Positions 1-64,000 of a stretch of 64,000 nucleotides of DNA are shown piece after piece. Made by a program: the position numbers and the translations under genes. The stretch covers positions 12,516-76,515 of IMG/VR virus record IMGVR_UViG_3300006092_000059. One strand, written 5' to 3'. Positions within the stretch are counted from its first letter, which is position 1; the number at the start of each line of letters is the position of its first letter. The stretch is from a virus. Taxonomy: Duplodnaviria > Heunggongvirae > Uroviricota > Caudoviricetes. A model generated the notes under the pieces. It did not search any database, was not told the origin of the DNA, and was given only the letters and a program-made list of their open reading frames with translations.

Positions 1-1
1 T

Positions 2-535
2 AATAAATATGGATATGATTCTTTTAAATTTTTTATTTTAGAGAAATGTTCTAAAGAAATTCTACAGAATAAGGAGCAATATTATATTGATAATTTTAAA
101 CCTGAATATAACAAAAGAATAATTGCTGATTCAAGTAGAGGATTAAAATATGGCCCACAAAGTATAGAGCATAAATTAAAGACTTCTAGGAAATTAAGAA
201 AATTTTCTGATGAATTAGTAAAAGAAATTAGAAATCTAGCTAATTCTGGAGTTACCTATAAAGAAATAGGTGAGAGATTAAACATTAATCATAATTCTTT
301 ATCTAAATTAGTTAATGGTAGAACATATGTTGATTTACATAAAGGTAATATAAAACCTATAAATAAAAATATAAGATCTAAGCTTACAAAAGAGAAGATA
401 GTAGAAATTTATTATAAAGCTTTAAATAAAGAAAATCAGTATAAGTTAGCTGAGGAGTATAATGTAACACAAGGAACTATTTCTAGAATAAAAAATGCTA
501 AAAGAGACTATTCATGGCTAATTGTAGAATTATAA
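2..535 (+). CDS. GIY-YIG homing endonuclease, C-terminal part (5' end truncated by the window edge)
   Basis: Frame 2 translation reads ...KYGYDSFKFFILEKCSKEILQNKEQYYIDNFKPEYN, the end of a GIY-YIG catalytic domain as in I-TevI. It is followed by an HTH/NUMOD-like segment (GVTYKEIGERLNINHNSLSKLVNGRTY). The stop is at 533-535, overlapping the start of the giant ORF. Confidence 0.55.
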   Translation, partial: NKYGYDSFKFFILEKCSKEILQNKEQYYIDNFKPEYNKRIIADSSRGLKYGPQSIEHKLKTSRKLRKFSDELVKEIRNLANSGVTYKEIGERLNINHNSLSKLVNGRTYVDLHKGNIKPINKNIRSKLTKEKIVEIYYKALNKENQYKLAEEYNVTQGTISRIKNAKRDYSWLIVEL

Positions 536-3500
536 GAAATAAGGATGGTATTATAGAAAAGGTATTTGCTAGTAATGGCGAAGAATCTATTCTATATAAG
601 AATTTATTAGGATTAGTAAATAATCTAGCAGATGATAAATTTACTGATTTACAAAATCTATATAAACAATTCCAAGAAATTGGAATAATTAAAGGATTAT
701 CAAAATCTGAAATAGCTCTTGCAATTTATAATAGAATACATAGTCCTAATTTTTTTAACTTTTTTGGAGATTGGGTAAATGACCCTGAAAATTCATCTAA
801 AGTTGTAGATAAGAATGGTGAACCATTAATTGTCTATCATGGTACATCATCACAATTTGAAGAATTTAAAAAAGAAAATATTAAACGTGAAGATGATTTA
901 AGATTAGGAAAAGGTTTCTATTTTACTAATAAAATAAATGAAGCTGCTGATTGGGCTACTGATTATGCCTATCAATATGAAGGTGAAACTAGTAGTGATG
1001 TTTATAGGAGAGGATTAATAATGCCAGTATTTCTTAATATTAGAGAAAATAAAAAAGATGGTATTATAGATGAATCTGTTATTTCAAAAAATACTTATGG
1101 AGAATATGTAGCTTTTAATCCAAATCAGATAAAATCTATATTTAATAAAGGAGATTTTTCATCAAGTTCAAATGTGTTTAGTACAAGAACAAATGAACCA
1201 TCTGCTTTTAATTATAGTGGATTTACTAAAGAAGTTGGATTAAATAGAAAGCAAATAGATACTTCTAAAAAAGCTAAGATTAATAAAGCTGTTCAGAAAT
1301 ACAACCAAAAACATGGAACTTCTTATTATATTAAATGGGCTCAAGTAGGACAATCTAATCTAGAAACTTGGAATATTATAGATAATAAACCTGTTAGTTC
1401 TAAAAAAGAATTTGATTCTGCAGTTGATTTTAGTGTGTCTAAAGAAGATAAAGAACTTAATCATGCAAAATGGTTAGGATTGTGGAATTTTTATAGTGAT
1501 AGACAAAAGATATCTAAATCAAATGATGTTCTAAAAAGAATAGCTGATGATTCTACTTATTTGGGATTGTTAGCTAATAAACTATTACAACATAATCATA
1601 ACAATGTTGATATTCTTTTCCTTACAAGAGAGGAATTAAATGATTATATTGATAAACATGACATTAGATTTTATGAAGGAGTTAGTGTTAGTAATGTAGA
1701 GGGATTTTATGATCACAATACTAATCAAATTGTAATGGTAGATAAGCCTACAGGTAAACTTGCAGGTAATTTACTAGAAGAAATTATACATGCTCTTACT
1801 GTTCAATTTATTAAACATGATGAGAATGAAGGAAGAAAATGGAAAGAACTTTATCTTAAAGTAAAAGAAGAGTTTTCTAAGGAAGGAAAAGATAATTATT
1901 ACTTTACTAATGAGTATGAGTTCTTAGCAGGAGTATTAAGAGATGGTGAGTTTCAAAAATTATTAGCAGGTAAGCCTTCTAACTCAACTTGGTTCTTAAA
2001 CTATTTCCATGAGTTGTTTAATCACTTATTAGATTTAATGACTAAAGTATTTGGTTTAAATTTTAATGAACGTACTTTACTTTATGATGTATATGAGGCG
2101 GGTTCTAGAGTAATTGTACAATCTGCAAGAAGAGCTGATGATTTCTCAGGATTAAAGTCAGATGCATTTGAGTATGTATCTACTACTCTTACTGATGAAC
2201 AAAGAGAAATAATGAGAGATGAGATTTCTTATTTGTCAGAAGAATTAAATAAAGAGTATAACAAACCAGCTCTTGAAAAGATTACAAATGAGCTTTATGA
2301 AGCTTATTCTAAAAGACTTAAGAAAATTGAAGATCACAGATCCTATAAAGATATTAAGGAATTATTTAAAGGTGAAAAGGTAAGTAGATATAAAGCTATT
2401 ACAGATCAGTTAGAAAAAGCTTCACAGGCTAGTGCTACTCCAGAAGGATTAGCTAGAAAAGCTCGTGCTATAGCTTCTGCTATTGTACAGACTAGTTATT
2501 TATTAGATATTACTGCACCTCATATAAAAGATATAATTCGTGATAAGGATGCTGTTGAAAATATACACACACTTCAATATTACTTGTACACACTTTCAGA
2601 TTGGGAAATTACTTTTAATGAAGCTAAAGAACTAATAGGAGAAAGTAATCCTGCTGCTAATAGATATCTTGCTATTAACTTAGATAAGATTGAAAACATT
2701 TATAAAGATATTGCTAAGAATGATGAAACTGGAATGGTAGAAGCTTTAAAGCCTATATTAGTACCAGCAGGTGAGAAATTTATAGAATGGGCAGAGAGAG
2801 AAGAAGCCACTGTAGAAAGTATACGTGATAAAGCTGTTAGAAGAGGAGATACAGACTCAGCTGAAGTTCAGTCTAAAAGATTATTAGATCTTAGAGCTGC
2901 AAAAGAAAGAGTTGATTTCAACAATGATAAAGCTATAATTAAATTTCTTAAAGGTCAAATGGGAGATACTAATGTATTTTCTATGTATCTTGAAAGTTTT
3001 AGAGATAGTCCAGATCCTATTGTAGGTGGATTTACTGCTTTCATTAAGAGAAATCTTGATGAGATAGGTGGAGATATTGCTACTATGCAAATACACTTTG
3101 AACAAGAACTAGCTCCTATCTATAAACAATTAGGTGGAAGATTTGATGCTGAATCATTAGGAAAAGAAATAACTTTTGAGGATAAGAGAGTAGATGGTCA
3201 AGGAGTAGAGTATACTGTTCCTGCATTTCTTAATCCTTTTAAAAACTATAAAGCTGATGAAAAATTATTTAAAAATGCTATTTATAGTTTAGAAGAAAAA
3301 GTTAATGATAAAACAATAACTCCAGAGGAAGAACAACAACTTATTGAGAAGAAAAAAGAATATGCTAGATGGAGAGTTAGTAGTTTGCATAATCCATTTG
3401 TAGATGAGTTTTATAAAAAATACGAGTTATGGGATGATGAGATTGGGCAACTATTAAAATTAGATGTTGATAGAATATTTAGTGAAGTTGATAAGATCCA

Positions 3501-6500
3501 AGAACCTCATATATTCATAGGAAGTGAATTATCTCAAGATGAGTTAGACCAAATAGATGCTTTATACAAAGAGTATTTTTATTTAGGAAATATTACTAAT
3601 CTGGATGGTAGTGCAAAAACTGGAATTGAGTTACAGAAAGCTCTTAGAATGAAAGAAATGAGAGCTTTAAATGTTAAATTTTATGAGTGGGTAGATAATA
3701 TTCCAGCATTTGAAAAAGCTAAATTGGATCATCAGGAAACCTTAATTTCTTCTGGAATCTTAGAAGGAAGTATAGAGTTTAGAGATGCTATGTATAAGTG
3801 GGAAGAAGATAATACTAGGTCTTTTACAGATCCTGCTTATTATGCTGAAAGAGAAGGTAAGATAAGAAAGTTAAAAATTCTTATGTCAAGAGCTACTGAT
3901 GCTAAACTAAAAGAATCTATATTAGCTCCTTTGTATAAAGAACTAATTGACCAAGTATATGGATTAAGAGATGAAGATGGACAACCTGTTGGTAGTGAAA
4001 TTAGTGCATCTAAAACTAAAAGACTCAAGGAAGTTCAAGAACAAATAGAAGCTGAAAGAGAGAAATTTACTGGTATTTCAGGACTCAATGATGATGAAAA
4101 AGAAAGACTTAGTGAGTTATATGATAAGAAGTATTCTGAAGGTTTAAATACAGCTGAGGAAGAAGAATTCAATAATTTAATAGCACAGTCTGATAAACTT
4201 GGAATGCATAAAAAAGATAGAGCTGAAATAATTTCATTATTTACAGAACTAAGAAATATGCAGTCAAGAGTTCCTACTCCTTACTATGTAGAAAGTTTTA
4301 ATAACAACTCAAGTAGACTTGGTATTACTTTGGATGATAGAGGTAATATTCAAGAAGGAGCTGATTTTATTTCTATTCTTGATAGTAGTAAATTATTCAG
4401 ATTATTAGATGACCCACAATTTAGAACTTGGTTTGAGGCTAACCATATTCAAGTTTTAAGATGGGATAAAGATTCTGGAGGTAAAATTCCTAAATGGGAA
4501 AGATTATATCAATGGAGTAAAGTAGTTCCTAGCAATCCTGATTATATTAAGAGAAGACCTGCTTATAAATATTCATATAGAAGAGTTAAAGATGAATATA
4601 GAACTGAAAGAATTGTAGGCAAGACTGTTGATATAAAAGGTGACTGGTTGCCTAAAACTGTAGAAGAAGGTGGAAGTGTTGATTATAGAAATGAAAAATT
4701 CTATGCTTTAAAAGAAAGTGCAGAATCTGGTAATCAGCGTAATAAACTAATATATCAATACTTACAAACTAATTTAAAATATCATTTTAAAGTTCAGGAT
4801 GGAATTCCTAATGTTAATAAATTAGGACATGATTTGCCTAAAGTCAGAAAAGAAACTTCTGCTCGTAATCTAGATCTGTTAAAGAAACCATTAGAACTTC
4901 CTGGCTTAATGTGGGCTAGATTTGTAGATTATTTGAGGTCACTTCGTGAGTATAATACAGATAGTGGAAACTTTGAAGAAGTAGATGGTGAATTAGTTTC
5001 TAATGATTATCAATTAGTGTATGCAGATAAATATGGAACTGAGCTTAACTCAATTCCTATGAAGTATATAACAAGAATGGATGCTGAGAATGTTTCTTTA
5101 AATACTCCTAGATCTATAATGAAGTATGCTTATGCAGCTGCTACTAATAAAAAACTAATAGAAATATCACCTATTGCCCGTACTTTACAAAGAGTGTTAG
5201 ATAATCCAATTAATGCTCCTATTGATGTTAAAAAGAAAATACGTGGTAATACTAAGCAATCTCCTATATTAGGATCTAATAGAAGAAAAGAAGCTGTTGA
5301 TTTTATTATTAAGAGAGAATTTGAAGGATATCAAAAAGCCTATGAGTTAGGTAAATTTGCTGATAGTATGGTAAGTTTACTTAAAAGATTAGGTAGTTGG
5401 TCTTATCTTAAATTTAATATTCCTTCATCTATTGCAAACGTAGTAAATGCTGTTAATCAAAACTGGATTACTGCTGGACAAGGATTTTATTCTTCCAGTG
5501 ATTTTGCTATGTCTGCTACAGATATGTTTAGTAGATTTATTCCAGCATGGCAATCTGACTATTGGATAAATGAGCTTGGAACTAAAAGTCTTGAGGGACA
5601 AATGGCTGAAAGATGGGAATTTATGCAATCTTCAAGTATTGAGGAAGAAGCAGGAGAAAAGTTTGGAGCTAGTATATTGAAAGACTTTGCTGGATTTAAT
5701 TGGATGTTTAATCACAGAGAATGGGGTGAATATTATGTTCAAAGTAGAATTTGGTTAGCTTATCTTAATGGGACTAAAGTAGAACAAACACTTCCTGATG
5801 GTAGTCTTAAAACTCTAGCATTAAAGGATATTTATGAACTTGATGATAATGGTGTAATCAAACTAAAAGATGGTGTATCTGAAGATTGGGGATTCAAAGG
5901 TGAGGAGTTTCTGAAATTAAAAAATACTATTCAGAAGACTATTAGAAACACTCATGGTGCTTATGCTAACTTTGATAAATCAATGGCTGAGCAATATACA
6001 GCTTATAACTTTGCTTTATTCTTAAAGAAATGGTTTATAAGTATGTTTATGCAAAGATTTTCTGCTTCTAATGTAAAAGTTAGTAAAGGTGGAATTACCT
6101 CTACACCTAGATTTAATACTGATGCAGGTTATCAATGGGGATATTATATGGCAGGATTAAATGCTGCTAGTAAACAATGGCAAACTGGACTAAATAACTG
6201 GGCAGATTTAACAGCTGAAGAGAAAGCTTCACTATGGAGAATAGGTCATGAATTAATGGTGGTATTAGCTGCTAGTTTTATAATTCGTATAATAGCAGGT
6301 ATTGATTATGATGATAAAGATCCTTATAAATCATTAAAGGATATGAATTGGTGGGAACTTCAAATGTTATATCAAGTAATGCGTTTGCAAGTAGAAACTG
6401 AAACTTATGTCAGCCCTACACAGTATGCAGACTTTACATTACAATTCATGGCATTTGAGGCTGCTAAGAAGTGGGGTAGATTACTAATATACATAATCAC

Positions 6501-6663
6501 ACAGGAAGAGTATAAAAGAAAAACTGGAGATTATAAGAAGGGTGATAAGAAATGGAAAGCTCAATTCCAGAGAGCTACAGGTTTGCAAGGAATTAGTAGA
6601 ACATTTGATAAGCCTGAAGATTTAGTAAAATCTTATGATAAGAATATTAGGCCTCATATTTAA
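514..6663 (+). CDS. Giant polyvalent (probably virion-packaged or injected) protein with an N-terminal PARP-like H-Y-E ADP-ribosyltransferase domain; long coiled-coil body and a C-terminal hydrophobic segment
   Basis: Uninterrupted 2049-aa ORF. Residues ~100-210 carry IVYHGTSS ... LGKGFYFTN ... YGEYVAFN. These match PARP catalytic HGS ... GKGIYFA ... YNEYIVY (the His, Tyr and catalytic Glu positions). A TM-like stretch LMVVLAASFIIRIIAGI lies near the C-terminus. Confidence 0.8.
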   Translation: MANCRIIRNKDGIIEKVFASNGEESILYKNLLGLVNNLADDKFTDLQNLYKQFQEIGIIKGLSKSEIALAIYNRIHSPNFFNFFGDWVNDPENSSKVVDKNGEPLIVYHGTSSQFEEFKKENIKREDDLRLGKGFYFTNKINEAADWATDYAYQYEGETSSDVYRRGLIMPVFLNIRENKKDGIIDESVISKNTYGEYVAFNPNQIKSIFNKGDFSSSSNVFSTRTNEPSAFNYSGFTKEVGLNRKQIDTSKKAKINKAVQKYNQKHGTSYYIKWAQVGQSNLETWNIIDNKPVSSKKEFDSAVDFSVSKEDKELNHAKWLGLWNFYSDRQKISKSNDVLKRIADDSTYLGLLANKLLQHNHNNVDILFLTREELNDYIDKHDIRFYEGVSVSNVEGFYDHNTNQIVMVDKPTGKLAGNLLEEIIHALTVQFIKHDENEGRKWKELYLKVKEEFSKEGKDNYYFTNEYEFLAGVLRDGEFQKLLAGKPSNSTWFLNYFHELFNHLLDLMTKVFGLNFNERTLLYDVYEAGSRVIVQSARRADDFSGLKSDAFEYVSTTLTDEQREIMRDEISYLSEELNKEYNKPALEKITNELYEAYSKRLKKIEDHRSYKDIKELFKGEKVSRYKAITDQLEKASQASATPEGLARKARAIASAIVQTSYLLDITAPHIKDIIRDKDAVENIHTLQYYLYTLSDWEITFNEAKELIGESNPAANRYLAINLDKIENIYKDIAKNDETGMVEALKPILVPAGEKFIEWAEREEATVESIRDKAVRRGDTDSAEVQSKRLLDLRAAKERVDFNNDKAIIKFLKGQMGDTNVFSMYLESFRDSPDPIVGGFTAFIKRNLDEIGGDIATMQIHFEQELAPIYKQLGGRFDAESLGKEITFEDKRVDGQGVEYTVPAFLNPFKNYKADEKLFKNAIYSLEEKVNDKTITPEEEQQLIEKKKEYARWRVSSLHNPFVDEFYKKYELWDDEIGQLLKLDVDRIFSEVDKIQEPHIFIGSELSQDELDQIDALYKEYFYLGNITNLDGSAKTGIELQKALRMKEMRALNVKFYEWVDNIPAFEKAKLDHQETLISSGILEGSIEFRDAMYKWEEDNTRSFTDPAYYAEREGKIRKLKILMSRATDAKLKESILAPLYKELIDQVYGLRDEDGQPVGSEISASKTKRLKEVQEQIEAEREKFTGISGLNDDEKERLSELYDKKYSEGLNTAEEEEFNNLIAQSDKLGMHKKDRAEIISLFTELRNMQSRVPTPYYVESFNNNSSRLGITLDDRGNIQEGADFISILDSSKLFRLLDDPQFRTWFEANHIQVLRWDKDSGGKIPKWERLYQWSKVVPSNPDYIKRRPAYKYSYRRVKDEYRTERIVGKTVDIKGDWLPKTVEEGGSVDYRNEKFYALKESAESGNQRNKLIYQYLQTNLKYHFKVQDGIPNVNKLGHDLPKVRKETSARNLDLLKKPLELPGLMWARFVDYLRSLREYNTDSGNFEEVDGELVSNDYQLVYADKYGTELNSIPMKYITRMDAENVSLNTPRSIMKYAYAAATNKKLIEISPIARTLQRVLDNPINAPIDVKKKIRGNTKQSPILGSNRRKEAVDFIIKREFEGYQKAYELGKFADSMVSLLKRLGSWSYLKFNIPSSIANVVNAVNQNWITAGQGFYSSSDFAMSATDMFSRFIPAWQSDYWINELGTKSLEGQMAERWEFMQSSSIEEEAGEKFGASILKDFAGFNWMFNHREWGEYYVQSRIWLAYLNGTKVEQTLPDGSLKTLALKDIYELDDNGVIKLKDGVSEDWGFKGEEFLKLKNTIQKTIRNTHGAYANFDKSMAEQYTAYNFALFLKKWFISMFMQRFSASNVKVSKGGITSTPRFNTDAGYQWGYYMAGLNAASKQWQTGLNNWADLTAEEKASLWRIGHELMVVLAASFIIRIIAGIDYDDKDPYKSLKDMNWWELQMLYQVMRLQVETETYVSPTQYADFTLQFMAFEAAKKWGRLLIYIITQEEYKRKTGDYKKGDKKWKAQFQRATGLQGISRTFDKPEDLVKSYDKNIRPHI

Positions 6664-6725
6664 TGTTAAAATATTTGGAAATTAAAATTATTGTATTTAT
6701 ATTTGTAAAATAAAATTAAAGGATA

Positions 6726-7025
6726 ATGGAAACAACACAAGAAGTTCAACAAGAACAACCAATTCAATTTGCATACAGACCTGATGCAAAAATTACAATT
6801 ACACTTGAAGGGTGGCAATTTAACCAACTTCAAATGGCATTAAAACCTTTTGAAGGCCCTTTGGCTACTATTAATAACATTCATAACTTTATGATTCAAA
6901 CAGGGATTTCTAGACCTGTTTATATTAAAGATGTGGATAAGAATGGTAACTTAAGAAGTGATTTCTGGGAAGCACCTAAAGAAGAAACAGCACCAACTCC
7001 TAAAATAGAGATAGTGCAAAGCTAA
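6726..7025 (+). CDS. hypothetical protein
   Basis: 99-aa ORF directly after the giant gene on the same strand, followed by a terminator-like hairpin. Confidence 0.45.
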   Translation: METTQEVQQEQPIQFAYRPDAKITITLEGWQFNQLQMALKPFEGPLATINNIHNFMIQTGISRPVYIKDVDKNGNLRSDFWEAPKEETAPTPKIEIVQS

Positions 7026-7044
7026 AATCCTTTATCCCGAGGTG

Positions 7045-7079
7045 AGGGGAGTTCAGAAATGAGCTTCCCTTTTTTATTT
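7045..7079 (+). terminator. rho-independent terminator candidate between convergent gene blocks
   Basis: GGGGAG (7045-7050) pairs with CTTCCC (7063-7068) in a 6-bp stem including one G-U, with a 12-nt loop. It is followed by TTTTTTATTTT at 7069-7079. Confidence 0.45.
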
Positions 7080-7376
7080 TATAGAGTCTTTAAATCTTTC
7101 TTGTATAGAGGAAGGAAAGGTTGAATAATATTTTGAAAGCCTTTCAAATAAAATATCTAATTGATCTTGAGTAAGATCATTTTCATAAACAGTAAAATAC
7201 TCACATTGTTTTCCCTTTTCACACTTTGTAAATGTGTAAGTTCTTTCATCTTTTCTTCTAATTTTTTCTTGCTCTATTTTCCAATCTTCCATGAATTGAG
7301 CAGTTTTATTTTTATATGGCATACTACTTAGGTTCAAAGTCAAGTCCATGTTCTTTAACATAGTTACATATTTCAA
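7074..7376 (-). CDS. hypothetical protein (start may be the internal Met at 7322, immediately after the SET gene stop: TAGtATG)
   Basis: ORF in the same orientation as its neighbours. Its 5' 50 nt overlaps the upstream gene unless the start at 7322 is used. Confidence 0.4.
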   Translation of the reverse strand: MKYVTMLKNMDLTLNLSSMPYKNKTAQFMEDWKIEQEKIRRKDERTYTFTKCEKGKQCEYFTVYENDLTQDQLDILFERLSKYYSTFPSSIQERFKDSIK

Positions 7377-7704
7377 AATAATTAGAAGTTATTTCTTCTC
7401 CAGCTTTGATATTTTGTTTAGCAAATGTGCCCTCTTTATTGTCATATGTATTAGGAGTAGTAGAATGATTAATATGTCTAGCTTCATCTATACATACTAT
7501 CCATAAATTATTTTCTAGGTAAGCGTATTTATACAAAAATTTTGTTTCTAACTCATTCATTAGTTTCACAGAATCAAGTGAGTATTCTACGTCCATTCCA
7601 GGAGTAAATTCCCAAATCTTAGTATTTTTAGGTATTAAGTTTTTAGCAAATAAACCTATTCCTTTTCCTTGTGATTCTTTTAATTCTATTTCTACTTTTA
7701 ACAT
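7324..7704 (-). CDS. minimal SET-domain protein (putative protein-lysine methyltransferase, vSET-like)
   Basis: GKGIGLFA (GxG AdoMet motif), ARHINHSTTPNT (corresponds to RFINHSCxPN, with Cys replaced by Thr) and GEEITSNY (corresponds to ELTFDY). 126 aa, similar in size to chlorovirus vSET. Confidence 0.6.
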   Translation of the reverse strand: MLKVEIELKESQGKGIGLFAKNLIPKNTKIWEFTPGMDVEYSLDSVKLMNELETKFLYKYAYLENNLWIVCIDEARHINHSTTPNTYDNKEGTFAKQNIKAGEEITSNYFEICNYVKEHGLDFEPK

Positions 7705-8558
7705 AATTCATTAATATTTAAAATATCAATACTATTATCTCCATAATTAGTAACAATTACTTTATCTCCCTTGCTTGCAATTCCATGTGGAAAATCAAAT
7801 CTTTTTATTTCTCCTTTGTTCTCAAGTTTATCATTTTTTAATATAAAGTGTAATAAACTATCTTGACCTTGTAATGTAATAAATCCATTCTCTCCTGTTA
7901 AAGCAAGACAATCTGTTTGCCCATAAAATGGTAATTCAGCTAATTTTTTAAAACTAGGAAGCTCATATAAATACAAAATAGAATCAGTAATTTGTATAGG
8001 ATCTAATGATGGCCTACTATCAGATGTAGCTAATAATAATCTATTATTTAATAATAATAATAGATCTTTTGGATAATAATCAAAATTCTTAAATACTTCA
8101 TATTCCCCTGTTGGTAGATTAAAGATTAAACATTCTCTTCTTTTAGTATCAGTATTTGTAATAATAACATTATCCTGATCTATTATTCTACAACCATGAA
8201 ATTGATTAAAGTCTTTTCTTACTATATCTTTTACAAAAGATAATTTTCTATAATACTTGTCAACTTTATAAACTGATATACAACAAAATTCACTTCTTAT
8301 TGCTCTATTAGAAGTCATTATAATTCCATCCTTATAATCCATTAAATCTGGATGATAAGTTGTTTTTATCTCATCTATAATCACAGGATCTTTACTAATA
8401 TCTATTAGATATATAACTTTACCTAAATAGGAAGCAACTGCAATTAAATTATCATCAATAAAACATACAGCAGTAGCTGTGGCATATCTACTTCTTCTAC
8501 CAGCATATACTTTGTAGTATCCAGTAAGATCTATATTAGGAAGTTTGAATTTCATCAT
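7698..8558 (-). CDS. hypothetical protein, YVTN/NHL-type beta-propeller-like repeats
   Basis: C-terminal VIVTNYGDNSIDILNI resembles YVTN beta-propeller repeat signatures. Similar repeated segments occur through the protein. Confidence 0.3.
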   Translation of the reverse strand: MMKFKLPNIDLTGYYKVYAGRRSRYATATAVCFIDDNLIAVASYLGKVIYLIDISKDPVIIDEIKTTYHPDLMDYKDGIIMTSNRAIRSEFCCISVYKVDKYYRKLSFVKDIVRKDFNQFHGCRIIDQDNVIITNTDTKRRECLIFNLPTGEYEVFKNFDYYPKDLLLLLNNRLLLATSDSRPSLDPIQITDSILYLYELPSFKKLAELPFYGQTDCLALTGENGFITLQGQDSLLHFILKNDKLENKGEIKRFDFPHGIASKGDKVIVTNYGDNSIDILNINELC

Positions 8559-9252
8559 ATTTTTTTATTATTTTTTCAGGATTTTTCCAAGTTTTACTTT
8601 TTACTCTTTGAGCTATAATTCTTTGATATTCTAATCGTATTTTAGACTTCGTATTAGTATCAGCTTTTATAGTAAGATTTCTATCATGTATTCTTCTATT
8701 AAAAATAATAGTAGTAAGAGTAGCAGATTTGGCTCTGTTAAAGGTTAATCTATGTAAAAATTCTTCATCTGCACTACACTTCCAATTTTCATAACCATTT
8801 AGTTTATTAAAAATAGATTTTCTTATACCTATTACTCCACATGCTATTTCTATTTTTGCACGATTCATTCTACCATTTAGTATAGTAAAGTCTTGAAATT
8901 TTAGTCTTACTACATCTACAACTCTTATTAGATTATAAAATGATTGAACTAGAGTAGGTAGCATAGTATCATCACTATCAAAAAATATTATATATTCATA
9001 TTTAGCCTCATTTACAATATTATTTTTAACAGAATATGTTCCTACATTTTCTTCAAAATAAAAAACTCTACATCGCTTATAAAATTCTTTATTATCTTGA
9101 ATACTCTTCAGTGTTCTTTCACAATGATCCACACCTATAATAATATCTATGTCAACATTAGTTTGTTGATTATAGATAGACTGAATACATTCTTTTAGGT
9201 ATTCAGGTGTATTAAAAGTTGGAATTATGATTGAGACTCCTTTATCTGACAT
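8536..9252 (-). CDS. glycosyltransferase family 2 (GT-A fold)
   Basis: N-terminus SIIIPTFNTPEYLKECIQSI ... DIIIGVDHCE is the typical GT2 opening. An FDSDD DxD-like motif is present. Confidence 0.6.
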   Translation of the reverse strand: MSDKGVSIIIPTFNTPEYLKECIQSIYNQQTNVDIDIIIGVDHCERTLKSIQDNKEFYKRCRVFYFEENVGTYSVKNNIVNEAKYEYIIFFDSDDTMLPTLVQSFYNLIRVVDVVRLKFQDFTILNGRMNRAKIEIACGVIGIRKSIFNKLNGYENWKCSADEEFLHRLTFNRAKSATLTTIIFNRRIHDRNLTIKADTNTKSKIRLEYQRIIAQRVKSKTWKNPEKIIKKYDEIQTS

Positions 9253-9974
9253 TGTTTATTATAATTATAAAATTCTTCAAGAGTTTTTGTCCTCTTTACA
9301 TGATCTCCACTTCCTCTTTCAATTTTTTCTTTCCATTCTGGTAAAGATCTAGTATAAATATGTTTTATCCATACAAACTTAGAATGATGCCTACAAATAG
9401 GCCTTTTTACTTCTAAACCATCTTCATTAATATATCTACCTTTAATTATAGCTTTATGTGGATCTGGAAAATTTATAACAGCAGATGGTCTTACAATAGA
9501 TTTAATATGACCATTAGTATGATATTGATTATATTTTTCTATTGGTTGTCTTGTTTCAAAGTAAGGGTCATTTCCATACATTCTCCATGATAATCCTAAA
9601 GCATCAAACTTACCATATAATTTTTCTAATATAGTAAGATCTTCTTTTACATTCATAGTATTAGATGTATAAAATTCATCCGTATCTATAAATAACATCC
9701 AATCTATTCCTGTATAAGGTATAACTTGTTCACATGCATGTTTATAAGCTCTACACTGACTTCCTACCTCATTATCTTTCCAAGTATATACTGAAACAAT
9801 ACCAGGTTTTATAATACCTTTATCAGTAAGTTTATTTCTTAATTCACCTATACAATTTTTACTACCATTATCATATATCATAAAATGGTCAAACCCCACC
9901 TTTATATGGTGGAGTAGCCATTCTTCTAAATATTCATTTTCATCTTTTATAATAAGACAAACTGCAGTTTTCAT
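9225..9974 (-). CDS. GT-A-like glycosyltransferase (Glyco_tranf_2_4 / GT92-like)
   Basis: CLIIKDENEYLEEWLLHHIKVGFDHFMIYDNGS pattern and an LFIDTDEF DxD motif. Confidence 0.4.
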   Translation of the reverse strand: MKTAVCLIIKDENEYLEEWLLHHIKVGFDHFMIYDNGSKNCIGELRNKLTDKGIIKPGIVSVYTWKDNEVGSQCRAYKHACEQVIPYTGIDWMLFIDTDEFYTSNTMNVKEDLTILEKLYGKFDALGLSWRMYGNDPYFETRQPIEKYNQYHTNGHIKSIVRPSAVINFPDPHKAIIKGRYINEDGLEVKRPICRHHSKFVWIKHIYTRSLPEWKEKIERGSGDHVKRTKTLEEFYNYNKQCQIKESQS

Positions 9975-10339
9975 TTTACTTCTATAAGTACTTGTTTTTT
10001 AAAGTTATAAATATATTTTGCATGGTTAGCATTCATTAAAAAATGAGATAATTCTTCACACCATATATCTATACTTAATTCACCTATAGTAGTTTTAATA
10101 CCTCCATAGCTATTAATAGTATAAGAATTAAAGCCTCTATTATTTATTAAAGCAGCTATAGTTCTTGTAGTAACTTGAAATAACTCTCTGTTAGGAACTA
10201 TTATATCAAAGTCATTTGGTTTTTCATCTTTAAGAAGTTTTTCTAAACAACTTCCTACTATCCATCCTTCTGATATTAGTAATAAACTAATAATTTCTGC
10301 AGGTAAATCTCTATAAAATTTATTCTTTATATTTTCCAT
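9971..10339 (-). CDS. hypothetical protein, minimal nucleotidyltransferase-like
   Basis: WIVGSCLEKLL ... NDFDIIVPN resembles the GS ... DxD core of Pol-beta-superfamily nucleotidyltransferases. Weak. Confidence 0.3.
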   Translation of the reverse strand: MENIKNKFYRDLPAEIISLLLISEGWIVGSCLEKLLKDEKPNDFDIIVPNRELFQVTTRTIAALINNRGFNSYTINSYGGIKTTIGELSIDIWCEELSHFLMNANHAKYIYNFKKQVLIEVK

Positions 10340-12078
10340 TAATTTATTTGTCTAAATGTAATTTCTGGATTATTTTCAAGCCATATACTTAATAATCTTT
10401 CAAGTATAAACGTATGAAAAGTATAATAATCTAGACCAGTTTGAAGTTTTAAAGCATCTGTTGGTAAGCCTGCTTTATAATTAGCATTAGTAAATGCTTC
10501 TTCTTTAAACTCAGTTTCTAATAATTCAATAGCAGGTTTTATTACCTCATTTATATATTTTTTGTATATAGAGTATTTTCCTATCCAAAAATTTGAATAA
10601 ATGATATTTTTAGGCTCAATTAATTTTAAATTAAGCTTATGACATATTTTAGTAAATAGACTCAAAAATCCTGGATGAGAATATTCCGTAAAAGCCAAAT
10701 AATGTTTTTTTATAAAACTAGGAGATAATCCTATTATATCAGGAATTCCTTCAGCTTTTAACTCATTAAATATCTTTGTTACTAACTTTTTAGGAAGTCT
10801 TGTTTTATATGGAAACTTCCAACTAAATATTCCTAAATAATCATTATCTTTAAAGTCATTATTATCAATTAAATTAATAATAGGATTATACTCAAATAGA
10901 TAACTTTTTTCCTCTACAGTTCTAATTGGGTTGTATATAGGAGTATATTCAGTAGATTGATCTAAAGTATAAGTTATTCCATAAATTTTTAAATCTTCTG
11001 GAGTAACTTCTGTTGATTCATTCATTAGGAATTCACAAGCTAATCTTAAATTATCAATTCTTTGCTCAAAATGATTATTAGTTTTTACAACTTCAGAAGC
11101 TTCTTTTCCTACTTTTTTGAAAGATCTATCTTTTACTAAACTTTTAACCCATCCATAATATTCAGATGTCTTCTCAGCAGGTAAAATTGTTGATACCTCT
11201 TTATCAATATAAAGAGAACTTCCTATTACAGGAATTTCTTTACAAGCAGCTTCTATTAGTTTAAGAGAACTTTTACATTCTGCAAATTCACTCTTTTCAA
11301 GTGGAGCTAATAAAATATCTATTTTATCATAAAGATCCATATATGAATCAGTAGATTTACCTTCTAAGACCTCTACTTCCATTTTTGGATTAACTTTAAA
11401 CAAGGATACAATCTTGTCCCATTTCTTATTAGGTTGATATCCTGCTATAGTAAATTTACATTTTTTTTGTATGTCACTATCATTAGCTAACTTTTGAACT
11501 GTAGTTCTAAGTAACTGCCAATCACTATAATGGGCTAATCCTCCACAAACACCTATAGATATCTTACCATTAGATTCTTCCTTTTTAGGAATGAACTGAT
11601 TTTCTCCTAAAGGTAGAAAATTAGGACTAATTGTTACATATTTATTAAAACTTACACAATGAGCAGCTAATCTTTGTGTTGATACAGTTACTATATCTGC
11701 AAGCACTATTAAACCTATTAAAGAACTATAATCAGTTTTACTCTGTATATGATTTTTAGGAAGTTCCCAAAAGTCATCAACATCTTGAACTAATTTAAAT
11801 CCATATTTAGATTTCCAGCCAGATATTTGAGCAATTGGATTAGAATAGATCCAATTTACCCAAACAATATCGTAGTTTTTAACTACTTCTTCTTGTAATT
11901 CATACTTACCTGGTTCATGTTCTAAAATATCTACCTCAATAATTGCCTTTTCTCCTTTTATTTCAATTTCTTTACCCCTTAAATAAGAAAGGGGAAGAGC
12001 CACACGGTGATACCTTGAGCCACTTCCCTTCTCTATTAATCCTAAAATTTTTACTTGTTTCATCTGGCAAATATACAA
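10339..12078 (-). CDS. GT-B-type glycosyltransferase-like protein with an extra C-terminal domain
   Basis: KSSLKLIEAACKEIPVIGSS resembles the GT4 E ... GLPLIEAMACGxPVI motif. The ~220-aa C-terminal extension is unassigned. Confidence 0.35.
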   Translation of the reverse strand: MYICQMKQVKILGLIEKGSGSRYHRVALPLSYLRGKEIEIKGEKAIIEVDILEHEPGKYELQEEVVKNYDIVWVNWIYSNPIAQISGWKSKYGFKLVQDVDDFWELPKNHIQSKTDYSSLIGLIVLADIVTVSTQRLAAHCVSFNKYVTISPNFLPLGENQFIPKKEESNGKISIGVCGGLAHYSDWQLLRTTVQKLANDSDIQKKCKFTIAGYQPNKKWDKIVSLFKVNPKMEVEVLEGKSTDSYMDLYDKIDILLAPLEKSEFAECKSSLKLIEAACKEIPVIGSSLYIDKEVSTILPAEKTSEYYGWVKSLVKDRSFKKVGKEASEVVKTNNHFEQRIDNLRLACEFLMNESTEVTPEDLKIYGITYTLDQSTEYTPIYNPIRTVEEKSYLFEYNPIINLIDNNDFKDNDYLGIFSWKFPYKTRLPKKLVTKIFNELKAEGIPDIIGLSPSFIKKHYLAFTEYSHPGFLSLFTKICHKLNLKLIEPKNIIYSNFWIGKYSIYKKYINEVIKPAIELLETEFKEEAFTNANYKAGLPTDALKLQTGLDYYTFHTFILERLLSIWLENNPEITFRQIN

Positions 12079-12112
12079 ATAAAGTATATCTTACCAAAAT
12101 ATTTAACAAAAT

Positions 12113-12325
12113 TTATCTAAGAGGTCTTTCTTTTTGTTTTGCAAGTTTCATATACTCACTTAAGACTTCTTTTTGTCTTATAGTTAAACCTGTAAAAATT
12201 ACCCATGTACCATCACCTTTTGGATGAGGTACTTTTACTGTACTGTCTTTGTTCATTTTTTCATAAAATTTTGCTTTACTAATCATATAGTCAAATATAT
12301 CTTCTGATTCCTCTGTTATGTTCAT
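12113..12325 (-). CDS. hypothetical protein
   Basis: 70-aa ORF in the operon orientation. Confidence 0.35.
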   Translation of the reverse strand: MNITEESEDIFDYMISKAKFYEKMNKDSTVKVPHPKGDGTWVIFTGLTIRQKEVLSEYMKLAKQKERPLR

Positions 12326-12519
12326 CTTATATCATTTTCTAAATTTTCAAATATTACATCATAAATATCATTAAATATTTTTTGATACTTTGGTAGAAAT
12401 ACATAAGCTTCCATTTTTCTATCGTATTTACTATGCTTTTCTTTATTATGAGCAGCAATAGCTTCTACATATTCAAAGGCAATTTTACTTACTACTTCTA
12501 CTTTATTAGTTTTACTCAT
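12322..12519 (-). CDS. hypothetical protein
   Basis: 65-aa ORF. Its start overlaps the stop of the upstream small ORF as ATGA. Confidence 0.35.
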   Translation of the reverse strand: MSKTNKVEVVSKIAFEYVEAIAAHNKEKHSKYDRKMEAYVFLPKYQKIFNDIYDVIFENLENDIR

Positions 12520-12686
12520 GATCTTAATTCTAATTGTGACTCACTAAAAATATGAAGCATTCCATTACCTTCTAGTTCAGCTACTACTCTTATTTCTCCT
12601 TTAGTGGTAGTGAAAACTGCTACGATTATTCCATCAAATGAATAACCTTTTGGTTTATAAACCTTGTCTGTTACTTTAAATTTCAT
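12516..12686 (-). CDS. small hypothetical protein (56 aa, not in the ORF track)
   Basis: Reverse strand reads MKFKVTDKVYKPKGYSFDGIIVAVFTTTKGEIRVVAELEGNGMLHIFSESQLELRS. It fills an otherwise empty 166-nt gap. Its start overlaps the upstream stop as TAATG and its stop overlaps the next start as ATGA, consistent with translational coupling. Confidence 0.4.
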   Translation of the reverse strand: MKFKVTDKVYKPKGYSFDGIIVAVFTTTKGEIRVVAELEGNGMLHIFSESQLELRS

Positions 12687-13144
12687 TAGTCATAAATTGG
12701 AAAAAAGTGACTACAAGTACCAAAAGATGTACCAAATAATTTTTTAATTATAAGATATTCTTCTTCAGTAATTTCTTGTATATTCAAATTACTAAAGTAA
12801 TCTTCCTTGCTATAGAAAGTTAAAGATTCATTAGTACCAAATCCAAGTTCATATTCTTTTCTTCTAAATTTATGATTCCATTTATCTGGTTCTTTTAAAT
12901 ACTGCTCATAGGTAACAATAACACCATGTTTATTTTCCTTTGAAGGATATTCAATATACTTATTATAAGAACTTATTTTATCAAATTGTTCTTCTGTAAC
13001 ATTTCCTACTTCAAAAAAGGTATCTAATATGTCTTCAGTTTTCTTTCTATTCTTAAGATAATCTGTCTCATTACATATTATAAAAGCTTTTACATCAAAT
13101 TCATCAGCGTAATCAGCTGACATCTTAATTAAATAATATTTCAT
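12686..13144 (-). CDS. hypothetical protein (N-terminus paralogous to the 13949..14458 product)
   Basis: MKYYLIKMSADYADEFDVKAFIICNETDYLKNRKK aligns with MKKYYLLTFNEDWADEHYVPALECFTEEDFNKWKK. Confidence 0.4.
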   Translation of the reverse strand: MKYYLIKMSADYADEFDVKAFIICNETDYLKNRKKTEDILDTFFEVGNVTEEQFDKISSYNKYIEYPSKENKHGVIVTYEQYLKEPDKWNHKFRRKEYELGFGTNESLTFYSKEDYFSNLNIQEITEEEYLIIKKLFGTSFGTCSHFFPIYD

Positions 13145-13962
13145 TAAATTAATTCATTTAAAGATTTTATTCGTTTATATCCAACATTATATCGTTGATT
13201 ATGTGGAGTATCATATAAGAAAGTACATATACCTGCTTTATTTAAAGCTATGAAATTATCATAACAATCATCTACAAAGATATCAATCCCACTCTCTTTA
13301 GCCACTTCTACTTTGGATTGTCCACTTCCTACACAATATACAGGTTTTGTTGGAAATCCATGCATATCAAGCCATTTAATTGTAGTTTCAACAGGAATAG
13401 GTCTAGATGTAATATAACAATGAGGTTCAAAAGGAATATCTGTTGGTTTTAACAAAGGTTTTAATCCTAAGTAAAAATCATTAAGAGTTCCTTTTTCTCT
13501 CATAGCATCAAATCTATTTCTAATTTCTCTATCAAAATACCAAGCTGTAGCTACATCTTTAATATTGTGAAGCTCTCTCCATGCATTAATCCAATCACAC
13601 AACACTTCATCAATATCTAAGCCTATTTTAGGTGTTGCTAGATAGTTGTGAGGTCTATCATCTCCTTGTGGATAAATCTTATAATAATCAACTAGGAACA
13701 TTGCATTACACATTACATGAGCTGCATGTAGCAATCCAGTTTCTTTATCAAAATCTTCTCCACTTTCAATAGCAGTAAGATGTCTTTTTAGACTTCCTAT
13801 TACTCTGCTCCATTTCATTCCTTTCCGCCAATTATTATCAGCATATTTAGCTGCTCCGAAGGTTAATACTTTTGCTAATTCATTAATAGCAGTAGGTGAG
13901 AGCAAATCCTGCCTCACCTTACCACTATCAAATCTTAATCCTTTGTCTTCATTCTGTTGCAT
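13144..13962 (-). CDS. bifunctional nucleotide-sanitising enzyme: N-terminal all-alpha dATP/dGTP-diphosphohydrolase-like (MazG-related) domain fused to a HAD 5'(3')-deoxyribonucleotidase
   Basis: N-terminus LRFDSGKVRQDLL ... AAKYADNNWRKGM ... LLHAAHVMCNAMFLVDY matches the phage dNTP-diphosphohydrolase N-domain pattern. The C-terminus has HAD motif I GLDIDEVLCDW, as in NT5C DxDGVL. Confidence 0.5.
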   Translation of the reverse strand: MQQNEDKGLRFDSGKVRQDLLSPTAINELAKVLTFGAAKYADNNWRKGMKWSRVIGSLKRHLTAIESGEDFDKETGLLHAAHVMCNAMFLVDYYKIYPQGDDRPHNYLATPKIGLDIDEVLCDWINAWRELHNIKDVATAWYFDREIRNRFDAMREKGTLNDFYLGLKPLLKPTDIPFEPHCYITSRPIPVETTIKWLDMHGFPTKPVYCVGSGQSKVEVAKESGIDIFVDDCYDNFIALNKAGICTFLYDTPHNQRYNVGYKRIKSLNELI

Positions 13963-14458
13963 CTAAAAAATCTTTTGAACATTCAATATGAGTAGGAGCA
14001 CTTATATAATCTCCATTTATAATAAATGTATGTACATCATGTGAAGTTCCCACTTTAATTTGATTCATACAGTGCTCACATACTTTGTTTTTTCTTCCTT
14101 TTTCTATTCTATTAGTTTCATATAAATCTTCTTTGTTGAATCCATTTCCATTTGGATTTTCTTGTTCTAAATCAAATACACAAGAAAGACTTAAACCTCC
14201 AAGACTTGCTTTGTGAAATACTTTATAAAAGGCTTCATCTACTACTGTTTTACTTACACAGTCTTTTAATAATTGCTCTCCAGTCAATCCTTGTAAATCT
14301 TCACAAAATTCATCTCCACTATTACCTAAATTGGCACTTGGATAGATTTTTAATTTTTTCCATTTATTAAAGTCTTCTTCTGTAAAACATTCTAATGCAG
14401 GAACATAATGCTCATCTGCCCAATCCTCATTAAATGTTAATAAATAATATTTTTTCAT
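13949..14458 (-). CDS. hypothetical protein, Cys-rich (paralogous N-terminus)
   Basis: See 12686..13144. Contains CEHC ... HIEC Cys/His pairs. Confidence 0.4.
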   Translation of the reverse strand: MKKYYLLTFNEDWADEHYVPALECFTEEDFNKWKKLKIYPSANLGNSGDEFCEDLQGLTGEQLLKDCVSKTVVDEAFYKVFHKASLGGLSLSCVFDLEQENPNGNGFNKEDLYETNRIEKGRKNKVCEHCMNQIKVGTSHDVHTFIINGDYISAPTHIECSKDFLDATE

Positions 14459-14461
14459 TTT

Positions 14462-14737
14462 TTAAATTTTTATAAAACTTCCATTCCAAGAATTTATTCT
14501 TCTTTTATGTCCATTTTTCATTTTAATTCCATATACATCAAATTGATCATATACTGTTTGATTTAGTTCTCTATCATATCTTCTTTGCAGATATGGGTAT
14601 TGAACTACTATTCCTCTTTGTAGTCTACAAGAAGTTGAAGCAGGGGCATAAATTACTTCATCCCCTACATTCACCTCCTTACCAAAGAAATCTCTTATTT
14701 CTATTTCTTGACCTAATGCATTTCTATACGTTATCAT
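14462..14737 (-). CDS. hypothetical protein
   Basis: 91-aa ORF. Confidence 0.35.
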   Translation of the reverse strand: MITYRNALGQEIEIRDFFGKEVNVGDEVIYAPASTSCRLQRGIVVQYPYLQRRYDRELNQTVYDQFDVYGIKMKNGHKRRINSWNGSFIKI

Positions 14738-15576
14738 CTTCTTCCAATTTCATCAGGATATAGATCTTTACAGAAATCTGATTGCCAGTATTCCTTAGTA
14801 TCTATATCCATTATAGTCAATCTACCTACAAATCCAGCTCCTGTATCTAGATTCCATAAATTAAATCTGTTCATAGGAACAGTAACAGGAATTGTTCCTT
14901 TCTTTATAACTAATCCAGTTGAAACAGATACTTCTTCATCTTCCCACCAATTTACAGTAGCAGTATGTCCTATATAAATCTCTTTATAAGATCCATTAGT
15001 TTTTACTTTTTTGTATCTGCTGTCTATCATTGTAGAAGCTCCAACAGCACTATTCCATAAATCTCTATCCCAATATAACACTTGATCAGGTTGATCTGTT
15101 ATAGGAAGATGTCTATTTATTCCTCCATGTACAAATAATCTTTTCTTGTCATCAAGATAGTATCTGTTTTGATATTTAAAGAATTTTACGTGACTTTCTG
15201 GTATATTTCCAGGATTGAAGTTAGTAATTACTGTTTGTTCTTCATGATCCCATTTAAGTTGGAATTTATCCCAACTTCTACCTAAACAATTAAATCCATA
15301 GCTTTTTAAAGTAGCTAAAGCTCCATGTTTAAATCTTTCAGGATGAATTCCTCCTTGAATATATTCATTCCACCACCAATCATGATTACCTCTTATAGCA
15401 ATGAGATTTTTGCATTTTAAGAGCAATTCTACACATTCAAAAGATTCACCCCATCCATCTACAATATCACCTAAATCTATCAGTAAATCCTCTTCAAAAT
15501 CAAATTTTGCTCTATCAAAGCATTGTTGCATGGCTTTTGCAGCTCCATGCTTGTCTCCCATTACAAATGTTCTCAT
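14734..15576 (-). CDS. calcineurin-like metallophosphoesterase (lambda Ser/Thr phosphatase / ApaH-like)
   Basis: GDKHG, GDIVDGW and GNHDW motifs in the canonical order and spacing (GDxHG ... GDxxDRG ... GNHE). Confidence 0.7.
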   Translation of the reverse strand: MRTFVMGDKHGAAKAMQQCFDRAKFDFEEDLLIDLGDIVDGWGESFECVELLLKCKNLIAIRGNHDWWWNEYIQGGIHPERFKHGALATLKSYGFNCLGRSWDKFQLKWDHEEQTVITNFNPGNIPESHVKFFKYQNRYYLDDKKRLFVHGGINRHLPITDQPDQVLYWDRDLWNSAVGASTMIDSRYKKVKTNGSYKEIYIGHTATVNWWEDEEVSVSTGLVIKKGTIPVTVPMNRFNLWNLDTGAGFVGRLTIMDIDTKEYWQSDFCKDLYPDEIGRR

Positions 15577-15661
15577 TTTTTAAATATAAATATCATTATT
15601 AACAATGTTATTACTGCTATAAAGAATTCTTGTGTATTTATTATATTATTAACAATCCATT

Positions 15662-16057
15662 TCATAGTCCATATTGTTCAGGATATTTAGCATATGCTTT
15701 AAAAGTATTTCTAAACTCCTTACTTCTATTTTTAAATGTTTTCAATGTATAACCATGAATCTGTTCAAGATCTTCATAACCTCCTTCTTTATAGGATTGT
15801 CTTAGAATTCTTCCTTCATAATCTCCTAATAAATATAGTCCTAGTAATTTACTAAAGGTATAATAGTCTATTTCACTATACTTATTATAGGATCTATTTT
15901 TCCAATTTCTACGAGCTTCTATAGATATTTCCTTAATAAGTTCTAAGATTTTCCATATTCTTTTATCTTTGTATCTTTTGTACTTTCCACTATCCCATGC
16001 ACTTCTTATATTATGCATAAGCATTTGTAAAAGTAATACTTTTTCTCTTAGTATCAT
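15662..16057 (-). CDS. hypothetical protein
   Basis: 131-aa ORF. Confidence 0.35.
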   Translation of the reverse strand: MILREKVLLLQMLMHNIRSAWDSGKYKRYKDKRIWKILELIKEISIEARRNWKNRSYNKYSEIDYYTFSKLLGLYLLGDYEGRILRQSYKEGGYEDLEQIHGYTLKTFKNRSKEFRNTFKAYAKYPEQYGL

Positions 16058-16440
16058 CTTAATAAATAATAAGTTAAGAATAATTGTGAATAGTGTAATA
16101 ATTGGTCAAATCCAATTACTGAAAATGCTCCAGTATTAGGAATTGGAGATCCAAATTCACCTTTAGCAAACTTTTTACTTACTATCCTACTTGTTATATA
16201 ATCTGTAAGTGTATGCAATACAAATGTAATTGGTATAAACCATAACATATTAGGACTATAACAAGTAAGTAATCCCAAAATAGAAATTACAGGAATCCAA
16301 CAAGTAGTATAAACAACTGTATGTTTCAATAATGCTTTAATACTCTTACTTTTATTAGTAGCCCATTCTTCATCTTGCATTATAAAATCTGCAAAGTAAT
16401 GTGTCACTAATATAGAGAATATTACTAATAAACTTATCAT
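16054..16440 (-). CDS. small integral membrane protein (DUF3307-like)
   Basis: Several TM segments. HYFADFIMQ near the N-terminus. Confidence 0.35.
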   Translation of the reverse strand: MISLLVIFSILVTHYFADFIMQDEEWATNKSKSIKALLKHTVVYTTCWIPVISILGLLTCYSPNMLWFIPITFVLHTLTDYITSRIVSKKFAKGEFGSPIPNTGAFSVIGFDQLLHYSQLFLTYYLLR

Positions 16441-16814
16441 ACTCTTCCTTTGTATTTTTCCTCATCCATGTAAGACTTAAATTTGCCTAGTTTATAGAAT
16501 ACTCTTTCCTCACATCTTGTTTCACCAAATAGTTTAAATAGAATAGATATCCTAATAGCTACATCTCCAATTTCTTCAATTATCTCTTCATCTCTAGGTT
16601 CTTTAGGGCCTCCTTTCTTAATTACTTTCTTAATTAATTTCTCTTGTAGTTCTGCCAATTCTTCAATACATTTTAATAGATTATAATCTGGCTCATTATA
16701 TTCTATCATTCTTTCTAAGGTTTGTTCTCCTTCTTCATACTTTCTTCTCCATTCTGTATCATTAGCTAAATCTAGTTCAAATGACTCTGGATTAATTCCT
16801 GGTACTTCTTCCAT
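16437..16814 (-). CDS. MazG-like NTP pyrophosphohydrolase (second copy)
   Basis: EELAELQE ... EEIGDVAIR matches the MazG ExxE ... E ... D metal-binding pattern. Confidence 0.5.
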   Translation of the reverse strand: MEEVPGINPESFELDLANDTEWRRKYEEGEQTLERMIEYNEPDYNLLKCIEELAELQEKLIKKVIKKGGPKEPRDEEIIEEIGDVAIRISILFKLFGETRCEERVFYKLGKFKSYMDEEKYKGRV

Positions 16815-17115
16815 TATGATATTCTTCCTTTAATTTTTCTTGTAATTCAAATAAAAATTTCCACTTCTCTTGATCTTTAATTTTATGTCGTTTAAATTCC
16901 CACAGTTGATGTTCTTCTGGAGTCATTAATATTATATTCTCTTTTTTAAGTCTGTATGAAGGATACAGTCCTTTTGGTAGTATATGAGAAAATTGCCAGT
17001 GCCATTGAGAATGCCCTTTTCCATGTAAAGGTAGTCCACTAATCTCAGATTTATGTTCACGTTCTTCCCAAATTATACTAAATAAATGCGCTTGATTTTT
17101 TATGTTATCCTTCAT
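16792..17115 (-). CDS. hypothetical protein, possible HNH-like nuclease
   Basis: His-rich core HGKGHSQWHWQFSHILPKG. Weak. Confidence 0.25.
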   Translation of the reverse strand: MKDNIKNQAHLFSIIWEEREHKSEISGLPLHGKGHSQWHWQFSHILPKGLYPSYRLKKENIILMTPEEHQLWEFKRHKIKDQEKWKFLFELQEKLKEEYHNGRSTRN

Positions 17116-17533
17116 TTTGTCTAAATATTACAAGCATAGATGGAAAAGGAGCAGAATTTTTACTCTTTCCAAATTTCAATCTACCCTTAATAAATCTTAT
17201 TTCTTGCTGTCCATAAATATATTCATGAAAAGCTATTGTATCAGTTCTTGCAGGTAGTAAAGCAACTACTACAGCTCCTTTTTGAGCTTCTTCATATGCT
17301 TTCTTTATCCATAATTTTGATTGATTATATGGAGGATTCATCCAACATATATCTTTAGACCAGTCTTGAACTAGTCCATTTTTCTTAACATCAAAGAATT
17401 TCTCACATTTGTTTGTATTAATATCTGCACAAACATCTAATGTAAATTTAAATTCTTCATTTAAGATTTCAAATAACCATTGAGGAGTTTCCCAAGTGTT
17501 ATTTTCACTACTAAACATTAATTCTGTATTCAC
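17105..17533 (-). CDS. dam: phage Dam-like DNA N6-adenine methyltransferase
   Basis: ETPQWLFE ... DVCAD ... WMNPPY (the NPPY catalytic motif). Small Dam_MT architecture. Confidence 0.6.
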   Translation of the reverse strand: MNTELMFSSENNTWETPQWLFEILNEEFKFTLDVCADINTNKCEKFFDVKKNGLVQDWSKDICWMNPPYNQSKLWIKKAYEEAQKGAVVVALLPARTDTIAFHEYIYGQQEIRFIKGRLKFGKSKNSAPFPSMLVIFRQNEG

Positions 17534-17759
17534 TTTACATAATTAAATAGAATCTGTCAGGTGGATAGGGCATGACTATTCCTATCCTATTTAAACCTTC
17601 CTTTCCTACCCTTTTAATTTCCTGCTTATCTTACCATAGCTGGCTAATACGAGTTTACATTAGATTGCTCTAATTTCAAGGGTACAGGATTTGATCTAGT
17701 TATAGCTTACAGGCTTAAACTAATTTTTGCATTCAGGTGCTGACATTTTCTACTTATAT

Positions 17760-18110
17760 TCAATTAAGGTTGCCTTTGTATTTCTCTATTAGTTTTTCAA
17801 TATGCTGAAGGTAATAATTAACAAAATTATCATGTCCTTCTGGATCTTGTTTCCAGTTTAAGTACATTACTGCACGCAGCCTTTTGGAAGGGCTTATAGT
17901 GTTAATTTCATCAACCTTTAGATTTTTTATTAAATCCGCTTCATCATTAGTGAAATTTTCTTCCTTGATAGCTACATAAGCTAGCTTACCTTGCAGATGG
18001 AATAAAGTACCTGCTTTCTCTGGAGTTAACTCCTGTGTTCCCAACACTATTTTAAGAGTAGAATCTTTTCTTGTGTTTATCCCTTCTACTGTTGCTGGAA
18101 TCACTATCAT
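17760..18110 (-). CDS. hypothetical protein
   Basis: 116-aa ORF. Confidence 0.35.
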   Translation of the reverse strand: MIVIPATVEGINTRKDSTLKIVLGTQELTPEKAGTLFHLQGKLAYVAIKEENFTNDEADLIKNLKVDEINTISPSKRLRAVMYLNWKQDPEGHDNFVNYYLQHIEKLIEKYKGNLN

Positions 18111-18433
18111 CTATTGTCCCCAGAGCCTTGTAAGACTCCTCTTAATCTTCTATCTTCAAGTTTTTTTATATTTGCATCAGCAATACTGTCTAGAGAAATT
18201 CCTAAGTCTTGAGCTGTAGCGGCTACATACCATAGTACATCACCCAATTCACTAGCAATTCCTTGATTAAGTTCTGGAGTAAACACCCCATTGTTATCAC
18301 GTAATACTTTCTTTATCTTCCCTAGAACTTCTCCTGCTTCATTAGCAAGACCAAGTGATGGATAAATAATAGCATTACCTGCTCCATATACTGCTGTTTT
18401 TAATGCTTTTTCTTGATATTCCTTAAAATCCAT
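18107..18433 (-). CDS. mazG: MazG nucleotide pyrophosphohydrolase
   Basis: LANEAGEVLGKIKK ... ASELGDVLWYV ... ANIKKLEDR is a canonical MazG single-domain signature. Confidence 0.7.
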   Translation of the reverse strand: MDFKEYQEKALKTAVYGAGNAIIYPSLGLANEAGEVLGKIKKVLRDNNGVFTPELNQGIASELGDVLWYVAATAQDLGISLDSIADANIKKLEDRRLRGVLQGSGDNR

Positions 18434-18891
18434 TAACTGTTGATTAAATCTGAAACTACCTTAGCTTTTTCAAGCTTAGATAATTTTTTATTTTCAATAG
18501 TTGTTAATGCTATAAATACTTTATAAGTATCCTCATCGTATTCAGCTAATCCTGATTCTTCTAAGAAAGTTATTTTAGTATTTAAGTTATTAATTTCTGA
18601 TTCTTTTTCTTTAATTTCCTTTTTAATATCCTCTATTTCCTTTAGAAGATCTTCTTTTGTGCCAGAATTACCTTTTAATTCATTTCCATATACATAACCC
18701 CCATTCAACCAACTCTTACTTTTTGGGCTTTGCACTAATACAGTACAATATCCTCCATAAGTTTCATATCCACTAGTTGTAATATGAGTAATCTTAAATT
18801 TGTATCCTTTAGTTCTTAGATAAGGATTACTACTTGAATATGTAGAATTATTACTTGCTAAATATATCTGACCTACTTTAAGTTTTGCCAT
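18433..18891 (-). CDS. hypothetical protein with a C-terminal coiled coil
   Basis: 152-aa ORF. Confidence 0.35.
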   Translation of the reverse strand: MAKLKVGQIYLASNNSTYSSSNPYLRTKGYKFKITHITTSGYETYGGYCTVLVQSPKSKSWLNGGYVYGNELKGNSGTKEDLLKEIEDIKKEIKEKESEINNLNTKITFLEESGLAEYDEDTYKVFIALTTIENKKLSKLEKAKVVSDLINS

Positions 18892-18900
18892 CTAATTAAT

Positions 18901-19128
18901 TTAACTAAAATCGAATTCATCCCAATCTGGTTCAAATTCATCAAAATCATTCTCTCTTCCTGATAGTTTAATATCATAAGAAATCTCATTCTCAGGCACT
19001 TCTGCCTCAGAAAATTCATTCTTAATCAAATATATATCTCCAGTAATTTTCTGGATTATATAAAATCCTGAGGAGGTATCATCAGGATCTTTCCAGAATA
19101 CCTCCTCGCCTACTTTGAATTTAGCCAT
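18901..19128 (-). CDS. hypothetical protein (start moved to the internal Met so it no longer overlaps RNR; the track ORF runs to 19233)
   Basis: MAKFKVGEEVFWKD... begins 5 nt downstream of the RNR stop. Confidence 0.35.
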   Translation of the reverse strand: MAKFKVGEEVFWKDPDDTSSGFYIIQKITGDIYLIKNEFSEAEVPENEISYDIKLSGRENDFDEFEPDWDEFDFS

Positions 19129-19132
19129 TTTC

Positions 19133-20809
19133 TTAAACTCCACAGACACCACCTTTATTGGTGATATCACATACATCATGAAACTGTTCCTTAAATTCTT
19201 GCCCCTCATGCTTTTTAGCTTCATAGTAATCAACTGATGTCAATGGTTGTCCACCTCTTGCTCCATCTGGATAACATGTAAAGCCTCTAAGTCTTGGTGC
19301 ATATTTTGCTAACACTCCAGCAAATTCAAGTACTTTAGTATCATTATTCAATTCGGTTCCCCATTTAGGAAGATTTATAGTACTACTAATAGACATATCT
19401 ACGTAGTCTTGTATATCAGCCTGAAAAGCTATTCTCTTTTCATAATTACTAGCCAGATCTAAAGCTGATTCAACTTCTTCAGGTTTTATTCCAAAGTCTT
19501 GAATTAGTATTTTAGCTGTACCATCAATTACATATTGATAATGCCATTCTTTTTGGTTTCGTAAGTATCTTCTCTTATATGCTATTGCAAATAAGGGTTC
19601 AATACCTGTTGTTGTACCTGCCATAATTCCAATAGTTCCAGTAGGTGCTATTGCCCTCACCTTAATTGGTCTAGATATTCCGAGTTTATCTGCAAGCTCA
19701 TTTGCTGCAGCTCTGGAAGTGTCTCTATATATCTCTAGCCATTGGTGTAATTCAGGAACCACTTCATATTTATAGCCTCTTTTTAACAACCACTCATGGA
19801 TGCCCATAAGCCCCAAACCCAATCTTCTATTCTTTTCTCTTACTTTATAGATTTTATCATATGGCAGTTGTGCCACTAATGTTCCACATAATAAGAAATA
19901 AGTAGAAAGTCTGACTACTTCCTTAAATCTTTCAATAGTATCAATATTTGCCATATTAATACTACCAAGATTACATACATCACTATCATCTTCACTTGTC
20001 ACCTCTGTACAAGCATTCCTAAGAGTCTCATTCTCATCTTTCCCAAAGTTGAATGAAAATCCTGGCTCTCCTGTTTTAAGAGCTTGTCTGCAATTTTCCA
20101 CAAAAGTAACTGGAATGTTACCCGTTTTCAATGCTTCTAGGAAGGCATTATCATAATTCAATGATATATTAGTCATGTCAAGAGGAGCTGGGAAGTTAAA
20201 GTCTTTCTGCTTCAGATATCCTATTGTTAATAGGTTCTCATTTTCATCATATCCACCGTTTACTGGCATACTAAACCAGTCTTTACAGTGCAGAAATTCA
20301 TTAACATCACCATGCAGCCAATTCAGAGATGCATAAATTGCACTTCTCCTACTGCCACCTTGCATCACTTCCCTACCTATTTCATTGAGCATTCTCATCT
20401 TTGAAATAGGGCCAGAGGCTATACCTCCTGTCTTAGAAATAGGTGCACCCTTTCTTCTATATCTACTATAATCATTACCAATACCTCCACCTGTCATTAA
20501 ACAGGATTCTGCTTTCCAAGATAAATTAGCCCAATCCTCTCTGGAGTCTTCTTCAGATCTCAATAGGTAACAGTTATTGAAGAACTTGTTAAGTCTCCCA
20601 GCATAGTAGAGGTATCTACCTCCAGCTATAAATTCCATGTTGGAATGGATATTAACAAGTTCTTCTTTATCTGTTGAGCTTAAATTATCTCTACATACAT
20701 CTTCAATAAGTGTTTTACTTAACTCTGCCCAAGTCTGGGCTCCTTCATGTGCATATTTGTGTTTAAAAATACTTTCAGAAAAATCTGTTCTAAATTCTGA
20801 TTTTCTCAT
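19133..20809 (-). CDS. ribonucleotide reductase catalytic subunit (possibly class II / B12-dependent; no small subunit in the window)
   Basis: Active-site motifs RNACTEV (N-x-C-x-E thiyl-radical site) and CNLGSINM. C-terminal Cys pair ...CDITNKGGVCGV. Confidence 0.85.
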   Translation of the reverse strand: MRKSEFRTDFSESIFKHKYAHEGAQTWAELSKTLIEDVCRDNLSSTDKEELVNIHSNMEFIAGGRYLYYAGRLNKFFNNCYLLRSEEDSREDWANLSWKAESCLMTGGGIGNDYSRYRRKGAPISKTGGIASGPISKMRMLNEIGREVMQGGSRRSAIYASLNWLHGDVNEFLHCKDWFSMPVNGGYDENENLLTIGYLKQKDFNFPAPLDMTNISLNYDNAFLEALKTGNIPVTFVENCRQALKTGEPGFSFNFGKDENETLRNACTEVTSEDDSDVCNLGSINMANIDTIERFKEVVRLSTYFLLCGTLVAQLPYDKIYKVREKNRRLGLGLMGIHEWLLKRGYKYEVVPELHQWLEIYRDTSRAAANELADKLGISRPIKVRAIAPTGTIGIMAGTTTGIEPLFAIAYKRRYLRNQKEWHYQYVIDGTAKILIQDFGIKPEEVESALDLASNYEKRIAFQADIQDYVDMSISSTINLPKWGTELNNDTKVLEFAGVLAKYAPRLRGFTCYPDGARGGQPLTSVDYYEAKKHEGQEFKEQFHDVCDITNKGGVCGV

Positions 20810-20843
20810 TAACTATACTTCATAATATCTTCAATTTTTATTG

Positions 20844-21110
20844 TTATACAAATAAATCATCTACTTGATCAAGAATACTTTTATTAATCATATCTGAAAC
20901 TTCTTCTGGAAACTCACTTTGAAGAATTACTTCCCAACTTGTATGCTTGTTTTCATCCACTGTCTTAATAAGTGTAAAAGGGGTAGTAAATGCTTGTTCT
21001 CCAAATTCTTTATAAGTTCCTACATAAGAAGTAGATATTTTAAAAGGATCTTGTTCTATTTTAACGTCTGCTTTTTCTCTTTTTATAGTGATTGTATTTA
21101 TACTTTCCAT
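20844..21110 (-). CDS. hypothetical protein
   Basis: 88-aa ORF. Confidence 0.35.
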   Translation of the reverse strand: MESINTITIKREKADVKIEQDPFKISTSYVGTYKEFGEQAFTTPFTLIKTVDENKHTSWEVILQSEFPEEVSDMINKSILDQVDDLFV

Positions 21111-21111
21111 T

Positions 21112-21651
21112 TTAATTTCTGTTTAATATTTTTATAAAATCTTCAAAATCCATTACAAATTTGTCACCAAGTGAAGCTCCTCCAATGGCTTTAAAGTCTA
21201 CTAGTCCTCCTTCTAAATCATTTATATCATTTATAATAAATTCATCATAGTTATTACCTGTAATGATATCTCCTATTCTGAAATTACATATTGCTCCATG
21301 ATTTATATCTGGATAAGGGTAAATCATACATAATCTTGTTTTTGGTTGGTACTCTCTCCAATATAATGGATGAGAGTAATAAACTTCAAGATCTGTTCCT
21401 ACACCCTGAGGTTCTTCTCCAGCTCTTTTTACGCATTTATTTTTAGTTTCATAATCTATTTTAGCAAGTCTATGCATACCTCCTTGATTAAACAAACTAG
21501 GAGCCATAGAAAAATTTCCTATTGCTTTAGCTGCATCTCCTTCTTCATCCTGTGCATTATAGTTAGGAAGGCAACACAATGCAGTGTTTTGCCCTGTATA
21601 ATCTACTATATACCTACTAAATTTAGATTTTATATGTTGTTGTGCTGTCAT
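21112..21651 (-). CDS. hypothetical protein
   Basis: 179-aa ORF. Confidence 0.4.
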   Translation of the reverse strand: MTAQQHIKSKFSRYIVDYTGQNTALCCLPNYNAQDEEGDAAKAIGNFSMAPSLFNQGGMHRLAKIDYETKNKCVKRAGEEPQGVGTDLEVYYSHPLYWREYQPKTRLCMIYPYPDINHGAICNFRIGDIITGNNYDEFIINDINDLEGGLVDFKAIGGASLGDKFVMDFEDFIKILNRN

Positions 21652-22073
21652 GCTGCTCCTAAATTATAGTCTACTCTATAAAGAATCATATGTTCAAAAT
21701 CTGTTTCTAAAGTCATTAAATCAATAAATGTCTTATGAAGGATTTCTACAGCTTCCTGTCCCATATTAGGCATTAACTCAATTTTTCTTGTGTCTTTACC
21801 TATTACTTGAACAATATAGCCTCCAAATGTTTTATAGAATCTACCTACTTGATAATTATTAATATTTGATTTTTCACCTTCTATTAGTAATACAATACTA
21901 GCACCACTAAAATTAGCAACTTGTGTACCTCCTTGTCCTTGCCATGATGTTGTATGTCTTCTAGGAGGTGGGGCTTCTTCATCACAATAACCACATGTAA
22001 CTGAATAATTCTGTCTTGTGCTAAATATATTTTGACAGAACCTACTCATTATGTACTGTTGTACTACTTTCAT
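21648..22073 (-). CDS. hypothetical protein
   Basis: 141-aa ORF overlapping its neighbours by 4 nt at each end. Confidence 0.4.
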   Translation of the reverse strand: MKVVQQYIMSRFCQNIFSTRQNYSVTCGYCDEEAPPPRRHTTSWQGQGGTQVANFSGASIVLLIEGEKSNINNYQVGRFYKTFGGYIVQVIGKDTRKIELMPNMGQEAVEILHKTFIDLMTLETDFEHMILYRVDYNLGAA

Positions 22074-22326
22074 TTTTTATTTTTGTAAGTTCAATTAATT
22101 GTAATCCAGCTTCTGCTGTAAGTCTCTTAGCTCTGTAAGATTTACATAACATATCAGAATGTAAAGATAACTCTTCTGCTATAGAACAAATAGAATTAAC
22201 CCCATTTTTAACATTATTTACAGAGGGTGTATCTAAATTTCTAAGATATTGCATATTATAAGCGTATTCTTTAATATCACTGTCTAATTTGCTCCATTTT
22301 AGAAATTCTTTAATTGTTTCTACCAT
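22042..22326 (-). CDS. hypothetical protein
   Basis: 94-aa ORF. Confidence 0.35.
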   Translation of the reverse strand: MVETIKEFLKWSKLDSDIKEYAYNMQYLRNLDTPSVNNVKNGVNSICSIAEELSLHSDMLCKSYRAKRLTAEAGLQLIELTKIKNESSTTVHNE

Positions 22327-22925
22327 GAGAATTCTATTAAATCTTTATTGTAATTATAAATCTCTTTTATAGGATTAAGAGGATCCCATAAATCATTTTC
22401 AACAGGAATTTCCTGTCCAACATAGGTTTCCATATGTTTTTTCCAGAATGGATGCTTATGCAGAATCATCCAATTACTAAATAAAACCTTTTCTCCTCTT
22501 TCATTTATGATTGTTTGTGGAAATAATGCTTTAAAATCTTTTGTAGTAGCACTATATTTTCCTAACTTTAATAGTTGTATATCAATAGTGTATTTTTCTG
22601 GAACAGAAAATACATACATAACTTTTCCATCTTCCATATCATAATTAGTCTTGTAACATTTATGATTCTCTAGATAATTCTCAGTAAAATTTTTAAAGTT
22701 TTTACTAAAAGTTTCAGGTTGAAACAATAAATAAATACAATCCTTTAATGGATAATTATGGTCATTTAAATACGCATTTCTATAACCCATATTTATAAAA
22801 TACTCAAACAATCCTATACCTAACATTAATGGCTTTAAGCCATCAAATATATCATCATCAAGAATTATTGGTAAAATAAATCTTGTAGTATCATTAAATC
22901 TAGCTTTCTTTACTGTATTAATCAT
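22320..22925 (-). CDS. hypothetical protein
   Basis: 201-aa ORF. Confidence 0.4.
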   Translation of the reverse strand: MINTVKKARFNDTTRFILPIILDDDIFDGLKPLMLGIGLFEYFINMGYRNAYLNDHNYPLKDCIYLLFQPETFSKNFKNFTENYLENHKCYKTNYDMEDGKVMYVFSVPEKYTIDIQLLKLGKYSATTKDFKALFPQTIINERGEKVLFSNWMILHKHPFWKKHMETYVGQEIPVENDLWDPLNPIKEIYNYNKDLIEFSW

Positions 22926-23898
22926 TGAATATATTGGCAGTTATTTCTCCATTATTTTCAATTACTTCACGTCTATAAGTCCAACTATTATTAGTTTGAT
23001 ACCAAATTAAGTCTGCAATTAGCTCAACTAATCCTTTGACTTTTTCTCCTTTTTTATTAAAACCTCCTCTTAAACCTTTATCCCAATCTGATTCCTTCAT
23101 TTTGTAAATTACAGGAGTACCAGGATAGACAGTAGATTCTACCATCCATTTAAAATTAAGTTTATAATTAAGAAGTTCAGAGTTTTTCTCTTTTAAATAA
23201 TTAAATAAAGCTAATCCATAAATAACCATTTGTAACCAATATTGATATTGATCAATACTATTTTCAAATGTATCTACAGAATAACCAGTTGTTTTAACAT
23301 CAATTAAATCTATTTCTTTTCTATCATGATATATTTTTACCATATCAAGAATAGCTTTGAAATCTATATTATTGATTTTCCAGTTTATCTCTAACTGTGT
23401 AAATAATTCTTCCTTATCATTAATTTTAAAATAATGATTAGTATAAGAATTAGTAAGTAAAGAAGTAACAACTGCTTCTGCTTTAGACATTAAATCATTT
23501 GTATATAATAATTTCTTGTCCTTTGTAGCAGTAAGTTGTTCTTCAAAATAGGATTTTCCTTCCTTATCAAATCTTTTTTGAATAGATTCAATATCTCCCT
23601 TAAATCCACTTTTTACATAAGATTTTTCAAAATTACTAGGATCTCCAGGATAATCTTTTTCAAGTCTTAGGTAGGTACTTGTAAGTTCCCACATCATAGC
23701 AGTAGGCTTCTCAGCACTTGCTAATAAATATCTCTCTGAGAATTTCTCAGGAGTAGTAAGAAGGCAATCTATTATTCCTCCTAATAGTAAAGATTCACTG
23801 TCCTTTTCCTCTGCATTGAGCATTTTCTTAAAATAAGCTGGCCCAATTTGCAAATTCTTTAGTCTAGAGAATGATAAAGGCTTATTGAAGCTTTCCAC
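22918..23898 (-). CDS. PD-(D/E)XK nuclease, RecB/Cas4/lambda-exonuclease-like
   Basis: IDLIDVKTTGY (D ... DxK) followed by QYQYWLQMVIY (RecB-family QhxxY motif). Confidence 0.5.
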   Translation of the reverse strand: MESFNKPLSFSRLKNLQIGPAYFKKMLNAEEKDSESLLLGGIIDCLLTTPEKFSERYLLASAEKPTAMMWELTSTYLRLEKDYPGDPSNFEKSYVKSGFKGDIESIQKRFDKEGKSYFEEQLTATKDKKLLYTNDLMSKAEAVVTSLLTNSYTNHYFKINDKEELFTQLEINWKINNIDFKAILDMVKIYHDRKEIDLIDVKTTGYSVDTFENSIDQYQYWLQMVIYGLALFNYLKEKNSELLNYKLNFKWMVESTVYPGTPVIYKMKESDWDKGLRGGFNKKGEKVKGLVELIADLIWYQTNNSWTYRREVIENNGEITANIFND

Positions 23899-24280
23899 GT
23901 CTTTTCTTTAAACTATGTTCAATCTCTGTTGCTGTTTTAGTATGATGACATTTATCACAAAGAAGTTGTAATTCTTCTTTTTTACAAAAAAGTCTTCTTG
24001 TAAATACAGCAAGGTCATCATAGGATTTCAATGTACCACACGGAGTAATATGATCTACATTAATATTCTTTTGTGCAAACCAATCTTCACATGAAGCACA
24101 CTGAAATTCCCATTTTAACCTCTTATTTTTACTTTTAGAAGGTCTTCTTCCTTCTTGAAGTACCTGATATTTCACAGGATACTTGTTCCATAACATTCTT
24201 AATCCACTACGTATAAAAGTCCAATATCTACTATGAGTCCATAGAGGATATATTTCACTTTTAGTTCCTTTTCTTAACAA
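23882..24280 (-). CDS. HNH endonuclease
   Basis: CASCEDWF ... NVDHITPCG ... CDKCHHTKT is an HNH zinc-finger nuclease core. Confidence 0.65.
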   Translation of the reverse strand: MLRKGTKSEIYPLWTHSRYWTFIRSGLRMLWNKYPVKYQVLQEGRRPSKSKNKRLKWEFQCASCEDWFAQKNINVDHITPCGTLKSYDDLAVFTRRLFCKKEELQLLCDKCHHTKTATEIEHSLKKRRGKLQ

Positions 24281-24305
24281 TTTAAATTGTTTAAGACATC
24301 TTCAA

Positions 24306-25982
24306 TTAATACAAACTATCTAGAATTCCATTACTATAAGCAAATTTCTTATCTCCATCAAATTCAATGTTATTTGCGATAACATCTTCTTTCTTGGTAG
24401 CTTCTGCTATTTGCTCTTTTCTATGTCTAATATAACCAATTAAATAATTAGCTACATCTTTTCCTGTAGTATCTTCGAAATCATAATTTCCAAAGTAATC
24501 AGAAAAACCATGTAGAATATCTTCTAATGAAGGTTTTATTTTACGACTAATAATTTCTTTTGTATATCTTTCTGCAAAAGTAACAATTCCTACACAAATA
24601 AACAACCAATTAGATATTTTTGTGAAATTAAAAGTTGGAGTATGTATTCTAAATTCTAAGGTACGATTTGCACTGAATATTAAAGAATTAAAATTTACAA
24701 GATAGTATCTTGTAGGTATGCCCCATTTTTGCCCACCAAGAGGGTGAATAAGAGAGGTCATATTATAAGAGTCATTCATTTCTGGAACTTTCCCATCAGT
24801 TAAAAACTCAAATATTTTATTAAAATTCTTTCTTACATCATTTGAAAATTCGTGCTTAGTATTGTATATCTTTTTGTACAAAGAGTTAGTCATTATTCCT
24901 ATATTAGGAAGTCTTTGATTGTATCTCTTCTGTTTTCTTAAATATTTTACTTCATCTGATTTATATAAAGGAAATATAGAATAAATTTCATCTTGGATAG
25001 TTTGCATTATTATCCAATATGCTAGAATTGTAAGTTCATCATATTTTATATTACCAATATGTATATGCATTGAACATGTAGTATCAAACTCACATTTACT
25101 GTTGAGTTCACCACATATTCTTTTAATAGCTTGTAATCCTTTGTCCCCTTGCATAGGAACTGTTGTATATTCATAAGGCTCTATACCAGAAGCTCTTCTT
25201 AAACTACCATCTTTTAAAGGAACTAATCCTAAAGGCCCTAAAAGCTTTTGTGGAACAGTACCATTACAAGACTCTAGCTCAATACCAAATGTTTTTCCAA
25301 ACAAAAGTTTGCTAAGTTCTGATGTACGCTGATTTGATGGATACACTGTTTTATCATACATATCTTTGATAGTACGAAATGAAGGATTTCCTGCTGATGC
25401 ACTATAATCAAATGGTAGATTTTTATATCTTATAACTCTGGGAGTTACTATACTTTTTAATTCATCTTTATCAAGATTACTTTTTTTGTAGTAGAGGTCA
25501 TTCCATTTACATGGAATATATCCCATTGCTAAAGCTATTTTTTCATTCAGACAGGCTGTTGTTTGGGAAGTATGATATCTTTCAACTGTTTCTACAACTT
25601 CTTCAGTTCTTTTAAAGAAAGCTCTATTTCCTTTAGTGTCAATAAATCCTTCTATAAGATCTTTATTTTGTTGTAATTCTTCTATTAATTCATATTTACC
25701 TGTAGTAAAATTTAAACCAATCTTACCACTTGATAATCTATACCATTCTCCATCAGAAGCATCATCAGAATACCCTATCCAGAAACAGGTTACGCCTTTT
25801 TCATGATATTCTTTATGATTCTTATAATAGATACATTTACTTCTTGGTACAACTTTTCCTTCAACTGTTTTTACCTGTTTTTCCTGAGTAATTTCCATAC
25901 CTTTCTTTTTTTTAGAAGACAATTGCCGTTTCGGAGTTAACTGGATTTTGGCTTTTTTGCTCTTCTTTTGTAATGTGCTCAT
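24306..25982 (-). CDS. amidoligase (COG2170 / YbdK / GCS2-like carboxylate-amine ligase) with a Lys-rich N-terminal tail
   Basis: KTFGIELESCNG matches the YbdK TLGIELE substrate/Mg site. CSMHIHIGN matches YbdK GQHVHVGC. The first 28 codons (KKSKKAKIQ ... KKKKG) overlap the GATase gene by 70 nt; an alternative start is at 25898. Confidence 0.55.
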   Translation of the reverse strand: MSTLQKKSKKAKIQLTPKRQLSSKKKKGMEITQEKQVKTVEGKVVPRSKCIYYKNHKEYHEKGVTCFWIGYSDDASDGEWYRLSSGKIGLNFTTGKYELIEELQQNKDLIEGFIDTKGNRAFFKRTEEVVETVERYHTSQTTACLNEKIALAMGYIPCKWNDLYYKKSNLDKDELKSIVTPRVIRYKNLPFDYSASAGNPSFRTIKDMYDKTVYPSNQRTSELSKLLFGKTFGIELESCNGTVPQKLLGPLGLVPLKDGSLRRASGIEPYEYTTVPMQGDKGLQAIKRICGELNSKCEFDTTCSMHIHIGNIKYDELTILAYWIIMQTIQDEIYSIFPLYKSDEVKYLRKQKRYNQRLPNIGIMTNSLYKKIYNTKHEFSNDVRKNFNKIFEFLTDGKVPEMNDSYNMTSLIHPLGGQKWGIPTRYYLVNFNSLIFSANRTLEFRIHTPTFNFTKISNWLFICVGIVTFAERYTKEIISRKIKPSLEDILHGFSDYFGNYDFEDTTGKDVANYLIGYIRHRKEQIAEATKKEDVIANNIEFDGDKKFAYSNGILDSLY

Positions 25983-27654
25983 CTAGATATAACCAGGCTT
26001 CATCAAGCCATTTTACTAATTTTTTTCTTAAACTTTCTGTAACTGGAAGAATTTCACTAGTTTCAGGATCTTTACTAAAATCCTTATCAGCTAATGCTTC
26101 AGAAGCTTCATTTACTGTATTCATTGCAGCTATATAAACATTTAACATATCTACATCAGAATCAGTAATAGCACTATGCATTACTTCTGCATTTTCTTCT
26201 TCGTCTTCTGTATTATCTGTAAGTTCTAGAGTATTCTGTGATGGTTTAGTATAAGTACATTTCTTAAAGAAACCAGTAGAGAATTCATAAACTTTACCCT
26301 GATTAAATAAAGGAGTAAATTTACCTGTAATATAAGCATCAACACTTCCTCCAATAGTATTATAACCACCTTCTCTTAGGTTGTCAAATAATAAGGTTCT
26401 AGCACTGAATTTTCTTTTAGTAGCAGGATCAAAATTCCAAGAATGTTTAGTTCCTATTTTTCCATCTAATTTACCTTCAGAATATAATTTACAAATATCT
26501 TTTAAATCTTCTTCAGAATTTAATAACCAGCCATTCCAGAAATGATACACTTTACCTGTACCAGAATAATTTTTACTTGAAGGAGCATTTCCATTCTCAT
26601 CTAATAAATAACTAACACCTTCTTTTAGTTTCTGACCAAGTATATGTCCATTTTTATGATATCTACCTTTAACAAACACTACTCTATCATTACCAAAAGG
26701 ATTAAAGAATGGCTCATCTTCAATTAGAAAATCCCCATTATTGTCTCTACGGGTGATTTGATCAGCCTTTTTAACCAACTTTTCTGGGTATCCGATGAAG
26801 ACTTCACTAGCTCTTCTCCTGTTACTGCCGCTAGAAGTTGTAGAACTCCCACTACTGGAACTGCTCGTAGTAGTTCCCTTGCTCTCTCGATTAAATTGTT
26901 TCTTTAATGTTGAAATTTGTCCATCACTTATAATATGGATTTTATTAGGTTCAAAAGCTTTTATACAACCTTCTTTATCATCATCATCACAAATTGCCAT
27001 TAATGATTCTTTAATAGATGAAATATAAACTGCTTTTTCTCCTCTTTTTTTCCAATAAAATAAAGGTCTTTCACCAGTAGAGTCTTCACCTATACTAGAT
27101 TTACCTCTAAATACATACAGTTTATTCTCATCAGTAAAACTCCATAAAAGAGCCGCATAACCTTCATAATCATTAAGTACATTTATATTAGTTTCAGTTG
27201 CTCTACTATCTACTAAGATATTTAAAAGCTCAATACTGTCAACATTATATTTATACTTACTGCCATATTTAGTTCTTAATTCTTCTCTGTTTCTGATAAT
27301 ACCATTATGTGCACCTACAGCATATGGAACTACATTTTTTAATCCTACTTTTTTTCCTTCTTTATGATTTTCTTCTGTATAAAATCCAAATGGGTGAGCA
27401 TTATCTTCAGTATGACTTCCTACTGTAGACTTTCTTGTATGACCTATTACAGTAAAATATTTTTTGATTGGTTTAAGTGAAGTTGCTTCAATAAAATTGA
27501 AAACATTAGCCTTAGCTCCTACCCCTTTTTTTAATAAACCATCCCAGTAAATACCACAACTATCATCACCTCTTCCGAGATTGTACATCCATAAAATTTT
27601 TAATTTGTCAGGATCAGGTGCTGACACACCATTATAACCTACTAATCCGCACAT
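25912..27654 (-). CDS. class II (Ntn) glutamine amidotransferase domain protein with a Ser/Thr-rich linker and an unassigned C-terminal domain
   Basis: N-terminus MCGLVGYNG has the catalytic Cys at position 2, as in PurF/AsnB/GlmS-type amidotransferases. It has an internal SSSSSGSSTTSSGS low-complexity linker and no PP-loop SGGxDS. Confidence 0.7.
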   Translation of the reverse strand: MCGLVGYNGVSAPDPDKLKILWMYNLGRGDDSCGIYWDGLLKKGVGAKANVFNFIEATSLKPIKKYFTVIGHTRKSTVGSHTEDNAHPFGFYTEENHKEGKKVGLKNVVPYAVGAHNGIIRNREELRTKYGSKYKYNVDSIELLNILVDSRATETNINVLNDYEGYAALLWSFTDENKLYVFRGKSSIGEDSTGERPLFYWKKRGEKAVYISSIKESLMAICDDDDKEGCIKAFEPNKIHIISDGQISTLKKQFNRESKGTTTSSSSSGSSTTSSGSNRRRASEVFIGYPEKLVKKADQITRRDNNGDFLIEDEPFFNPFGNDRVVFVKGRYHKNGHILGQKLKEGVSYLLDENGNAPSSKNYSGTGKVYHFWNGWLLNSEEDLKDICKLYSEGKLDGKIGTKHSWNFDPATKRKFSARTLLFDNLREGGYNTIGGSVDAYITGKFTPLFNQGKVYEFSTGFFKKCTYTKPSQNTLELTDNTEDEEENAEVMHSAITDSDVDMLNVYIAAMNTVNEASEALADKDFSKDPETSEILPVTESLRKKLVKWLDEAWLYLDEHITKEEQKSQNPVNSETAIVF

Positions 27655-27657
27655 ATT

Positions 27658-28473
27658 TTAATTTTTTTCTTTTAATGCTATTATTTTTGGAAGTATTTCC
27701 AAGTATTTTTGTTTTAAATAACCACTCATCCATCCAGCTGAGTTAGCTTCTAATAAAGCCCATTTAGGATTTTTTCTGTGTTTGTCATAAGCATTTGTAT
27801 TGCCTTGTAATTTAATATCAAAGCAACAAATATCCATACCTATAACCTTAATAGCTTTCTGACAATCTTCTATAATATCTAACCAATTATCTGGATGCTC
27901 AAAAGCTTCATTTTTCTTTCTGTAATTATCTATATGTACTTCATGGATCCAAATAGAATTTTTATCATTTGGTTTCCAATCTCCATCATCTTTAGCTCTT
28001 ACACGCATCTTTCTTAATCCTGCAATATAACCAAAGTCTTTAGATATATAAATTCTTACTTCTTTTGCATAACCTAAATATTCTTCAAATATATAGGCTT
28101 CACAATTATGCTCTTCAATAAACTTTTCAAAGGCATTAAAATCATCAAGTTTATAAACTCCTAATGATTGTGAAGATGTTCTTCTTTTAGCTATGATAGG
28201 AAAATCCATTTCTGCTACCATAGTAGTAAGTTTCTCAGGATTATCACTCCATCTCCATTCTGAATGCTGTACACCTGCTTTATCAAATGCTTCTTTTGTC
28301 AATTTTTTATCTACACAGGTTTCTATTGCCTTTATAGGATTAATTTCAAAATCACATTTATAAGGAGTACACGAACCAAATCTTATACATCCTTTTCTAG
28401 ATGATTTAAATTGATTCTTTACATAGTCATAACTCTCATGCGTTGACGAGAATATTATTACTGGGTTGCTCAT
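27658..28473 (-). CDS. ATP-grasp ligase (RimK / glutathione-synthetase-like)
   Basis: FPIIAKRRTSSQSLGVYKL ... EAYIFEEYLGYAKEVRIYIS matches the ATP-grasp central domain pattern. Confidence 0.55.
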   Translation of the reverse strand: MSNPVIIFSSTHESYDYVKNQFKSSRKGCIRFGSCTPYKCDFEINPIKAIETCVDKKLTKEAFDKAGVQHSEWRWSDNPEKLTTMVAEMDFPIIAKRRTSSQSLGVYKLDDFNAFEKFIEEHNCEAYIFEEYLGYAKEVRIYISKDFGYIAGLRKMRVRAKDDGDWKPNDKNSIWIHEVHIDNYRKKNEAFEHPDNWLDIIEDCQKAIKVIGMDICCFDIKLQGNTNAYDKHRKNPKWALLEANSAGWMSGYLKQKYLEILPKIIALKEKN

Positions 28474-29086
28474 TTTCTTTTTTAATATTTAAATGTTTCT
28501 TTAATTCTGTAAATAGAGAATCTCTACCTACTTTGTATAAATTTCTGGAGAAAGTAATTAACTTATAAGTACCTTCATATCCCATTGCACCTTTTCTATA
28601 GGTTCTTTCTAATTCTTTAAATTGTGCTTTTTCATAAGCATCAAGATTATTACTATTAGTAGTATCTACTGCTATTAAACCAGTATAACCACTCTTAATT
28701 GCTAAGAATAATGCACAATATAATGTTATTATGTAAGAAATAGATTCAGCATTATGATAAAAACTAGATGTACCAAAATTTCCATAAGCTGCTGTAATTA
28801 TACCTTTTCCACAACAATTGGGAAAGCAACTAAGTGTAAATCTACCAAACTCTCTAGTTTTATTATCTTCTGTATCTATAAAAAGACTAACTATTGAGTT
28901 GATATAAGTTTCACCATTACCAAATTTAGCTAATGTGCTAGTGCCACCATCTTCAGCTGTAAAGGGATTAATTGTAGCTGTTAGCTTTTTACCTGTTATT
29001 TTATTTATTTCTGTTAAAATTTCTGCAAAAAAAGGTACAACACTTTCTGTTAAATGTGTTCCTGCTGTTTTTGTAAGTGTTACCAT
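28436..29086 (-). CDS. hypothetical protein (Gly/Thr-rich, Cys cluster CFPNCCGKG)
   Basis: 216-aa ORF inside the enzymatic cluster. No motif recognised. Confidence 0.4.
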   Translation of the reverse strand: MVTLTKTAGTHLTESVVPFFAEILTEINKITGKKLTATINPFTAEDGGTSTLAKFGNGETYINSIVSLFIDTEDNKTREFGRFTLSCFPNCCGKGIITAAYGNFGTSSFYHNAESISYIITLYCALFLAIKSGYTGLIAVDTTNSNNLDAYEKAQFKELERTYRKGAMGYEGTYKLITFSRNLYKVGRDSLFTELKKHLNIKKENEQPSNNILVNA

Positions 29087-29790
29087 GCTATAGTATAATT
29101 ATTATTGGCTAATAATATCTCATTTACTTTTGAAAAGTGTTTACATCCATAATAAGATCCTCTTGCATTATATAATTCAGTAGCAGGATGTCCTGCTTCA
29201 AGAATAAAATTAGTATGAGAATTAATTAAATGCTTATAAGATTTAGCATGTTTTCCCCATAAACAATAAATTATTCCTGTATGATATAAGCTTAATTCTC
29301 TAATAATAAATGATGTAAAAGGTCTCCACAGATCTAAATGTGCATCAGCATTCCATTCTTCTGTAGTAAGTGCTGAATTTAACAATAATACACCTTGTTT
29401 GGCCCATCTTGTTAAATCAGTATCCATATTAATTAATTCACCATTAAAAACATCATTTTCAAGTTCATTTCTTATAACTTTTAAACTTTCAGGTACATGT
29501 AAATCATTTTCACCCTTTTGGTATGAAAAAGCTAATCCATGACCTTCAGGTTTACCATTAACTATATGATAATATGGAGATTGTCCTAATATTACTACTC
29601 TTACATCATCCCAAGGAGTATATTTAAATGCATTAAACATATCTACTTGATTTGGAAGTATTCTTTTTTCTGCTTTTCTTTTAGTTAAATAAGATAAAAT
29701 TTTTTGACCTTCATCTAGTTCTAGAAATGGAGCTATTTTTTCAAGCCATTTCTTTTCTATATAAGGTTCTAATTTTTCTTTGTAGTTCAT
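29080..29790 (-). CDS. uracil-DNA glycosylase family 1 (UNG) fold protein with substituted catalytic residues
   Basis: Extended colinear similarity to UNG: GQSPYY (UNG GQDPYH), GLAFSY (GLCFSV), WAKQGVLLLNSALT (identical to the UNG WAKQGVLLLNAVLT core), HPATELY (HPSPLS), GCKHFSKVNEIL (GCRHFSKTNELL), IAW (IDW). The water-activating Asp is Ser and the following His is Tyr. Confidence 0.75.
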   Translation of the reverse strand: MNYKEKLEPYIEKKWLEKIAPFLELDEGQKILSYLTKRKAEKRILPNQVDMFNAFKYTPWDDVRVVILGQSPYYHIVNGKPEGHGLAFSYQKGENDLHVPESLKVIRNELENDVFNGELINMDTDLTRWAKQGVLLLNSALTTEEWNADAHLDLWRPFTSFIIRELSLYHTGIIYCLWGKHAKSYKHLINSHTNFILEAGHPATELYNARGSYYGCKHFSKVNEILLANNNYTIAW

Positions 29791-30053
29791 ATAAATTCTT
29801 CTACTGCTTTATCAGTTGCACTGTTTAGAGCATCTACTCTTCTACAATACACAGGATTTGAATTAAATGTTTTACTACCTTCCTTGTTACTTAAAGTATA
29901 CCAATACATTCCTGGTGTTATTCTAGATTCAAATACACTCAAATTAACTCCTTTATCAGCAATTAACCAAGTTCTTAATACTGAGTAAAATAAACCAGTT
30001 TTTATTTCAGGGAGTTTGAATCCTTTTTCTAATGCTGATTTTAATACACTCAT
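29787..30053 (-). CDS. hypothetical protein
   Basis: 88-aa ORF. Confidence 0.35.
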   Translation of the reverse strand: MSVLKSALEKGFKLPEIKTGLFYSVLRTWLIADKGVNLSVFESRITPGMYWYTLSNKEGSKTFNSNPVYCRRVDALNSATDKAVEEFI

Positions 30054-30054
30054 A

Positions 30055-30423
30055 TTAATATTTTTTTCTGTAATCTGAATAGTCTCCTGATTCTACTACT
30101 GTTCCGTGTCCATTACAATAATATAACCAAGCTTCTCTTGTCACACCATCATCTCCATCTATTTTAGTAAGTTCTCTTTTATAGAATCTTGGATGCCCTT
30201 CAAGACCATCCAATCTACTAAGAGTAACATCATCTACTTCATAAACTTCAACTGTAATTTTACTTACTTCTTGTGTTCTTGAAACATATGGAATTCCAGC
30301 TGCATGCATTACCATTTTATCAGCTGTTTTACCAGTTGTAATTAATGGGCTACTTGTTAACAATCTGTTATTTCCATACCCTTTTCTTAATGTACCATAC
30401 ACTGATACTAAATGTTTACTCAT
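30055..30423 (-). CDS. gamma-glutamyl cyclotransferase (AIG2/GGCT-like)
   Basis: N-terminal VSVYGTLRKGYGNNRLL matches the GGCT YGSL ... G motif. 122 aa. Confidence 0.55.
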   Translation of the reverse strand: MSKHLVSVYGTLRKGYGNNRLLTSSPLITTGKTADKMVMHAAGIPYVSRTQEVSKITVEVYEVDDVTLSRLDGLEGHPRFYKRELTKIDGDDGVTREAWLYYCNGHGTVVESGDYSDYRKKY

Positions 30424-31436
30424 TTTATCTTTTTGTTTATTTCTTCTTTTAGTATTTTGTATCCTTCTTCTACTCCAAAATAAGCTATTACATCAGCAGG
30501 ATCTTTACATCCTGTTTCTTCATAAATTTTATTTGGAATATTTATCCATTTGTATCCTCTATGATTAAGTTTTTTATTTGCAGATTTTCCTGTTTCATCA
30601 CTATCCCAAAATAGGAAAATGTTTTCATATTTTTCTTTAAAAACACTATCATATTTAATTAAAATAGCAGATTCTGCTTCATTTTGTGTATTAATAACAT
30701 CTGAATGAATCTTAGATAAAACAATTCTATCTTTTCTGCTTTTAGTTATTATTAGATTTTTAGATTTTGGATTTTGAATCTTATATAGCCCTTCAATATG
30801 TTTTTGACTTATATTACCAATCCATGTAAATTCCTTATTCAAGGGAGTATAGATCTTTTTCTTATCTATAATACCATCTAATAAAAATCTGTAGGCAAAT
30901 TTTAATTCTTTTCTAAGTGGAAAAGTTTTTAAACTGCCTTCTTCTCCAATCCATAATTGGCTAATAGAATAGATTTCATTTTCTACTAAATCTTTCTCAG
31001 AAATTCCATATTGTTGCCAATATTCTAATTCATCTTTAGTAAAATTTTTACTTCTAAATCTTATTTCTATAGGTTTTCTTGTACTTATTTTTGGAAGCTT
31101 AATAGTCTCTCCTAAAATAATAGTTTTCTTTTCTGTAAGATCTATGTTAAAATCATTACAAATTTTAGTACAACTATCATTATAGTTTAAACCAAATAAA
31201 CTACTTACAAATTTAAAACAATCTCCACCATCATCAGCTCCAAAATCATAATAGTACCAATCATTGGTTTTTTTATTAAACCCTATTGAAAAGCTTGGTT
31301 TTTTATCTTTTCTAAATGGACTTAAATATAATTTTTTCTCCTCAAAAGGAAAATAAAACTGAAAAATTCTGTAACTGTCTATTGCTCCTAAGATACGCTT
31401 ATGAAGTGGTAAATCATATTCACTTGTTGAATACAT
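30420..31436 (-). CDS. Toprim-domain primase-like protein
   Basis: NIFLFWDSDETGKSA resembles the Toprim DxD ... G motif of phage primases. Weak. Confidence 0.3.
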   Translation of the reverse strand: MYSTSEYDLPLHKRILGAIDSYRIFQFYFPFEEKKLYLSPFRKDKKPSFSIGFNKKTNDWYYYDFGADDGGDCFKFVSSLFGLNYNDSCTKICNDFNIDLTEKKTIILGETIKLPKISTRKPIEIRFRSKNFTKDELEYWQQYGISEKDLVENEIYSISQLWIGEEGSLKTFPLRKELKFAYRFLLDGIIDKKKIYTPLNKEFTWIGNISQKHIEGLYKIQNPKSKNLIITKSRKDRIVLSKIHSDVINTQNEAESAILIKYDSVFKEKYENIFLFWDSDETGKSANKKLNHRGYKWINIPNKIYEETGCKDPADVIAYFGVEEGYKILKEEINKKIK

Positions 31437-31441
31437 TTTGT

Positions 31442-31471
31442 TAAATAAAAAGAGGGGAATTGCGCCCCTCT
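31442..31471 (-). terminator. rho-independent terminator downstream of gene 31498..32082
   Basis: Perfect 7-bp GC-rich stem AGAGGGG/CCCCTCT with a 7-nt loop. On the - strand it is followed by TTTTATTTA. Confidence 0.5.
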
Positions 31472-31497
31472 TGTTATATTCGATTTATTCTAATTTC

Positions 31498-32082
31498 TTA
31501 GAATACTTCACTGGTACTTTCAACTTCTTTTTTTGGAAGATGTTTCATTGTACCTGCTGGAATTTTTTCTTTAACTGCTTCATCGCTTGTTACAACTTTG
31601 AATGACAATTTATAGCCAGGAAATTCACTACCTGGTTTTTCATACTCTTCACCATTGAAGTTCATCCATATATAAGGAAGTTCAGCATTAGTAACTACAG
31701 CTGAGAAAGCAGTTACAAACTGCTCTAAAGTTTCTACATTCTTTGTAGCCTCATCTACTTGCTGTTTAACACCAAAAGCATTAGCTAATGGGTTAATTAT
31801 TTTATTCATTATTTTGCCTACTTCTACCTTATCTTCTGGAAGGAAATAAGAACTTGCAACTATACCACATTGACCATGATAAAAGTTACCACTTCCTTTT
31901 ACTTTTTCAAAAGGCTTAAAGCCTTCAGCTTTTACTGGCTCTCCATACACCTTAAAAAGGAGTTGTTTTCTACCTGTACTTGCTGTTTTTACTTCAATTG
32001 ATTCAACTTTTGCTCTGTTCCAGCCCACATAAAATTTTGGGCTTACTTTGTTATTGCCTGTGTACGCACTTGTACTAAACAT
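31498..32082 (-). CDS. hypothetical protein (possible ssDNA-binding protein; no support beyond context)
   Basis: 194-aa ORF followed by a strong terminator. Confidence 0.4.
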   Translation of the reverse strand: MFSTSAYTGNNKVSPKFYVGWNRAKVESIEVKTASTGRKQLLFKVYGEPVKAEGFKPFEKVKGSGNFYHGQCGIVASSYFLPEDKVEVGKIMNKIINPLANAFGVKQQVDEATKNVETLEQFVTAFSAVVTNAELPYIWMNFNGEEYEKPGSEFPGYKLSFKVVTSDEAVKEKIPAGTMKHLPKKEVESTSEVF

Positions 32083-32111
32083 ATTTCTCTAAATTATTCT
32101 TTAAATTCAAA

Positions 32112-33029
32112 TTAAAACCTGATTGCTGGTTCTTCAGATGGAATATCTTCTATTCTAGCCTCATTTATTAGTCGGGTAGTAGTAAATGTTGTTGGTGTAG
32201 TAAAGGTCACGTCTGTTCCTGTTCTGAAGCCTCTATTTTCTCTGGCCTCCATTTGAGCTTGTAACCACTCAGGACTTCCTACTACTGTTGAAGGATCTAC
32301 TTCCTTCTTAGATTTACCTTTATCAACTACTTTTCTTAAAACTGGCTTTTCCACCTTTTTTTCATACCAAGGCTCATTTATTAAAAAGAACACATACTCT
32401 GGAAAGTCTGTATTTTTCTCTAAATAATGACTTATATGAAATTTAAGCTTACCTTTGTCTGGATTTTGGGTTTCAGGATTAAATGTATTATACAGATTTC
32501 TCCATTCTACATTATTTTTAACTTTGCCTTCTTTAATAGCATGACCAATAGTATCATCATCTTCTTTAAAGATGTAATATTTCTTAGCTTTTCTATCAAT
32601 AGCAAAACCAACCTTATCCTTATCAGTAATGCCTATAAGAGTTCTCAAAGCTGAAGATAAATAAATTACATCTTCGCCATCTTTATATAGCTCAATTATG
32701 TATTCATTTCCATATCTATCTATATCCTCAATTACTTTTTTTCTCTTTTCAAGGCTTCTTACTTTTTGTTCTGGATTAACTGTTAAGTCAATTTCCATAC
32801 AAAATACTACAATTTCTGTTCCAGGAACTGCATTAGGATTATTGTTATTGGAACCAGTAACACGCATTCTTAATAGACTACGCTCACCTCCATAACTTAT
32901 ATTCATAATTCTTCCCATGCATCCTAAGTACATATCTCCATAACCCTGTACATCCAGAACTACGGTAGCTTCTTTATTTAAATATTTTTCTTCAAGGAAC
33001 TTTAAGTTTCCCGCTTTTCCTCTACTCAT
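32112..33029 (-). CDS. hypothetical protein
   Basis: 305-aa ORF. Confidence 0.4.
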   Translation of the reverse strand: MSRGKAGNLKFLEEKYLNKEATVVLDVQGYGDMYLGCMGRIMNISYGGERSLLRMRVTGSNNNNPNAVPGTEIVVFCMEIDLTVNPEQKVRSLEKRKKVIEDIDRYGNEYIIELYKDGEDVIYLSSALRTLIGITDKDKVGFAIDRKAKKYYIFKEDDDTIGHAIKEGKVKNNVEWRNLYNTFNPETQNPDKGKLKFHISHYLEKNTDFPEYVFFLINEPWYEKKVEKPVLRKVVDKGKSKKEVDPSTVVGSPEWLQAQMEARENRGFRTGTDVTFTTPTTFTTTRLINEARIEDIPSEEPAIRF

Positions 33030-33039
33030 TTTTTGTTTT

Positions 33040-33738
33040 TTATCCGTTATAATAACTATTAACTCTTTCTACTACATATCCTAAATCATTTGGTATTTCC
33101 ATTTCTGTAAACATACCTATTGGTGATTTGGCAGTATTGTTTCCATCTGTATTTGTAGTGAAAAAATATCTTGTTTTTTTACTTAAAACATTAGTTTCAG
33201 TACGTCCAAATAAAACAACTGTAAATAATCCTTCCAATGTAATATATTGGTCAATCATTTTGCCTGCTGTTCTAATTTTTCTTGCTCCATCAGCTTCAGC
33301 TTCATCGTGATAAGTAAATACCACATTTAAATCTGATCTTAAGGTTGATGCAACTTTAATTGGTTTAAAAGCTGCTTCTGCTATTTCATTAAACTTTTCG
33401 TATCCTTTTTCTTTGACCTTAGCCATGAATAGAAAACTTTGTAAATAACCTGCATCATCCACAATAACATTCTTTATATCAGGATATTTATCACTGATTT
33501 GCTGCAATGCAGCACATATTACTACTGGATCTGAAGTCATTATTTGTCTTCCTCCTTCAGAAATTTTTCCTATAGGATAGAGTTTATTAGCACCTTTTAC
33601 TGGAAGAGGTTTGCTACTAACATTTATAATTACTGTTTCTTTGGGATCTAATCCCTTAATTCCTATTTCCTCATTTGGGAAAATAGAGGTAGATTTACCA
33701 CTACCTGCTTTTGCTACAACTGCTATTAAGTTAGCCAA
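33040..33738 (-). CDS. P-loop NTPase (RecA/Sak4-like recombination ATPase or a DNA/nucleotide kinase)
   Basis: Walker A AVVAKAGSGKST at residues 7-18. ~230 aa, the size of Sak4-like proteins and of 5-hmdU DNA kinases. Confidence 0.45.
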   Translation of the reverse strand: MANLIAVVAKAGSGKSTSIFPNEEIGIKGLDPKETVIINVSSKPLPVKGANKLYPIGKISEGGRQIMTSDPVVICAALQQISDKYPDIKNVIVDDAGYLQSFLFMAKVKEKGYEKFNEIAEAAFKPIKVASTLRSDLNVVFTYHDEAEADGARKIRTAGKMIDQYITLEGLFTVVLFGRTETNVLSKKTRYFFTTNTDGNNTAKSPIGMFTEMEIPNDLGYVVERVNSYYNG

Positions 33739-33764
33739 TTTATTTCGTTAAGAAATATATTCAA

Positions 33765-34097
33765 TTACATATTCACTAATCTATAAGCCTTGTCTATCCA
33801 AAGAGCTTCCTCCTTAGTTGGCTTAGAATTAGGAATAAACATCTCTACTATGATATTTTTGTTTCTGGGTTTAGTATAAGCATCAGCAATATTAGTAGCT
33901 CCTGTATAGCAATAGCGTCCTGTTTTATTAGCTACTCCTCTTAGACCTCCTTCTGTTAATGATACTCCTACTATTTTACCTTTTGTTAGACATTTCTTCT
34001 TCCTATCATAATACACCTCACGCATACATGGTATCTTATTTTCAATAATCTTTTTCTGGATTATTTCATAAGCTACTCCCTTGTTTTCAAAGAACAT
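33765..34097 (-). CDS. hypothetical protein
   Basis: 110-aa ORF. Confidence 0.35.
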   Translation of the reverse strand: MFFENKGVAYEIIQKKIIENKIPCMREVYYDRKKKCLTKGKIVGVSLTEGGLRGVANKTGRYCYTGATNIADAYTKPRNKNIIVEMFIPNSKPTKEEALWIDKAYRLVNM

Positions 34098-34105
34098 TAT
34101 CTCAA

Positions 34106-35242
34106 TTAAACTACGCCTTTCTTCAATAAAAAATCATCATACTCACCTTTTGACTTGAGGACAGGCATCTCCTCAAAGTGCATTGTTGTACCATCAAAAT
34201 ACATTGGAACTTTTACATTGCTTTTACCTAAGCGATTCTTAAGAATTGTAATAGACCTATAATTGTCTTTTAATCTTGTAATATCGTATCCTAAATGTTG
34301 TTTAATTCCATATCTATATGGTGCAAACACGCCAAGTATAATAAATGAATCCCTTTGGACAATTTTGTTGTCTCCAAGACCATCTAAGCTTGGTTCCACT
34401 TTACTTTCTATAGTATCACCTGAAAGAGTATATTGCATTTTTTCACTATCAGAAGCTTGTTGTTGCACATTTACAACAGTCCACTTCCAATGTTTAGTAA
34501 TTTGAAGACGTGCATAATCCATACTCCATTTACTCATAGAATTATGTTTACTACCACCTGATTCTTCAGAAAGTAAGCTAATATGGTCTACAATAACTAT
34601 GACAAATGTATCATCATTAGGTTTGTATCCCTTATAAACTTTTTCTTTAGTAGAGGATTTTCCTAGTGAATCACTAGATTGAAATTCTCTTTCTTCCCAG
34701 ATGTGTGTACCTAATTTTTCTGAATAATTTCTACACCACTTATAAAGACCTGTAGGATTGTGTACACTATCTATTAGTTCCACATCCTGCATCAAAATCT
34801 CTAATTCTGATTTGCAATCTTCAATTTTACTAATTAGTTTTTCATCTATTGGATTTTCATAGTAACTTTTCAGATCTAATGAACTTATAGAGATATTATA
34901 TTTCTCATTAAGCATCCAACAAATTAAACTATCAATAAACTCTTCTTTAGATTCCTCTAATAGAAAGTATATTATTTTTAATTTTATTCCACTCTCAGGA
35001 TGATTTCTCACGAATCTAAGAGGAGTCAGGAAAAATAAATTTTTAGTAAATAGGGTTTTTCCAACACCACTATTTGCCGTAACTGTAATATTAATACCTT
35101 TAATTATTCCAGGTATTACTGTACTAAGTTTAGGAAATGATTCATAGAATGGAATAATAGGATACTTTCCTTCATCTCTGAGTCTTTTATTTTCTTTTAT
35201 AGCGTGTATACGCTGTTGAATTAAAGAGTCTCCTGATTCCAT
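34106..35242 (-). CDS. DnaB-like (SF4) replicative helicase
   Basis: Walker A TANSGVGKT, Walker B-like VIVDHISLL, and NVQQQ in the motif H3 position. Confidence 0.5.
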   Translation of the reverse strand: MESGDSLIQQRIHAIKENKRLRDEGKYPIIPFYESFPKLSTVIPGIIKGINITVTANSGVGKTLFTKNLFFLTPLRFVRNHPESGIKLKIIYFLLEESKEEFIDSLICWMLNEKYNISISSLDLKSYYENPIDEKLISKIEDCKSELEILMQDVELIDSVHNPTGLYKWCRNYSEKLGTHIWEEREFQSSDSLGKSSTKEKVYKGYKPNDDTFVIVIVDHISLLSEESGGSKHNSMSKWSMDYARLQITKHWKWTVVNVQQQASDSEKMQYTLSGDTIESKVEPSLDGLGDNKIVQRDSFIILGVFAPYRYGIKQHLGYDITRLKDNYRSITILKNRLGKSNVKVPMYFDGTTMHFEEMPVLKSKGEYDDFLLKKGVV

Positions 35243-35880
35243 GCTCCATCTTGAATAGTATTTTCGTCATCACTTAGTATCTCAAGATATTGTATAAAGG
35301 TTCGTTGATTTATCCATGTAAGAGAATTTTGGAAAAATTTCATCTTATTGTCTATAACTGTAGAGTTTTTCTTAAAAAGGGCAATCTGATATGATAGGGC
35401 CTTTATAATATCCTCATGTTTATATCCTTCTTCATTGATAAGTTTCTTGTATTTTTTTCTACAATTTTCCTTATCCGACTTCAAGCTTCTTGTAGCCGAA
35501 AAATTTCCCCATTTATCAGATGAAGGAAATAATGTCCAAAATTCATCAAAATTGGCTTCAACACTAACTATAGGGATCTGCTGATTTTTAGTTAGTCCTT
35601 CTAATACATCTTTTATGTGAGCTATTACTTCTTCTCCTTTTGTTGTAATAAATATATTCTCAACTTTTTTATAATTAACAGGATTCTCTATTTCTTTAAA
35701 ATCTATAAAATTACGTCTATAAAGATTTTGCATTAGAACATCATATTGACCTTTTAATGTGTCAATTAAACTATCTAATCCAATATAATCTTTAGTAGTA
35801 ACTAATTCTATTAATAATAGTTGATCTGCTGTTATTGTAAATTTATCAAGAATATAGGTTTTTATTACTTTTAAAATCAA
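35221..35880 (-). CDS. hypothetical protein
   Basis: 219-aa ORF. Confidence 0.35.
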   Translation of the reverse strand: MILKVIKTYILDKFTITADQLLLIELVTTKDYIGLDSLIDTLKGQYDVLMQNLYRRNFIDFKEIENPVNYKKVENIFITTKGEEVIAHIKDVLEGLTKNQQIPIVSVEANFDEFWTLFPSSDKWGNFSATRSLKSDKENCRKKYKKLINEEGYKHEDIIKALSYQIALFKKNSTVIDNKMKFFQNSLTWINQRTFIQYLEILSDDENTIQDGAWNQETL

Positions 35881-35894
35881 TTCTTTCTATCTTT

Positions 35895-36266
35895 TCATAT
35901 TTTCAATTTATCTATGTTAGCTGTAACAACATAACATTTATTTGTTGAATTTAGATTTGTAAATTGTTGTCCAATTCTAAATCCTAATGATTTTAATTTA
36001 GTACCATAAGTAGTCTTTTGCCAAGTATTAATAGTACCTATTAATATTTTTCTTGAATGTAGATGATTTGTATTATTCTCAAATCTAACAAGATTTATAT
36101 GTCTTTTTAGCTGATTTAAGCATTTTTTAAAATCTCTAATATTATTAACATTCAAGCCTCCTATCAATGCTACACCGCAGTTGTTTCTATCTTCTTTAGC
36201 TGAAATATTTGTACCATTACTGGTAAAATCATACTGAAGTGTTGAGTATTGTGATTGTCTTGCCAT
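35895..36266 (-). CDS. hypothetical protein
   Basis: 123-aa ORF. Confidence 0.35.
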   Translation of the reverse strand: MARQSQYSTLQYDFTSNGTNISAKEDRNNCGVALIGGLNVNNIRDFKKCLNQLKRHINLVRFENNTNHLHSRKILIGTINTWQKTTYGTKLKSLGFRIGQQFTNLNSTNKCYVVTANIDKLKI

Positions 36267-36315
36267 TTTGTAAAATTAATATTTTTAATTGTTATTTCCT
36301 AATATTTAACATGAT

Positions 36316-36687
36316 TTAGAAGGGTAATGAAAGACCTTGTCCAAACACATATTCATCTCTAATATCTAATAATTCATGCTTAACCTCATATTGAAAAATC
36401 TTTTTGAGAGCTTCATTATAATTATATTGAGATGATCTTTTATGTTCAGTACTTCTTGAATTTTTTATCTGATGATTATAGTCAGCAGCTTGTTCATAGA
36501 ATTGTATTAAATCTTTATGACCCCTATTTGTAAGATAAAGCTTGTATCCAGGATCCAGAGCTTCTCTATTTGTAATAGCTAAAGTAGTAACCTTTAAAGG
36601 GGCTACTACTCTGCTATTATCTTGCTTTGACCTTTCTTTAGCTTCTCTTTCTTCAAACCATTGAACTGGAAAAGCTTCATGGCTCAT
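36316..36687 (-). CDS. hypothetical protein
   Basis: 123-aa ORF. Confidence 0.35.
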   Translation of the reverse strand: MSHEAFPVQWFEEREAKERSKQDNSRVVAPLKVTTLAITNREALDPGYKLYLTNRGHKDLIQFYEQAADYNHQIKNSRSTEHKRSSQYNYNEALKKIFQYEVKHELLDIRDEYVFGQGLSLPF

Positions 36688-36688
36688 A

Positions 36689-36961
36689 TTATCTTACTGT
36701 ATAAGAAGATTTATTAATTCTTAATTCAGTAACATTAGGTAAGTTTAATGTACGATAGCCTTTTTCTTGCATATCATATACTTTTACCATACCCAATAAA
36801 CCAATATTAGGTGTTTTAGTTTTACCTTTTACACCTTTCTTTACATGCAATCTGCAATTCATTTTTCTTGATTTACCATCTTTTTTGGTAACAGTTGCAG
36901 TGAAAATTTTGCCATTTGATTCTGTAATCAAAGTAGCAGCTTGTGTTCTACTAATTGTCAT
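36689..36961 (-). CDS. hypothetical basic protein
   Basis: 90-aa Lys-rich ORF. Confidence 0.35.
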   Translation of the reverse strand: MTISRTQAATLITESNGKIFTATVTKKDGKSRKMNCRLHVKKGVKGKTKTPNIGLLGMVKVYDMQEKGYRTLNLPNVTELRINKSSYTVR

Positions 36962-37155
36962 TTTGTTTTAATTAATTTAGATGTGATTAAAAAATATATC
37001 ATTAAATATATAGTTATCATAGATAGAGCTGCTAGAGTTCCAAAAATTAGATAAAGTAATGTTCTTAATGATAATGTAGTAATAAAATACAACCCTCCAA
37101 ATACTAATAAAGTAAGGAAAGTTGTTAATAAATGCTTTTTCATACTAGAAAACAT
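36958..37155 (-). CDS. small membrane protein
   Basis: 65 aa with two hydrophobic helices. Confidence 0.3.
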   Translation of the reverse strand: MFSSMKKHLLTTFLTLLVFGGLYFITTLSLRTLLYLIFGTLAALSMITIYLMIYFLITSKLIKTK

Positions 37156-38296
37156 AGTTAGTAAACAAATGGTGAGTTCCTATAATAGGCTCTACTCTGA
37201 ATACTCTGTCTTCTTCATCGTCTTTGAAATTAGTTACAGAAAATATCTCGTCATTTAAAATACTTTCTATATATCCTATAGCTTTTCCATTTACTTTAAA
37301 AGTAGCATTTACATTCGCTTCTCTTGAGGTAATCTTTTTAGGAAAAATATCAGCTTTAGCATAAACTAATTTTTCTACAGGATCTTTATCTTTTTCCTTG
37401 ATTACTTCATAAACATTCCAATGAGCCTCTAATTTCTTAACATTAAATACGTCTTTGAAATTAATAGGATCTTCATCATGAATATTTACTTCATCAACTA
37501 TAGCTTTAACAATATCTATTGTAATTGTTTCAAGCTCAGAGATAAATTTAATTATAGAATCATTCCACTTAGTATGAATAAGTTTATCTTTAACTATTTC
37601 TTGAATAGTCTCAACAGGAAGTTGTGTAAATGTCTTTATATATCTGATTCTTCCAGGTCTTTGCAAAAGATTAGCATTTATATACAAATCATTTGTTGTT
37701 AGAAGAAACATCTTTCTAAAGTCATTGTTTAATACACCATCCATTATAGTAAGAACATTAGCATTATAATCAGTGTATATCTTCTCAAATTCATCAAAGA
37801 ATACAATAATATCTTGCTGAATATTATTAATAAAGTTAGGAAGTTGTGCATTAAACTCACTTACTATCAAAACAGGAAGCTGTATCTCATTTGCAATAAG
37901 CTCAGCAGTTACAGTTTTACCTGTTCCTTTTACACCATTTAGTAATATTCCCATATTACCTTTGGTATTTTTATAAGAAGTTACAACACGATTGATAAAT
38001 TTAGTTTCGCAACCATAAATCTTGTGTGAAAAGTTAAAATTATCTCCTGACTTAGTTAAGTAAATATTTCCAAATGGATCTTTTACTACTTTGTACACTC
38101 CTATTGGGAGTTTTTCAATTATATCGACTGTATCTGCAATTTTAAAGTCATTACCAGATCTAGCCCATTGTTTTTTTAGATTCATTTTATTAGGGAATGT
38201 ATAATACTGTTGGATTATTTTTATGTATTTCAATTTGTGGAAAATGCTTCTTAAATTCCATACTATTAAAGGGTTTGGTGATGTAGTGAATACCAT
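37145..38296 (-). CDS. AAA+ ATPase
   Basis: Walker A ILLNGVKGTGKT and Walker B IIVFFDEFEK. Confidence 0.6.
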   Translation of the reverse strand: MVFTTSPNPLIVWNLRSIFHKLKYIKIIQQYYTFPNKMNLKKQWARSGNDFKIADTVDIIEKLPIGVYKVVKDPFGNIYLTKSGDNFNFSHKIYGCETKFINRVVTSYKNTKGNMGILLNGVKGTGKTVTAELIANEIQLPVLIVSEFNAQLPNFINNIQQDIIVFFDEFEKIYTDYNANVLTIMDGVLNNDFRKMFLLTTNDLYINANLLQRPGRIRYIKTFTQLPVETIQEIVKDKLIHTKWNDSIIKFISELETITIDIVKAIVDEVNIHDEDPINFKDVFNVKKLEAHWNVYEVIKEKDKDPVEKLVYAKADIFPKKITSREANVNATFKVNGKAIGYIESILNDEIFSVTNFKDDEEDRVFRVEPIIGTHHLFTNYVF

Positions 38297-38774
38297 TTCT
38301 AGTTGGTATTTTAGCTACTATTTTATCTCCCATAGGTTGGATACTATTTATCATATAATCCAAAGTAAGGGGGATTTCACCATCCACATCTAATATCCAT
38401 AATTTATCTTTTGAATGAACCATTCCACAGCATGAGTTATACAGTCTTGAAACAAAATAATTCTCAGATTTTATACAATGAGCAAGTTGTTCCATCATCT
38501 CTAAGGCTACTTTTCTATTGTGCCTTTTATTGAGGTTTATACCTATTCTTGCATTGAATATTTCTGATAATTTTATCATTTCTTCTTTATATTCTTCCAA
38601 CTGTTCTTTTGAATAAATATAGTAAGCTTTAATCAAACGGGCATTATTATTTCTGCCTAATCTTTTATTGGATTCTTTATGATCCTTTTTTCTTTGTATG
38701 ACTTGTACAAAGTAAAATTCATTATTATTATCAAAGGTTAATAATTTACCTATTTGTTCAAAGTTATCTATCAT
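38190..38774 (-). CDS. hypothetical protein (the track ORF overlaps the upstream gene by 107 nt; the real start is probably internal)
   Basis: 194-aa ORF. Confidence 0.35.
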   Translation of the reverse strand: MIDNFEQIGKLLTFDNNNEFYFVQVIQRKKDHKESNKRLGRNNNARLIKAYYIYSKEQLEEYKEEMIKLSEIFNARIGINLNKRHNRKVALEMMEQLAHCIKSENYFVSRLYNSCCGMVHSKDKLWILDVDGEIPLTLDYMINSIQPMGDKIVAKIPTRNGIHYITKPFNSMEFKKHFPQIEIHKNNPTVLYIP

Positions 38775-38778
38775 TGTA

Positions 38779-39237
38779 CTACTCTTTAGGAGCAGGAGTT
38801 ACAGTAGTATTTTCTGTAGTAGAAGTAGGAGCTATACCTTTGAGATTCTCATTGTATGATTTCACTACTTCTTCCATATTACCTACCATAGCAAACAACT
38901 TCTTCATTTCTTCAGTAAATCCTTTCTTTTTCTCATTTACTGTTTTCTTAAGTTGCTCTTCAGCTGCTTTTACTTCTTTATCAAATTGAATTTTCTTATC
39001 CAGTAATATTATAGCTTTTTCTTTAAAGTCTTTAATATAACCTTCTAATCTTTCTTTTAGTAAGGCTTGTACTACTTCACCTACCTTATCACCAGGTAAG
39101 CTTAGTTTTTTGAGATTTTGAGGGCCTCCTAAGAGTGCAACCATCTTGTTAAAATTTTTGTCAAATTCTTTAGAGATTTTATCTCCATCATTTTTTTGTT
39201 GATTTTCTACCTCAACATTTTCGTTTTCTGTATTCAT
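38779..39237 (-). CDS. hypothetical coiled-coil protein
   Basis: 152-aa, Lys/Glu-rich. Confidence 0.35.
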   Translation of the reverse strand: MNTENENVEVENQQKNDGDKISKEFDKNFNKMVALLGGPQNLKKLSLPGDKVGEVVQALLKERLEGYIKDFKEKAIILLDKKIQFDKEVKAAEEQLKKTVNEKKKGFTEEMKKLFAMVGNMEEVVKSYNENLKGIAPTSTTENTTVTPAPKE

Positions 39238-39239
39238 TT

Positions 39240-39719
39240 TTAAGTTGCGAAGCTAAATGCTTCTAATTTTGATGTATCTATTAATAATTTTGATTCTTGA
39301 GGATCTACTGATGTTTTCTTTTCTACAGTATAGGAATTTTCTATAAAGTGACTATACTTTTTTGAGCTAATATAATCACTAATTTCTTCGTTTAGCCTTT
39401 GAATACTCCCATCCTTAGGATATAATGATCCACTATTATACCATCTAGCATATTTAAGTTGAAACTCATCATCAAAGTCAAATGACAAAAATTTAGGTTT
39501 TAAAAACCCAAAACTATGCCATAGCTTAAATTCGTCTGTATTCTTTAAGATTTTACAATGGTGAATTAGTACAGATGCAAAATTAGTAGCAATAAAAGCT
39601 TTTTTATTTTCTTTTATATTAAACTGCATCCATCTATACATTTCATCCATTATAATACTTACAGCTCTTTCTAATTCCATATTAGCTGTATTTTTTGGTG
39701 AAGTAATCAAAACAATCAC
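39240..39719 (-). CDS. hypothetical protein
   Basis: 159-aa ORF. Confidence 0.35.
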   Translation of the reverse strand: MIVLITSPKNTANMELERAVSIIMDEMYRWMQFNIKENKKAFIATNFASVLIHHCKILKNTDEFKLWHSFGFLKPKFLSFDFDDEFQLKYARWYNSGSLYPKDGSIQRLNEEISDYISSKKYSHFIENSYTVEKKTSVDPQESKLLIDTSKLEAFSFAT

Positions 39720-39938
39720 TGTTTTTCTCTACAGAAAATCCAGATTTATTAATTACATTTAATAACTTTCCACCTTTAAGTATAACTCTGTATTCAAGAA
39801 TTTGTAATTGTTTTTTCCCGAACTTATCAGTATAGGGCATTCCTCTTGTTTCTTTTTTAATTTCAATATTCATTTTAATTCTTTTGCAAATTGCAAAATA
39901 GCTGTTCCAAGTAGTAAGTTTTCACTCCAGCTGTATTC

Positions 39939-41831
39939 CTACTTTTGCCAACACTTAGTTATAGTTGTGTCTACCTCCATTTTAACTTTAGAGACATATT
40001 TATTTCCAACTTCTATCATAAGTGAAGCCATTTCCTTAGAAAATTCCTGTGCTAAGTCTTCTCTGACTTCTACATCAATAGCATCATGGACAGTGCATAT
40101 TAAATATGCTACATCTTCATTCCACTTCTTGTTATATCTTTTAATAAGATTCCTAACTTCTATTAATGCTTCTTTACATATATCAGCACCACTACCCTGA
40201 ATTGGTGAATTACCACCATTTCTTTCAGTTTGTCCTTCTATAGTAAGTATGCGTTTCCAAGTTTCCTTTTCACCATATTTCACAGTTTTTCTAAGGTTGA
40301 TGGCAATATCCATATCTGGATACCATCTTCTTCTTTTACAAGGAAAGAATGTTACAGAATATTTGTTTTTTTTAGCAAAAACACCTTGATACTTTAACCA
40401 TTCATTCAGTTTAGGAAATGAATGTGCGTATATTTCAAAAAGCTCATTAGCTTCTTCAAGGCTGATTCCTAATGTATCTGCAAGCTTTGGAGGCCCCATT
40501 CCATAAGGTTTACCAAAATTAATGGTTTTAGCCTTATTTCTTAGTTCCTTATCAGCTTTAGTGATAGTACGTTTAAACATCATACTACCAGCATAACAAT
40601 GTAAGTCTTCACCTCTATTTAAAACATCAATGAATCCCTCTTCATTACTGGCATCAGCCATTAGTCTCAATTCTTGTCCTGAGTAATCAATACTTACCCA
40701 AGCATAACCTTCTCTTGCCTCAAAACAATTCCTAAATGTGTTAGATGCAGGAATATTTTGAAGATTAGGAGCATTATCTTCTTTACTACCACTACTTACT
40801 CTCCCTGTATTTAATACTTGCCAAAATGAAGTATGAACTCTATTAGTAGTAGTATTAATGGATCTTAAAAATCCTATACCATAAGTAGAAATAATTTTTG
40901 CTTTTTCTCTATATTCTTGTAATAGAGCACAAAATGGATGTCTTTTAGCTATTTTAGACAGTTCTCTGTCATTAGTAGAATCAATTTCAAATCCTAGTGC
41001 TTTTAATACTTCGTATATTTGAGAAGGAGAAGCATAATTAATTTTTATATCCCTTTCAGTATAACCAAATAAATTCCCCTGTTGCCCTTTAGAGTGCCAT
41101 TTTGACAGCTTTGATTCAGATTCTACAATCTTATCCAATTGATTTGTAATTGTGTCTAATTCAGCTCTAAAATGCGTAGTATTGTGAATCCATTTGTCTT
41201 TATTAAGATACATTCCATTATACTCTATATCAGCTATTGCCTTAACAACTTCATTTTCAAGATTTACACAATAAGTGAGATCTAACTCTTTAGCCTTAGT
41301 TTCTTGTATTTCTTTAATTTTATGAAGATAAGTAACATCTAATGCAGCGTATTCTATTTGTTTGTCAGTATATGGAATATCTCCAACTTTATGAAAATCT
41401 CCTCTGGTTGTTTTATCCAAATCAACCTGAAGATATCTCTGAGCTAGATCTTTTAATCCATATCCATATTTTTCATATCCACAATACAATACACATTCAG
41501 CGAGCATTGTATCATAAATATTCTCAAGTACTATTCCTGCTTTTTTAAGAAATTTATAATCAAATTTGGAATTGTGTAGAATACATTTTTTTGTTTCTAA
41601 CAAATTCTTGAAGTTCAAGATATCTATACTTCTAACATCAATTACAAACTGATTTTTATTATCTCCTATTTGAAGACATATAATTTTCTTACTATGGCAA
41701 TCTTTTCCCTGAGTTTCTGTATCCACAGCTATTTCATCATGATTTGAGAAATATCTGAGGCATTCCTCTACAGATGAGGAAGAATATATAGAACTATCTA
41801 TAAATCCTGTCTTTCCAATAAAATAAATCAA
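39939..41831 (-). CDS. family A DNA polymerase with a 3'-5' proofreading exonuclease domain
   Basis: Exo motifs VDTETQG and YAALDVTYL. Polymerase motif A DYSGQELRLMA, motif B KTINFGKPYGMG and motif C VHDAIDVEV. Confidence 0.9.
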   Translation of the reverse strand: MIYFIGKTGFIDSSIYSSSSVEECLRYFSNHDEIAVDTETQGKDCHSKKIICLQIGDNKNQFVIDVRSIDILNFKNLLETKKCILHNSKFDYKFLKKAGIVLENIYDTMLAECVLYCGYEKYGYGLKDLAQRYLQVDLDKTTRGDFHKVGDIPYTDKQIEYAALDVTYLHKIKEIQETKAKELDLTYCVNLENEVVKAIADIEYNGMYLNKDKWIHNTTHFRAELDTITNQLDKIVESESKLSKWHSKGQQGNLFGYTERDIKINYASPSQIYEVLKALGFEIDSTNDRELSKIAKRHPFCALLQEYREKAKIISTYGIGFLRSINTTTNRVHTSFWQVLNTGRVSSGSKEDNAPNLQNIPASNTFRNCFEAREGYAWVSIDYSGQELRLMADASNEEGFIDVLNRGEDLHCYAGSMMFKRTITKADKELRNKAKTINFGKPYGMGPPKLADTLGISLEEANELFEIYAHSFPKLNEWLKYQGVFAKKNKYSVTFFPCKRRRWYPDMDIAINLRKTVKYGEKETWKRILTIEGQTERNGGNSPIQGSGADICKEALIEVRNLIKRYNKKWNEDVAYLICTVHDAIDVEVREDLAQEFSKEMASLMIEVGNKYVSKVKMEVDTTITKCWQK

Positions 41832-41841
41832 TTAATGATTT

Positions 41842-42765
41842 TTATTTATCTTCAATCTTTCTATACCCATGAAAACCTTCAAAGTTATAACCATTTCTTG
41901 GTTCTGTAACAGGAGTGCTATGACCTTTAAAATTTAAAGGAAATAATACTTCTTTAATATAAAGAGTTCCAAGTCTTCTATGTTCTGCTATAGAAGTATC
42001 TCTAAGTATACTTCCTGCTGGAAGATTTCCATAAGATTCAGTGAGAACATAAAGATGTTTTCCTTTATAATTAGGATCCTCTTTGGTTAATTTTTTAAAT
42101 TTTTCGAGTATTTCTTTTGCTTTTTCTTCAGCTATTTTAATATGCTTTTCCTGATTTAGAAAATCTTCTAACACAGGTGGTTTATCCATTGGTATAAAAT
42201 CACTTGAAAAGTATTTATTTATACTAGAGAATGTCTTATTTTTAAGAAATTCTTTAATAGGTTTTAACTTAATCATATAACAAGGATTTCCCTGATACAT
42301 ACTTCGACCTCCTGAATAAGGTACTCCTTCTTTATTTGGTAATCCATGACCTATTTGCATAGCTTCAAACCAAGTTACATTAGGATATTTTTCTCTTATC
42401 TCAAATGTTTTAGGTATAAGATCAGAATAAAGATTATAAAAAATCCATCTTACTAAGCAGAATAATAAATAAGTTTGCCATGCTGTTTCATAATCTTGGT
42501 TATTAATTCCAATTACTAAGATATCATTTTTAAGTAGGAATTCAAAATTAAATCCTATTGATTTAAGTGTTTTTAACCATTTAGTACAGATTTCATCACT
42601 ATGTAATCTTTCTGCCTTGGTTAAATAAATATACACTTCTAATTTTTGTTTTGGTTGATATCCATGTATAAACATACAACAAGCTGTCTTATTGAATGTT
42701 TTAGTTCCTTCTTGATTTATGTAAAAGGTGTCTTTTACTTCTTCTAATGGTGTTGTTAATGCCAT
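41842..42765 (-). CDS. hypothetical protein
   Basis: 307-aa ORF immediately upstream of the polymerase gene. Confidence 0.4.
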   Translation of the reverse strand: MALTTPLEEVKDTFYINQEGTKTFNKTACCMFIHGYQPKQKLEVYIYLTKAERLHSDEICTKWLKTLKSIGFNFEFLLKNDILVIGINNQDYETAWQTYLLFCLVRWIFYNLYSDLIPKTFEIREKYPNVTWFEAMQIGHGLPNKEGVPYSGGRSMYQGNPCYMIKLKPIKEFLKNKTFSSINKYFSSDFIPMDKPPVLEDFLNQEKHIKIAEEKAKEILEKFKKLTKEDPNYKGKHLYVLTESYGNLPAGSILRDTSIAEHRRLGTLYIKEVLFPLNFKGHSTPVTEPRNGYNFEGFHGYRKIEDK

Positions 42766-42930
42766 TTTATTCGTTTAAAAAGTTTTTTACTAACATTTGA
42801 ATACAAAACTCAAGAACTATAAATTCGAACCAATTAACTACTTTTGGTATTTCATTATAATCCTTGAGTATCAATATTACAGATGTTATTCCTACCATTA
42901 TATAGATAGTGTTAAGTGCTTGTAATTTTT

Positions 42931-43749
42931 TCATTTGTAGACTGTTGCAACAGGTACTGGAAGAGATTCTAAGTTATATTTTTTGATAAGAGAAGCAGCA
43001 GCGGAATAATCAGAATTGTTAATAGTACTAATTATTATTTCTGCTAAGTTACTCCCATTTTCAATTTCCCCATGTTCCTTTACAAATTCTACAGCTCTTA
43101 GAGTGTTATCCCATACCCATTTAATAAGAGTGTCATCAAAAATCCAGAAATTACTCAAAACTCTATACTCAAATCTGTTTTGTTTGAGTTTTTCTCTGTA
43201 ATCTCCAGCTTTTCCATAAAGGTCTCTTCTATATAAGTCTGTATCCATTAAAATACTAGGAACTGCTAAGTGTAAATCAAGAGCTTTAACTACAGCTAAC
43301 ATATTTCTACCATCTATTGAATCAAATTCAAGATGTATATGCCCACCACAACTTCTTAATGTACCATCAGGAGATGGTCTTTCCATTTGCTCACCTTTTC
43401 TCCAAGCATCAAAAGATGGTTCACAACCAAATTCAGTTGCTTTAACATCTACTAGTTCTTCATAAGGAAAATGAGCAGATGCTTCTGTTCCTATATCATA
43501 AGAGTCTGGAATAATATTTTTCAGGTATTTCAAACCATAACGGATATTATTGGTGAATTCTTGCAAATCACTAGCTGGTGGTACATTGAATTCTACAGCA
43601 ACATTGTCATGTAGAAATGCAAAGCCATCCTTATCCATTGGCATTGGTTTTTCTTTTGTTCCCATTCCTACAATAGGAATAGAAGATTTGAATTTGTCTC
43701 CTTCTTTGAGAAAAAATTCTGGGTCTGTTCCAAATTTTGTTATCTTCAT
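42931..43749 (-). CDS. second amidoligase-like protein (COG2170/YbdK-like)
   Basis: N-terminus KFGTDPEFFLKEG (corresponds to GIELEF) and SCGGHIHLEFD (corresponds to the YbdK HVHVG motif). Confidence 0.45.
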   Translation of the reverse strand: MKITKFGTDPEFFLKEGDKFKSSIPIVGMGTKEKPMPMDKDGFAFLHDNVAVEFNVPPASDLQEFTNNIRYGLKYLKNIIPDSYDIGTEASAHFPYEELVDVKATEFGCEPSFDAWRKGEQMERPSPDGTLRSCGGHIHLEFDSIDGRNMLAVVKALDLHLAVPSILMDTDLYRRDLYGKAGDYREKLKQNRFEYRVLSNFWIFDDTLIKWVWDNTLRAVEFVKEHGEIENGSNLAEIIISTINNSDYSAAASLIKKYNLESLPVPVATVYK

Positions 43750-43949
43750 CTAATCATTTTTTTAATTATCCAATTATATACTACTTGTTTCATAAATACT
43801 GTAAATAGTACTACAGGCCATCCAGAGCCAATGAGGAAATACCAAAATAGATCTTCATCTATACTGTTATTTACCTCATCAACTCTATAGATAACCATTC
43901 CTATAAAACAACCTATAAGTATATAGGATATAATTATAGCTATTGTCAT
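43746..43949 (-). CDS. small membrane protein
   Basis: 67 aa with two TM helices. Confidence 0.3.
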   Translation of the reverse strand: MTIAIIISYILIGCFIGMVIYRVDEVNNSIDEDLFWYFLIGSGWPVVLFTVFMKQVVYNWIIKKMIR

Positions 43950-43950
43950 A

Positions 43951-44427
43951 CTATTCTTTTACTTGCCAGTCAATTTTAGGACAATATTTACCTTTAAAAG
44001 ATTTCCAACCTTCTCCTATAATATCTGAGGTTTCAGATAAATTACGTGATACTGAACTCTGTGGAAATACTTCTTTAAAGTAATAAACGATTAATAATAT
44101 TACCACTGATACTGCTAATATAATTAACAATGGCCCAAGAATTGCCCAGAATCCATGTTTTACAGTAGTACCAATAAATACTCCTGCAAGTGAAAGAACT
44201 GCATAAGCCATCAATGTATTAACAATATTTCTTCCAAATGCTCCTGTTTCTCCACTTATTCCTTTATAGATAAGCCCAATCCAAGTAATAGGTAACATTA
44301 GGGTTGCCCATACTAATGCCCAGAAATAATCACAGAAATTTTCATTTGGTTCATCATTTCCAAACCATCCTGCATAATTAAGTTTCCAGAATTTATAATG
44401 CCACGAGTTGTTTTTTGTAAGTTTCAT
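43951..44427 (-). CDS. integral membrane protein
   Basis: 158 aa with ~4 predicted TM helices, immediately downstream of the NAMPT gene. Confidence 0.4.
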   Translation of the reverse strand: MKLTKNNSWHYKFWKLNYAGWFGNDEPNENFCDYFWALVWATLMLPITWIGLIYKGISGETGAFGRNIVNTLMAYAVLSLAGVFIGTTVKHGFWAILGPLLIILAVSVVILLIVYYFKEVFPQSSVSRNLSETSDIIGEGWKSFKGKYCPKIDWQVKE

Positions 44428-46057
44428 TTACTTGTTGTTTAATTTTGATTAAAGTTGTTTGATTGAAAAATTCTCCATTTCTGTAGATAGTTTTTAATTC
44501 ATTTTCTTCTGAGTTATATTTTTCCTCAGAAACTCCTGATTCACAGATATACTCTCCATCTACAAGGGAGATAAACTGAAATCCTTTTAATGATTTCTTA
44601 GTTCCATTATCTGTAATAGGATCTTTATAAATATCATATTCTTCTCTTACTCCTTCTACAAATGTTTCAAACCAGCAACCTTTAGCTGCAAATCCAGCAC
44701 TGTCACGAGTTAACATTACATAAGTGTAAGAGCCTATTCCTAATACAATATTAGTAGCAGCAAAACCTTTATCAGCAAGTCTGCTATACATAGCTACTTG
44801 ACGCTCAAGATTAATACTATCACCATAGATAGCACCAATATGTGAATCAAGAACTTTATATCCTTCATCACTAACAGTACCACCAAAAATATCCCAAAGT
44901 AGTTCTGCTACTCCTTTTGATTCTATTTGTGTAGTTGTATCATTATTTGAAATTCTTATCCATTTGTTTCTCATCTCAACTGCCTCAAATCCACAAATAA
45001 TATCTACAGGATCACCAGAATCAGGTCTTAATACTAATTTTCCTTCTCTTTCAAGGATTTCTTTCTTGAGCCTTGGTATAATATGAGTACAGGATTTCCA
45101 TGTATTCATAGTATCACATACATAAGATAAAATTCCTTTAGGGAATTTCTTTAGCCAATCTCTTAACATTAACCATTCTGCAATAGTTAAATAATCAGGA
45201 TTCTCTATAGAGCCTTCACATGGAGCATCAAATGAATAGTATTCTTTTATACTTTCATCTAACAATCCTTGTTTAAGTTTTCTTTCATAATAGAAAATAT
45301 TAGTACAGCTTACTGAATGTTCCGAAGCATTTACTGAGAAGATAGGTACTTCCTCTTCATCAAAATCATAATAATATCTTGATGCAGGAATTACATTCAA
45401 TGTATCACTTCCTGAATTACAAATAGCATGTCCTAATCCTACTGCAATAGAAGTATAAGGATTACCTCCTCTTGAGTGAAAATCATGACACATAAAATCA
45501 GCAAACCACAGATTTTTTGAATCTGTTTTAGTTACCCATTCTACTGCATTTTCTTTAAATTTAGCCCCAATAGTAGCAGCTGTGGGCATTTGCCATGCTA
45601 ACTTACTTACTAAAGTTTCTAAAAATAACCCAAGCCATGAATATCCATCTACTGTATTAATACCTGTCATATGAGGTATATTTGGTTGTGTAAACACACC
45701 CTCAGTAAGTGATTTAACATCTACAGGTAAATATCCTAAATTGTGTAATTGTTTGAAATGATCTCCATTATATTCAATCATAAGATATTTTGACATATCT
45801 TTAGCAAATTTCTCAGCTACTTCAATAGGTTTATTGAAGAAAAACTCTTGAAATGCACTATGGATATATCTCCAAGTTAACTGCTGACCAGCACTCATCA
45901 ATTTTTTAATAGATGGATGCATATTTTTAAGACTTCGTGGAATCCAATTCCAACCTTCTCTGCTAACATTTGGTGCTAACATAGAATGATGTCCTACTTT
46001 ATAGCCATCAGCCTCATAAAGAGGATTTAGTTTAAACGTCTGTTTTAATTTGTTCAT
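44393..46057 (-). CDS. nadV: nicotinamide phosphoribosyltransferase (NAMPT/NadV)
   Basis: LYEADGYKVGHH (NAMPT LLATDSYKVTHY), HDFHSRGG (HDFGYRG), LVLRPDSGDPVDI (LIIRPDSGNPLDTV), AIYGDSINL (IQGDGVDINTL). Confidence 0.85.
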   Translation of the reverse strand: MNKLKQTFKLNPLYEADGYKVGHHSMLAPNVSREGWNWIPRSLKNMHPSIKKLMSAGQQLTWRYIHSAFQEFFFNKPIEVAEKFAKDMSKYLMIEYNGDHFKQLHNLGYLPVDVKSLTEGVFTQPNIPHMTGINTVDGYSWLGLFLETLVSKLAWQMPTAATIGAKFKENAVEWVTKTDSKNLWFADFMCHDFHSRGGNPYTSIAVGLGHAICNSGSDTLNVIPASRYYYDFDEEEVPIFSVNASEHSVSCTNIFYYERKLKQGLLDESIKEYYSFDAPCEGSIENPDYLTIAEWLMLRDWLKKFPKGILSYVCDTMNTWKSCTHIIPRLKKEILEREGKLVLRPDSGDPVDIICGFEAVEMRNKWIRISNNDTTTQIESKGVAELLWDIFGGTVSDEGYKVLDSHIGAIYGDSINLERQVAMYSRLADKGFAATNIVLGIGSYTYVMLTRDSAGFAAKGCWFETFVEGVREEYDIYKDPITDNGTKKSLKGFQFISLVDGEYICESGVSEEKYNSEENELKTIYRNGEFFNQTTLIKIKQQVNETYKKQLVAL

Positions 46058-46875
46058 TTTAATTTTACTTCAATTAATCTGTCATTAACAAATCTTTGTT
46101 GTCTTGCAAAAGTTACATCCCCAAAGTTCAAGAATATATCTTCTTTACCTAAAAAGCTATTAGTAAAATAGATTTTTTCTAGATTTTGTTCTAGTTTACT
46201 AAATCCTTTACTAAATATTGCATGAGTTACACACAAATAAACTCTTTGAGCACCACGTATTTTAAGCTGTTTAGAACATTCTATAAATGTACCACCTCCA
46301 TCACAGAGATCATCTACAATTATACAATCTTTTTCAATTTTAGCTTCTAATGGTATTTCAATTGTATCTACTTGTCCTTTTACTCGTGTCTTATTACATT
46401 TTACTATATTAGTACTGCCTAATTCTTCTTCTATCCAAGCACCAGCACCTTTATCAGGAGCTATTATTGAATAATTAAGTAAAGAATTGTCAATAATACA
46501 TTGTTGTACTAAATCTGCAGTGACAGTAATTTCTTTACTTTTATTTATTAGTTCAAGACTTTTCTTTGAATGAGGTTTTAATATTTCTACTTCCTCAAAT
46601 TCTAATAAATTGATAAATCTTGCAACTAAATAAAGATCAGCAAATTCTCCTTCACTGAACTGTCTGTCACATCTAGCAGCTAATAAGTAATTAATTCTTA
46701 ATTTTCTTAATTTAGGACATATTCCTTTCAACTGGGCTAATAAAAATAAATCATCAAAAGATCTTAGTGATACACAAATTTCTTCTAAATCTTTAAATCC
46801 ATCTTCTTCTTTTAGAATTAAATGTTGATGCCCATCTGGAAAGTATGCTACATTAAGCTGTGATAAATTCCTCAT
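46054..46875 (-). CDS. ribose-phosphate pyrophosphokinase-like type I PRTase-fold protein (likely PRPP supply for NAMPT)
   Basis: PRPP-loop CIIVDDLCDGGGTF and IIAPDKGAGAW (Prs VVSPDAGG). Its stop overlaps the nadV start. Confidence 0.5.
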   Translation of the reverse strand: MRNLSQLNVAYFPDGHQHLILKEEDGFKDLEEICVSLRSFDDLFLLAQLKGICPKLRKLRINYLLAARCDRQFSEGEFADLYLVARFINLLEFEEVEILKPHSKKSLELINKSKEITVTADLVQQCIIDNSLLNYSIIAPDKGAGAWIEEELGSTNIVKCNKTRVKGQVDTIEIPLEAKIEKDCIIVDDLCDGGGTFIECSKQLKIRGAQRVYLCVTHAIFSKGFSKLEQNLEKIYFTNSFLGKEDIFLNFGDVTFARQQRFVNDRLIEVKLK

Positions 46876-46968
46876 AGTTGTTTGTAAGTATTAAATAAAT
46901 TATTGTGAAGTTTTCTTCTAACCAGTGTATTCCATAACAGAATGCAAGATAGAGAATAAGTCCTACTA

Positions 46969-47229
46969 TCATATGTTTTTAGTTATAGCATATACACCTT
47001 TGTCTGTGTGGTTAAAACACTTAGTACATGCAGGATTACCACAATGTGAGATTAAATGTCGTCCCTTATTAGGAGATTTCATTGTCCTCTTTTTTCTGAC
47101 TGCTCTGGTAGATTTGGTATTTTCACCATTTCTTTTCCAGACATCGTATTTGGCTTTATTGGCAGCCTTAATAGCCCTTTTTTTCTGTAAGTTCTTTTGC
47201 TTACTTATTGCTTTTGATTTCTTACTCAT
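46969..47229 (-). CDS. small basic zinc-ribbon-like protein
   Basis: Lys/Arg-rich with HCGNPACTKCFNH. Preferred over the antisense low-complexity + ORF at 46925..47242. Confidence 0.35.
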   Translation of the reverse strand: MSKKSKAISKQKNLQKKRAIKAANKAKYDVWKRNGENTKSTRAVRKKRTMKSPNKGRHLISHCGNPACTKCFNHTDKGVYAITKNI

Positions 47230-47765
47230 TTTATTTTCTTAATTAGTTTTGTGTAATTAGAATCTATTGAATATCCCATTTGGTCTAAAAATTGTATATA
47301 TTCTTGTTCTGTATTAATTTTAGAAAGATTTTGAGCCTGCCATAAAGCATAATCTCTTAAGCATTCTTGCCAATCAGAATAAATACAATAATCATCTTTT
47401 CCCCAGCTTATAGCTGTAGAAGGTCTTGCATAAGCTCTTTTTAATCCTAGAAAGTTATTTCCATTAATGAAAATAGGATTTTTCCACCTATCTCCAGTTC
47501 TGGAAGCTCCCTCTATTATAGCTTGATTGTACACTGCAGATGAAAACTTCAAATGTAGTGTATTAATTTCCCTTCTTAAGTTATCTTCTGAGAATGGAAT
47601 TTTGTCTGTTTTTATTACCACAGGAATCTTTTCATATACTATTTTAGTAGTAATTCCTGATGATAATGTACTAAACAGCAGTAACAGTCCTATAACAAAA
47701 TATATGTATTGTTTTAAGGATATGGGTTTGAATTGTAATTCTTTAACATCATATTTGTATAACAT
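47226..47765 (-). CDS. putative peptidoglycan hydrolase (glucosaminidase/FlgJ-like) with an N-terminal signal anchor; candidate endolysin
   Basis: N-terminal TM/signal ISLKQYIYFVIGLLLLFSTLSSG. The central region resembles the glucosaminidase domain. Adjacent to a holin-like gene. Confidence 0.3.
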   Translation of the reverse strand: MLYKYDVKELQFKPISLKQYIYFVIGLLLLFSTLSSGITTKIVYEKIPVVIKTDKIPFSEDNLRREINTLHLKFSSAVYNQAIIEGASRTGDRWKNPIFINGNNFLGLKRAYARPSTAISWGKDDYCIYSDWQECLRDYALWQAQNLSKINTEQEYIQFLDQMGYSIDSNYTKLIKKIK

Positions 47766-47783
47766 TACTTTTTATTTCGTGAA

Positions 47784-47978
47784 TTAATGCTTAAATATAG
47801 CTAATACTATAGCACCAAGAAGATAACAAACACCTAATCCTAGTCCTATCATTAAAATCATAGTAAAAGCTGCTCCCATTTTTTCTTCTAAATCATCTCC
47901 AGGCATAAATTTACTTATGCCAGCTAAAATTGCTATGATAAGTGCTATTGTAGCCATTCCTATAACTATTTCTATCAT
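47784..47978 (-). CDS. holin-like small membrane protein
   Basis: 64 aa with two TM helices, located next to the putative lysin. Confidence 0.3.
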   Translation of the reverse strand: MIEIVIGMATIALIIAILAGISKFMPGDDLEEKMGAAFTMILMIGLGLGVCYLLGAIVLAIFKH

Positions 47979-47989
47979 AATTTTTTGTT

Positions 47990-48352
47990 TTAATCACCTG
48001 TCCAATCATAACCTTCTGGATAAGCTACTCCTACCCATTCAGATTTTTCTTGTTTTCTAACTGGAACTGGTTGAGTTCTAAAAGGTTCTCTTTCTATCAT
48101 ACTCTTAATTTTATTCTTATGTTCTTGAGTCCATGAAAGAAAAGGAAAAGTTTTTAATAATTCTTCTTCATACCATTCTTTGGTAACTATTTGGTCTATA
48201 TCATCTAAACTAGTAGGAGTACCATCTATCCTAAACCAGATTTCTCCTGGCTTTATTGGAACAGATGTAATGTATCCTAATCTATCTTGTGTACTTAGCT
48301 TAGCATGTACTATAGCTCCGTATCTTACTTCGTCTCTTTTGTATCTTGCCAT
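47990..48352 (-). CDS. hypothetical protein
   Basis: 120-aa ORF. Confidence 0.35.
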   Translation of the reverse strand: MARYKRDEVRYGAIVHAKLSTQDRLGYITSVPIKPGEIWFRIDGTPTSLDDIDQIVTKEWYEEELLKTFPFLSWTQEHKNKIKSMIEREPFRTQPVPVRKQEKSEWVGVAYPEGYDWTGD

Positions 48353-48445
48353 TGTTCTGTGTCATTAAATATTTTCTAGATTTACCTAGAATTAATACAT
48401 GAATTGTTTTTGTTCTCTTTAATTTAATCATAAATTCAATTTAGT

Positions 48446-48520
48446 GGTTCCTACAGGATTTGAACCTGTGACCTTGACATTATGAGTGTCCTGCTCTAAC
48501 CAGACTGAGCTAAGAAACCT
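48446..48520 (-). tRNA. tRNA-Met (anticodon CAT; could be an Ile-lysidine type)
   Basis: Reverse complement GGTTTCT-TA-GCTC ... GAGC ... anticodon loop CTCATAA ... T arm ACAGG-TTCAAAT-CCTGT ... acceptor AGGAACC. Cloverleaf by hand. Confidence 0.7.
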
Positions 48521-48524
48521 TTGT

Positions 48525-48721
48525 ATACCTGGATGGAATCGAACCAACTCACTCTATTACGTAACCTTGTGATGTATTCTGATATTTTTGAAAAGTTACC
48601 TCTTCGTTGAATATACTCTAACATGGAAGGTGTAATAATCCCCCCGTTTCATACTCTTGTAAGAATATAAAGCGTGGGGAGATTACATAAAAATAGGCTT
48701 TGCCACTAAGCTACAGGTATG
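48525..48721 (-). tRNA. tRNA-like gene apparently split by a ~126-nt insertion (intron-containing tRNA, disrupted tRNA or pseudogene); anticodon unresolved
   Basis: The 5' half at 48721 downward reads ATACCTG-TA-GCTT-AGTGGCA-AAGC-C-TATTT(TT). The 3' half at ~48563-48525 reads ...AATAG-AGTGA-GTTGG-TTCGATT-CCATC-CAGGTAT-A. The acceptor halves ATACCTG/CAGGTAT are perfectly complementary, and D and T arms are present. The intervening sequence holds a 10-bp hairpin (TAATCTCCCC ... GGGGGGATTA). Confidence 0.4.
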
Positions 48722-48765
48722 CAGTGTTTTTTCCGCAATAGGAGAGACCACTAAACTCATTATCT

Positions 48766-49065
48766 TTATTCCCTCATGATATAAAAGTCCTCACTGTCTT
48801 TACTAATCTTAAGAAGTAAATTTCTTACTCCAACAGATATAACAGCGTGTTCTGTATCATCAAAAGAGGCATAATAGTATCTACCAGATGGTATATACAT
48901 TGTAAAATAACATGGGACATCTACATCTAAATGATCTGGACATTTTAATTTGATTAAGAGTACATGACATGCAGTATCTTCTACTTCATTAATCAAAAAA
49001 CCAGGTTTAGCATGAATTCTTAATTCATAATCATCCTGTGCAAATTTTCTTTCTCTTACAACCAC
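48766..49065 (-). CDS. hypothetical protein
   Basis: 99-aa ORF. Confidence 0.35.
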   Translation of the reverse strand: MVVRERKFAQDDYELRIHAKPGFLINEVEDTACHVLLIKLKCPDHLDVDVPCYFTMYIPSGRYYYASFDDTEHAVISVGVRNLLLKISKDSEDFYIMRE

Positions 49066-49252
49066 CTACTTTCTGTATTACAGTGAATACAACTCGTGGT
49101 TTAAATTCTTTTCTCTTAATCTTAGAGATTTGCTCTGTAATAAATTCAGCATCTTTAGGAATAGTGTTATTCTCTGAATATCTTCTAATTACATTTCCAA
49201 TTCTACTCATAATTTTAATCTTTCTTTTACTAAGTTGATAATTTTTTTCCAA
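49031..49252 (-). CDS. hypothetical protein
   Basis: 73-aa ORF. Confidence 0.3.
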   Translation of the reverse strand: MEKNYQLSKRKIKIMSRIGNVIRRYSENNTIPKDAEFITEQISKIKRKEFKPRVVFTVIQKVGGCKRKKICTG

Positions 49253-50340
49253 TTCTTGGCAGGTATTTCATAATTCTCTAAGTCTTTTAAACTCAAGCAA
49301 GGTTTGTTATTGATAATATATTCTTCAGCTTTTTCTTTTGTTGAAAAGAAAAAATATGTAGTTGAATTTTTTACATGACATTCTTTACAATTATCCCATT
49401 TTTCCACATTCCAGGGAACTGCTAAACTATTAGGTTTACCTACTGAATAAACTGTAAAATTTTCTTCATAAATATCAACTCCATCTTCTGTAGTGAATAA
49501 TGGTTGTTTATAATGTTGAATATCTTTCAAACTATAGCAACAATTAATATGTAAAATCTTACCATTCATAAGAATATCATTTGTTTTTTCACAAATAAAT
49601 AATCTATCAATAATAGGTGTTTGTATAATACTATGTGGAGGACAAGCTTGATACTTTATTTTATCTCCAATCTTAAACTCTACTCCATCAGATAGTCTTT
49701 TGACACTATAGATTTCTACTAAATTACTAGAAACAGCTCTTAACATTTCTTTTAATGTGGCTAATGAATTAGCACCATTATTACTAATATATTTATTCTT
49801 ATTTAAATAATAAATTACACTTGAATCTATTTTTCCTCTAAAAGCAGTAATTTCATATTCTTTAGGTTTTACTTTAATAACATCTTGTATAGTTACTTTA
49901 GTATGTCCATCTTCAAACCATACTCCTAATCCTCCTAACCAAGGGCTACCAGTTCTTTTTATAGACTCTTCTGATGTTTCAAATTTAGTAATTATGCCAT
50001 ATTGAGTATTGTCATTAATAGTAAATACTTCACCATCAGATTCTCTACGAATTGAATGAATTCCCCATCCAGGATTACCTTTAATATTTTTTAAGTAGGC
50101 TTTTATTTCTTGTTTAGCTATTAAAATAACTCCTTTTTGACTATTATTAAGAATTTCAATTAAAGATAATATAGTATATTCATCTTTAATTTCTTCCCAA
50201 TCTGAAGAATTCTCTACTACCCAAGCTGGAAGTATTTCTTCTCTCTCAGTATCCATATTAATACAATATTGAGAAGTAACAAATTTTTCAGCTACTTTTC
50301 CAGTTTGTTTATGCTTGAATCTCTTTTTCATAATTTCCAC
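49207..50340 (-). CDS. hypothetical protein
   Basis: 377-aa ORF. Confidence 0.4.
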   Translation of the reverse strand: MEIMKKRFKHKQTGKVAEKFVTSQYCINMDTEREEILPAWVVENSSDWEEIKDEYTILSLIEILNNSQKGVILIAKQEIKAYLKNIKGNPGWGIHSIRRESDGEVFTINDNTQYGIITKFETSEESIKRTGSPWLGGLGVWFEDGHTKVTIQDVIKVKPKEYEITAFRGKIDSSVIYYLNKNKYISNNGANSLATLKEMLRAVSSNLVEIYSVKRLSDGVEFKIGDKIKYQACPPHSIIQTPIIDRLFICEKTNDILMNGKILHINCCYSLKDIQHYKQPLFTTEDGVDIYEENFTVYSVGKPNSLAVPWNVEKWDNCKECHVKNSTTYFFFSTKEKAEEYIINNKPCLSLKDLENYEIPAKNWKKIINLVKERLKL

Positions 50341-50699
50341 TTTTCAATTTCTAAAATAGGTTTTTTAATTATCAGTTTTTGAAGCTTTTTGTATAAATCT
50401 TCTACTTTCTTTCTGTGTTCATCAAAATAACTTCTTACACTATAATTTTCAGCTCCCTTGCAAAGTAAAATTTTATCCCCATTACTTAATTCAATTCTTA
50501 ACCTAGGAGATTTTAATACATATGTAGCTTTTTCTCCTATTCTTACTGTACCACCTGGAGTATGATACTTTGGATTATTAATATGACAGTCATAATAATA
50601 ACCATTGTATTCTATAGAAAGAATATTCTCTGTATTAATATTAAGTTCACCTTGTGAATCTTTTACTGTAATGAAGCTCATGGTAAATATTTTATACAT
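50328..50699 (-). CDS. hypothetical protein
   Basis: 123-aa ORF. Confidence 0.35.
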   Translation of the reverse strand: MYKIFTMSFITVKDSQGELNINTENILSIEYNGYYYDCHINNPKYHTPGGTVRIGEKATYVLKSPRLRIELSNGDKILLCKGAENYSVRSYFDEHRKKVEDLYKKLQKLIIKKPILEIEKWKL

Positions 50700-50884
50700 C
50701 CAAATACTAAAGCAAATAGACTATACGCAGTAGTAAATATTAAACTAACAGATAGAACATCAGGTTCTCTGTCAAATATTGCTGCTTTTTTATTTTTAAT
50801 AAGATACCACCATCCTGTAGCAGTAAAACTTATTATTATTGTTGATAGTGTTATCATTTTTAAATTTCTTTCATTATTAAACAT
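50678..50884 (-). CDS. small membrane protein
   Basis: 68 aa with two TM helices. Confidence 0.3.
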   Translation of the reverse strand: MFNNERNLKMITLSTIIISFTATGWWYLIKNKKAAIFDREPDVLSVSLIFTTAYSLFALVFGCIKYLP

Positions 50885-51114
50885 TTGATATTAGAATAAG
50901 GGATAAATAATGTATCTTTTCCCCATACTATATGTAAAGCTACATCAGTTTCATTTCTGAAGTGAACTTTAATTTTTTCTTCTCTTAAATATCCATAATT
51001 AGGATTAGTTACTATTAAGTGTTTATCAGTAGCTTCTTCCTTAAACTGAATTCTGTCAATAGTGCATTCATTTTTTATCATAGAATGTACTAATTGTATA
51101 TCATACTCTTTCAT
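50860..51114 (-). CDS. hypothetical protein
   Basis: 84-aa ORF. Confidence 0.3.
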   Translation of the reverse strand: MKEYDIQLVHSMIKNECTIDRIQFKEEATDKHLIVTNPNYGYLREEKIKVHFRNETDVALHIVWGKDTLFIPYSNIKCLIMKEI

Positions 51115-51825
51115 CTAAATGTGATTTGTAAAAGCATCTGGCCTCATTCCTTTTGCTTCAAGTTTAATCCTTGTTTCTTCTTTTTCCCTTAATACTTTTT
51201 CTCTAAGAATTCTTCTAAATTCTAATTCAGTTAGAATAGGAATTTTCTTGGATCTCCTGCTGTTTAGTATTTTTTGTCTTCTTTTCTCAGAATAATATCT
51301 TTTAAATCTTCTGTCTTGTTTAGACTCAAAATACTCAGCATTATCTTTAATTAGAATAAAATACTGTTTATGCCAATACTCTCCAGCAGGATAACTATTA
51401 TCATACCTGTTAGGATAAGCTTGAATAATTTTCCAGGTAGTTCTTTCCCAAGACCATGGATATCTATAAGCTTTTTCTAAATAAAGATTCGGAATCTTAT
51501 TAATACAGATAGATTTCTTTGGCTTAGTTATCATATATTCCTGAATTTTACCAAACTCATCAATATAATAATTAGCATATCCCCATTCAGGAGCAAATTC
51601 TTTTAAAAAATATTTTTGTTGATACTTAGGAACTAATCTACAATAATGACTAAAAGCCTCTTCAAAAGTTCTTCCAAGATATTTAGTAATAATTCTCTGA
51701 GCAATAGTGTAAGGATAATAATCTCCTACTTTATGACATTCATCATCTTTATAGTTATGTTTCCATTTATGATGTTTATTAGATTCTCTATAAGGTAAGT
51801 TTTCTAATTTTTCTATATCAATCAT
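51115..51825 (-). CDS. hypothetical protein
   Basis: 236-aa ORF with a basic C-terminus. Confidence 0.4.
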   Translation of the reverse strand: MIDIEKLENLPYRESNKHHKWKHNYKDDECHKVGDYYPYTIAQRIITKYLGRTFEEAFSHYCRLVPKYQQKYFLKEFAPEWGYANYYIDEFGKIQEYMITKPKKSICINKIPNLYLEKAYRYPWSWERTTWKIIQAYPNRYDNSYPAGEYWHKQYFILIKDNAEYFESKQDRRFKRYYSEKRRQKILNSRRSKKIPILTELEFRRILREKVLREKEETRIKLEAKGMRPDAFTNHI

Positions 51826-51838
51826 TGTATAAATTTTG

Positions 51839-51912
51839 TGTGTTAGAGAGGATTTGAACCTACTGTCTTAGGATCCACAGTCCTACACTCTAGCCAATTG
51901 AGCTACTAACAC
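51839..51912 (-). tRNA. tRNA-His (anticodon GTG)
   Basis: Reverse complement (G)GTGTTAG-TA-GCTC ... anticodon stem TAGGA/TCCTA with loop CTGTGGA ... TTCAAAT T-loop ... acceptor CTAACAC, which pairs perfectly. An extra G sits at -1, as in bacterial tRNA-His. The T-stem has one mismatch. Confidence 0.55.
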
Positions 51913-51920
51913 CGTATTAA

Positions 51921-52394
51921 TTATTTGTATTTCTTGTTTCTTCCTCTAAAGTTTCTTGTCTGAGAATGACAATTAGGACAAAGTAGTTGTAGATTAGTAA
52001 AGGTATGATCATTACTAATACCGTTAATATGATCTAATTCTAGAACAATTACTGAATCATTCCATTCACATATTCCACAACATTTACATTTATACTCTAA
52101 TAATCCTTCTCGTAATAATCTCTTTTTTAGATGATTTATACTTATAAATAAACTATCCTTTACTAGAATATCTTCTAATTTAATATCTTTTTTAAATTTT
52201 CTAAATCTACTTCCTTGATTCCAAGCTTTTCCAGTAAAATGTGACGTATCTATATTAAATTCCTTTATCTTAAAATTTAAAGTTCGATAGTTACCTCCTA
52301 CAGGTTTAATGTTTAATTTTCTACATACATCTGCTATTGATAAACTTTCTTTAATGGTATTTTCTAATTCTTCTTTTGTAAATTTGTATTTCAT
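51921..52394 (-). CDS. HNH homing endonuclease
   Basis: CKCCGICEW ... LELDHINGISNDHTFTNLQLLCPNCHSQT. Confidence 0.65.
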   Translation of the reverse strand: MKYKFTKEELENTIKESLSIADVCRKLNIKPVGGNYRTLNFKIKEFNIDTSHFTGKAWNQGSRFRKFKKDIKLEDILVKDSLFISINHLKKRLLREGLLEYKCKCCGICEWNDSVIVLELDHINGISNDHTFTNLQLLCPNCHSQTRNFRGRNKKYK

Positions 52395-52471
52395 ATCTTA
52401 ATTATTTAAGACACGAAAATAAGCAAATCTTTCGAGATTACCAAATTTATAATTAAAATGTATTATTTTAG

Positions 52472-52557
52472 TGAGGATAGCAGGGGTCGAACCTGCAAGA
52501 GTATTACTACCCTAAAGCTTTTTAAGAGCTTCTTGTACACCAATTCCAACATATCCT
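52472..52557 (-). tRNA. tRNA-Leu (anticodon TAA), long variable arm
   Basis: Reverse complement GAGGATA ... anticodon stem AAGCT/AGCTT with loop CTTAAAA ... 18-nt variable arm ... T arm GCAGG-TTCGACC-CCTGC ... acceptor TATCCTC. Confidence 0.65.
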
Positions 52558-52571
52558 CTTTCCAAATAAAG

Positions 52572-52641
52572 TTGGAGGTACTGGACTCGAACCAATACAC
52601 AGAGGCCCAAAACCTCTAGTTCTACATTAAACTAACCTCCA
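52572..52641 (-). tRNA. tRNA-Gln (anticodon TTG)
   Basis: Reverse complement TGGAGGT ... anticodon stem AGAGG/CCTCT with loop TTTTGGG ... T arm ATTGG-TTCGAGT-CCAGT ... acceptor ACCTCCA. Confidence 0.6.
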
Positions 52642-52838
52642 ATTTTATCTCTTGTTGTATGTCTATTCCTTTTAGCTTTGCTTTTCTGAGGAATAAATGT
52701 TGCATTTGAATTCTTACTTTTTCTTCTTTTACTTCTACTTCTATTATAGTAATAAATTCCCACTCTATCTGGTAGGATAGCTACTGTAGGATAAAAGTCT
52801 CCAAAGTATAACAATGCTGATATTAAATATACTATCAT
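52632..52838 (-). CDS. questionable small basic ORF (3' end overlaps the tRNA-Gln 5' end)
   Basis: 68 aa with a very basic tail. Low coding plausibility. Confidence 0.2.
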   Translation of the reverse strand: MIVYLISALLYFGDFYPTVAILPDRVGIYYYNRSRSKRRKSKNSNATFIPQKSKAKRNRHTTRDKIGG

Positions 52839-53134
52839 TTTGTTTTTAATTCTACTACTACAACTTTTCCTTTAGGAGTATTATATGATTTAGGTTTTCT
52901 TGACAAAGTAAGATCTTTATCAAAAGTTCCTACAGGAGCTGTAATAGGATTAGTACGTTTAAAACTAATTCTAGTCACTCTATTAGGTACAGAACATACT
53001 GTACAATATGCTTTACCATTCTCTTTACCTTTAGAAAATCCTAAATTATGTAATCTTCTTTTCTTTCCATAAATTCTGTCTTGTTGTTCATCTGTACAAG
53101 TACAGTCTAATACTACTGTTGTGTCCTTTGCCAT
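52835..53134 (-). CDS. hypothetical protein with Cys pairs (zinc-ribbon-like)
   Basis: CTCTD ... CTVCS. Confidence 0.35.
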   Translation of the reverse strand: MAKDTTVVLDCTCTDEQQDRIYGKKRRLHNLGFSKGKENGKAYCTVCSVPNRVTRISFKRTNPITAPVGTFDKDLTLSRKPKSYNTPKGKVVVVELKTK

Positions 53135-53135
53135 G

Positions 53136-53354
53136 TTAATCTTTTAGTTCTTTTAATATTTTAATACACCAGTGAAATACTGTTGGATATTCTCTATACT
53201 CATTACGCTCTGAATGCCAATCAGGATTATATTTATACCATTCTTTTTTTATTTCAAATTGGTATAAAAAATTTACTAATACTGCAAGAGTTTGTGCAAT
53301 ATACACCAGTACTGACCAAACCATTAAAACTATTGGTACGATAATATATTTCAT
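53136..53354 (-). CDS. small membrane protein
   Basis: 72 aa with an N-terminal TM helix. Confidence 0.3.
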   Translation of the reverse strand: MKYIIVPIVLMVWSVLVYIAQTLAVLVNFLYQFEIKKEWYKYNPDWHSERNEYREYPTVFHWCIKILKELKD

Positions 53355-53977
53355 AATGTTAAAAGTTTATCTAAGTTAATATTATTTGGTAGACTTCTGT
53401 ATTCAATTCTTTTTCCAAATTCACCATCCTTAATAGCATAAACTCCTGGAACTCTTTTTGAATTTTTTATCTCAGAAGAAAATATTTTATCCAAATTTCT
53501 AATAATAGTAGGAAACTCAAACAAAGTATTACGTGTTTTATATGTATACTTTTCTTTTTTATCTTCTTTACTATAAGTGTAAAATGATACTTCTTCAGTA
53601 TTTGATATATTAATTTGAAGAGAAGCTTTAAACTGTTTTACACTTAAAATTTTTCCAGTAGATTTTCCATAAATAGAAAAAGTTTCTAATTGGTTCTTCT
53701 TTTCAGAATAACCTCTACTTGCTCTAAAATCTTTTAGAAATTTATCATCTACTTTAATCTCAGGAATTAATAAAAGTGTATATCCTTTCTTACTTAGTGC
53801 TTTTTCTTCCAGATATAAGAGTTTTTTAAGCTCAAATACACAATCAGTAATACTATCATGCACTTTAGTTCTTAGTTCACCTATAATATGATTTCCATCA
53901 ACATTATAAGTACCTTCTATAGCTGGTACTATATTTCTTTTCTTTACAAAGAATTCAAGTTCTATTCCGTATTTCAT
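53351..53977 (-). CDS. possible third amidoligase-like protein (short)
   Basis: N-terminus MKYGIELEFFVKK matches the YbdK/amidoligase GIELE motif. Only 208 aa, so possibly truncated or diverged. Confidence 0.3.
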   Translation of the reverse strand: MKYGIELEFFVKKRNIVPAIEGTYNVDGNHIIGELRTKVHDSITDCVFELKKLLYLEEKALSKKGYTLLLIPEIKVDDKFLKDFRASRGYSEKKNQLETFSIYGKSTGKILSVKQFKASLQINISNTEEVSFYTYSKEDKKEKYTYKTRNTLFEFPTIIRNLDKIFSSEIKNSKRVPGVYAIKDGEFGKRIEYRSLPNNINLDKLLTL

Positions 53978-54195
53978 TTTTTGTTTTTTATGTTTTTAAA
54001 TTCATAGTGACTAAACCTTACTATGCTGTCTTTTGTAATCCAATCACAAGGCATATCAATAGGTTGATATATAATGCGACCTGGAAGTTTAACTTCAAAA
54101 TAGAAACGACAATTTATATTGTCTAATTTCTCTACTTTTTTAATTATTCCTATTCCAGATTCTTGGAATAAGAGTAGGAATATTAGAAGTTTCAT
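53974..54195 (-). CDS. hypothetical protein
   Basis: 73-aa ORF. Confidence 0.3.
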   Translation of the reverse strand: MKLLIFLLLFQESGIGIIKKVEKLDNINCRFYFEVKLPGRIIYQPIDMPCDWITKDSIVRFSHYEFKNIKNKK

Positions 54196-54196
54196 A

Positions 54197-54403
54197 CTAC
54201 CAACTTATATGTTTACTACCTACAGTATATCCTAATTCAGTTAGTCTTTTCTTTACTGAGTCAGTAATAAGATCTTCAGTACTTGTATTATACTTTCCAT
54301 TATTAGCAGCTGCTTGAATTTGGAATATTAAAGTATTATACATTCTTTCATCTCTTTCTTGATTTTTTTCAAGAGATTTCTTTTTTGCTTCTTCTGCTGT
54401 CAT
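54197..54403 (-). CDS. hypothetical protein (start trimmed to the internal Met; the track ORF start at 54454 overlaps tRNA-Trp)
   Basis: MTAEEAKKKSLEKNQ... Confidence 0.3.
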   Translation of the reverse strand: MTAEEAKKKSLEKNQERDERMYNTLIFQIQAAANNGKYNTSTEDLITDSVKKRLTELGYTVGSKHISW

Positions 54404-54424
54404 ATTTTTATTTTTTTTATTTAG

Positions 54425-54496
54425 CACCCCAGACTGGATTCGAACCAATATCACTGGTTTTGGAGACCAGTATACTAACCATTATACTACTGAGAT
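54425..54496 (-). tRNA. tRNA-Trp (anticodon CCA)
   Basis: Reverse complement ATCTCAG-TA-GTAT ... anticodon stem CTGGT/ACCAG with loop CTCCAAA ... T arm ATTGG-TTCGAAT-CCAGT ... acceptor CTGGGGT. The acceptor pairs fully, with two G-U. Confidence 0.6.
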
Positions 54497-54804
54497 AAAA
54501 AATCTTTTCTGTCCAATTTCTAAGTGGACTAAATTTATTTACAATATCTACTTAAAAACGCAGATAGTCTTGATAAATAATATTTATCTTTACATAAAAC
54601 AACACCTACTTAGATTAGGTCTAATAATTACCAAATTAGGCTTCAAGCTTAGCTTACATGGATATTTAACGAGCCTCTTATTAGTGTTTTACTTCAAGCA
54701 GAAAAGACTTTGTGGAGATGGAGGGCAATTGTTATAGTTTGTTAATTCATTTGGAAATTTCAAAGAAATGTGTTATATTTACCACATCTCCAAAATAACT
54801 AAAC

Positions 54805-55269
54805 ATGAATATAGATTACATTTCTGGATTCTTTGATGCTGATGGCTCTATCACTATGTCATATAGCTCTAAGAAAGATACTTTTAGGACTATAAAAATA
54901 GACTTTACTAATAATGAAAAAGATATTTTAATATCTATTCAAAAATTTTTATTAGAAAATTATAGTATTAAAGCTTATATAACTTCTAAGGAAATTAAAA
55001 AAGCTAATCATAATAAAGCTTATGCTTTATCTGTGTCAAGCAATCAAATGTGTTATGAATTATGTAAAATTTTAAAATCAATACATCCTAAAAAACTACA
55101 TAGGATTAATACAATTTTAAAATATCATAATATTGTAACAAAAAGAAATGGAAAATATAATTATAAACAAACTATGAGAAAATTGGCTTATGAAAGACTA
55201 TTTTTCTCCTCACTTTTTCAAGTAAGATCGGACTATATCATCATCCCCACAAGGGGAGTAGGAAGCTAA
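54805..55269 (+). CDS. LAGLIDADG homing endonuclease (single-motif, I-CreI-like size)
   Basis: ISGFFDADGS is the LAGLIDADG motif at residues 6-15. 154 aa. It is the only + strand gene in a long - strand block. Confidence 0.75.
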   Translation: MNIDYISGFFDADGSITMSYSSKKDTFRTIKIDFTNNEKDILISIQKFLLENYSIKAYITSKEIKKANHNKAYALSVSSNQMCYELCKILKSIHPKKLHRINTILKYHNIVTKRNGKYNYKQTMRKLAYERLFFSSLFQVRSDYIIIPTRGVGS

Positions 55270-55385
55270 ATCTGGTTATTAAGAACACTTTAGTTCTCCA
55301 GTAGTCTCTGAACCTTTACAAAATGTATTTTGTACTTGGCTGCTGATTGGCATAGATTTTTCCTTAGCTTTCCAGCAATTCATCC
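55225..55385 (-). ncRNA. group I intron catalytic core (P, Q, R, S elements) on the - strand; the total extent, probably ~55150-55520, and the host gene are unresolved
   Basis: On the - strand, in the correct order and spacing: P AATTGCTGGAAA (consensus AATTGCGGGAAA; + strand coordinates 55369-55380). Q AATCAGCAGC (AATCCGCAGC; 55339-55348). R TTCAGAGACTAC (TCAGAGACTACA; 55301-55312). S ATGATATAGTCC (AAGATATAGTCC; 55230-55241). Hairpins lie between R and S (AGAAC ... GTTCT, TCCCC ... GGGGA). Confidence 0.55.
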
Positions 55386-55610
55386 TATTTTTACATTAGT
55401 GTTGCCACTAAGTCAACCCTTTGAGTTGAACCCTCGTATTCTCTACAGGTATTTAGAAAATTTATTTATAAGCTTAGGCATATTTTAAGAAAATAGCCAA
55501 AATTAGGGCTGATCAGAATTGCTTCTAATTCAGAGTCCACCATTGTATTTTGTTGAAAACACAAAAAACTGCGCTATTTACCCAATAGCAGGTTAGTAGT
55601 CTTCTGTTCC

Positions 55611-55744
55611 TAAGCTTCTACTAGCTCGAGGCCTTGATATGCAGCAACTTCTTCTTCAGAAATATTATCTGCAATTCCCTCTAAGAGGTCATCAATGCCA
55701 GTCATGTTCAACTTACTGTTGTCATTTACTGTTTCAGTATCCAT
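55611..55744 (-). CDS. possible small acidic protein (~44 aa, below the ORF-track cutoff)
   Basis: Reverse strand reads MDTETVNDNSKLNMTGIDDLLEGIADNISEEEVAAYQGLELVEA. Confidence 0.2.
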
Positions 55745-55926
55745 TTTTATGATGTAGTATACCAACCATCAACTTAATTTTCTAACATATTGTAAAGAGC
55801 TTGCCCGTCATCCCCATGGTGATAACAGAGTAGGTGAGGTTAAAGTAAACATCAGGCACAGGTACGTACGATGTGTGTGCAGTATATTTTACCTAGTACA
55901 TTTCACTTTCTCTGTTATCAGTATTT

Positions 55927-56160
55927 TTATTCCCAAGCTCCAAGACACCATGCTATAATTACAAGAAATCCTCCTGCTAATGCTATGCATAGCTGAAGTA
56001 CCCATACTGCTAAATATGCACTCCAAAATGTCTCATCTGGTTGAGAAGTTCCTACAGTTACTCCTATCAAAATAGGAAATAAATTACAAAGTAAAAATAT
56101 TCCTAAACTTCTTTTGGCGAAGATAGTTAATTCTTTATTTGAATATTCTGGTAACTTCAT
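55927..56160 (-). CDS. small membrane protein
   Basis: 77 aa with two TM helices. Confidence 0.3.
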   Translation of the reverse strand: MKLPEYSNKELTIFAKRSLGIFLLCNLFPILIGVTVGTSQPDETFWSAYLAVWVLQLCIALAGGFLVIIAWCLGAWE

Positions 56161-56908
56161 GAGTATTAGTTTTTTGTACTTGTTTACTTACTGTTGATAA
56201 GATAGGTGTGTATTTAAAACTATTTCGTCTCAAAAAGGTATTGTATAAGCTTCCAGGAAATTGCTTTAATAAGTTTTCATGCTGCGCATTTACACTCTGC
56301 AAAGCTTTTTCTTGTTGAAAGAATCCTTCACTGTTATTATTTGCCAGTTCAAGTAATTGTTGATAAAAACTACTTACTTGTGTATAATTAGCACTTGGAT
56401 CTATTAATCTTATAGCTCCCATAAAAGCACTTAGATTCTGTGGCTGTCCCAACATTACAATATCTACAATATGATAGAAACTACTATCATTTCGTAACGC
56501 AATTTGAGAAGTTCCAGCTACCTGGTCATATGCTTTATCATAGAAAGTAATTCTTTCCTGTTCTAACTGTTTAAACTCAGTAGTAAGAGCTACCTCTTTA
56601 TTACTAAAATCAATTACTTGAGATACTTGATCCCATACAGCTGTACCTACTACAAAAAATATTACAGCAAGTAATGAGCCAATTATAAGTTTTTTTAAAT
56701 TCATTTTGTTTTTGTTTTTTAATACTAAATAATGTGTTAATGTAATTGGGAATATTAAAGCCAATATATAGGCTGTAGTTTTTCTGTCATATTTATCCCC
56801 TAAAAGATATGACTTCATGAACGAAATTGTAATATCCTCATCTTTGTTTAATAAATAAACAGTTAAGAGATAAATACTACATACCGTTAGAATAGCTATG
56901 GAACTCAT
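56135..56908 (-). CDS. membrane-anchored hypothetical protein
   Basis: N-terminal TM segments including an internal MNLKKLIIGSLLAVIFFVVG signal anchor. Confidence 0.4.
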   Translation of the reverse strand: MSSIAILTVCSIYLLTVYLLNKDEDITISFMKSYLLGDKYDRKTTAYILALIFPITLTHYLVLKNKNKMNLKKLIIGSLLAVIFFVVGTAVWDQVSQVIDFSNKEVALTTEFKQLEQERITFYDKAYDQVAGTSQIALRNDSSFYHIVDIVMLGQPQNLSAFMGAIRLIDPSANYTQVSSFYQQLLELANNNSEGFFQQEKALQSVNAQHENLLKQFPGSLYNTFLRRNSFKYTPILSTVSKQVQKTNTHEVTRIFK

Positions 56909-57167
56909 CTGGTAAAGTATCTATTAGTTTCTTGGTTACATAAAAATAATTTCCTTCATAAAGATACCTTGTTTTTTTAATAGTTTCATATGACTTTGTA
57001 GGATCAAATGTATATTTTTTCAAGATTAGTTCTTTATGAGTTACTTTTGTTGATTGTTTTTCTGTTTTAACAGTTGGATTAAAAGTATAAAATAAACTGT
57101 TATGCATATAGTGTATTGCTCCTAATGTAAATAAGAATACACTTGCTAAGATTAATATTTTTTTCAT
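56877..57167 (-). CDS. secreted or membrane small protein
   Basis: N-terminal signal peptide MKKILILASVFLFTLGA. Confidence 0.35.
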   Translation of the reverse strand: MKKILILASVFLFTLGAIHYMHNSLFYTFNPTVKTEKQSTKVTHKELILKKYTFDPTKSYETIKKTRYLYEGNYFYVTKKLIDTLPDEFHSYSNGM

Positions 57168-57925
57168 GAACGAGGTCTTTGATTTAAAATATGATTTTGG
57201 TCAGCTAAAATTCTTTCATTTTCTTCATGATTTTTCAATCCACTTGCTGGAATTACTATCCATGAAGCTACAAATGTAAGTAACACTGTTAATAAATGTC
57301 CTCCAATTGGAAAATTAACTCCTCCAAGCAAGCAGAACACACAAGTTATTAAATTAAATATTACCATTGCAACCATCATATTAATAATTGCATTTGGAAC
57401 TTCATTAGAATATTTAATTCCTAGTACCCAATTTAATAAGTTTACATAATTCTTATCACCATCAATCATTACAAAATAATTAACACCTCTTTCATCATGT
57501 TTATAGAAAATAAGTGGATTTTCTGTATTAAATGTAGATGTTAAAATATAGAAATTATATTTTAAATCATTTGCAGAAGTTCCTAAGTTATTTTGTTCAT
57601 AGAATTCTCTGATTTTCTTGATATACTCATAATCAAAGTCTCCTTCATATCTACCTGCCTGTATAAATCTTAGATTGTATTCTAAACATTCTTCTTTGAT
57701 TTCATTAGCAGTAAAGATATGTTTGTATTTTTCCTTGAGAGTAACAAGAGTGGCTTGAACATTCTTTTTTTCAATTTCAATACCACGTAAAGTTTCTAAC
57801 TCTCTTTTTTGGCTATTTGGGAATAAATTATTCCCAAAGTCTATGTCTTTTTTCTTATTTGGATCATCCAAAGCAAGTTGATATTCAACTAACTTCTTAT
57901 TCTCCTGATTTTTTAGTTCTATCAT
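57164..57925 (-). CDS. tail-anchored membrane protein
   Basis: Soluble N-terminal domain. The C-terminal ~70 aa contain two TM helices. Confidence 0.4.
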   Translation of the reverse strand: MIELKNQENKKLVEYQLALDDPNKKKDIDFGNNLFPNSQKRELETLRGIEIEKKNVQATLVTLKEKYKHIFTANEIKEECLEYNLRFIQAGRYEGDFDYEYIKKIREFYEQNNLGTSANDLKYNFYILTSTFNTENPLIFYKHDERGVNYFVMIDGDKNYVNLLNWVLGIKYSNEVPNAIINMMVAMVIFNLITCVFCLLGGVNFPIGGHLLTVLLTFVASWIVIPASGLKNHEENERILADQNHILNQRPRS

Positions 57926-57936
57926 TTTTTTAATTT

Positions 57937-58140
57937 TTATTTTTTATCTGTTTTTTCCCAAGCATCTCCTAGTTTATGAGCTACTGCTAATACTAGGCAT
58001 ACTAATAATATAATTCCTACAGTTTTAGGATATAAAAATATTAATTGTGTTCCAAAATAAAGTGCAACCATTATACATCCTATTACAGTAAGTATAATAA
58101 GTCCTTTTCCTGTTGTTCCTAAGATTTTTAATATTTTCAT
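57937..58140 (-). CDS. small membrane protein
   Basis: 67 aa with two TM helices. Confidence 0.3.
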   Translation of the reverse strand: MKILKILGTTGKGLIILTVIGCIMVALYFGTQLIFLYPKTVGIILLVCLVLAVAHKLGDAWEKTDKK

Positions 58141-58529
58141 AGTACTAGTTTAGCTTTTTGTTTACAATATCCTGCTTCCTCACATAATGAACATAATTGT
58201 TTCTTTTCAGAATACACACCTATAGTTAAGGCTGGAATTTTTATTCCTAAAATTCTGTATAATTCAACTCTATGTTTCATTTTCATTTTTCTTTTTACAG
58301 TTTTGAAAGGTTTATGATTTTTTACAAACACTCCAGTTCTCATAAAAAGCTTTTCTCTGTAAGGAATAATTAGTAAAGACTTATAATTCCAAGGATGAGT
58401 ATGAGGTTCATCTGTATCATCATCTGTAATAAAATGAATTTTAATACTTCCTTCTTTTAAGTAAAAGGAAAGCCTTCGTAAGAAGACCTTCCCTTTAGTA
58501 TTAATAATTTCTTTGTATTTGAATATCAT
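58137..58529 (-). CDS. hypothetical protein with an HxHxW metal-site-like motif (cupin-like?)
   Basis: EPHTHPWNYKSLLIIP is shared with the 59587..60141 product. Confidence 0.3.
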   Translation of the reverse strand: MIFKYKEIINTKGKVFLRRLSFYLKEGSIKIHFITDDDTDEPHTHPWNYKSLLIIPYREKLFMRTGVFVKNHKPFKTVKRKMKMKHRVELYRILGIKIPALTIGVYSEKKQLCSLCEEAGYCKQKAKLVL

Positions 58530-58668
58530 AATTTTCTTATTAACTGCTCTGTAAAAAAACCTTCTTCACTACCTAGCATTAGAAACCCATACACACCACA
58601 AGTAATAACTGTAAGAACTGCTTCAATACCGAATATAATACAAATTAAGATTCCTATTACAATAGTTC

Positions 58669-59211
58669 TCATCTCTTAATAGTTTTTACAAAATTCATAA
58701 TATCAGTCATTGCACCATATTCAGGATTTACAAATCCCATTACAATAACATCAAAATGAGTAGCTGCAATAATAAAACAGAATAATGTTAAGAATATAAA
58801 TATTCCTGTAAATACAACAGGTCTTGCTTCCTTAGGTTGAGAACTATTATAATTATCTTTTTCCATTACTATCTTCCCCCATTGAACATAAGCTAATATA
58901 ATAAACAATATAGATAGCAATGCAGGAATTGAATATATAATAGCGTTTACTACTTGTTGTTTTACAAGTACAATATAAACATGTTCTACTCCTACTTTTA
59001 AAGCAGCAGCAAAACCTACTAATGCTTGTTTAACATCTCCATAAATTTGTTTTGATAAACTAGATGTATCTACAGTATAAGCTACATCTTTAATTACTTT
59101 GGTTGTGCTGTCTATTACTCCAACAGCAGTTTTTTTAGCATCACTCACTACATTAGCTTGTGATACAAAAGTTAGTGCAAAAAAGGTCAATAAGAGAAAT
59201 AATTTTTTCAT
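58669..59211 (-). CDS. membrane protein with signal peptide
   Basis: MKKLFLLLTFFALTFVSQA signal, plus additional TM helices. Confidence 0.4.
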   Translation of the reverse strand: MKKLFLLLTFFALTFVSQANVVSDAKKTAVGVIDSTTKVIKDVAYTVDTSSLSKQIYGDVKQALVGFAAALKVGVEHVYIVLVKQQVVNAIIYSIPALLSILFIILAYVQWGKIVMEKDNYNSSQPKEARPVVFTGIFIFLTLFCFIIAATHFDVIVMGFVNPEYGAMTDIMNFVKTIKR

Positions 59212-59219
59212 GTTTTTTT

Positions 59220-59390
59220 TTAATCTTGAAATAAGGTTATAAGAATTCCTGCAATTAATGTAATAGGCCCAAGTATTGCAGATACTACAAAGGCACTATA
59301 GAGTTTTTGAAAAGGCTCTCTATTATGTATTATTGTTCCTCCAAACAATCCTACTATAAGCCAAATTAATACAGATATTGATGCTGTCAT
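59220..59390 (-). CDS. small membrane protein (start trimmed; the track ORF to 59462 overlaps tRNA-Lys)
   Basis: MTASISVLIWLIVGLFGG... Confidence 0.3.
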   Translation of the reverse strand: MTASISVLIWLIVGLFGGTIIHNREPFQKLYSAFVVSAILGPITLIAGILITLFQD

Positions 59391-59404
59391 TTTTAAATTT
59401 TTAG

Positions 59405-59476
59405 TGACACTAGCAGGACTTGAACCTGCGGCCCCCATATTAAAAGTATGGTGCTCCACCACTGAGCTATAGTGTC
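59405..59476 (-). tRNA. tRNA-Lys (anticodon TTT)
   Basis: Reverse complement GACACTA-TA-GCTC-AGTGGTGGA-GAGC-A-CCATA-CTTTTAA-TATGG-GGGCC-GCAGG-TTCAAGT-CCTGC-TAGTGTC-A. All stems are Watson-Crick. Confidence 0.75.
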
Positions 59477-59586
59477 CAAATCCAGAGAAGAGCTTTTCAC
59501 CCTTCTCCCTTTTCCCGATTTGTTTTCACTTATAACCTTATGTTAAATAACATAATACAACTTTAAGTGAAAGAAGTTGTCACCCA

Positions 59587-60141
59587 TTATCCTATTAGCA
59601 ATTTAAATATTGCTAGTAATTCAGTTTTTCTTTCTTTAGTAAGCTCTTTAAGTTCTATATTTAAAGCTTCTTTTCTAAACTCAGCTTCAGGATATAAATA
59701 TTTAGTAAGCATTACAGAATAACTTACTTTACTAATTGGTTTTACATAATGTAAAGCATCAGTTTGAGTCATTTCATAACTACTACCATCAGTTAGAATT
59801 AATTTAGACAAAATAGGTAGCTTATGAGCTTCTTTTGTATCCAATTCATCTTCAGAATAAGTAAGCCCCATTTCATAGCTTCCTTTTAGTAATTTAATTA
59901 CTGAAGGCCATCTATGCTTATGAAACAAGCATTCTTTATCTGTCTTATGTATTGTGTGTAAATAGATTCTATATCCTGCATAATCAGTATATAGACGTTC
60001 TACTCGTGGTGGGTAATAATCTATATCAAGTGTTTTCCAAACATCTTTCAACAATAAATCTGAAATAGCTCCAACTGGAGATGTAATCTTATTTATTGTA
60101 TCTACATCAAGAAAACAATATTCATTAGGTTTCATAGCCAT
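59587..60141 (-). CDS. hypothetical protein with an HxHxW motif (paralog-like to 58137..58529)
   Basis: LFHKHRWPSVIKLLKG aligns with EPHTHPWNYKSLLIIP. Confidence 0.35.
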   Translation of the reverse strand: MAMKPNEYCFLDVDTINKITSPVGAISDLLLKDVWKTLDIDYYPPRVERLYTDYAGYRIYLHTIHKTDKECLFHKHRWPSVIKLLKGSYEMGLTYSEDELDTKEAHKLPILSKLILTDGSSYEMTQTDALHYVKPISKVSYSVMLTKYLYPEAEFRKEALNIELKELTKERKTELLAIFKLLIG

Positions 60142-60365
60142 TTAGGTGGTTTAGGAAATGTATAATTAGAACGTCCTAAAAAATCTATAACAAATAATAT
60201 TAAAAACATACCAAATGCTACCCAAGAAACAAGTGCAAATAATAACATTAATAATATATTACCCCAAGATTGTTGTAAATCTTTATCTACTTGTATACAG
60301 GTTCTTCTTCCCATAAAGAATGCCATTATAAAACCTAATATGTAAATACATAATTTAATTTCCAT
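60132..60365 (-). CDS. small membrane protein
   Basis: 77 aa with two TM helices. Confidence 0.3.
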   Translation of the reverse strand: MEIKLCIYILGFIMAFFMGRRTCIQVDKDLQQSWGNILLMLLFALVSWVAFGMFLILFVIDFLGRSNYTFPKPPKWL

Positions 60366-60383
60366 TTTTTAAAATTTAATTAG

Positions 60384-60457
60384 TGATTCCTAGATGATTC
60401 GAACACCTGACCCACAGATTAGAAATCTGTTGCTCTATCCAGCTGAGCTAAGGAACC
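60384..60457 (-). tRNA. tRNA-Arg (anticodon TCT)
   Basis: Reverse complement GGTTCCT-TA-GCTC-AGCTGGATA-GAGC-A-ACAGA-TTTCTAA-TCTGT-GGGTC-AGGTG-TTCGAAT-CATCT-AGGAATC-A. Confidence 0.7.
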
Positions 60458-60473
60458 ATAGGGGTTTCCCCTC

Positions 60474-60662
60474 TTATATCAAAGAACATTTATAAACAGG
60501 ATAAGCTCTAAAAGACTCAGTAGAAGCATCATAATACCCTTTTGTTTTTATATCTGGTGGGAAATAGTTTTCCTCATTCCAATAATTAGGATTAATCAGT
60601 TCTACTAGTTCTTTTATATTTAGCCTTTCCTCACCGAATCCACTACATATGCTATTATCCAT
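60474..60662 (-). CDS. hypothetical small protein
   Basis: 62 aa. Overlaps the start of the next ORF. Confidence 0.25.
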   Translation of the reverse strand: MDNSICSGFGEERLNIKELVELINPNYWNEENYFPPDIKTKGYYDASTESFRAYPVYKCSLI

Positions 60663-61822
60663 GCTACATAGCCTTTCCTTACAAAGTTACAATTTACATT
60701 TTCTTTATTATTCATTTCATCCAATGTACATTGTAGTATTGTTGCAGTAGTAAGTAAGGCTTCTCGTGAATAAGTATCTAATACTCTATTCACACCATCA
60801 GGATTTAGTGCACTTTGCTGTTCTATCCAACTATCATAATCTACTAATATATGATTACGATAGTCAACAACATCACTATATTTAAATGTCATGTAATTAT
60901 CCTTATTAGTAGGAAACATTGTAGCAGCAAATGCCCAACTTCCTCCACCAATAGCATAGAAGTTTTGCTTTCTTCTTGCTCCAGATTTATTATCAAACAT
61001 TCTCTTTACTACTTGAGGTCGTAATGTATCTGTTACAAATTCATTTAATCCCCGTGCAAATTCAGCAAAGTCTTTAGGATTATATAGTTTAGTAATTTTT
61101 TCAGTAAGAGTTACACCACCATAATCAAAAGCCATTGGATAAAAATAATAATATCCACCATCTTTTAATACATAGCCACCTTTACTATTACCACCCCCAA
61201 TATCCCATACTAGTGAGTTATCATATCTATTAACAGGCACAGCTCCCTTAGTTACAAGTTTGCCTTCCTGCTCAGATGTAATAAATTCCATATTATGATG
61301 TGTAAGTGCTTCAACTGCTGTTTCTAAATCTTCCTTATTTACAGCAATAGCAACTCCACTACTTCCTACAATAAATAATTTGCTATCAGGCACTCCAAAA
61401 TCACTCTTAAGCTGTTGATAAATTTCATTTACAGCCATAGAAGTTTCAGTAATATCCTGCTTAGCAAGTTTTTTATCTACAGAAATGTTTTTAGTAACAG
61501 CTGTATTACGTGTCCAGTCTTTAAAGATAGAAAATTTACCTTCATTAACATCAAGAACATCAATTACTGCTACTTTAATTCCCTTACCTCCTACTTCAAT
61601 ACCTGCATATCTTTCACAGAATGCAAGCTGAAATAAGAAAATAGCTGCAAGGAAAATAATCAGTTTTTTTAAATTACTTTCATTCATTTTGCTTTGTTTT
61701 TGATTTTTATTATTACTCCAACACTCTTTGAATGTTGGAATTCTCCCATCTCCTTCAGCATTTCTTTGCTCATCAGTTAAGCCAGCCTTGGGCCCTCCTG
61801 CACCTGGCATTAAATATGTCAT
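60620..61822 (-). CDS. signal-peptide ASKHA-superfamily phosphatase (Ppx/GppA- or CD39/NTPDase-like); probable true start at the internal MNESNLKKLIIFLAAIFLF
   Basis: Phosphate-1-like GIEVGGKGIKVAVIDV and phosphate-2 VWDIGGGNSKGG (Ppx/GppA vDIGGGSTE; apyrase DLGGGSTQ). Hydrophobic signal peptide after the internal Met. Confidence 0.4.
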   Translation of the reverse strand: MTYLMPGAGGPKAGLTDEQRNAEGDGRIPTFKECWSNNKNQKQSKMNESNLKKLIIFLAAIFLFQLAFCERYAGIEVGGKGIKVAVIDVLDVNEGKFSIFKDWTRNTAVTKNISVDKKLAKQDITETSMAVNEIYQQLKSDFGVPDSKLFIVGSSGVAIAVNKEDLETAVEALTHHNMEFITSEQEGKLVTKGAVPVNRYDNSLVWDIGGGNSKGGYVLKDGGYYYFYPMAFDYGGVTLTEKITKLYNPKDFAEFARGLNEFVTDTLRPQVVKRMFDNKSGARRKQNFYAIGGGSWAFAATMFPTNKDNYMTFKYSDVVDYRNHILVDYDSWIEQQSALNPDGVNRVLDTYSREALLTTATILQCTLDEMNNKENVNCNFVRKGYVAWIIAYVVDSVRKG

Positions 61823-62145
61823 CAGAATTTAGGAATTACATTGTTTACATTTTGATTTTGTGATTCTTCCTCAACCACTTTTGTGCTTTGAGCATGCACT
61901 GCTTTTTCTTTTCTTACTTTCCTCACAGTAGGTTTCTTCACTTGTTCTACAGGAAGTACATGAACTTCATCAAGTACTTCTACTGTATCAGTAAGTGGTT
62001 TATATCCATACAATGTAGTATCTTTAGCAGATACAGACACTTCAGATTTGGTTGGCTCAGTATTATCTTTTTTGATAAACTTTGTATAGCCAAAAAATAA
62101 TACTACTGCAAGTAAAATAAGAATTGCTACTCCTTTTGGTTTCAT
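61822..62145 (-). CDS. secreted or membrane-anchored small protein
   Basis: MKPKGVAILILLAVVLFFGY signal anchor. Confidence 0.35.
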   Translation of the reverse strand: MKPKGVAILILLAVVLFFGYTKFIKKDNTEPTKSEVSVSAKDTTLYGYKPLTDTVEVLDEVHVLPVEQVKKPTVRKVRKEKAVHAQSTKVVEEESQNQNVNNVIPKF

Positions 62146-63023
62146 TTTTTAATTGTTTGTTCTGATTTTTCTACTTCAGTAGTAATCAGGTTATAAAAAT
62201 TGTTTGTTTTAGCTTCTAAAGCTACTAACTTAGTTTCATCCATTACTTCTCCAAGCTCAATCTTTTTCAAGAATTCACTACAATCTGCAATCATACTATC
62301 AGCTTCAACATTGGCATTTGCAATGAAATTCTGCATATAGTCAAGTGATTGATTATACAATCCAGAATTTGTAGTTTCTCCCTTAATAATATCGAGAGCT
62401 TTTCTTAATACAGCTGTAACAGATTTAGCTAATAAGAAATCCTTCTCAACATATTCTAACTCTATGTTTTTGTAGTCATACAAAAATCCTAAAGCCTTAT
62501 AAATATCTGTTAAAGTTTTCTCAAAAAATGCAGCTTTATCTGATTGAGCTTTATATTTTTCTAAGAAAGTGGTTATTGTATCCATTTTCTTCTTAGCTAG
62601 TACTTTTGCAGTTTTGTCTGTAGTAGTATTATACTCATGCTCAGCTTTTTCATAATTACCTGCTTCTTTTAAACAAGTTTGTTTAATACTAGACTGAATA
62701 TTTCGTACAGTTACAATACCTTCACTTTTTACTTTTTCCTTTTTGTTATATAAGTCTTGTAAAGCTAACTTAGCAATAGCAATTGGGTCAAGTTCTACTA
62801 TCCATCCAATAGCTTTAGCCATTAAGAATTCTAATAGAGTTTTAAACCTCTGCTTACCAACAAAATGGTCATAAGCAATAAATAAAATTACTGCACCTGA
62901 AACTACAGCAACAGCTAAATTCTGCAAGAATGCAGCAATCTCTGCCATAAAATATACTCCTAGGAATCCTAAAATTCCAAAAAATATATAGTTAGCAATT
63001 TGAACTTTTTCTATTGGTTTCAT
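62142..63023 (-). CDS. membrane protein with a coiled-coil cytoplasmic domain
   Basis: Two N-terminal TM helices, then a long helical Lys/Glu-rich region. Confidence 0.4.
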   Translation of the reverse strand: MKPIEKVQIANYIFFGILGFLGVYFMAEIAAFLQNLAVAVVSGAVILFIAYDHFVGKQRFKTLLEFLMAKAIGWIVELDPIAIAKLALQDLYNKKEKVKSEGIVTVRNIQSSIKQTCLKEAGNYEKAEHEYNTTTDKTAKVLAKKKMDTITTFLEKYKAQSDKAAFFEKTLTDIYKALGFLYDYKNIELEYVEKDFLLAKSVTAVLRKALDIIKGETTNSGLYNQSLDYMQNFIANANVEADSMIADCSEFLKKIELGEVMDETKLVALEAKTNNFYNLITTEVEKSEQTIKK

Positions 63024-63039
63024 TGTTTTGATTTAAAAT

Positions 63040-63054
63040 AGGGAGTTGCCTCCC
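63040..63054 (-). terminator. weak terminator candidate after the SPFH gene
   Basis: GGGAG-ttgc-CTCCC hairpin. On the - strand it is followed by TATTTTAAATC. Confidence 0.3.
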
Positions 63055-63058
63055 CTAA

Positions 63059-63856
63059 TTATTTAAGTCCTTTAATTACTGTAGGTGATACACCAAAAGT
63101 ATTGTTATTACCAAATGGAGAATTACCATGAGCTTTAAATCCTTCCCACATTAATCTTTCATTTTCAACGCGTTGTAATTCTAACATTGCAGGTTGTGAT
63201 AAAATAGCCTTGGTTTTAGCATTCCATTCTGCAGAGTGGTAATTATTTTCAGCTTCAGTCTTTTTACTTTCTGCTAATTTATTTAATTCATTCTGCTTGG
63301 CATTTGCTTCTGCTGTTTCAGCAATAGCACCTGGAATATCTACATCAGTAATTCTTACAGTTTTGGCCTCACAATAAAATTCAGGATATTCTGTTTTTAA
63401 TATTGCAAGAACTTTTTGTTCTGCTTCTTCACGCTTAGTTAAATTAAGCTCAGAAGCTGAATACTGTGGTATTACTTGTTTAGCTGCTGAAGATAATGTA
63501 GTATGTATTTTTACTTCTAATTGGTCTTTACCTACTTTAGAATGTATAATATTTACTTTATCAGGGGCTAGATTATAGTCCACTGAAAATTCTACAGGAA
63601 CTAACATACTATTCTTATCATTAAAAGCAAACTTTTGTACTACAGTTTTATCTCTTACATCATATTCTTCCATATGATCCCAAATCCAGTGAAGTCCTGA
63701 ATTCATACCCTCAGGATAAACCTGATTCATATTAGTTTCACCACCCCATGATACTTCAACTCCTTTATGTCCAGAGTCTACAGTTGTACAGGCTGTAAAA
63801 AATAATACTGATGCAAATAATAAAATAAAATTAATTTTCTTAAATATTGTCTTCAT
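63059..63856 (-). CDS. SPFH/Band-7 (HflK/C-, prohibitin-like) domain lipoprotein
   Basis: Lipobox LFFTAC after the signal peptide. HKGVEVSWGGE ... MLVPVEFSVDYNL ... SAAKQVIPQYSASEL ... KREEAEQKV follows the typical SPFH domain pattern. Confidence 0.55.
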   Translation of the reverse strand: MKTIFKKINFILLFASVLFFTACTTVDSGHKGVEVSWGGETNMNQVYPEGMNSGLHWIWDHMEEYDVRDKTVVQKFAFNDKNSMLVPVEFSVDYNLAPDKVNIIHSKVGKDQLEVKIHTTLSSAAKQVIPQYSASELNLTKREEAEQKVLAILKTEYPEFYCEAKTVRITDVDIPGAIAETAEANAKQNELNKLAESKKTEAENNYHSAEWNAKTKAILSQPAMLELQRVENERLMWEGFKAHGNSPFGNNNTFGVSPTVIKGLK

Positions 63857-64000
63857 TTTTTAATCTTTTTGTTTTTGATTTTTATCTCCTCTGTCCTTGC
63901 GGAGATGTTCCCATGTCATCCAGAATACCCAGATAACTCCTGAGATTGCTAATAACCCTAATGCTCCTTTCATAATTTAAATTTTAAAAAGAGGGGAAGC

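Follow-up and report, generated by a model that had tools for sequence, protein, structure and literature searches.

The minus-strand gene cluster at positions 24306-30423 of the window (the whole 64,000-nt stretch of DNA that was analyzed) combines ligase, amidotransferase and cyclotransferase genes with a gene for a uracil-DNA glycosylase (UDG)-fold protein. This raises the question of what the encoded enzymes act upon, and whether the UDG-fold protein takes part in their chemistry. The first-pass annotation had taken the UDG scaffold to indicate a DNA base, rather than a protein, as the substrate.

Gene organization of the locus

The window derives from a crAss-like phage, the entire minus strand of which is a single co-directional gene array. 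The cluster comprises seven consecutive ORFs, overlapping or nearly abutting, at exactly the coordinates first reported; the junction gaps are -71, +3, -38, -7, -4 and +1 nt from low to high coordinate (Table 1). The primase upstream runs directly into the cassette genes (junction of -4 nt with the GGCT gene), and the cluster is no separate unit. Only one strong terminator-like hairpin was found, upstream of the primase, and it likely marks the boundary of a transcription unit that includes the cassette. On its downstream side, the module is framed by an HNH endonuclease, likely a homing element, and a RecE-like exonuclease. The frame extending from primase to exonuclease and p201 (PRI...EXO-p201) was kept in ~80 loci.

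Table 1. Features of the cassette and its surroundings in the window.
Feature	Coordinates	Strand	Evidence and remarks
HNH endonuclease (23882-24280) and PD-(D/E)XK RecE-like exonuclease (22918-23898)	22918..24280	-	phrog_1985 5e-32; PF12684, phrog_412; context
Long-form Amidoligase_2 (GCS2/YbdK-like carboxylate-amine ligase)	24306..25982	-	PF12224 E 9.7e-9; phrog_2443 1e-19; GIELE at residue 233, HIH at 306
Class II (Ntn, Cys2) glutamine amidotransferase (GATase), 580 aa	25912..27654	-	PF13522/PF13537; N-terminus MCGLVG; profile vs PurF/GlmS E 2e-14
RimK/PurK-like ATP-grasp ligase, 271 aa	27658..28473	-	phrog_2599 2e-6; family profile vs PDB ATP-grasp enzymes E 3e-11
GNAT-fold protein, 216 aa	28436..29086	-	invariant motif CFP[NH]CCG..IIT
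Family-1 UDG-fold protein, 236 aa	29080..29790	-	PF03167 6e-11; phrog_12143 4e-50; 37% identity to E. coli Ung
88-aa protein, clade-specific	29787..30053	-	one weak PHROG match; weakly similar ORFs in same slot of L004, L006, L012
GGACT/AIG2-like gamma-glutamyl(amine) cyclotransferase (GGCT), 122 aa	30055..30423	-	PF06094 E 1.5e-20; phrog_2520 1e-27; YGTLRKG motif
DnaG-type primase	30420..31436	-	PF01807 1e-9; phrog_12622 1e-32; context; stop overlaps GGCT start by 4 nt
Terminator-like hairpin	31450..31472	-	8-bp stem, 5 GC pairs, then T-run; upstream of primase
COOH-NH2 ligase type 2	42931..43749	-	phrog_3815 3e-59; PF14395 3.7e-10; adjoins NAMPT and PRPP-synthetase genes

Enzymes of the cassette

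Pfam, PHROG and profile searches upheld every enzyme family originally proposed: Amidoligase_2, Cys2 class II GATase, ATP-grasp, family-1 UDG and GGACT. Among the cassette genes, that for GGACT comes directly after the primase, and it occupies the same primase-side slot in Cellulophaga phage phi14:2, PaP3 and phage 172-1. The Pfam ATP-grasp and RimK matches of the ATP-grasp ligase were weak and fell under the gathering cutoff; the protein is homologous to phi14:2 g038. In the GATase, a Ser/Thr-rich linker leads to a C-terminal domain of ~300 aa that gave no match in a Pfam search. The alternative assignment of this protein to AsnB with an intact PP-loop was checked, and the 580-aa sequence contains no PP-loop. 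The amidoligase has two candidate start Met residues, of which Met29 (nt 25898) is probably the true start rather than 25982, and no family assignment was obtained for its N-terminal domain of ~230 aa. This domain and the GATase C-terminus may be the parts that define the acceptor.

The 88-aa protein had no match in a Pfam search, and the 216-aa GNAT-fold protein occurs solely alongside the clade of UDGs described below that carry Ser or Thr at the catalytic Asp position. The COOH-NH2 ligase is also a cassette member, although it lies 12.5 kb from the rest; its family was found inside the cassette in 66 related loci.

RimK-type ATP-grasp and GNAT/Fem-type enzymes have peptide substrates, and gamma-glutamyl-amine links are the substrate of GGACT. 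The cassette might, on these grounds, introduce or alter atypical peptide linkages, either in the stem peptides of peptidoglycan or in a protein of the host or phage, and the UDG would play no part. This is the role predicted in LUZ24-like phage annotations, and is itself a prediction. However, the cassette was always located in the early replication module by the primase, not with lysis or structural genes, and the hosts (Gram-negative, Bacteroidota and cyanobacterial) differ in wall chemistry. A cell-wall or host-protein target is considered improbable.

Search for DNA-hypermodification enzymes

Thymidine hypermodification proceeds through 5-hmdU, followed by 5-hmdU kinase (5-HMUDK) and then aGPT-Pplase with tailoring enzymes, and some of the clusters concerned also contain amidoligase and amidotransferase genes (Lee et al. 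2021, PMC8989533). No dUMP hydroxymethylase, 5-HMUDK, aGPT-Pplase, thymidylate synthase, dUTPase or TET/JBP was found in the 64-kb window, which bears out the earlier observation that no hydroxymethylase, thymidylate synthase or aGPT-Pplase homolog is recognizable there.

Sequence of the UDG-fold protein

The UDG-fold protein aligns with E. coli Ung and human UNG across the whole fold, and Gln63, Tyr66, Phe77, Asn123 and His187 (E. coli numbering) are common to both. The catalytic alteration suspected at first pass is real: the water-activating Asp64 is replaced by Ser (GQSPYY rather than GQDPYH), and HPATEL stands in place of HPSPLS in motif B. The gene also differs from those of Ung and UNG in being embedded in a biosynthetic cassette. 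Four of the five key residues are retained, and the protein falls in a cluster of mostly canonical UDGs, among which those of cassette-less genomes are interspersed. The change of Asp to Ser or Thr is fixed through a clade of 56-100% identity, the dN/dS of which is ~0.19.

Judged by its sequence, the protein (GQSPYY, His187 kept) is the mildest of the catalytic variants. As the uracil pocket and His187 are kept while Ser replaces the water-activating Asp, it would be expected to bind uracil or DNA and to show scant glycosylase turnover, if any. The MUG and SMUG1 families have an Asn at the Asp position, which positions the water; by analogy, Ser or Thr could still do so, and the window protein may be a slow glycosylase.

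Association of UDG with the cassette in related phages

UDG is a listed replication and nucleotide-metabolism gene of crAss-like phages (PMC7886860). Its position is variable in cassette-less crAss genomes (after p201, before the primase, or between the primase and exonuclease), whereas in cassette-bearing genomes it was practically never found at the usual site after p201. Instead, 64 of 97 Crassvirales cassette loci have a UDG-fold gene directly adjoining the cassette (median gap -3 nt), and 66% of UDG-cassette gaps in cassette-bearing crAss genomes are within +/-20 nt. This coupling was seen in three different arrangements. UDG is missing altogether from approximately one-third of the crAss loci with a cassette, and no UDG-cassette gene fusions were found.

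The catalytic residues were also compared. Asp64 was lost in 20 of 33 cassette-adjacent lineages and in 5 of 23 cassette-less crAss lineages (L009 and L118, for example), a difference with a Fisher p of 0.006 when lineages from two samples, drawn by different queries, are treated as phylogenetically independent. The cassette-adjacent genes lacking the Asp are full length and under purifying selection (dN/dS 0.19-0.38). In sister lineages the loss of catalytic residues is repeated and more radical, with the fold and the uracil-contacting Asn retained, and L040 carries a degenerate UDG copy beside the cassette and a canonical copy elsewhere. The recurrent loss lends some real, though indirect, support to a functional link between UDG and cassette, and the repeated radical loss in sister lineages says that the fold beside the cassette probably serves some purpose that is not uracil excision.

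Coincidental synteny would offer another account, in which an ordinary crAss repair or anti-uracil enzyme happens to adjoin an unrelated cassette, both being early replication-module genes, the Asp-to-Ser change is tolerated or compensated, and the degenerate forms reflect relaxed selection. The commonness of UDG in crAss-like phages and its variable position in cassette-less genomes fit this account, as do the near-canonical residues and grouping of the window protein, the five cassette-less lineages with Asp loss, and the co-directional minus strand. However, it does not readily explain why the UDG of cassette genomes abuts the cassette, why catalytic loss is enriched there in intact genes with dN/dS below 0.4, why L040 has two different copies, or why the Ser/Thr change is fixed across its clade. 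Coincidence is considered rather unlikely.

Among cultured phages, 306 records carry the cassette marker, and none of their host genera appears in the UDG match list; UDG was not detected with the cassette in PaP3, phage 172-1, Leptolyngbya phage Lbo-JY46 or ~300 other cultured-phage records. Because the cassette occurs without detectable UDG in more than 300 such records, UDG is not a core cassette component. Given these observations, the ordinary place of UDG in the crAss replication gene set and the lack of the hypermodification enzymes in the window, the reading of a DNA-base substrate from the UDG scaffold is not supported.

A DNA-hypermodification system could nevertheless be envisaged: the UDG-fold protein would rotate a uracil- or thymine-type base out of the helix and leave it uncut, an amino-acid or amide adduct would be built on that base by the amidoligase, ATP-grasp and GNAT proteins, and GGACT would trim a gamma-glutamyl group. 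The tight coupling in three arrangements is compatible with this, as are the loss of hydrolytic residues from a fold under purifying selection, the separate canonical UDG of L040, the constant primase-side location, and the amidoligase and amidotransferase genes of thymidine-hypermodification clusters. GNAT-fold enzymes can also modify DNA bases, as does Mom of phage Mu. However, the window lacks a maker of the reactive C5 substituent, no UDG is detected alongside the complete cassette of the cultured-phage records, about a third of the crAss loci with a cassette lack UDG, no fusions were found, and no Mom-like sequence or specific fold match was found for the GNAT protein. Base modification is considered an unsupported and improbable explanation.

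Proposed function

The favored explanation, to which a probability of about 0.5 is assigned, is that the locus is a crAss-like phage replication-module operon with a variant of a widespread phage ‘amidoligase cassette’. From the activities of their families, two carboxylate-amine ligases of GS/GCS2 type (Amidoligase_2 and the distant COOH-NH2 ligase) and the RimK/PurK-like ATP-grasp enzyme would make amide bonds one after another at the expense of ATP, the Ntn glutaminase would supply ammonia or process glutamine, and GGACT would cleave off a gamma-glutamyl group as 5-oxoproline. The clade-specific GNAT-fold protein may cap the product or transfer an acyl group. The acceptor would most likely be not a DNA base but a small molecule or protein required early in infection, alongside replication. 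The UDG-fold protein would be a Crassvirales-specific addition, co-transcribed and translationally coupled with the cassette but outside its core chemistry. Against this explanation, the primase-side placement, in crAss-like phages beside a base-flipping fold, would suit a nucleic-acid target just as well.

Comparison with known systems

The phage amidoligase/GAT-II/ATP-grasp/COOH-NH2 ligase/GGCT cassette is credited with a comparative description by Iyer, Abhiman, Burroughs and Aravind 2009, as cited in PMC4431377. It is annotated in Pseudomonas phages PaP3 and LUZ24 (orf42-48), phiEco32-like Kuravirus, phi14:2 and others, and the proposed match of the window to this toolkit was borne out. 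In the PaP3/LUZ24-like, phiEco32-like and phi14:2 groups it is beside the primase, and the cassette-to-primase orientation is the same in phi14:2, cr108_1, PaP3 and phage 172-1. The window shares with the PaP3/LUZ24/phiEco32-like cassettes the same five enzyme families, co-directional tight packing and a GGCT end by the primase. It differs in its displaced COOH-NH2 ligase, the lack of a class I GATase/C26 member, the extra domains of its long-form amidoligase and GATase, and the inserted GNAT-fold, 88-aa and UDG-fold proteins.

Thymidine-hypermodification pathways are likewise phage-encoded clusters resembling natural-product pathways. Their aGPT-Pplase has an HhH-glycosylase-like fold, whereas the glycosylase-like fold of the window is that of UDG.

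Poxvirus D4 is a UDG that serves as a DNA-polymerase processivity subunit. It keeps its catalytic residues, which sets it apart from the altered crAss proteins. By analogy, both may be viral family-1 UDG folds that the replication machinery has retained for work independent of glycosylase catalysis.

A close annotated counterpart is phi14:2 (Crassvirales, Steigviridae), a crAss-like phage in which g036-g046 line up primase, GGCT, ATP-grasp, COOH-NH2 ligase, GATase, amidoligase, UDG, RusA and exonuclease. There the UDG follows the amidoligase, whereas that of the window lies between GGCT and ATP-grasp; phi14:2 also has no GNAT protein, carries a ThyA-family protein 2 kb upstream that has no equivalent in the window, and encodes proteins 26-36% identical to those of the window (UDG, 31%). 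The arrangement had been thought undescribed, but phi14:2 has been annotated with cassette and UDG in a row since 2013, and the exact order of the window recurs in metagenomic relatives. What does stand is that UDGs have repeatedly lost catalytic residues specifically beside the cassette, a pattern of which no description was found in the literature searched; the UDG of phi14:2 is likewise non-canonical (GKEPY, and Asp in place of the motif-B His).

Composition and boundaries of the cassette

The cassette is known and widespread in phages, and the locus in the window is a variant of it. The ORF listing returned seven minus-strand genes at the same coordinates as the first-pass annotation, and the enzyme families assigned there (Amidoligase_2, class II GATase, ATP-grasp, UDG and GGACT) were all upheld by HMM scans. 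The amidoligase, a carboxylate-amine ligase with GIELE at residue 233 and HIH at residue 306, matched Amidoligase_2 above the cutoff (PF12224, E 9.7e-9) as well as phrog_2443 (1e-19). The GATase is a class II enzyme (Ntn, N-terminal Cys) with the N-terminus MCGLVG; PF13522/PF13537 scored above cutoff, and its profile matched PurF at 2e-14. It has no PP-loop. The single-sequence Pfam match of the RimK-like ATP-grasp ligase was below cutoff (22.4 vs 27 bits); the protein also matched phrog_2599 (2e-6), its family profile matched ATP-grasp enzymes in the PDB (3e-11), and BLAST paired it with g038 of the Cellulophaga crAss-like phage phi14:2 (6e-30). The GGCT/GGACT gene matched PF06094 at 1.5e-20.

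The junctions along the cassette are -71, +3, -38, -7, -4 and +1 nt. Met29 is the most likely start of the amidoligase, with which the 71-nt overlap with its neighbour disappears. The GGCT start and the stop of the upstream DnaG-type primase share 4 nt, and the same adjacency is found in phi14:2, PaP3 and Escherichia phage 172-1. The cassette is not a separate unit. Only one strong terminator-like hairpin was seen, and its position is upstream of the primase. A scan for sigma-70 promoters, a consensus unsuited to a Bacteroidota host, gave fewer matches than shuffled sequence. One further family, the COOH-NH2 ligase, lies 12.5 kb from the remaining cassette members; relatives have the same family inside the cassette. 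Immediately upstream of this displaced ligase is an NAD-salvage gene pair. In the Leptolyngbya cyanophage Lbo-JY46, PrsA directly adjoins the cassette, and an NAPRTase is nearby in one further retrieved locus (L010).

The C-terminus of the GATase and the N-terminus of the amidoligase should be the domains that define the acceptor. Profile searches of both against the PDB gave no significant match (an RPA70 OB-fold match at E 0.3 was not credible), Pfam searches of five homologs of each gave no recurring match, a search for homologs came back empty, and a single-sequence AF2 model made for domain assignment was unusable (pLDDT 34).

The 216-aa protein has a GNAT fold, with no Pfam GNAT match. 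A conserved CCGKGI may occupy the position expected of a pyrophosphate-binding loop, and the model has pLDDT <50 at residues 100-113; the protein is a putative acyltransferase. Descent from a COOH-NH2 ligase, a class I GATase or another cassette family was rejected (hhalign probabilities <1%). A BFVD search for Mom-like or Fem-like kinship gave only low-TM generic GNAT matches, and no Mom-like signal was found in Pfam or structure comparisons. The 88-aa protein has weak positional homologs within the window's clade.

Coordinates of features in the window and in loci retrieved for comparison
Sequence	Feature	Position (strand)	Observation
Window	2049-aa ORF	514-6663 (+)	Sole large plus-strand gene
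Window	Three consecutive glycosyltransferase-like genes	8536-12078 (-)	GtrB-like, beta-1,4-GT-like, 579-aa GT (phrog_7162, E 7e-41)
Window	dATP/dGTP diphosphohydrolase N-terminal domain	13144-13962 (-)	PF18909, 1e-34; weak NT5C 5'-deoxynucleotidase-like C-terminal part
Window	142-aa ORF	17105-17533 (-)	DNA methyltransferase match phrog_111, 3e-56; looks fragment-sized
Window	HNH endonuclease	23882-24280 (-)	Between amidoligase and exonuclease
Window	Seven-gene cassette	24306-30423 (-)
Window	Amidoligase start (most likely)	25898	Met29
Window	Terminator-like hairpin	31472-31450
Window	COOH-NH2 ligase type 2	42931-43749	PF14395 3.7e-10; phrog_3815 3e-59
Window	NAMPT and PRPP synthetase	44393-46875 (-)	phrog_448, 3e-132 (NAMPT); phrog_619 (PRPP synthetase)
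Window	Ppx/GppA-family phosphatase-like protein	60620-61822 (-)	PF02541, 1e-6
L005	Amidoligase interrupted by a LAGLIDADG endonuclease ORF	14556-17089	Amidoligase split into two ORFs
L019, L020, L029	UDG frame with an insert of ~1 kb	~4494-6241	Split inside motif A (GQD / PYH); halves otherwise canonical
L040	Degenerate UDG	11824-12525	GKQPYS, no His; abuts amidoligase
L040	Second, canonical-type UDG	20342-20992	GQDPYI/HPVAAV; downstream of p201
phi14:2 (NC_021806.1; L170)	g032, ThyA-family gene	17940-19016	358 aa; 2 kb upstream of primase and cassette

The same cassette in other phages

The window is ~29% GC, carries nearly all of its genes on one strand and encodes PolA, a DnaB-like helicase, Sak4, a primase, a PD-(D/E)XK exonuclease and the RNR large subunit. 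At the nucleotide level, none of 50,697 phage records matched the locus. The closest annotated relatives of the UDG and amidoligase proteins are in Crassvirales (phi14:2, cr108_1, and Bacteroides and Flavobacterium crAss-like phages). The phi14:2 genes run primase, GGCT, ATP-grasp, COOH-NH2 ligase, GATase, amidoligase, UDG, RusA, exonuclease, and cr108_1 has an expanded version of this cassette.

PaP3 (Bruynoghevirus) and 172-1 (Kuravirus) share the order COOH-NH2 ligase, short ORF, amidoligase, GATase, ATP-grasp, GGCT, primase/helicase, with no UDG. The same genes are named in the UFV-P2/LUZ24 literature (PMC3890496), and the module has recently been termed a 'putative peptidoglycan modification module' (PMC11945000). 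The COOH-NH2 ligase marker was present in 306 phage records, led by Pseudomonas (121) and Escherichia (94) and followed by Vibrio, Aeromonas and others, and none of the genera with the marker was among the 102 records with a UDG relative. The long-form cassette of Lbo-JY46 lacks a UDG altogether; its amidoligase is followed by an ORF that resembles a class I GATase, and a cryptic UDG was not found there. Together, these UDG-free cassettes show that a UDG is dispensable to the cassette. Its place beside the primase has been conserved in at least three unrelated phage groups.

An HNH endonuclease between amidoligase and exonuclease, probably a homing element, occurs in the window and in L004, L005, L011 and L012; this slot is mainly a feature of the window's clade and is also filled in L022 and L028. 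The split amidoligase of L005 suggests an intron or homing-endonuclease insertion. The 2049-aa gene of the window has a similar counterpart of 2045 aa in L009, in the opposite orientation to that locus's replication module.

The UDG-fold protein of the window

The UDG-fold protein has the fold and the family-1 signature (PF03167, 6e-11; phrog_12143, 4e-50), with 37% identity to E. coli Ung and 40-45% to bacterial UNGs. Its motif A is GQSPYY rather than GQDPYH, so the water-activating Asp is missing; motif B is HPATEL rather than HPSPLS, with His187 kept, and the uracil-pocket residues Tyr66, Phe77 and Asn123 are all kept (E. coli Ung numbering). In each of its nine closest homologs (56-100% identity), Ser or Thr stands in place of the Asp and motif B reads HPA[ST]EL. 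Those with enough flanking sequence have the order GGCT, small ORF, UDG, GNAT, ATP-grasp ... GATase, amidoligase. In the next relatives outward the Asp is kept and the UDG directly follows the primase. In a neighbor-joining tree without support values, the window protein falls among mostly canonical enzymes, apart from heavily degenerate ones.

The window protein is the mildest variant of a trend of catalytic loss. Going by mutational work on Asp64 and Asp145 in Ung/UNG, it plausibly binds DNA and uracil with strongly reduced turnover, and it may retain residual uracil excision.

Loss of catalytic residues across Crassvirales

The wider sample consisted of 80 viral contigs retrieved via the amidoligase and 80 via UDG-like proteins, annotated with purpose-built family HMMs. 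Cassette-bearing loci have the order PRI, GGCT, ATP-grasp, [COOH-NH2 ligase, class I GATase], GATase, amidoligase, [UDG-like], [RusA], EXO, p201, and cassette-less crAss contigs mostly have PRI, (EXO), p201, UDG. A UDG-family ORF was present in 64 of 97 cassette-bearing loci, about a third being without any UDG. The gap from the UDG to the nearest cassette gene has a median of -3 nt, and 66% lie within +/-20 nt. Domain fusions between UDG and cassette proteins were not found in the examined loci.

Lineages were counted as 60%-identity clusters of UDG-family proteins. The cassette-adjacent UDG follows the amidoligase in 23 clusters, lies between primase and cassette in eight and is inside the cassette, as in the window, in two; in one further cluster it is upstream of GGCT at a locus edge. 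Cassette-less lineages have it after p201 in 15 cases, before the primase in five and elsewhere in the remainder. Loss of the catalytic Asp was counted in 20/33 cassette-adjacent clusters versus 5/23 cassette-less crAss and 0/7 non-crAss clusters, an enrichment (Fisher p = 0.006 and 0.0007) between clusters that are not phylogenetically independent and come from two samples drawn by different queries. Asp loss without a cassette also occurs, for example in L009.

Most Asp-less cassette-adjacent clusters also lack His187 (e.g., DNRPVK/FSMLMS, GKEPY/NPQ and GDNPYA/NPNDAV). The degenerate proteins have retained their full length (220-247 aa), give HMM E-values of 1e-24 to 1e-65 and usually keep the uracil-contacting Asn. 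With dN/dS of 0.38 in the DNRPVK cluster, 0.19 in the window's clade and 0.14-0.31 in canonical groups, the degenerate genes are under purifying selection. L040 encodes both a degenerate and a canonical-type copy, which fall in different parts of the neighbor-joining tree (no support values). In three loci (L019, L020 and L029), an insert interrupts an otherwise canonical UDG frame. The idea that the UDG was inactivated because the DNA contains dU was rejected as a general rule: a dUTPase is encoded by several of the phages whose UDG-like genes are degenerate.

Is DNA the target of the cassette?

The first-pass annotation had proposed a DNA base as the target of the cassette. In its known form, thymidine hypermodification depends on a supply of 5-hmdU, on a 5-hmdU DNA kinase and on an aGPT-Pplase whose fold is HhH-glycosylase-like, and amidoligase and amidotransferase genes have been noted in some of the corresponding gene clusters (PMC8989533). 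Among ~70 ORFs of the 64-kb window (those from ~120 aa upwards, other than the 2049-aa ORF), there was no PHROG or Pfam match to an enzyme that would provide 5-hmdU, whether a ThyA-family dUMP hydroxymethylase or a TET/JBP dioxygenase, to a 5-hmdU DNA kinase or to an aGPT-Pplase. A tblastn search of the window with the ThyA-family protein of phi14:2 gave only E-values above 5, and one with a crAss dUTPase found nothing. The missing hydroxymethylase and aGPT-Pplase had already been remarked on from the sequence of the window.

In its most specific form, the proposal would have the UDG fold serve in Crassvirales as a non-hydrolytic base-flipping or uracil-pocket module of the cassette, whose amidoligases, ATP-grasp, GNAT and GGACT enzymes would place an amide-linked adduct on a DNA pyrimidine. 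The comparative association of UDG and cassette lends indirect support to a DNA target, which nevertheless conflicts with the many UDG-free cassettes and with the absence of every enabling enzyme from the window; it is considered unlikely in general, and the base-flipping version is similarly improbable. If true, it would amount to a way of hypermodifying DNA that does without 5-hmdU kinase and aGPT-Pplase, and to the first UDG-fold pseudo-glycosylase that writes a base instead of removing one.

Other genes of nucleotide metabolism were noted. The product of phi14:2 g032 is labelled 'flavin-dependent thymidylate synthase ThyX', yet the family cited in its note is PF00303 (ThyA), to which dUMP and dCMP hydroxymethylases belong as well. 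Homologs of g032 were present in only five examined loci, all cassette-bearing. Like the window, phi14:2 has a dATP/dGTP pyrophosphohydrolase; no PurZ-like gene was seen. Host surface glycans are a possible substrate for the products of the window's glycosyltransferase-like genes; DNA would be a speculative one.

Proposed function and comparison with known cassettes

The most likely explanation, to which a probability of about one half is assigned, is amide ligation on a non-DNA acceptor with the UDG-fold protein as an accessory. Amide bonds would be formed stepwise in ATP-dependent reactions with glutamine-derived nitrogen, and the gamma-glutamyl group would be taken off as 5-oxoproline. This acceptor would be one required while replication is under way. 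The UDG-fold protein would act as a co-expressed accessory specific to Crassvirales, drifting from a repair enzyme to a non-catalytic role. Adjacency to the primase and the repeated loss of UDG catalysis under selection both point towards a connection with DNA replication.

Hundreds of cultured phages, among them candidates for therapy against Pseudomonas and E. coli, carry the cassette, as do many crAss-like phages. What it does has been a matter of prediction since 2009, and no experimental work on it was found in the literature. Tractable systems exist in phi14:2 on Cellulophaga, with PaP3/LUZ24 and phiEco32-like phages as UDG-free controls. Were DNA the target, the cassette would represent a new class of base modification; were it not, nature would have provided, in the UDG-fold proteins, an unusual series of glycosylase pseudo-enzymes with some role linked to replication.

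Relative to the known cassette, the locus in the window differs in four respects: a GNAT protein has been added, the COOH-NH2 ligase is displaced, there is no class I GATase, and a Ser-type UDG is embedded among the cassette genes.

Follow-up and report, generated by a model that had tools for sequence, protein, structure and literature searches.

Genomic context of the UNG-like gene

The DNA we analyzed, hereafter the window, is a 64-kb stretch from a crAss-like phage that represents about half of the genome (~130 kb going by two relatives), covers the replication and nucleotide-metabolism block and is AT-rich (29% GC). On its minus strand, at 29080..29790, lies an ORF for a 236-aa protein, P0001, which profile matches, an AF2 model and Foldseek identify as a homolog of the family-1 uracil-DNA glycosylases (UNG or UDG) without their catalytic Asp. 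The neighboring genes from 24306 to 31436 are on the same strand. Upstream are an 88-aa ORF (29787-30053) whose stop overlaps the UDG start, a gene for a GGACT gamma-glutamyl cyclotransferase (30055-30423) and that of a DnaG-type primase (30420-31436), and this block (29787..31436) forms the edge of the replication module. The helicase and Sak4-like ATPase genes are also close by and PolA is in the same block; coordinates in the window are 33040-33738 for AAA_24, 34106-35242 for the DnaB-like helicase and 39939-41831 for PolA, and two conserved uncharacterized genes are at 31498-32082 and 32112-33029. The order helicase, AAA_24, primase, UDG is kept in all loci, and from Cellulophaga phi14:2 to crAss001 and FpV4 the UDG keeps its place within this module. 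The 88-aa ORF shows no conservation across the clade of P0001 and its product is neither acidic nor Ugi-like.

Downstream, a 216-aa ORF (28436..29086) overlaps the end of the UDG-like gene by 7 nt and encodes a GNAT-fold-like orphan carrying the motif "SCFPNCCGKGIIT"; it is followed by genes for an ATP-grasp protein (27658-28473), a class-II GATase (25912-27654) and an Amidoligase_2 protein (24306-25982). We considered the 216-aa protein as a DNA partner and rejected it, as it has a single homolog in 5.8 billion proteins and its moderate-confidence model matches only GNAT acetyltransferases; it probably belongs to the amidoligase cassette. The neighbors of the UDG-like gene are amide-bond ligases, with GGCT, class-II GATase, Amidoligase_2, ATP-grasp and COOH-NH2 ligase together. 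The GGCT/GATase/amidoligase/ATP-grasp cassette occurs in many podoviruses (phiEco32, LUZ24, PaP3), and the account of it presumes a role in peptidoglycan/cell-wall or peptide modification (PMC5498523). The genes flanking the UDG match this cassette (phiEco32, LUZ24, PaP3, PSA-HP1, phi14:2) component by component, but the UDG-like gene is not among the listed components and adjoins the cassette only in this crAss-like lineage.

Does the UNG-like protein work together with these ligases? The original prediction included the possibility that P0001 is an adaptor that presents a flipped, modified pyrimidine to the neighboring ligases. On this reading it would act with the amidoligase, ATP-grasp and GATase to produce a hypermodified pyrimidine in DNA, by analogy with the aGPT-Pplases of HhH-glycosylase fold. 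The pocket itself speaks against this: the Tyr66 gate of UNG excludes 5-substituted pyrimidines and is kept in P0001, and a base, once flipped into the pocket of UNG, is enclosed there rather than presented to another enzyme. In favor of an adaptor, translational coupling links the UDG-like gene to genes of the cassette. Proteins of glycosylase fold have been recruited to the hypermodification of thymidine, and genes for amidoligase and GATase are found alongside clusters of this kind (PMC5889632, PMC8989533). However, sister phages that retain the Asp have the same synteny as the query, so that a link between the Ser state and the cassette is rejected and the adaptor reading is left unsupported. 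In addition, the cassette is found in podoviruses with a different presumed purpose, as above, the gene order of phi14:2 differs, and gut crAss-like phages have a ThiF/metalloprotease module between primase and UDG instead. Pfam scans of the window ORFs found no 5-HMUDK, aGPT-Pplase, TET or dUMP hydroxymethylase. We therefore regard an adaptor function as very improbable and, going by the comparisons above, the amidoligase cassette is an independent, already known module that is unrelated to the UDG-like gene. More generally, the hypothesis that this phage has uracil-containing or hypermodified DNA was provisionally rejected because the genes that would support it (ThyX, dUTPase, dCMP deaminase, HMUDK, TET, aGPT-Pplase) were not found within the 64 kb covered of a genome of roughly 130 kb. 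ThyA was not found there either, and MazG and MazZ-type NTP pyrophosphatases are present.

A family-1 UNG homolog with Ser aligned to the catalytic Asp

P0001 matches the Pfam UDG family (PF03167, 5.8e-11) and scores 185.9 bits against the NCBIfam ung equivalog model NF003592, above its cut-off of 162, although it falls under the cut-offs of four other ung models (TIGR00628, 160.9 vs 185.75; NF003589; NF003591; NF003588). With P0001 as query, phmmer matched 44 UNG chains in the PDB (top match 3tr7, 6e-39). The AF2 model (pLDDT 97, pTM 0.93) had only UNGs among its top 50 Foldseek matches in the PDB, with TM scores of 0.8-0.92; to solved UNG structures TM is 0.85-0.92, with an rmsd of about 2 Å and 30-39% identity. 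On this model P0001 has a true family-1 UNG fold, in agreement with the original prediction.

The colinear alignment that had been predicted also held, with WAKQGVLLLN, GLAFS, the His of HPATELY and GCKHFSK all present. GLAFS (residues 85-89; 29524..29538, minus strand, as for all motifs here) contains the invariant Phe88, equivalent to the uracil-stacking Phe77 of Escherichia coli. WAKQGVLLLN (residues 129-138; 29377..29406) ends in Asn138, the counterpart of the E. coli uracil-specificity residue Asn123; this Asn is invariant in every homolog examined. Motif B, the Leu-intercalation loop, reads HPATELY (residues 201-207; 29170..29190) in place of the canonical HPSPLS: its His201 is retained and a Leu is present (L206), but Ser189 is replaced by Ala, a Glu is inserted and Ser192 is replaced by Tyr. 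Four residues beyond HPATELY, outside the coordinates of motif B, Arg195 is replaced by Gly (Gly211).

Motif A reads GQSPYY rather than GQDPYH (residues G69-Y74; 29569..29586). In the phmmer alignments to the PDB, "vvilgqspyy" lies under "VVILGQDPYH" with the motif gap-free, followed by a 4-residue insertion, and the alignment of the relatives agrees; by this unambiguous alignment Ser71 is at the position of the catalytic Asp, as had been claimed. It follows from GQSPY in place of GQDPY that no general-base or oxocarbenium-stabilizing carboxylate is available. The Ser codon, TCT (29578-29580), is two base changes away from Asp. The identical protein is on record from both JGI and Logan, and two independent SRA assemblies contain its DNA. 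The second predicted substitution, His to Tyr, is also in the query, which has a His one residue further on (YYH), but it is private to this phage, its relatives reading GQSPYH, GQTPYH, GGSPYS and others; only the change at the Asp site is clade-wide.

Conservation of the Asp-less clade

P0001 belongs to a clade of 10 protein clusters without the Asp, with 55-69% identity to the query and Ser (eight), Thr (one) or Ala (one) at the site. A neighbor-joining tree, which is without support values, places these clusters as a monophyletic group within the Asp-type UNGs of phages, and a gap in profile scores surrounds the clade (at least 416 bits within, at most 280 outside; 420 vs 240 in a second search, which took in 12,529 UNG-family representatives). 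Close relatives in GenBank phages were not found by megablast; tblastn returned only relatives at no more than 40% identity, mostly Crassvirales and Flavobacterium phages, and IMG/VR held only one clade member (L016, on a 129.8-kb contig). Among the S-type phages are IMGVR_UViG_3300033120_000864 (129.8 kb) and Logan SRR21686422_2795 (130.6 kb). Codons at the Asp site are TCT, TCA, AGT, ACT and GCG in the clade and GAT in the sister phages, and this variety indicates repeated substitutions among small neutral residues without the carboxylate ever being regained. The Ala variant (GMAPYF) is on three contigs from ENA and JGI sources, two of them shown with normal synteny. In E. coli numbering, Phe77, Asn123 and His187 are conserved in the clade and so is Tyr66, apart from a Phe in one member; Asn123 is unchanged in all ~345 aligned homologs. 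We also considered V128T/S135A as changes co-varying with the loss of Asp, as T/A is found in both Ser lineages, but several Asp-type sequences have T/A too, so these changes are not diagnostic.

Could the loss of a canonical catalytic residue simply mark a gene that is decaying, or was inactivated recently, and has no function under selection? The conservation of the gene effectively refutes this. The ORF is intact in every locus, all ten clusters retain at least 55% identity to the query, and 84 of the 236 columns are invariant across nine aligned clade members. Identity to S-type relatives is 62% and 56% for the UDG-like protein, whereas the primase reaches 46-47%, the exonuclease 39-44% and the GATase 42-47%. 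Across the Asp/Ser boundary the identity of the UDG-like protein (45-48%) is proportionate to the divergence of the neighboring genes. That it is better conserved than the adjacent primase and exonuclease, with proportionate divergence at the boundary, argues for neither decay nor a burst of change when the Asp was lost; judging from these comparisons, the Asp-less state is held under strong purifying selection across the clade.

Asp loss is not confined to this clade. The residue is absent in 25 of 151 diverse representatives from this part of the family, often with His187 also gone and always with Asn123 retained, and independent losses include P0022 (S), P0040 (V), P0153 (Q), P0160 (G) and phi14:2, which has E together with a His187-to-Asp change. 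The view that such a protein is unusual for a phage was consequently overstated, as Asp-less UNG homologs recur in viral and metagenomic sequences. We tentatively propose that Asp-less and His-less family-1 UNG homologs may be a widespread, unrecognized class of "dead UNGs" in crAss-like and other phages, serving as uracil readers or polymerase-accessory replisome subunits and so forming a bacterial-virus counterpart of poxvirus D4, with the clade of P0001 (Asp lost, His and pocket kept) as a stage in between that senses uracil. More exotically, another nucleophile might capture the oxocarbenium in the absence of the hydrolytic Asp and cause base exchange or cross-linking, but this is disfavored by the Ala variant.

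Possible functions of P0001

How might a UNG function without this Asp? P0001 retains the fold, the Tyr, Phe and Asn of the pocket that recognizes uracil, and the leaving-group His; across its clade the Asp that activates water and stabilizes the oxocarbenium has given way to a small uncharged Ser, Thr or Ala; and the Leu-intercalation loop is remodeled with two DNA-contact residues (Ser189, Arg195) lost. The reading we prefer, to which we give about an even chance, is that P0001 is a natural non-excising or very slow UNG that binds uracil or DNA and has been retained for a role in the replication module that does not require catalysis. The protein would still flip or bind uracil, or bind DNA generally, with excision extremely slow or nil, in which case it would be a natural analog of the engineered D145N/H268N uracil sensor, and it would have been retained since the phage needs a UNG function that does not depend on catalysis. 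The loss of Asp, the kept Tyr66/Phe77/Asn123/His187 pocket and clade-wide selection fit a binder better than an efficient glycosylase, in keeping with the original prediction of a reader. Such a protein might serve the polymerase or replisome as an accessory subunit that scans the template, like poxvirus D4/E4, or it might occupy uracil sites without cleaving them, so that AP sites and breaks at the fork are avoided. From its position in the replication module, the D4-like role that had been suggested is plausible. Vaccinia D4 is a processivity factor, and mutants in its catalytic site reportedly support replication (PMC10253040), and in SP15-like enzymes a UDG is ahead of the phage PolA on the template (bioRxiv 10.1101/2025.03.26.645540). 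Counting against the preferred reading, a purely structural processivity role does not require strict retention of the uracil pocket, Pfam scans identified no A20-like bridging partner, and we infer the inactivity of P0001 from mutagenesis of other UNGs.

A possible but less probable reading is that P0001 is still a working uracil-DNA glycosylase in which the nucleophilic water is positioned by a Ser/Thr hydroxyl or another residue, such as Thr143 (specific to the clade) or Glu205 of the loop, while His201 and the DNA phosphates provide most of the catalytic power, making the enzyme slower and perhaps tightly product-bound, cf. MUG, TDG and SMUG1. Other UDG families are active without Asp at the equivalent site, which is Asn in families 2 and 3 and Ala in family 5, and the hydroxyl found in 9 of 10 clade members could orient water as that Asn does. 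Family 4 relies on a motif-3 Asn to coordinate the water (PMC5387724). His187, the larger contributor to leaving-group stabilization, is retained along with Asn123, Phe77 and Tyr66, so a slow glycosylase is possible, and P0001 exceeds the NF003592 cut-off. Against this, the cost of the Asp-to-Asn change in family-1 enzymes is of the order of 1000-fold or greater, and a healthy member of the clade has Ala at the site. Two residues that touch DNA as the base is flipped, Ser189 and Arg195, have been lost, and the many other Asp-less lineages that are also without His187 point to a general release from catalytic constraint.

It seems unlikely to us that P0001 is instead a dominant-negative shield, an alternative to Ugi or p56 that occupies uracils in the AT-rich phage DNA and keeps host UNG and AP endonuclease from fragmenting it during replication. 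A strictly conserved uracil pocket with lost catalysis would suit such a role, as would the failure to find dUTPase, ThyA and ThyX in the window, and protection against host UNG is a known requirement of phages (PMC3711442). However, stoichiometric protection is costly compared with an inhibitor, the MazG and MazZ-type pyrophosphatases may sanitize dUTP, those gene absences cover only about half of the genome, and the Leu-loop changes would weaken rather than strengthen dsDNA binding.

The UDGs of Crassvirales, the most abundant human gut phages, and of their environmental relatives are routinely annotated as repair or nucleotide-sanitation enzymes. The retention of the gene under strong selection in this clade after loss of the Asp, together with Asp/His loss in about one-sixth of the diverse nearest UNG clusters, suggests that phage UNG is selected at least in part for something other than catalysis. 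Confirmation of this would carry the poxvirus D4 paradigm of a glycosylase fold as a replisome component over to bacteriophages, provide natural uracil-DNA sensor proteins and counsel caution over automatic "uracil-DNA glycosylase" annotation; a new DNA hypermodification pathway is not revealed by P0001.

Comparison with known systems

P0001 has the fold of a canonical family-1 UNG, is colinear with it and shares Tyr66, Phe77, Asn123, His187 and an identical WAKQGVLLLN core, and its gene lies where crAss-like phages have their UDG; it differs by GQSPY, the 4-residue insertion after motif A, HPATELY as motif B and the Arg195-to-Gly change. Unlike the aGPT-Pplases it has the UDG alpha/beta fold, not HhH (Foldseek), and HMUDK, TET and hydroxymethylase were not found among the scanned window ORFs. 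The likeness to poxvirus D4/E4 is that of a viral family-1-type UNG among replication genes with a proposed catalysis-independent role. D4, however, keeps the catalytic Asp, is an active glycosylase and acts with a B-family polymerase via A20, whereas the polymerase here is of family A and Pfam scans gave no A20-like partner.

Mycobacterial UdgX is another natural member of the UDG superfamily whose output is tight uracil-DNA binding rather than turnover. It is family-4-like (GEQPG) and excises uracil before cross-linking covalently via His109 of its KRRIH R-loop; neither the GEQPG motif nor a KRRIH R-loop is present in the alignment of P0001 and its clade, and, given the Ala variant, a Ser nucleophile cannot be obligatory. 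Engineered D145N/H268N human UNG, which binds U-DNA without excising it and is used as a non-excising sensor (PMC4756853), is artificial and is also without the His, whereas the clade of P0001 keeps the His and has Ser, Thr or Ala rather than Asn. In this engineered protein the Asp carboxylate is lost and uracil-specific binding is kept, which is the behavior we predict for P0001.

Identity of the UNG homolog

The open reading frame at 29080-29790 (minus strand), confirmed in the sequence, encodes a 236-residue protein that matches the Pfam UDG family (PF03167, 5.8e-11) and scores above the cut-off of the NCBIfam ung equivalog NF003592 (185.9 against 162) and under those of four other NCBIfam ung models. 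Searched with phmmer against all PDB sequences, it matched 44 UNG chains, Coxiella Ung being the best (3tr7, 6e-39). In these alignments vvilgqspyy lies ungapped under VVILGQDPYH, with a four-residue insertion after the motif. The original prediction of a colinear family-1 UDG with serine at the catalytic Asp position was therefore borne out, and WAKQGVLLLN, GLAFS, the His of HPATELY and GCKHFSK were each found. The Ser codon (TCT, window 29578-29580, minus strand) is two base changes from GAY; the identical protein is recorded from both JGI and Logan, and its DNA was seen in two independent SRA assemblies. An AlphaFold2 model built from a 60-sequence alignment (mean pLDDT 97, pTM 0.93) fits the solved structures of family-1 UNGs at TM 0.85-0.92 and an rmsd of about 2 Å.

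Loss of the catalytic aspartate

The absence of Asp is not a one-off, as it is missing from all nine of the closest protein clusters (55-69% identity), whose motifs read GQSPYH, GQTPYH, GGSPYS, GQSPFH, GMSPYS, SQSPYH and, in P0121, GMAPYF. The Ala variant was seen on three contigs, and the two shown (ENA, JGI) have normal synteny. A neighbor-joining tree places these clusters and our protein in a monophyletic clade whose sister group is phage UNGs that keep Asp; the insertion after the motif and the sequence GLAFSY are common to both groups. When a clade-specific profile was run against 5.8 billion proteins, members scored 416 bits or more and all others 280 or less; in an exhaustive library of 1.84 billion representatives, where the whole clade is a single 50%-identity cluster, the separation was 420 versus 240 bits. 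Since the available clade DNA carries five different codons at the Asp site (TCT, TCA and AGT for Ser, ACT for Thr, GCG for Ala) against GAT in the Asp-type sisters, the site has undergone repeated substitution among small uncharged residues, and the carboxylate has never been regained. The original prediction had paired this change with His to Tyr; the former holds clade-wide as Ser, Thr or Ala, but the Tyr of GQSPYY is private to our protein, its relatives mostly retaining His. That site varies (P, I, A, C) in the wider phage clade even where Asp is kept.

How common is such a loss elsewhere? Asp is missing from 17 of the 194 homologs retrieved by word-indexed searches, the clade included; those outside it are P0022 and P0026 (GLSPYF, in an unrelated gene context), P0040 (V), P0127 (E), P0149 and P0160 (G) and P0153 (Q). 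It is also absent from 25 of the best 150 UNG representatives at 50% identity (P0199-P0338; E7, N4, T3, A3, S3, G3, C2), a set biased to phage-like sequences near the query, so that this fraction is not a family-wide frequency. Many of the 25 lack His187 (E. coli numbering) too, and Asn123 is invariant; natural GQNPY variants occur (P0229, P0287, P0288), and ten Asp-less representatives that were looked up were all metagenomic, mostly on short contigs. In cultured crAss-like phage phi14:2, g042 (locus L009, 11941-12651), annotated as a uracil-DNA glycosylase, has GKEPY, with Glu for Asp, and AEDPIQ, with Asp for His187 and no Leu loop, and judging from its sequence is probably likewise no canonical glycosylase.

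An alignment of nine clade members has 84 invariant columns out of 236, among them Phe88, Asn138 and His201 (E. coli F77, N123 and H187) as well as a Pro and a Ser in the phosphate-pinching loop; the Tyr66 position holds Tyr in nine clade members and Phe in one. Conserved in the clade and rare elsewhere are N91V, Y93R, V128T, S135A, S189A, S192Y, R195G and a Glu inserted in the Leu loop. The Leu-intercalation loop is thus remodeled from HPSPLS to HPA[TS]ELY, and two DNA-contact residues are lost; its Ala and Glu are already seen in the Asp-type sister group. Identity to the orthologs of two related phages is 62% and 56%, compared with 46-47% for primase, 39-44% for exonuclease and 42-47% for GATase, and across the Asp/Ser boundary it is 45-48%, in proportion to the divergence of the neighboring genes. 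The gene is thus under strong purifying selection, with no burst of change at the loss of Asp.

Genomic setting

The DNA of the window is rich in AT, with about 29% GC, and a single long minus-strand block encodes PolA, a DnaB-like helicase, a Sak4-like AAA_24 ATPase, a DnaG-type primase, RNR, a PD-(D/E)XK exonuclease, MazG and MazZ-type NTP pyrophosphatases, a Dam methyltransferase and seven tRNAs. This replication module is shared by Cellulophaga phage phi14:2 (Crassvirales, Steigviridae), where it runs in the order given here (DnaB, ThyX, Sak4, primase, GGCT, ATP-grasp, COOH-NH2 ligase, GATase, amidoligase, UDG, RusA, exonuclease, RNR), which indicates that the window derives from a crAss-like phage. 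UDG is a recognized gene of crAss-like replication/nucleotide-metabolism modules (PMC7886860).

Flanking the UDG-like gene are Amidoligase_2, a class-II GATase, an ATP-grasp protein, GGACT and a GNAT-fold-like orphan of 216 residues, which, together with a COOH-NH2 ligase encoded elsewhere in the window, match the cassette of phiEco32, LUZ24, PaP3, PSA-HP1 and other podoviruses. For that cassette peptidoglycan or peptide remodeling has been hypothesized, and it typically lies among replication genes (PMC5498523). Could the protein be an adaptor presenting a modified pyrimidine to the neighboring ligases, as had been suggested? The order primase, UDG, cassette, exonuclease recurs in Asp-type sister phages (L005, L006, L008), whereas crAss001, cr111_1 and Flavobacterium phage FpV4, whose UDG motif is GQDPY, carry instead a ThiF (E1-like)/metalloprotease module between primase and UDG (L010 2762-5972, L011 10596-13666 and L012 3301-5977, respectively), so the adjacency is a matter of lineage synteny and not specific to the Ser variant. 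This shared synteny, the match to a known independent cassette, the retained Tyr66 gate against 5-substituted pyrimidines and the lack in the window of HMUDK, aGPT-Pplase, TET and hydroxymethylase genes, unlike in hypermodification clusters (PMC5889632, PMC8989533), leave the adaptor reading unsupported, and with it goes the suggested tie to a DNA-modification pathway.

Where crAss001, cr111_1 and FpV4 have the ThiF/metalloprotease module, the window has the amidoligase cassette: the corresponding position is taken by two different modules, both ATP-dependent and of conjugation type. The orphan (28436-29086, minus strand, motif SCFPNCCGKGIIT) is translationally coupled to the UDG-like gene, has only one homolog among 5.8 billion proteins and, in an AlphaFold2 model (pLDDT 69), matches GNAT acetyltransferases only; it is probably an acetyltransferase-like member of the cassette. 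In Asp-type sister phages, non-homologous ORFs with CCG or NCG motifs flank the UDG gene. A second, phiEco32-type COOH-NH2 ligase (42931-43749, minus strand), distant from the cassette and homologous to phi14:2 g039, adjoins NAPRTase-family and PRPP-synthetase-like genes (NAD salvage; 44393-46875, minus strand). In two relatives (L004 14556-17089; L013 5464-7977) a LAGLIDADG homing-endonuclease ORF divides the amidoligase gene into two ORFs, which could represent an intron, an intein or a split gene.

Also on the minus strand are a MazZ-like dATP/dGTP diphosphohydrolase N-domain (PF18909, 1e-34) fused to an NT5C-type 5'-deoxynucleotidase (13144-13962), which could provide a dNTP to dNMP to dN route, a separate MazG domain protein (18107-18433), a SET-domain protein (7324-7704), a Dam-type N6-adenine methyltransferase (17105-17533) and two family-2 glycosyltransferases (8536-9974). 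In the RNR large-subunit ORF (19133-20809, minus strand; 558 residues, against 650 for the class-II-type RNR of relative L003) the match to the Pfam barrel domain is broken into three segments; the gene could carry an intein or be truncated or split. Scattered among small ORFs at 48444-60457 are seven minus-strand tRNA genes (Met, His, Leu-TAA, Gln, Trp, Lys, Arg-TCT), together with an HNH endonuclease (51921-52394) and a LAGLIDADG ORF (54805-55269, plus strand). The only large plus-strand gene, divergent from the long block, encodes a 2049-residue protein with an N-terminal ART-PolyVal ADP-ribosyltransferase domain (514-6663).

Possible function and comparison with known systems

In family-1 UNGs the water is positioned and activated by the Asp, which also stabilizes the oxocarbenium. 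Changing this Asp to Asn is the classical route to a protein that binds flipped uracil and barely excises it (PMC4756853), and with pocket and His intact a Ser, Thr or Ala there would be predicted to give a uracil-specific binder of very low or no turnover. The suggestion of a base-flipping reader rather than a glycosylase is reasonable, with clade-level conservation now behind it. The main rival is that the protein still excises uracil, only slowly, with the hydroxyl or a relocated residue orienting the water; such relocation has precedent in other UDG families (PMC5387724), and we consider a slow glycosylase conceivable but rather unlikely here. Since strong conservation of the gene within the replication module has outlasted the Asp, a catalysis-independent function would be the simplest explanation: selection would have kept such a role after Asp was lost, the protein presumably acting with the replisome. 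We infer both steps, the lack of excision and the replisome action, and give their combination an even chance of being correct. As a physiological variant of the binder idea, the protein might be a shield against host UNG, to which the lack of dUTPase and thymidylate synthase (ThyA/ThyX) in the 64-kb window (about half of a genome of some 130 kb, judged from two relatives) lends support; no dCMP deaminase was detected there either, and we regard a shield as improbable.

Two precedents bear on such a role: poxvirus D4, a UDG serving as processivity factor (PMC10253040), and the PolA enzymes of SP15-like phages, whose UDG domain precedes the polymerase along the template (bioRxiv 10.1101/2025.03.26.645540). 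A D4-like role is a plausible proposal. We found no description in the literature of natural family-1 UNGs lacking Asp. The nearest concept is UdgX, a family-4-like covalent binder of uracil-DNA whose defining loop is absent from our protein, which is probably a pseudo-glycosylase within a well-known family and not a new system.

Follow-up and report, generated by a model that had tools for sequence, protein, structure and literature searches.

A candidate third glutamine-synthetase-like ligase family linked to the amidoligase cassette of an uncultured, distant crAss-like phage

The stretch of viral DNA analysed here (64,000 nucleotides, referred to as the window) encodes three proteins with a glutamine-synthetase-like (GS) catalytic fold, designated P1, P2 and P3, along with further genes of the phage amidoligase cassette and a pair of NAD-related genes (Table 1). 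The family-A DNA polymerase of the window shares 28-32 % identity with those of the crAss-like phages cr111_1, IAS virus and crAss001, and a megablast search with 8 kb of the window matched no phage record, which places the window in an uncultured, distant crAss-like lineage. Identical copies of P2 and P3 occur on a metagenomic contig of 76.5 kb. Elsewhere, three consecutive glycosyltransferase-like genes are present. An ORF of 2049 aa, among the few long ORFs on the plus strand, shows weak matches to PHROGs without an assigned function; crAss-like genes of this size encode the virion RNA polymerase or associated proteins (phi14:2 g065 and g066).

Table 1. Features of the window, with positions, strand and assignment.
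Feature	Position	Strand	Description
Long ORF	514..6663	+	2049 aa
Glycosyltransferase-like gene	8536..9252	-	GtrB-like; first of three consecutive genes (8536..12078)
Glycosyltransferase-like gene	9225..9974	-	second of the three
Glycosyltransferase-like gene	10339..12078	-	third of the three; phrog_7162, E 7e-41
HNH endonuclease	23882..24280	-	phrog_1985, E 5e-32; between P1 and the PD-(D/E)XK exonuclease
P1	24306..25982	-	558 aa; PF12224 Amidoligase_2 domain at about residues 230-470; first GS-fold ligase of the cassette
Class-II (Ntn) glutamine amidotransferase	25912..27654	-	580 aa; Pfam GATase_6 + GATase_7; NCBIfam GlmS/PurF N-terminal region
RimK-like ATP-grasp ligase	27658..28473	-	271 aa; Pfam ATP-grasp E 1e-4, NCBIfam rimK_fam E 3e-12, both below cutoff
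216-aa gene	28436..29086	-	cassette gene flanked by the UDG-like and ATP-grasp genes
Gamma-glutamyl cyclotransferase (GGACT/AIG2-like)	30055..30423	-	122 aa; PF06094 E 1.5e-20; phrog_2520 E 1e-27
Family-A DNA polymerase	39939..41831	-	
P2	42931..43749	-	272 aa; PF14395 (phiEco32-like COOH-NH2 ligase type 2); second GS-fold ligase of the cassette
Nampt-family gene	44393..46057	-	PF04095; phrog_448 E 3e-132
Prs-family gene	46054..46875	-	Pfam PF14572 + PF00156; NCBIfam ribose-phosphate diphosphokinase below cutoff
P3	53351..53977	-	208 aa; minimal GS-fold ligase (predicted), remote relative of PF14395; Q121-x-N123 instead of H-x-H

The three ligase ORFs lie exactly where a first inspection of the letters (the sequence-only reading) had placed them, and the strings quoted there were found: KFGTDPEFFL and GGHIHLE correspond to residues 5-14 and 135-141 of P2, and MKYGIELEFF to residues 1-10 of P3. 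The window has 123 ORFs of 60 aa or more, and the ordered set G-x-[DE]-x-E, then H-x-H or Q-x-N, then hydrophobic-E-[FY]-R is confined to P1, P2 and P3, so that their likeness is more than chance. The proposal that P2 and P3 are further carboxylate-amine ligases is supported by their GS fold, and the window is thus predicted to encode three such enzymes. Their description as paralogs needs revision, since recent paralogy is absent: all pairwise BLAST E-values are at least 0.15, and comparison of the P1-family alignment with P2 or P3 yields non-significant hhalign values (24.5 % for P2, 2.6 % for P3), in which only the short H-x-H or E-F/Y-R motifs align. P1 resembles the other two in its motif order at the superfamily level, but homology is undetectable by either method and P1 carries about 230 additional N-terminal residues. 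The sole pair that is demonstrably related, and remotely so, is P2-P3 (hhalign 94.3 %). The motif order common to all three could be taken to indicate recent duplicates that provide an extra dosage of one activity, an idea that has next to no probability: it is refuted by the pairwise BLAST results and by the hhalign comparisons of P1 with the P2 and P3 families, and the three proteins fall into different Pfam/PHROG families, each with its own deep and separate set of homologs. By sequence, they are assigned to three distinct families of one superfamily.

For P2, the match to Pfam PF14395 reaches 39.9 bits (cutoff 25; E 3.7e-10), with residues 133-207 as the aligned part, and a full-length match to phrog_3815 was obtained (E 3e-59). 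The protein has 441 relatives, with PF14395 in all among the matches listed, and homologs in 306 phage records. Invariant residues in 31 sequences of the P2 family are G7, D9, P10, E11, E53, G135, G136, H137, H139, E194, Y195 and R196; the N-terminal G-x-D-P-E motif, the strand-2 E, GGH-x-H and the C-terminal E-Y-R are all kept. A search of PDB sequences with the P2 profile returned nothing. Score, PHROG, motifs and fold agree in making P2 a member of the family that contains PaP3 gp48, Cellulophaga phage phi14:2 g039 and cr108_1 gp032, and it can be regarded as an ordinary component, with a predicted ligase activity, of a phage enzyme cassette already known to be widespread. The sequence-only reading had made its proposal depend on matches of the second and third proteins to PF12224 or GCS2. 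Neither P2 nor P3 matches PF12224 at E up to 1 or the GCS2/YbdK HMM (PF04107), which, taken to the letter, tells against the proposal; the test was too narrow, since PF14395, the model that P2 matches, is a sister to these, and it takes the fold and broad profiles to recognise P3. In comparison with YbdK/GCS2 (PDB 1tt4), both phage proteins lack a sequence-level GCS2 match and are 80-150 aa shorter, and YbdK is a stand-alone cellular enzyme, whereas the phage ligases belong to a multi-ligase cassette.

The phage amidoligase cassette was reportedly predicted by computational means by Iyer et al. in 2009. It is composed of a gamma-glutamyl cyclotransferase (GGCT), an ATP-grasp ligase, a PF14395 ligase, a class-II glutamine amidotransferase (GATase) and a PF12224 ligase, with the PF14395 slot located between the ATP-grasp and GATase genes. 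In Cellulophaga phage phi14:2, the order is primase, GGCT, ATP-grasp, PF14395, GATase, amidoligase and UDG, and the same gene set is found in cr108_1, Lbo-JY46 and PaP3 as well as in UFV-P2 (PMC3890496). The window has the same five gene families as the cassettes known from PaP3/LUZ24-like, phiEco32-like and some crAss-like phages. P1 matches PF12224 (E 9.7e-9) and phrog_2443 (E 1.3e-19) and is homologous to phi14:2 g041 and to cassette genes of Lbo-JY46 and cr108_1. The ATP-grasp protein retrieves cr108_1 gp028 (E 1e-40) and phi14:2 g038 (E 6e-30), both annotated as ATP-grasp, in BLAST searches, and homologs of the cyclotransferase are part of the cassettes of PaP3, Lbo-JY46 and phi14:2. Upstream of P1, the genes follow one another in the order GATase, ATP-grasp, 216-aa gene, UDG-like, cyclotransferase and primase; searches of Pfam, PHROGs and NCBIfam gave no match for the 216-aa gene, and the reference phages contain no homolog of it. 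The cassette has the same neighbours as in phi14:2 and cr108_1, namely primase, UDG and exonuclease genes. In the region 25898..25982, the longest ORF of P1 overlaps the amidotransferase gene by 71 nt. Alignments of P1 with its homologs begin at residues 21-29, and a methionine at residue 29 (codon 25898..25896) is located just past the amidotransferase stop; Met29 is probably the true start, which would give a protein of about 530 aa.

A PF12224 gene was found no more than 10 kb from PF14395 at 75 of 80 and at 75 of 78 viral loci, and BLAST detected a GATase homolog within the same distance of P2 at 62 of 80 loci. Two GS-fold ligases and an ATP-grasp enzyme are therefore the norm of the cassette, and the dosage that had been called unusual for a phage is not, given also the number of phage records with P2 homologs. 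What is unusual here is the dispersal of the cassette and the third ligase. In contrast to the cassettes of the reference phages, that of the window is split over three sites, with the core at 24.3-30.4 kb beside the primase gene, P2 at 42.9 kb and P3, which is found in none of them, at 53.4 kb. The ATP-grasp and amidotransferase genes are 3 nt apart, so the usual slot of P2 is empty. P2 is situated 15 kb from this slot, between the DNA polymerase region and the predicted NAD-salvage gene pair, and, unlike the usual PF14395 genes, does not adjoin the GATase and PF12224 genes, both of which are about 17 kb away. Mobile HNH endonucleases might be linked with the rearrangement of the cassette: one such gene flanks P1 in the window, and the cassette of UFV-P2 contains an HNH gene (PMC3890496).

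P3 has no match in Pfam, PHROGs or NCBIfam, a tblastn search against 50,697 phage records (INPHARED) gave none either, and its profile produced only noise against PDB sequences. The same holds for P3 and 40 relatives searched against Pfam, where PF14395 remained unmatched at E up to 1 in all 41 sequences. The family consists of 97 close relatives and 434 representative clusters at 50 % identity, all of about 200 aa and none annotated. The 185,579 genomes of cellular species that were scanned yielded a single member, located on an archaeal MAG contig, and the family therefore looks virus-specific. With small alignments, hhalign gave a value of 1.5 % for P3 against P2; this was superseded by broad alignments (227 versus 121 sequences), for which P3 and PF14395 match with a probability of 94.3 % (E 9.8e-8, 172 columns). 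An HMM of the P3 family, built from 227 sequences, aligns colinearly and over the full length with the PF14395 protein of Leptolyngbya phage Lbo-JY46 (E 1.8e-6) and detects 15 of 78 other PF14395 proteins at E <1e-3. Searched against PaP3, Lbo-JY46, phi14:2 and cr108_1, this HMM revealed no P3 in any of them. Two sets of candidate relatives were rejected: PaP3 orf47 is not matched by the P3 HMM, and the genes of about 210 aa that adjoin P2 homologs in Lbo-JY46 and cr108_1 have class-I amidotransferase motifs. The latter (L092:14604-15236 in Lbo-JY46 and L094:28034-28699 in cr108_1) are class-I glutamine amidotransferase-like genes (GICRG ... HPE) that adjoin PF14395 and are present in addition to the class-II amidotransferase; none is located near P2 of the window.

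The motifs of P3 pair with those of P2: G4-x-E6-x-E8 with G7-x-D9-x-E11, E34 with E53, Q121-x-N123 with H137-x-H139 and E192-Y-R194 with E194-Y-R196. Across the 227 sequences, E6, E8, E34, R175, G178, E192, R194 and S195 are invariant, and R190 is nearly so (207 sequences). Position 121 is occupied by Q (149 sequences), H (77) or P (one), and the residues counted at position 123 are N (144), S (64) and H (15); P3 of the window has neither histidine of H-x-H. The active-site pattern appears to be kept in the form of the strand-1 E-x-E, E34, the Q/H-x-N/S/H position and R-x-E-Y-R, and this conservation is more in keeping with an active site that has been retained, with a change in a metal or phosphate ligand, than with one in decay. 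P3 and PF14395 share fold, motif order and a significant profile-profile match, but P3 escapes the Pfam model, has about 60 aa fewer, carries Q-x-N or H-x-S in place of H-x-H and appears to lack the C-terminal helical extension present in the model of P2. On these comparisons, P3 is assigned to an undescribed, apparently virus-only family that is sister to or derived from PF14395 and is placed outside PF14395, PF12224 and GCS2 as a member.

Several viral and metagenomic relatives carry P3 in or near the cassette. At locus L006, the contiguous order is GGCT, an unassigned gene (x), ATP-grasp, P3, P2, GATase and P1; at L098, ATP-grasp, P3 and P2 follow one another with overlapping gene ends; at L114, P3 precedes P2; and at L119, P2 precedes P3, with coding ends that overlap or nearly do so. 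P3 is found no more than 10 kb from P2 at L001, L003, L102, L120, L123/124 and in the window, and other cassette genes are also near in the relatives. In the window itself, 9.6 kb separate P3 from P2 and 27 kb separate it from P1, and the P3 gene belongs to another run of small genes. Linkage to the cassette is seen for both P3 subtypes, Q-x-N and H-x-S, and so predates the main split of the P3 family. Overall, of 21 distinct P3 loci, about 10 have P2 somewhere in the flanking sequence available, far above chance given that PF14395 occurs in about 500 of 2.9 million IMG/VR contigs. None of 157 further loci centred on P2 contains P3; the cassette thus works without it, and P3 is a rare, lineage-specific addition.

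These observations favour a reading, with a probability of about 0.68, in which P3 of the window adds a third, lineage-specific ligation step to the pathway of the cassette. From the observed folds, families, conservation and gene linkage, and by analogy with characterised GS-fold enzymes, we infer the catalysis, step order, substrates and product of this pathway as follows. In each ligase, a carboxylate would be activated as an acyl-phosphate at the expense of ATP and then coupled to an amine. The coupling partner would be ammonia, with the class-II amidotransferase as its presumed donor, or else an amino acid or amine. The GS-fold ligases and the ATP-grasp enzyme would together perform the stepwise assembly of a small molecule or peptide-like tag joined by amide bonds; the cyclotransferase, expected to cleave gamma-glutamyl-amine links, could act in trimming or recycling, and P3 would contribute one further ligation. 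Linked ligases of these kinds have been proposed to make successive ligations with distinct moieties (PMC4431377), and the sequential addition of moieties suggested in the sequence-only reading agrees with that proposal, the stepwise ligation in the window being a prediction. According to PMC10580990, Iyer et al. (2009) predicted that the cassette acts in modification of the cell wall and in superinfection exclusion. No other published target prediction for the cassette and no experiments on any of its components or on a PF14395 member were found in the literature searched.

Instead of a third ligation, P3 might provide a catalytically dead or regulatory pseudo-ligase that acts as a scaffold or specificity subunit through binding of P2 or of the P2 substrate. 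Where PF14395 has an invariant H-x-H (H137, H139), P3 of the window and about two thirds of its family have Q-x-N, P3 is the smallest of the three proteins, and its gene abuts or overlaps that of P2 at L006, L098, L114 and L119, as would fit a heteromer. This possibility is nevertheless rather unlikely in view of a pattern expected of a maintained active site (E6, E8, E34, R175, E192 and R194 invariant in 227 sequences) and of the restriction of position 121 to Q or H, bar the one P, with His121 kept in a third of the P3 sequences. As a matter of general chemistry, Mg/Mn or phosphate could still be ligated by the side chains of Gln and Asn. Alternatively, P3 could be independent of the cassette and have a different substrate, such as one from auxiliary metabolism connected with nucleotides or NAD, with its adjacency to P2 reflecting a shared early or replication block. 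In line with this, about half of the distinct P3 loci, 11 of about 21, have no cassette gene (P2, P1 or GATase) in the available flanks (L004, L005, L007-L010, L096, L099, L116, L125 and L129), and the absence of P3 from the 157 P2-centred loci points the same way. Moreover, five divergent loci (the window, L003:1149-2837, L004:14695-16089, L005:1514-2923 and L116:18399-19766) have a Nampt-like gene at a distance of 4-8 kb from P3, compared with 1 of 80 P2 loci. An independent function is still considered unlikely, because four loci, independent of one another and divergent, have P3 directly beside P2, with either gene first and with both subtypes represented, and with coding ends overlapping or nearly so in L098 and L119, because its sole detectable relatives are the PF14395 ligases of the cassette, and because Nampt never adjoins P3.

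The NAD-related genes allow for a further connection. In the window, the Prs-family gene is immediately upstream of the Nampt-family gene, with an overlap of 4 nt; in gene families and order, the pair has the architecture of NARP1, a phage NAD+ reconstitution pathway of two genes, Adps and Namat (bioRxiv 10.1101/2024.02.11.579819). In Lbo-JY46 (L092:8549-12758), PncB/Nampt and PrsA genes abut the amidoligase cassette. The proximity of Nampt and P3 may mean that they belong to one auxiliary or counter-defence island, or that they are functionally linked. It is very improbable that the P3 family partners NAD+ reconstitution genes besides the cassette, with ligases and GATase-derived ammonia re-amidating a nicotinate-type or other defence-depleted metabolite or building a decoy; if this were true, the phage amidoligase cassette would be a counter-defence pathway. 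A DNA or nucleotide hypermodification, in which the three ligases would build an amino-acid or amine moiety on a base and which the sequence-only reading had hinted at, is quite improbable as well. The cassette is part of the replication module in the window, phi14:2 and cr108_1, between the primase and the UDG-like/PD-(D/E)XK exonuclease genes, and amidoligase and amidotransferase domains without an assigned role co-occur, which is co-occurrence only, with thymidine-hypermodification genes (Lee et al. 2021; PMC8989533). Against this, a scan with Pfam and PHROGs of about 50 window ORFs, with small ORFs partly covered, contained none of the thymidine-hypermodification markers 5-HMUDK, aGPT-Pplase and dUMP hydroxymethylase, and the only published prediction found for the cassette, as given in PMC10580990, is the one of cell-wall modification and superinfection exclusion mentioned above.

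With a third ligation step by P3 as the preferred reading, the two proteins differ in what they add: P2 is already known in kind, and P3 represents a new family of an established superfamily and, as a component of a known cassette, is both new and rare. This cassette is present in hundreds of sequenced phages, including the Pseudomonas PaP3/LUZ24 group and crAss-like gut phages, and the family added to it has an altered metal-site motif and is absent from the Pfam, PHROG and NCBIfam libraries searched. A model of the P3 family would improve the annotation of viral metagenomes. Natural two-ligase and three-ligase versions of the cassette have now been identified, and their products could be compared by metabolomics.
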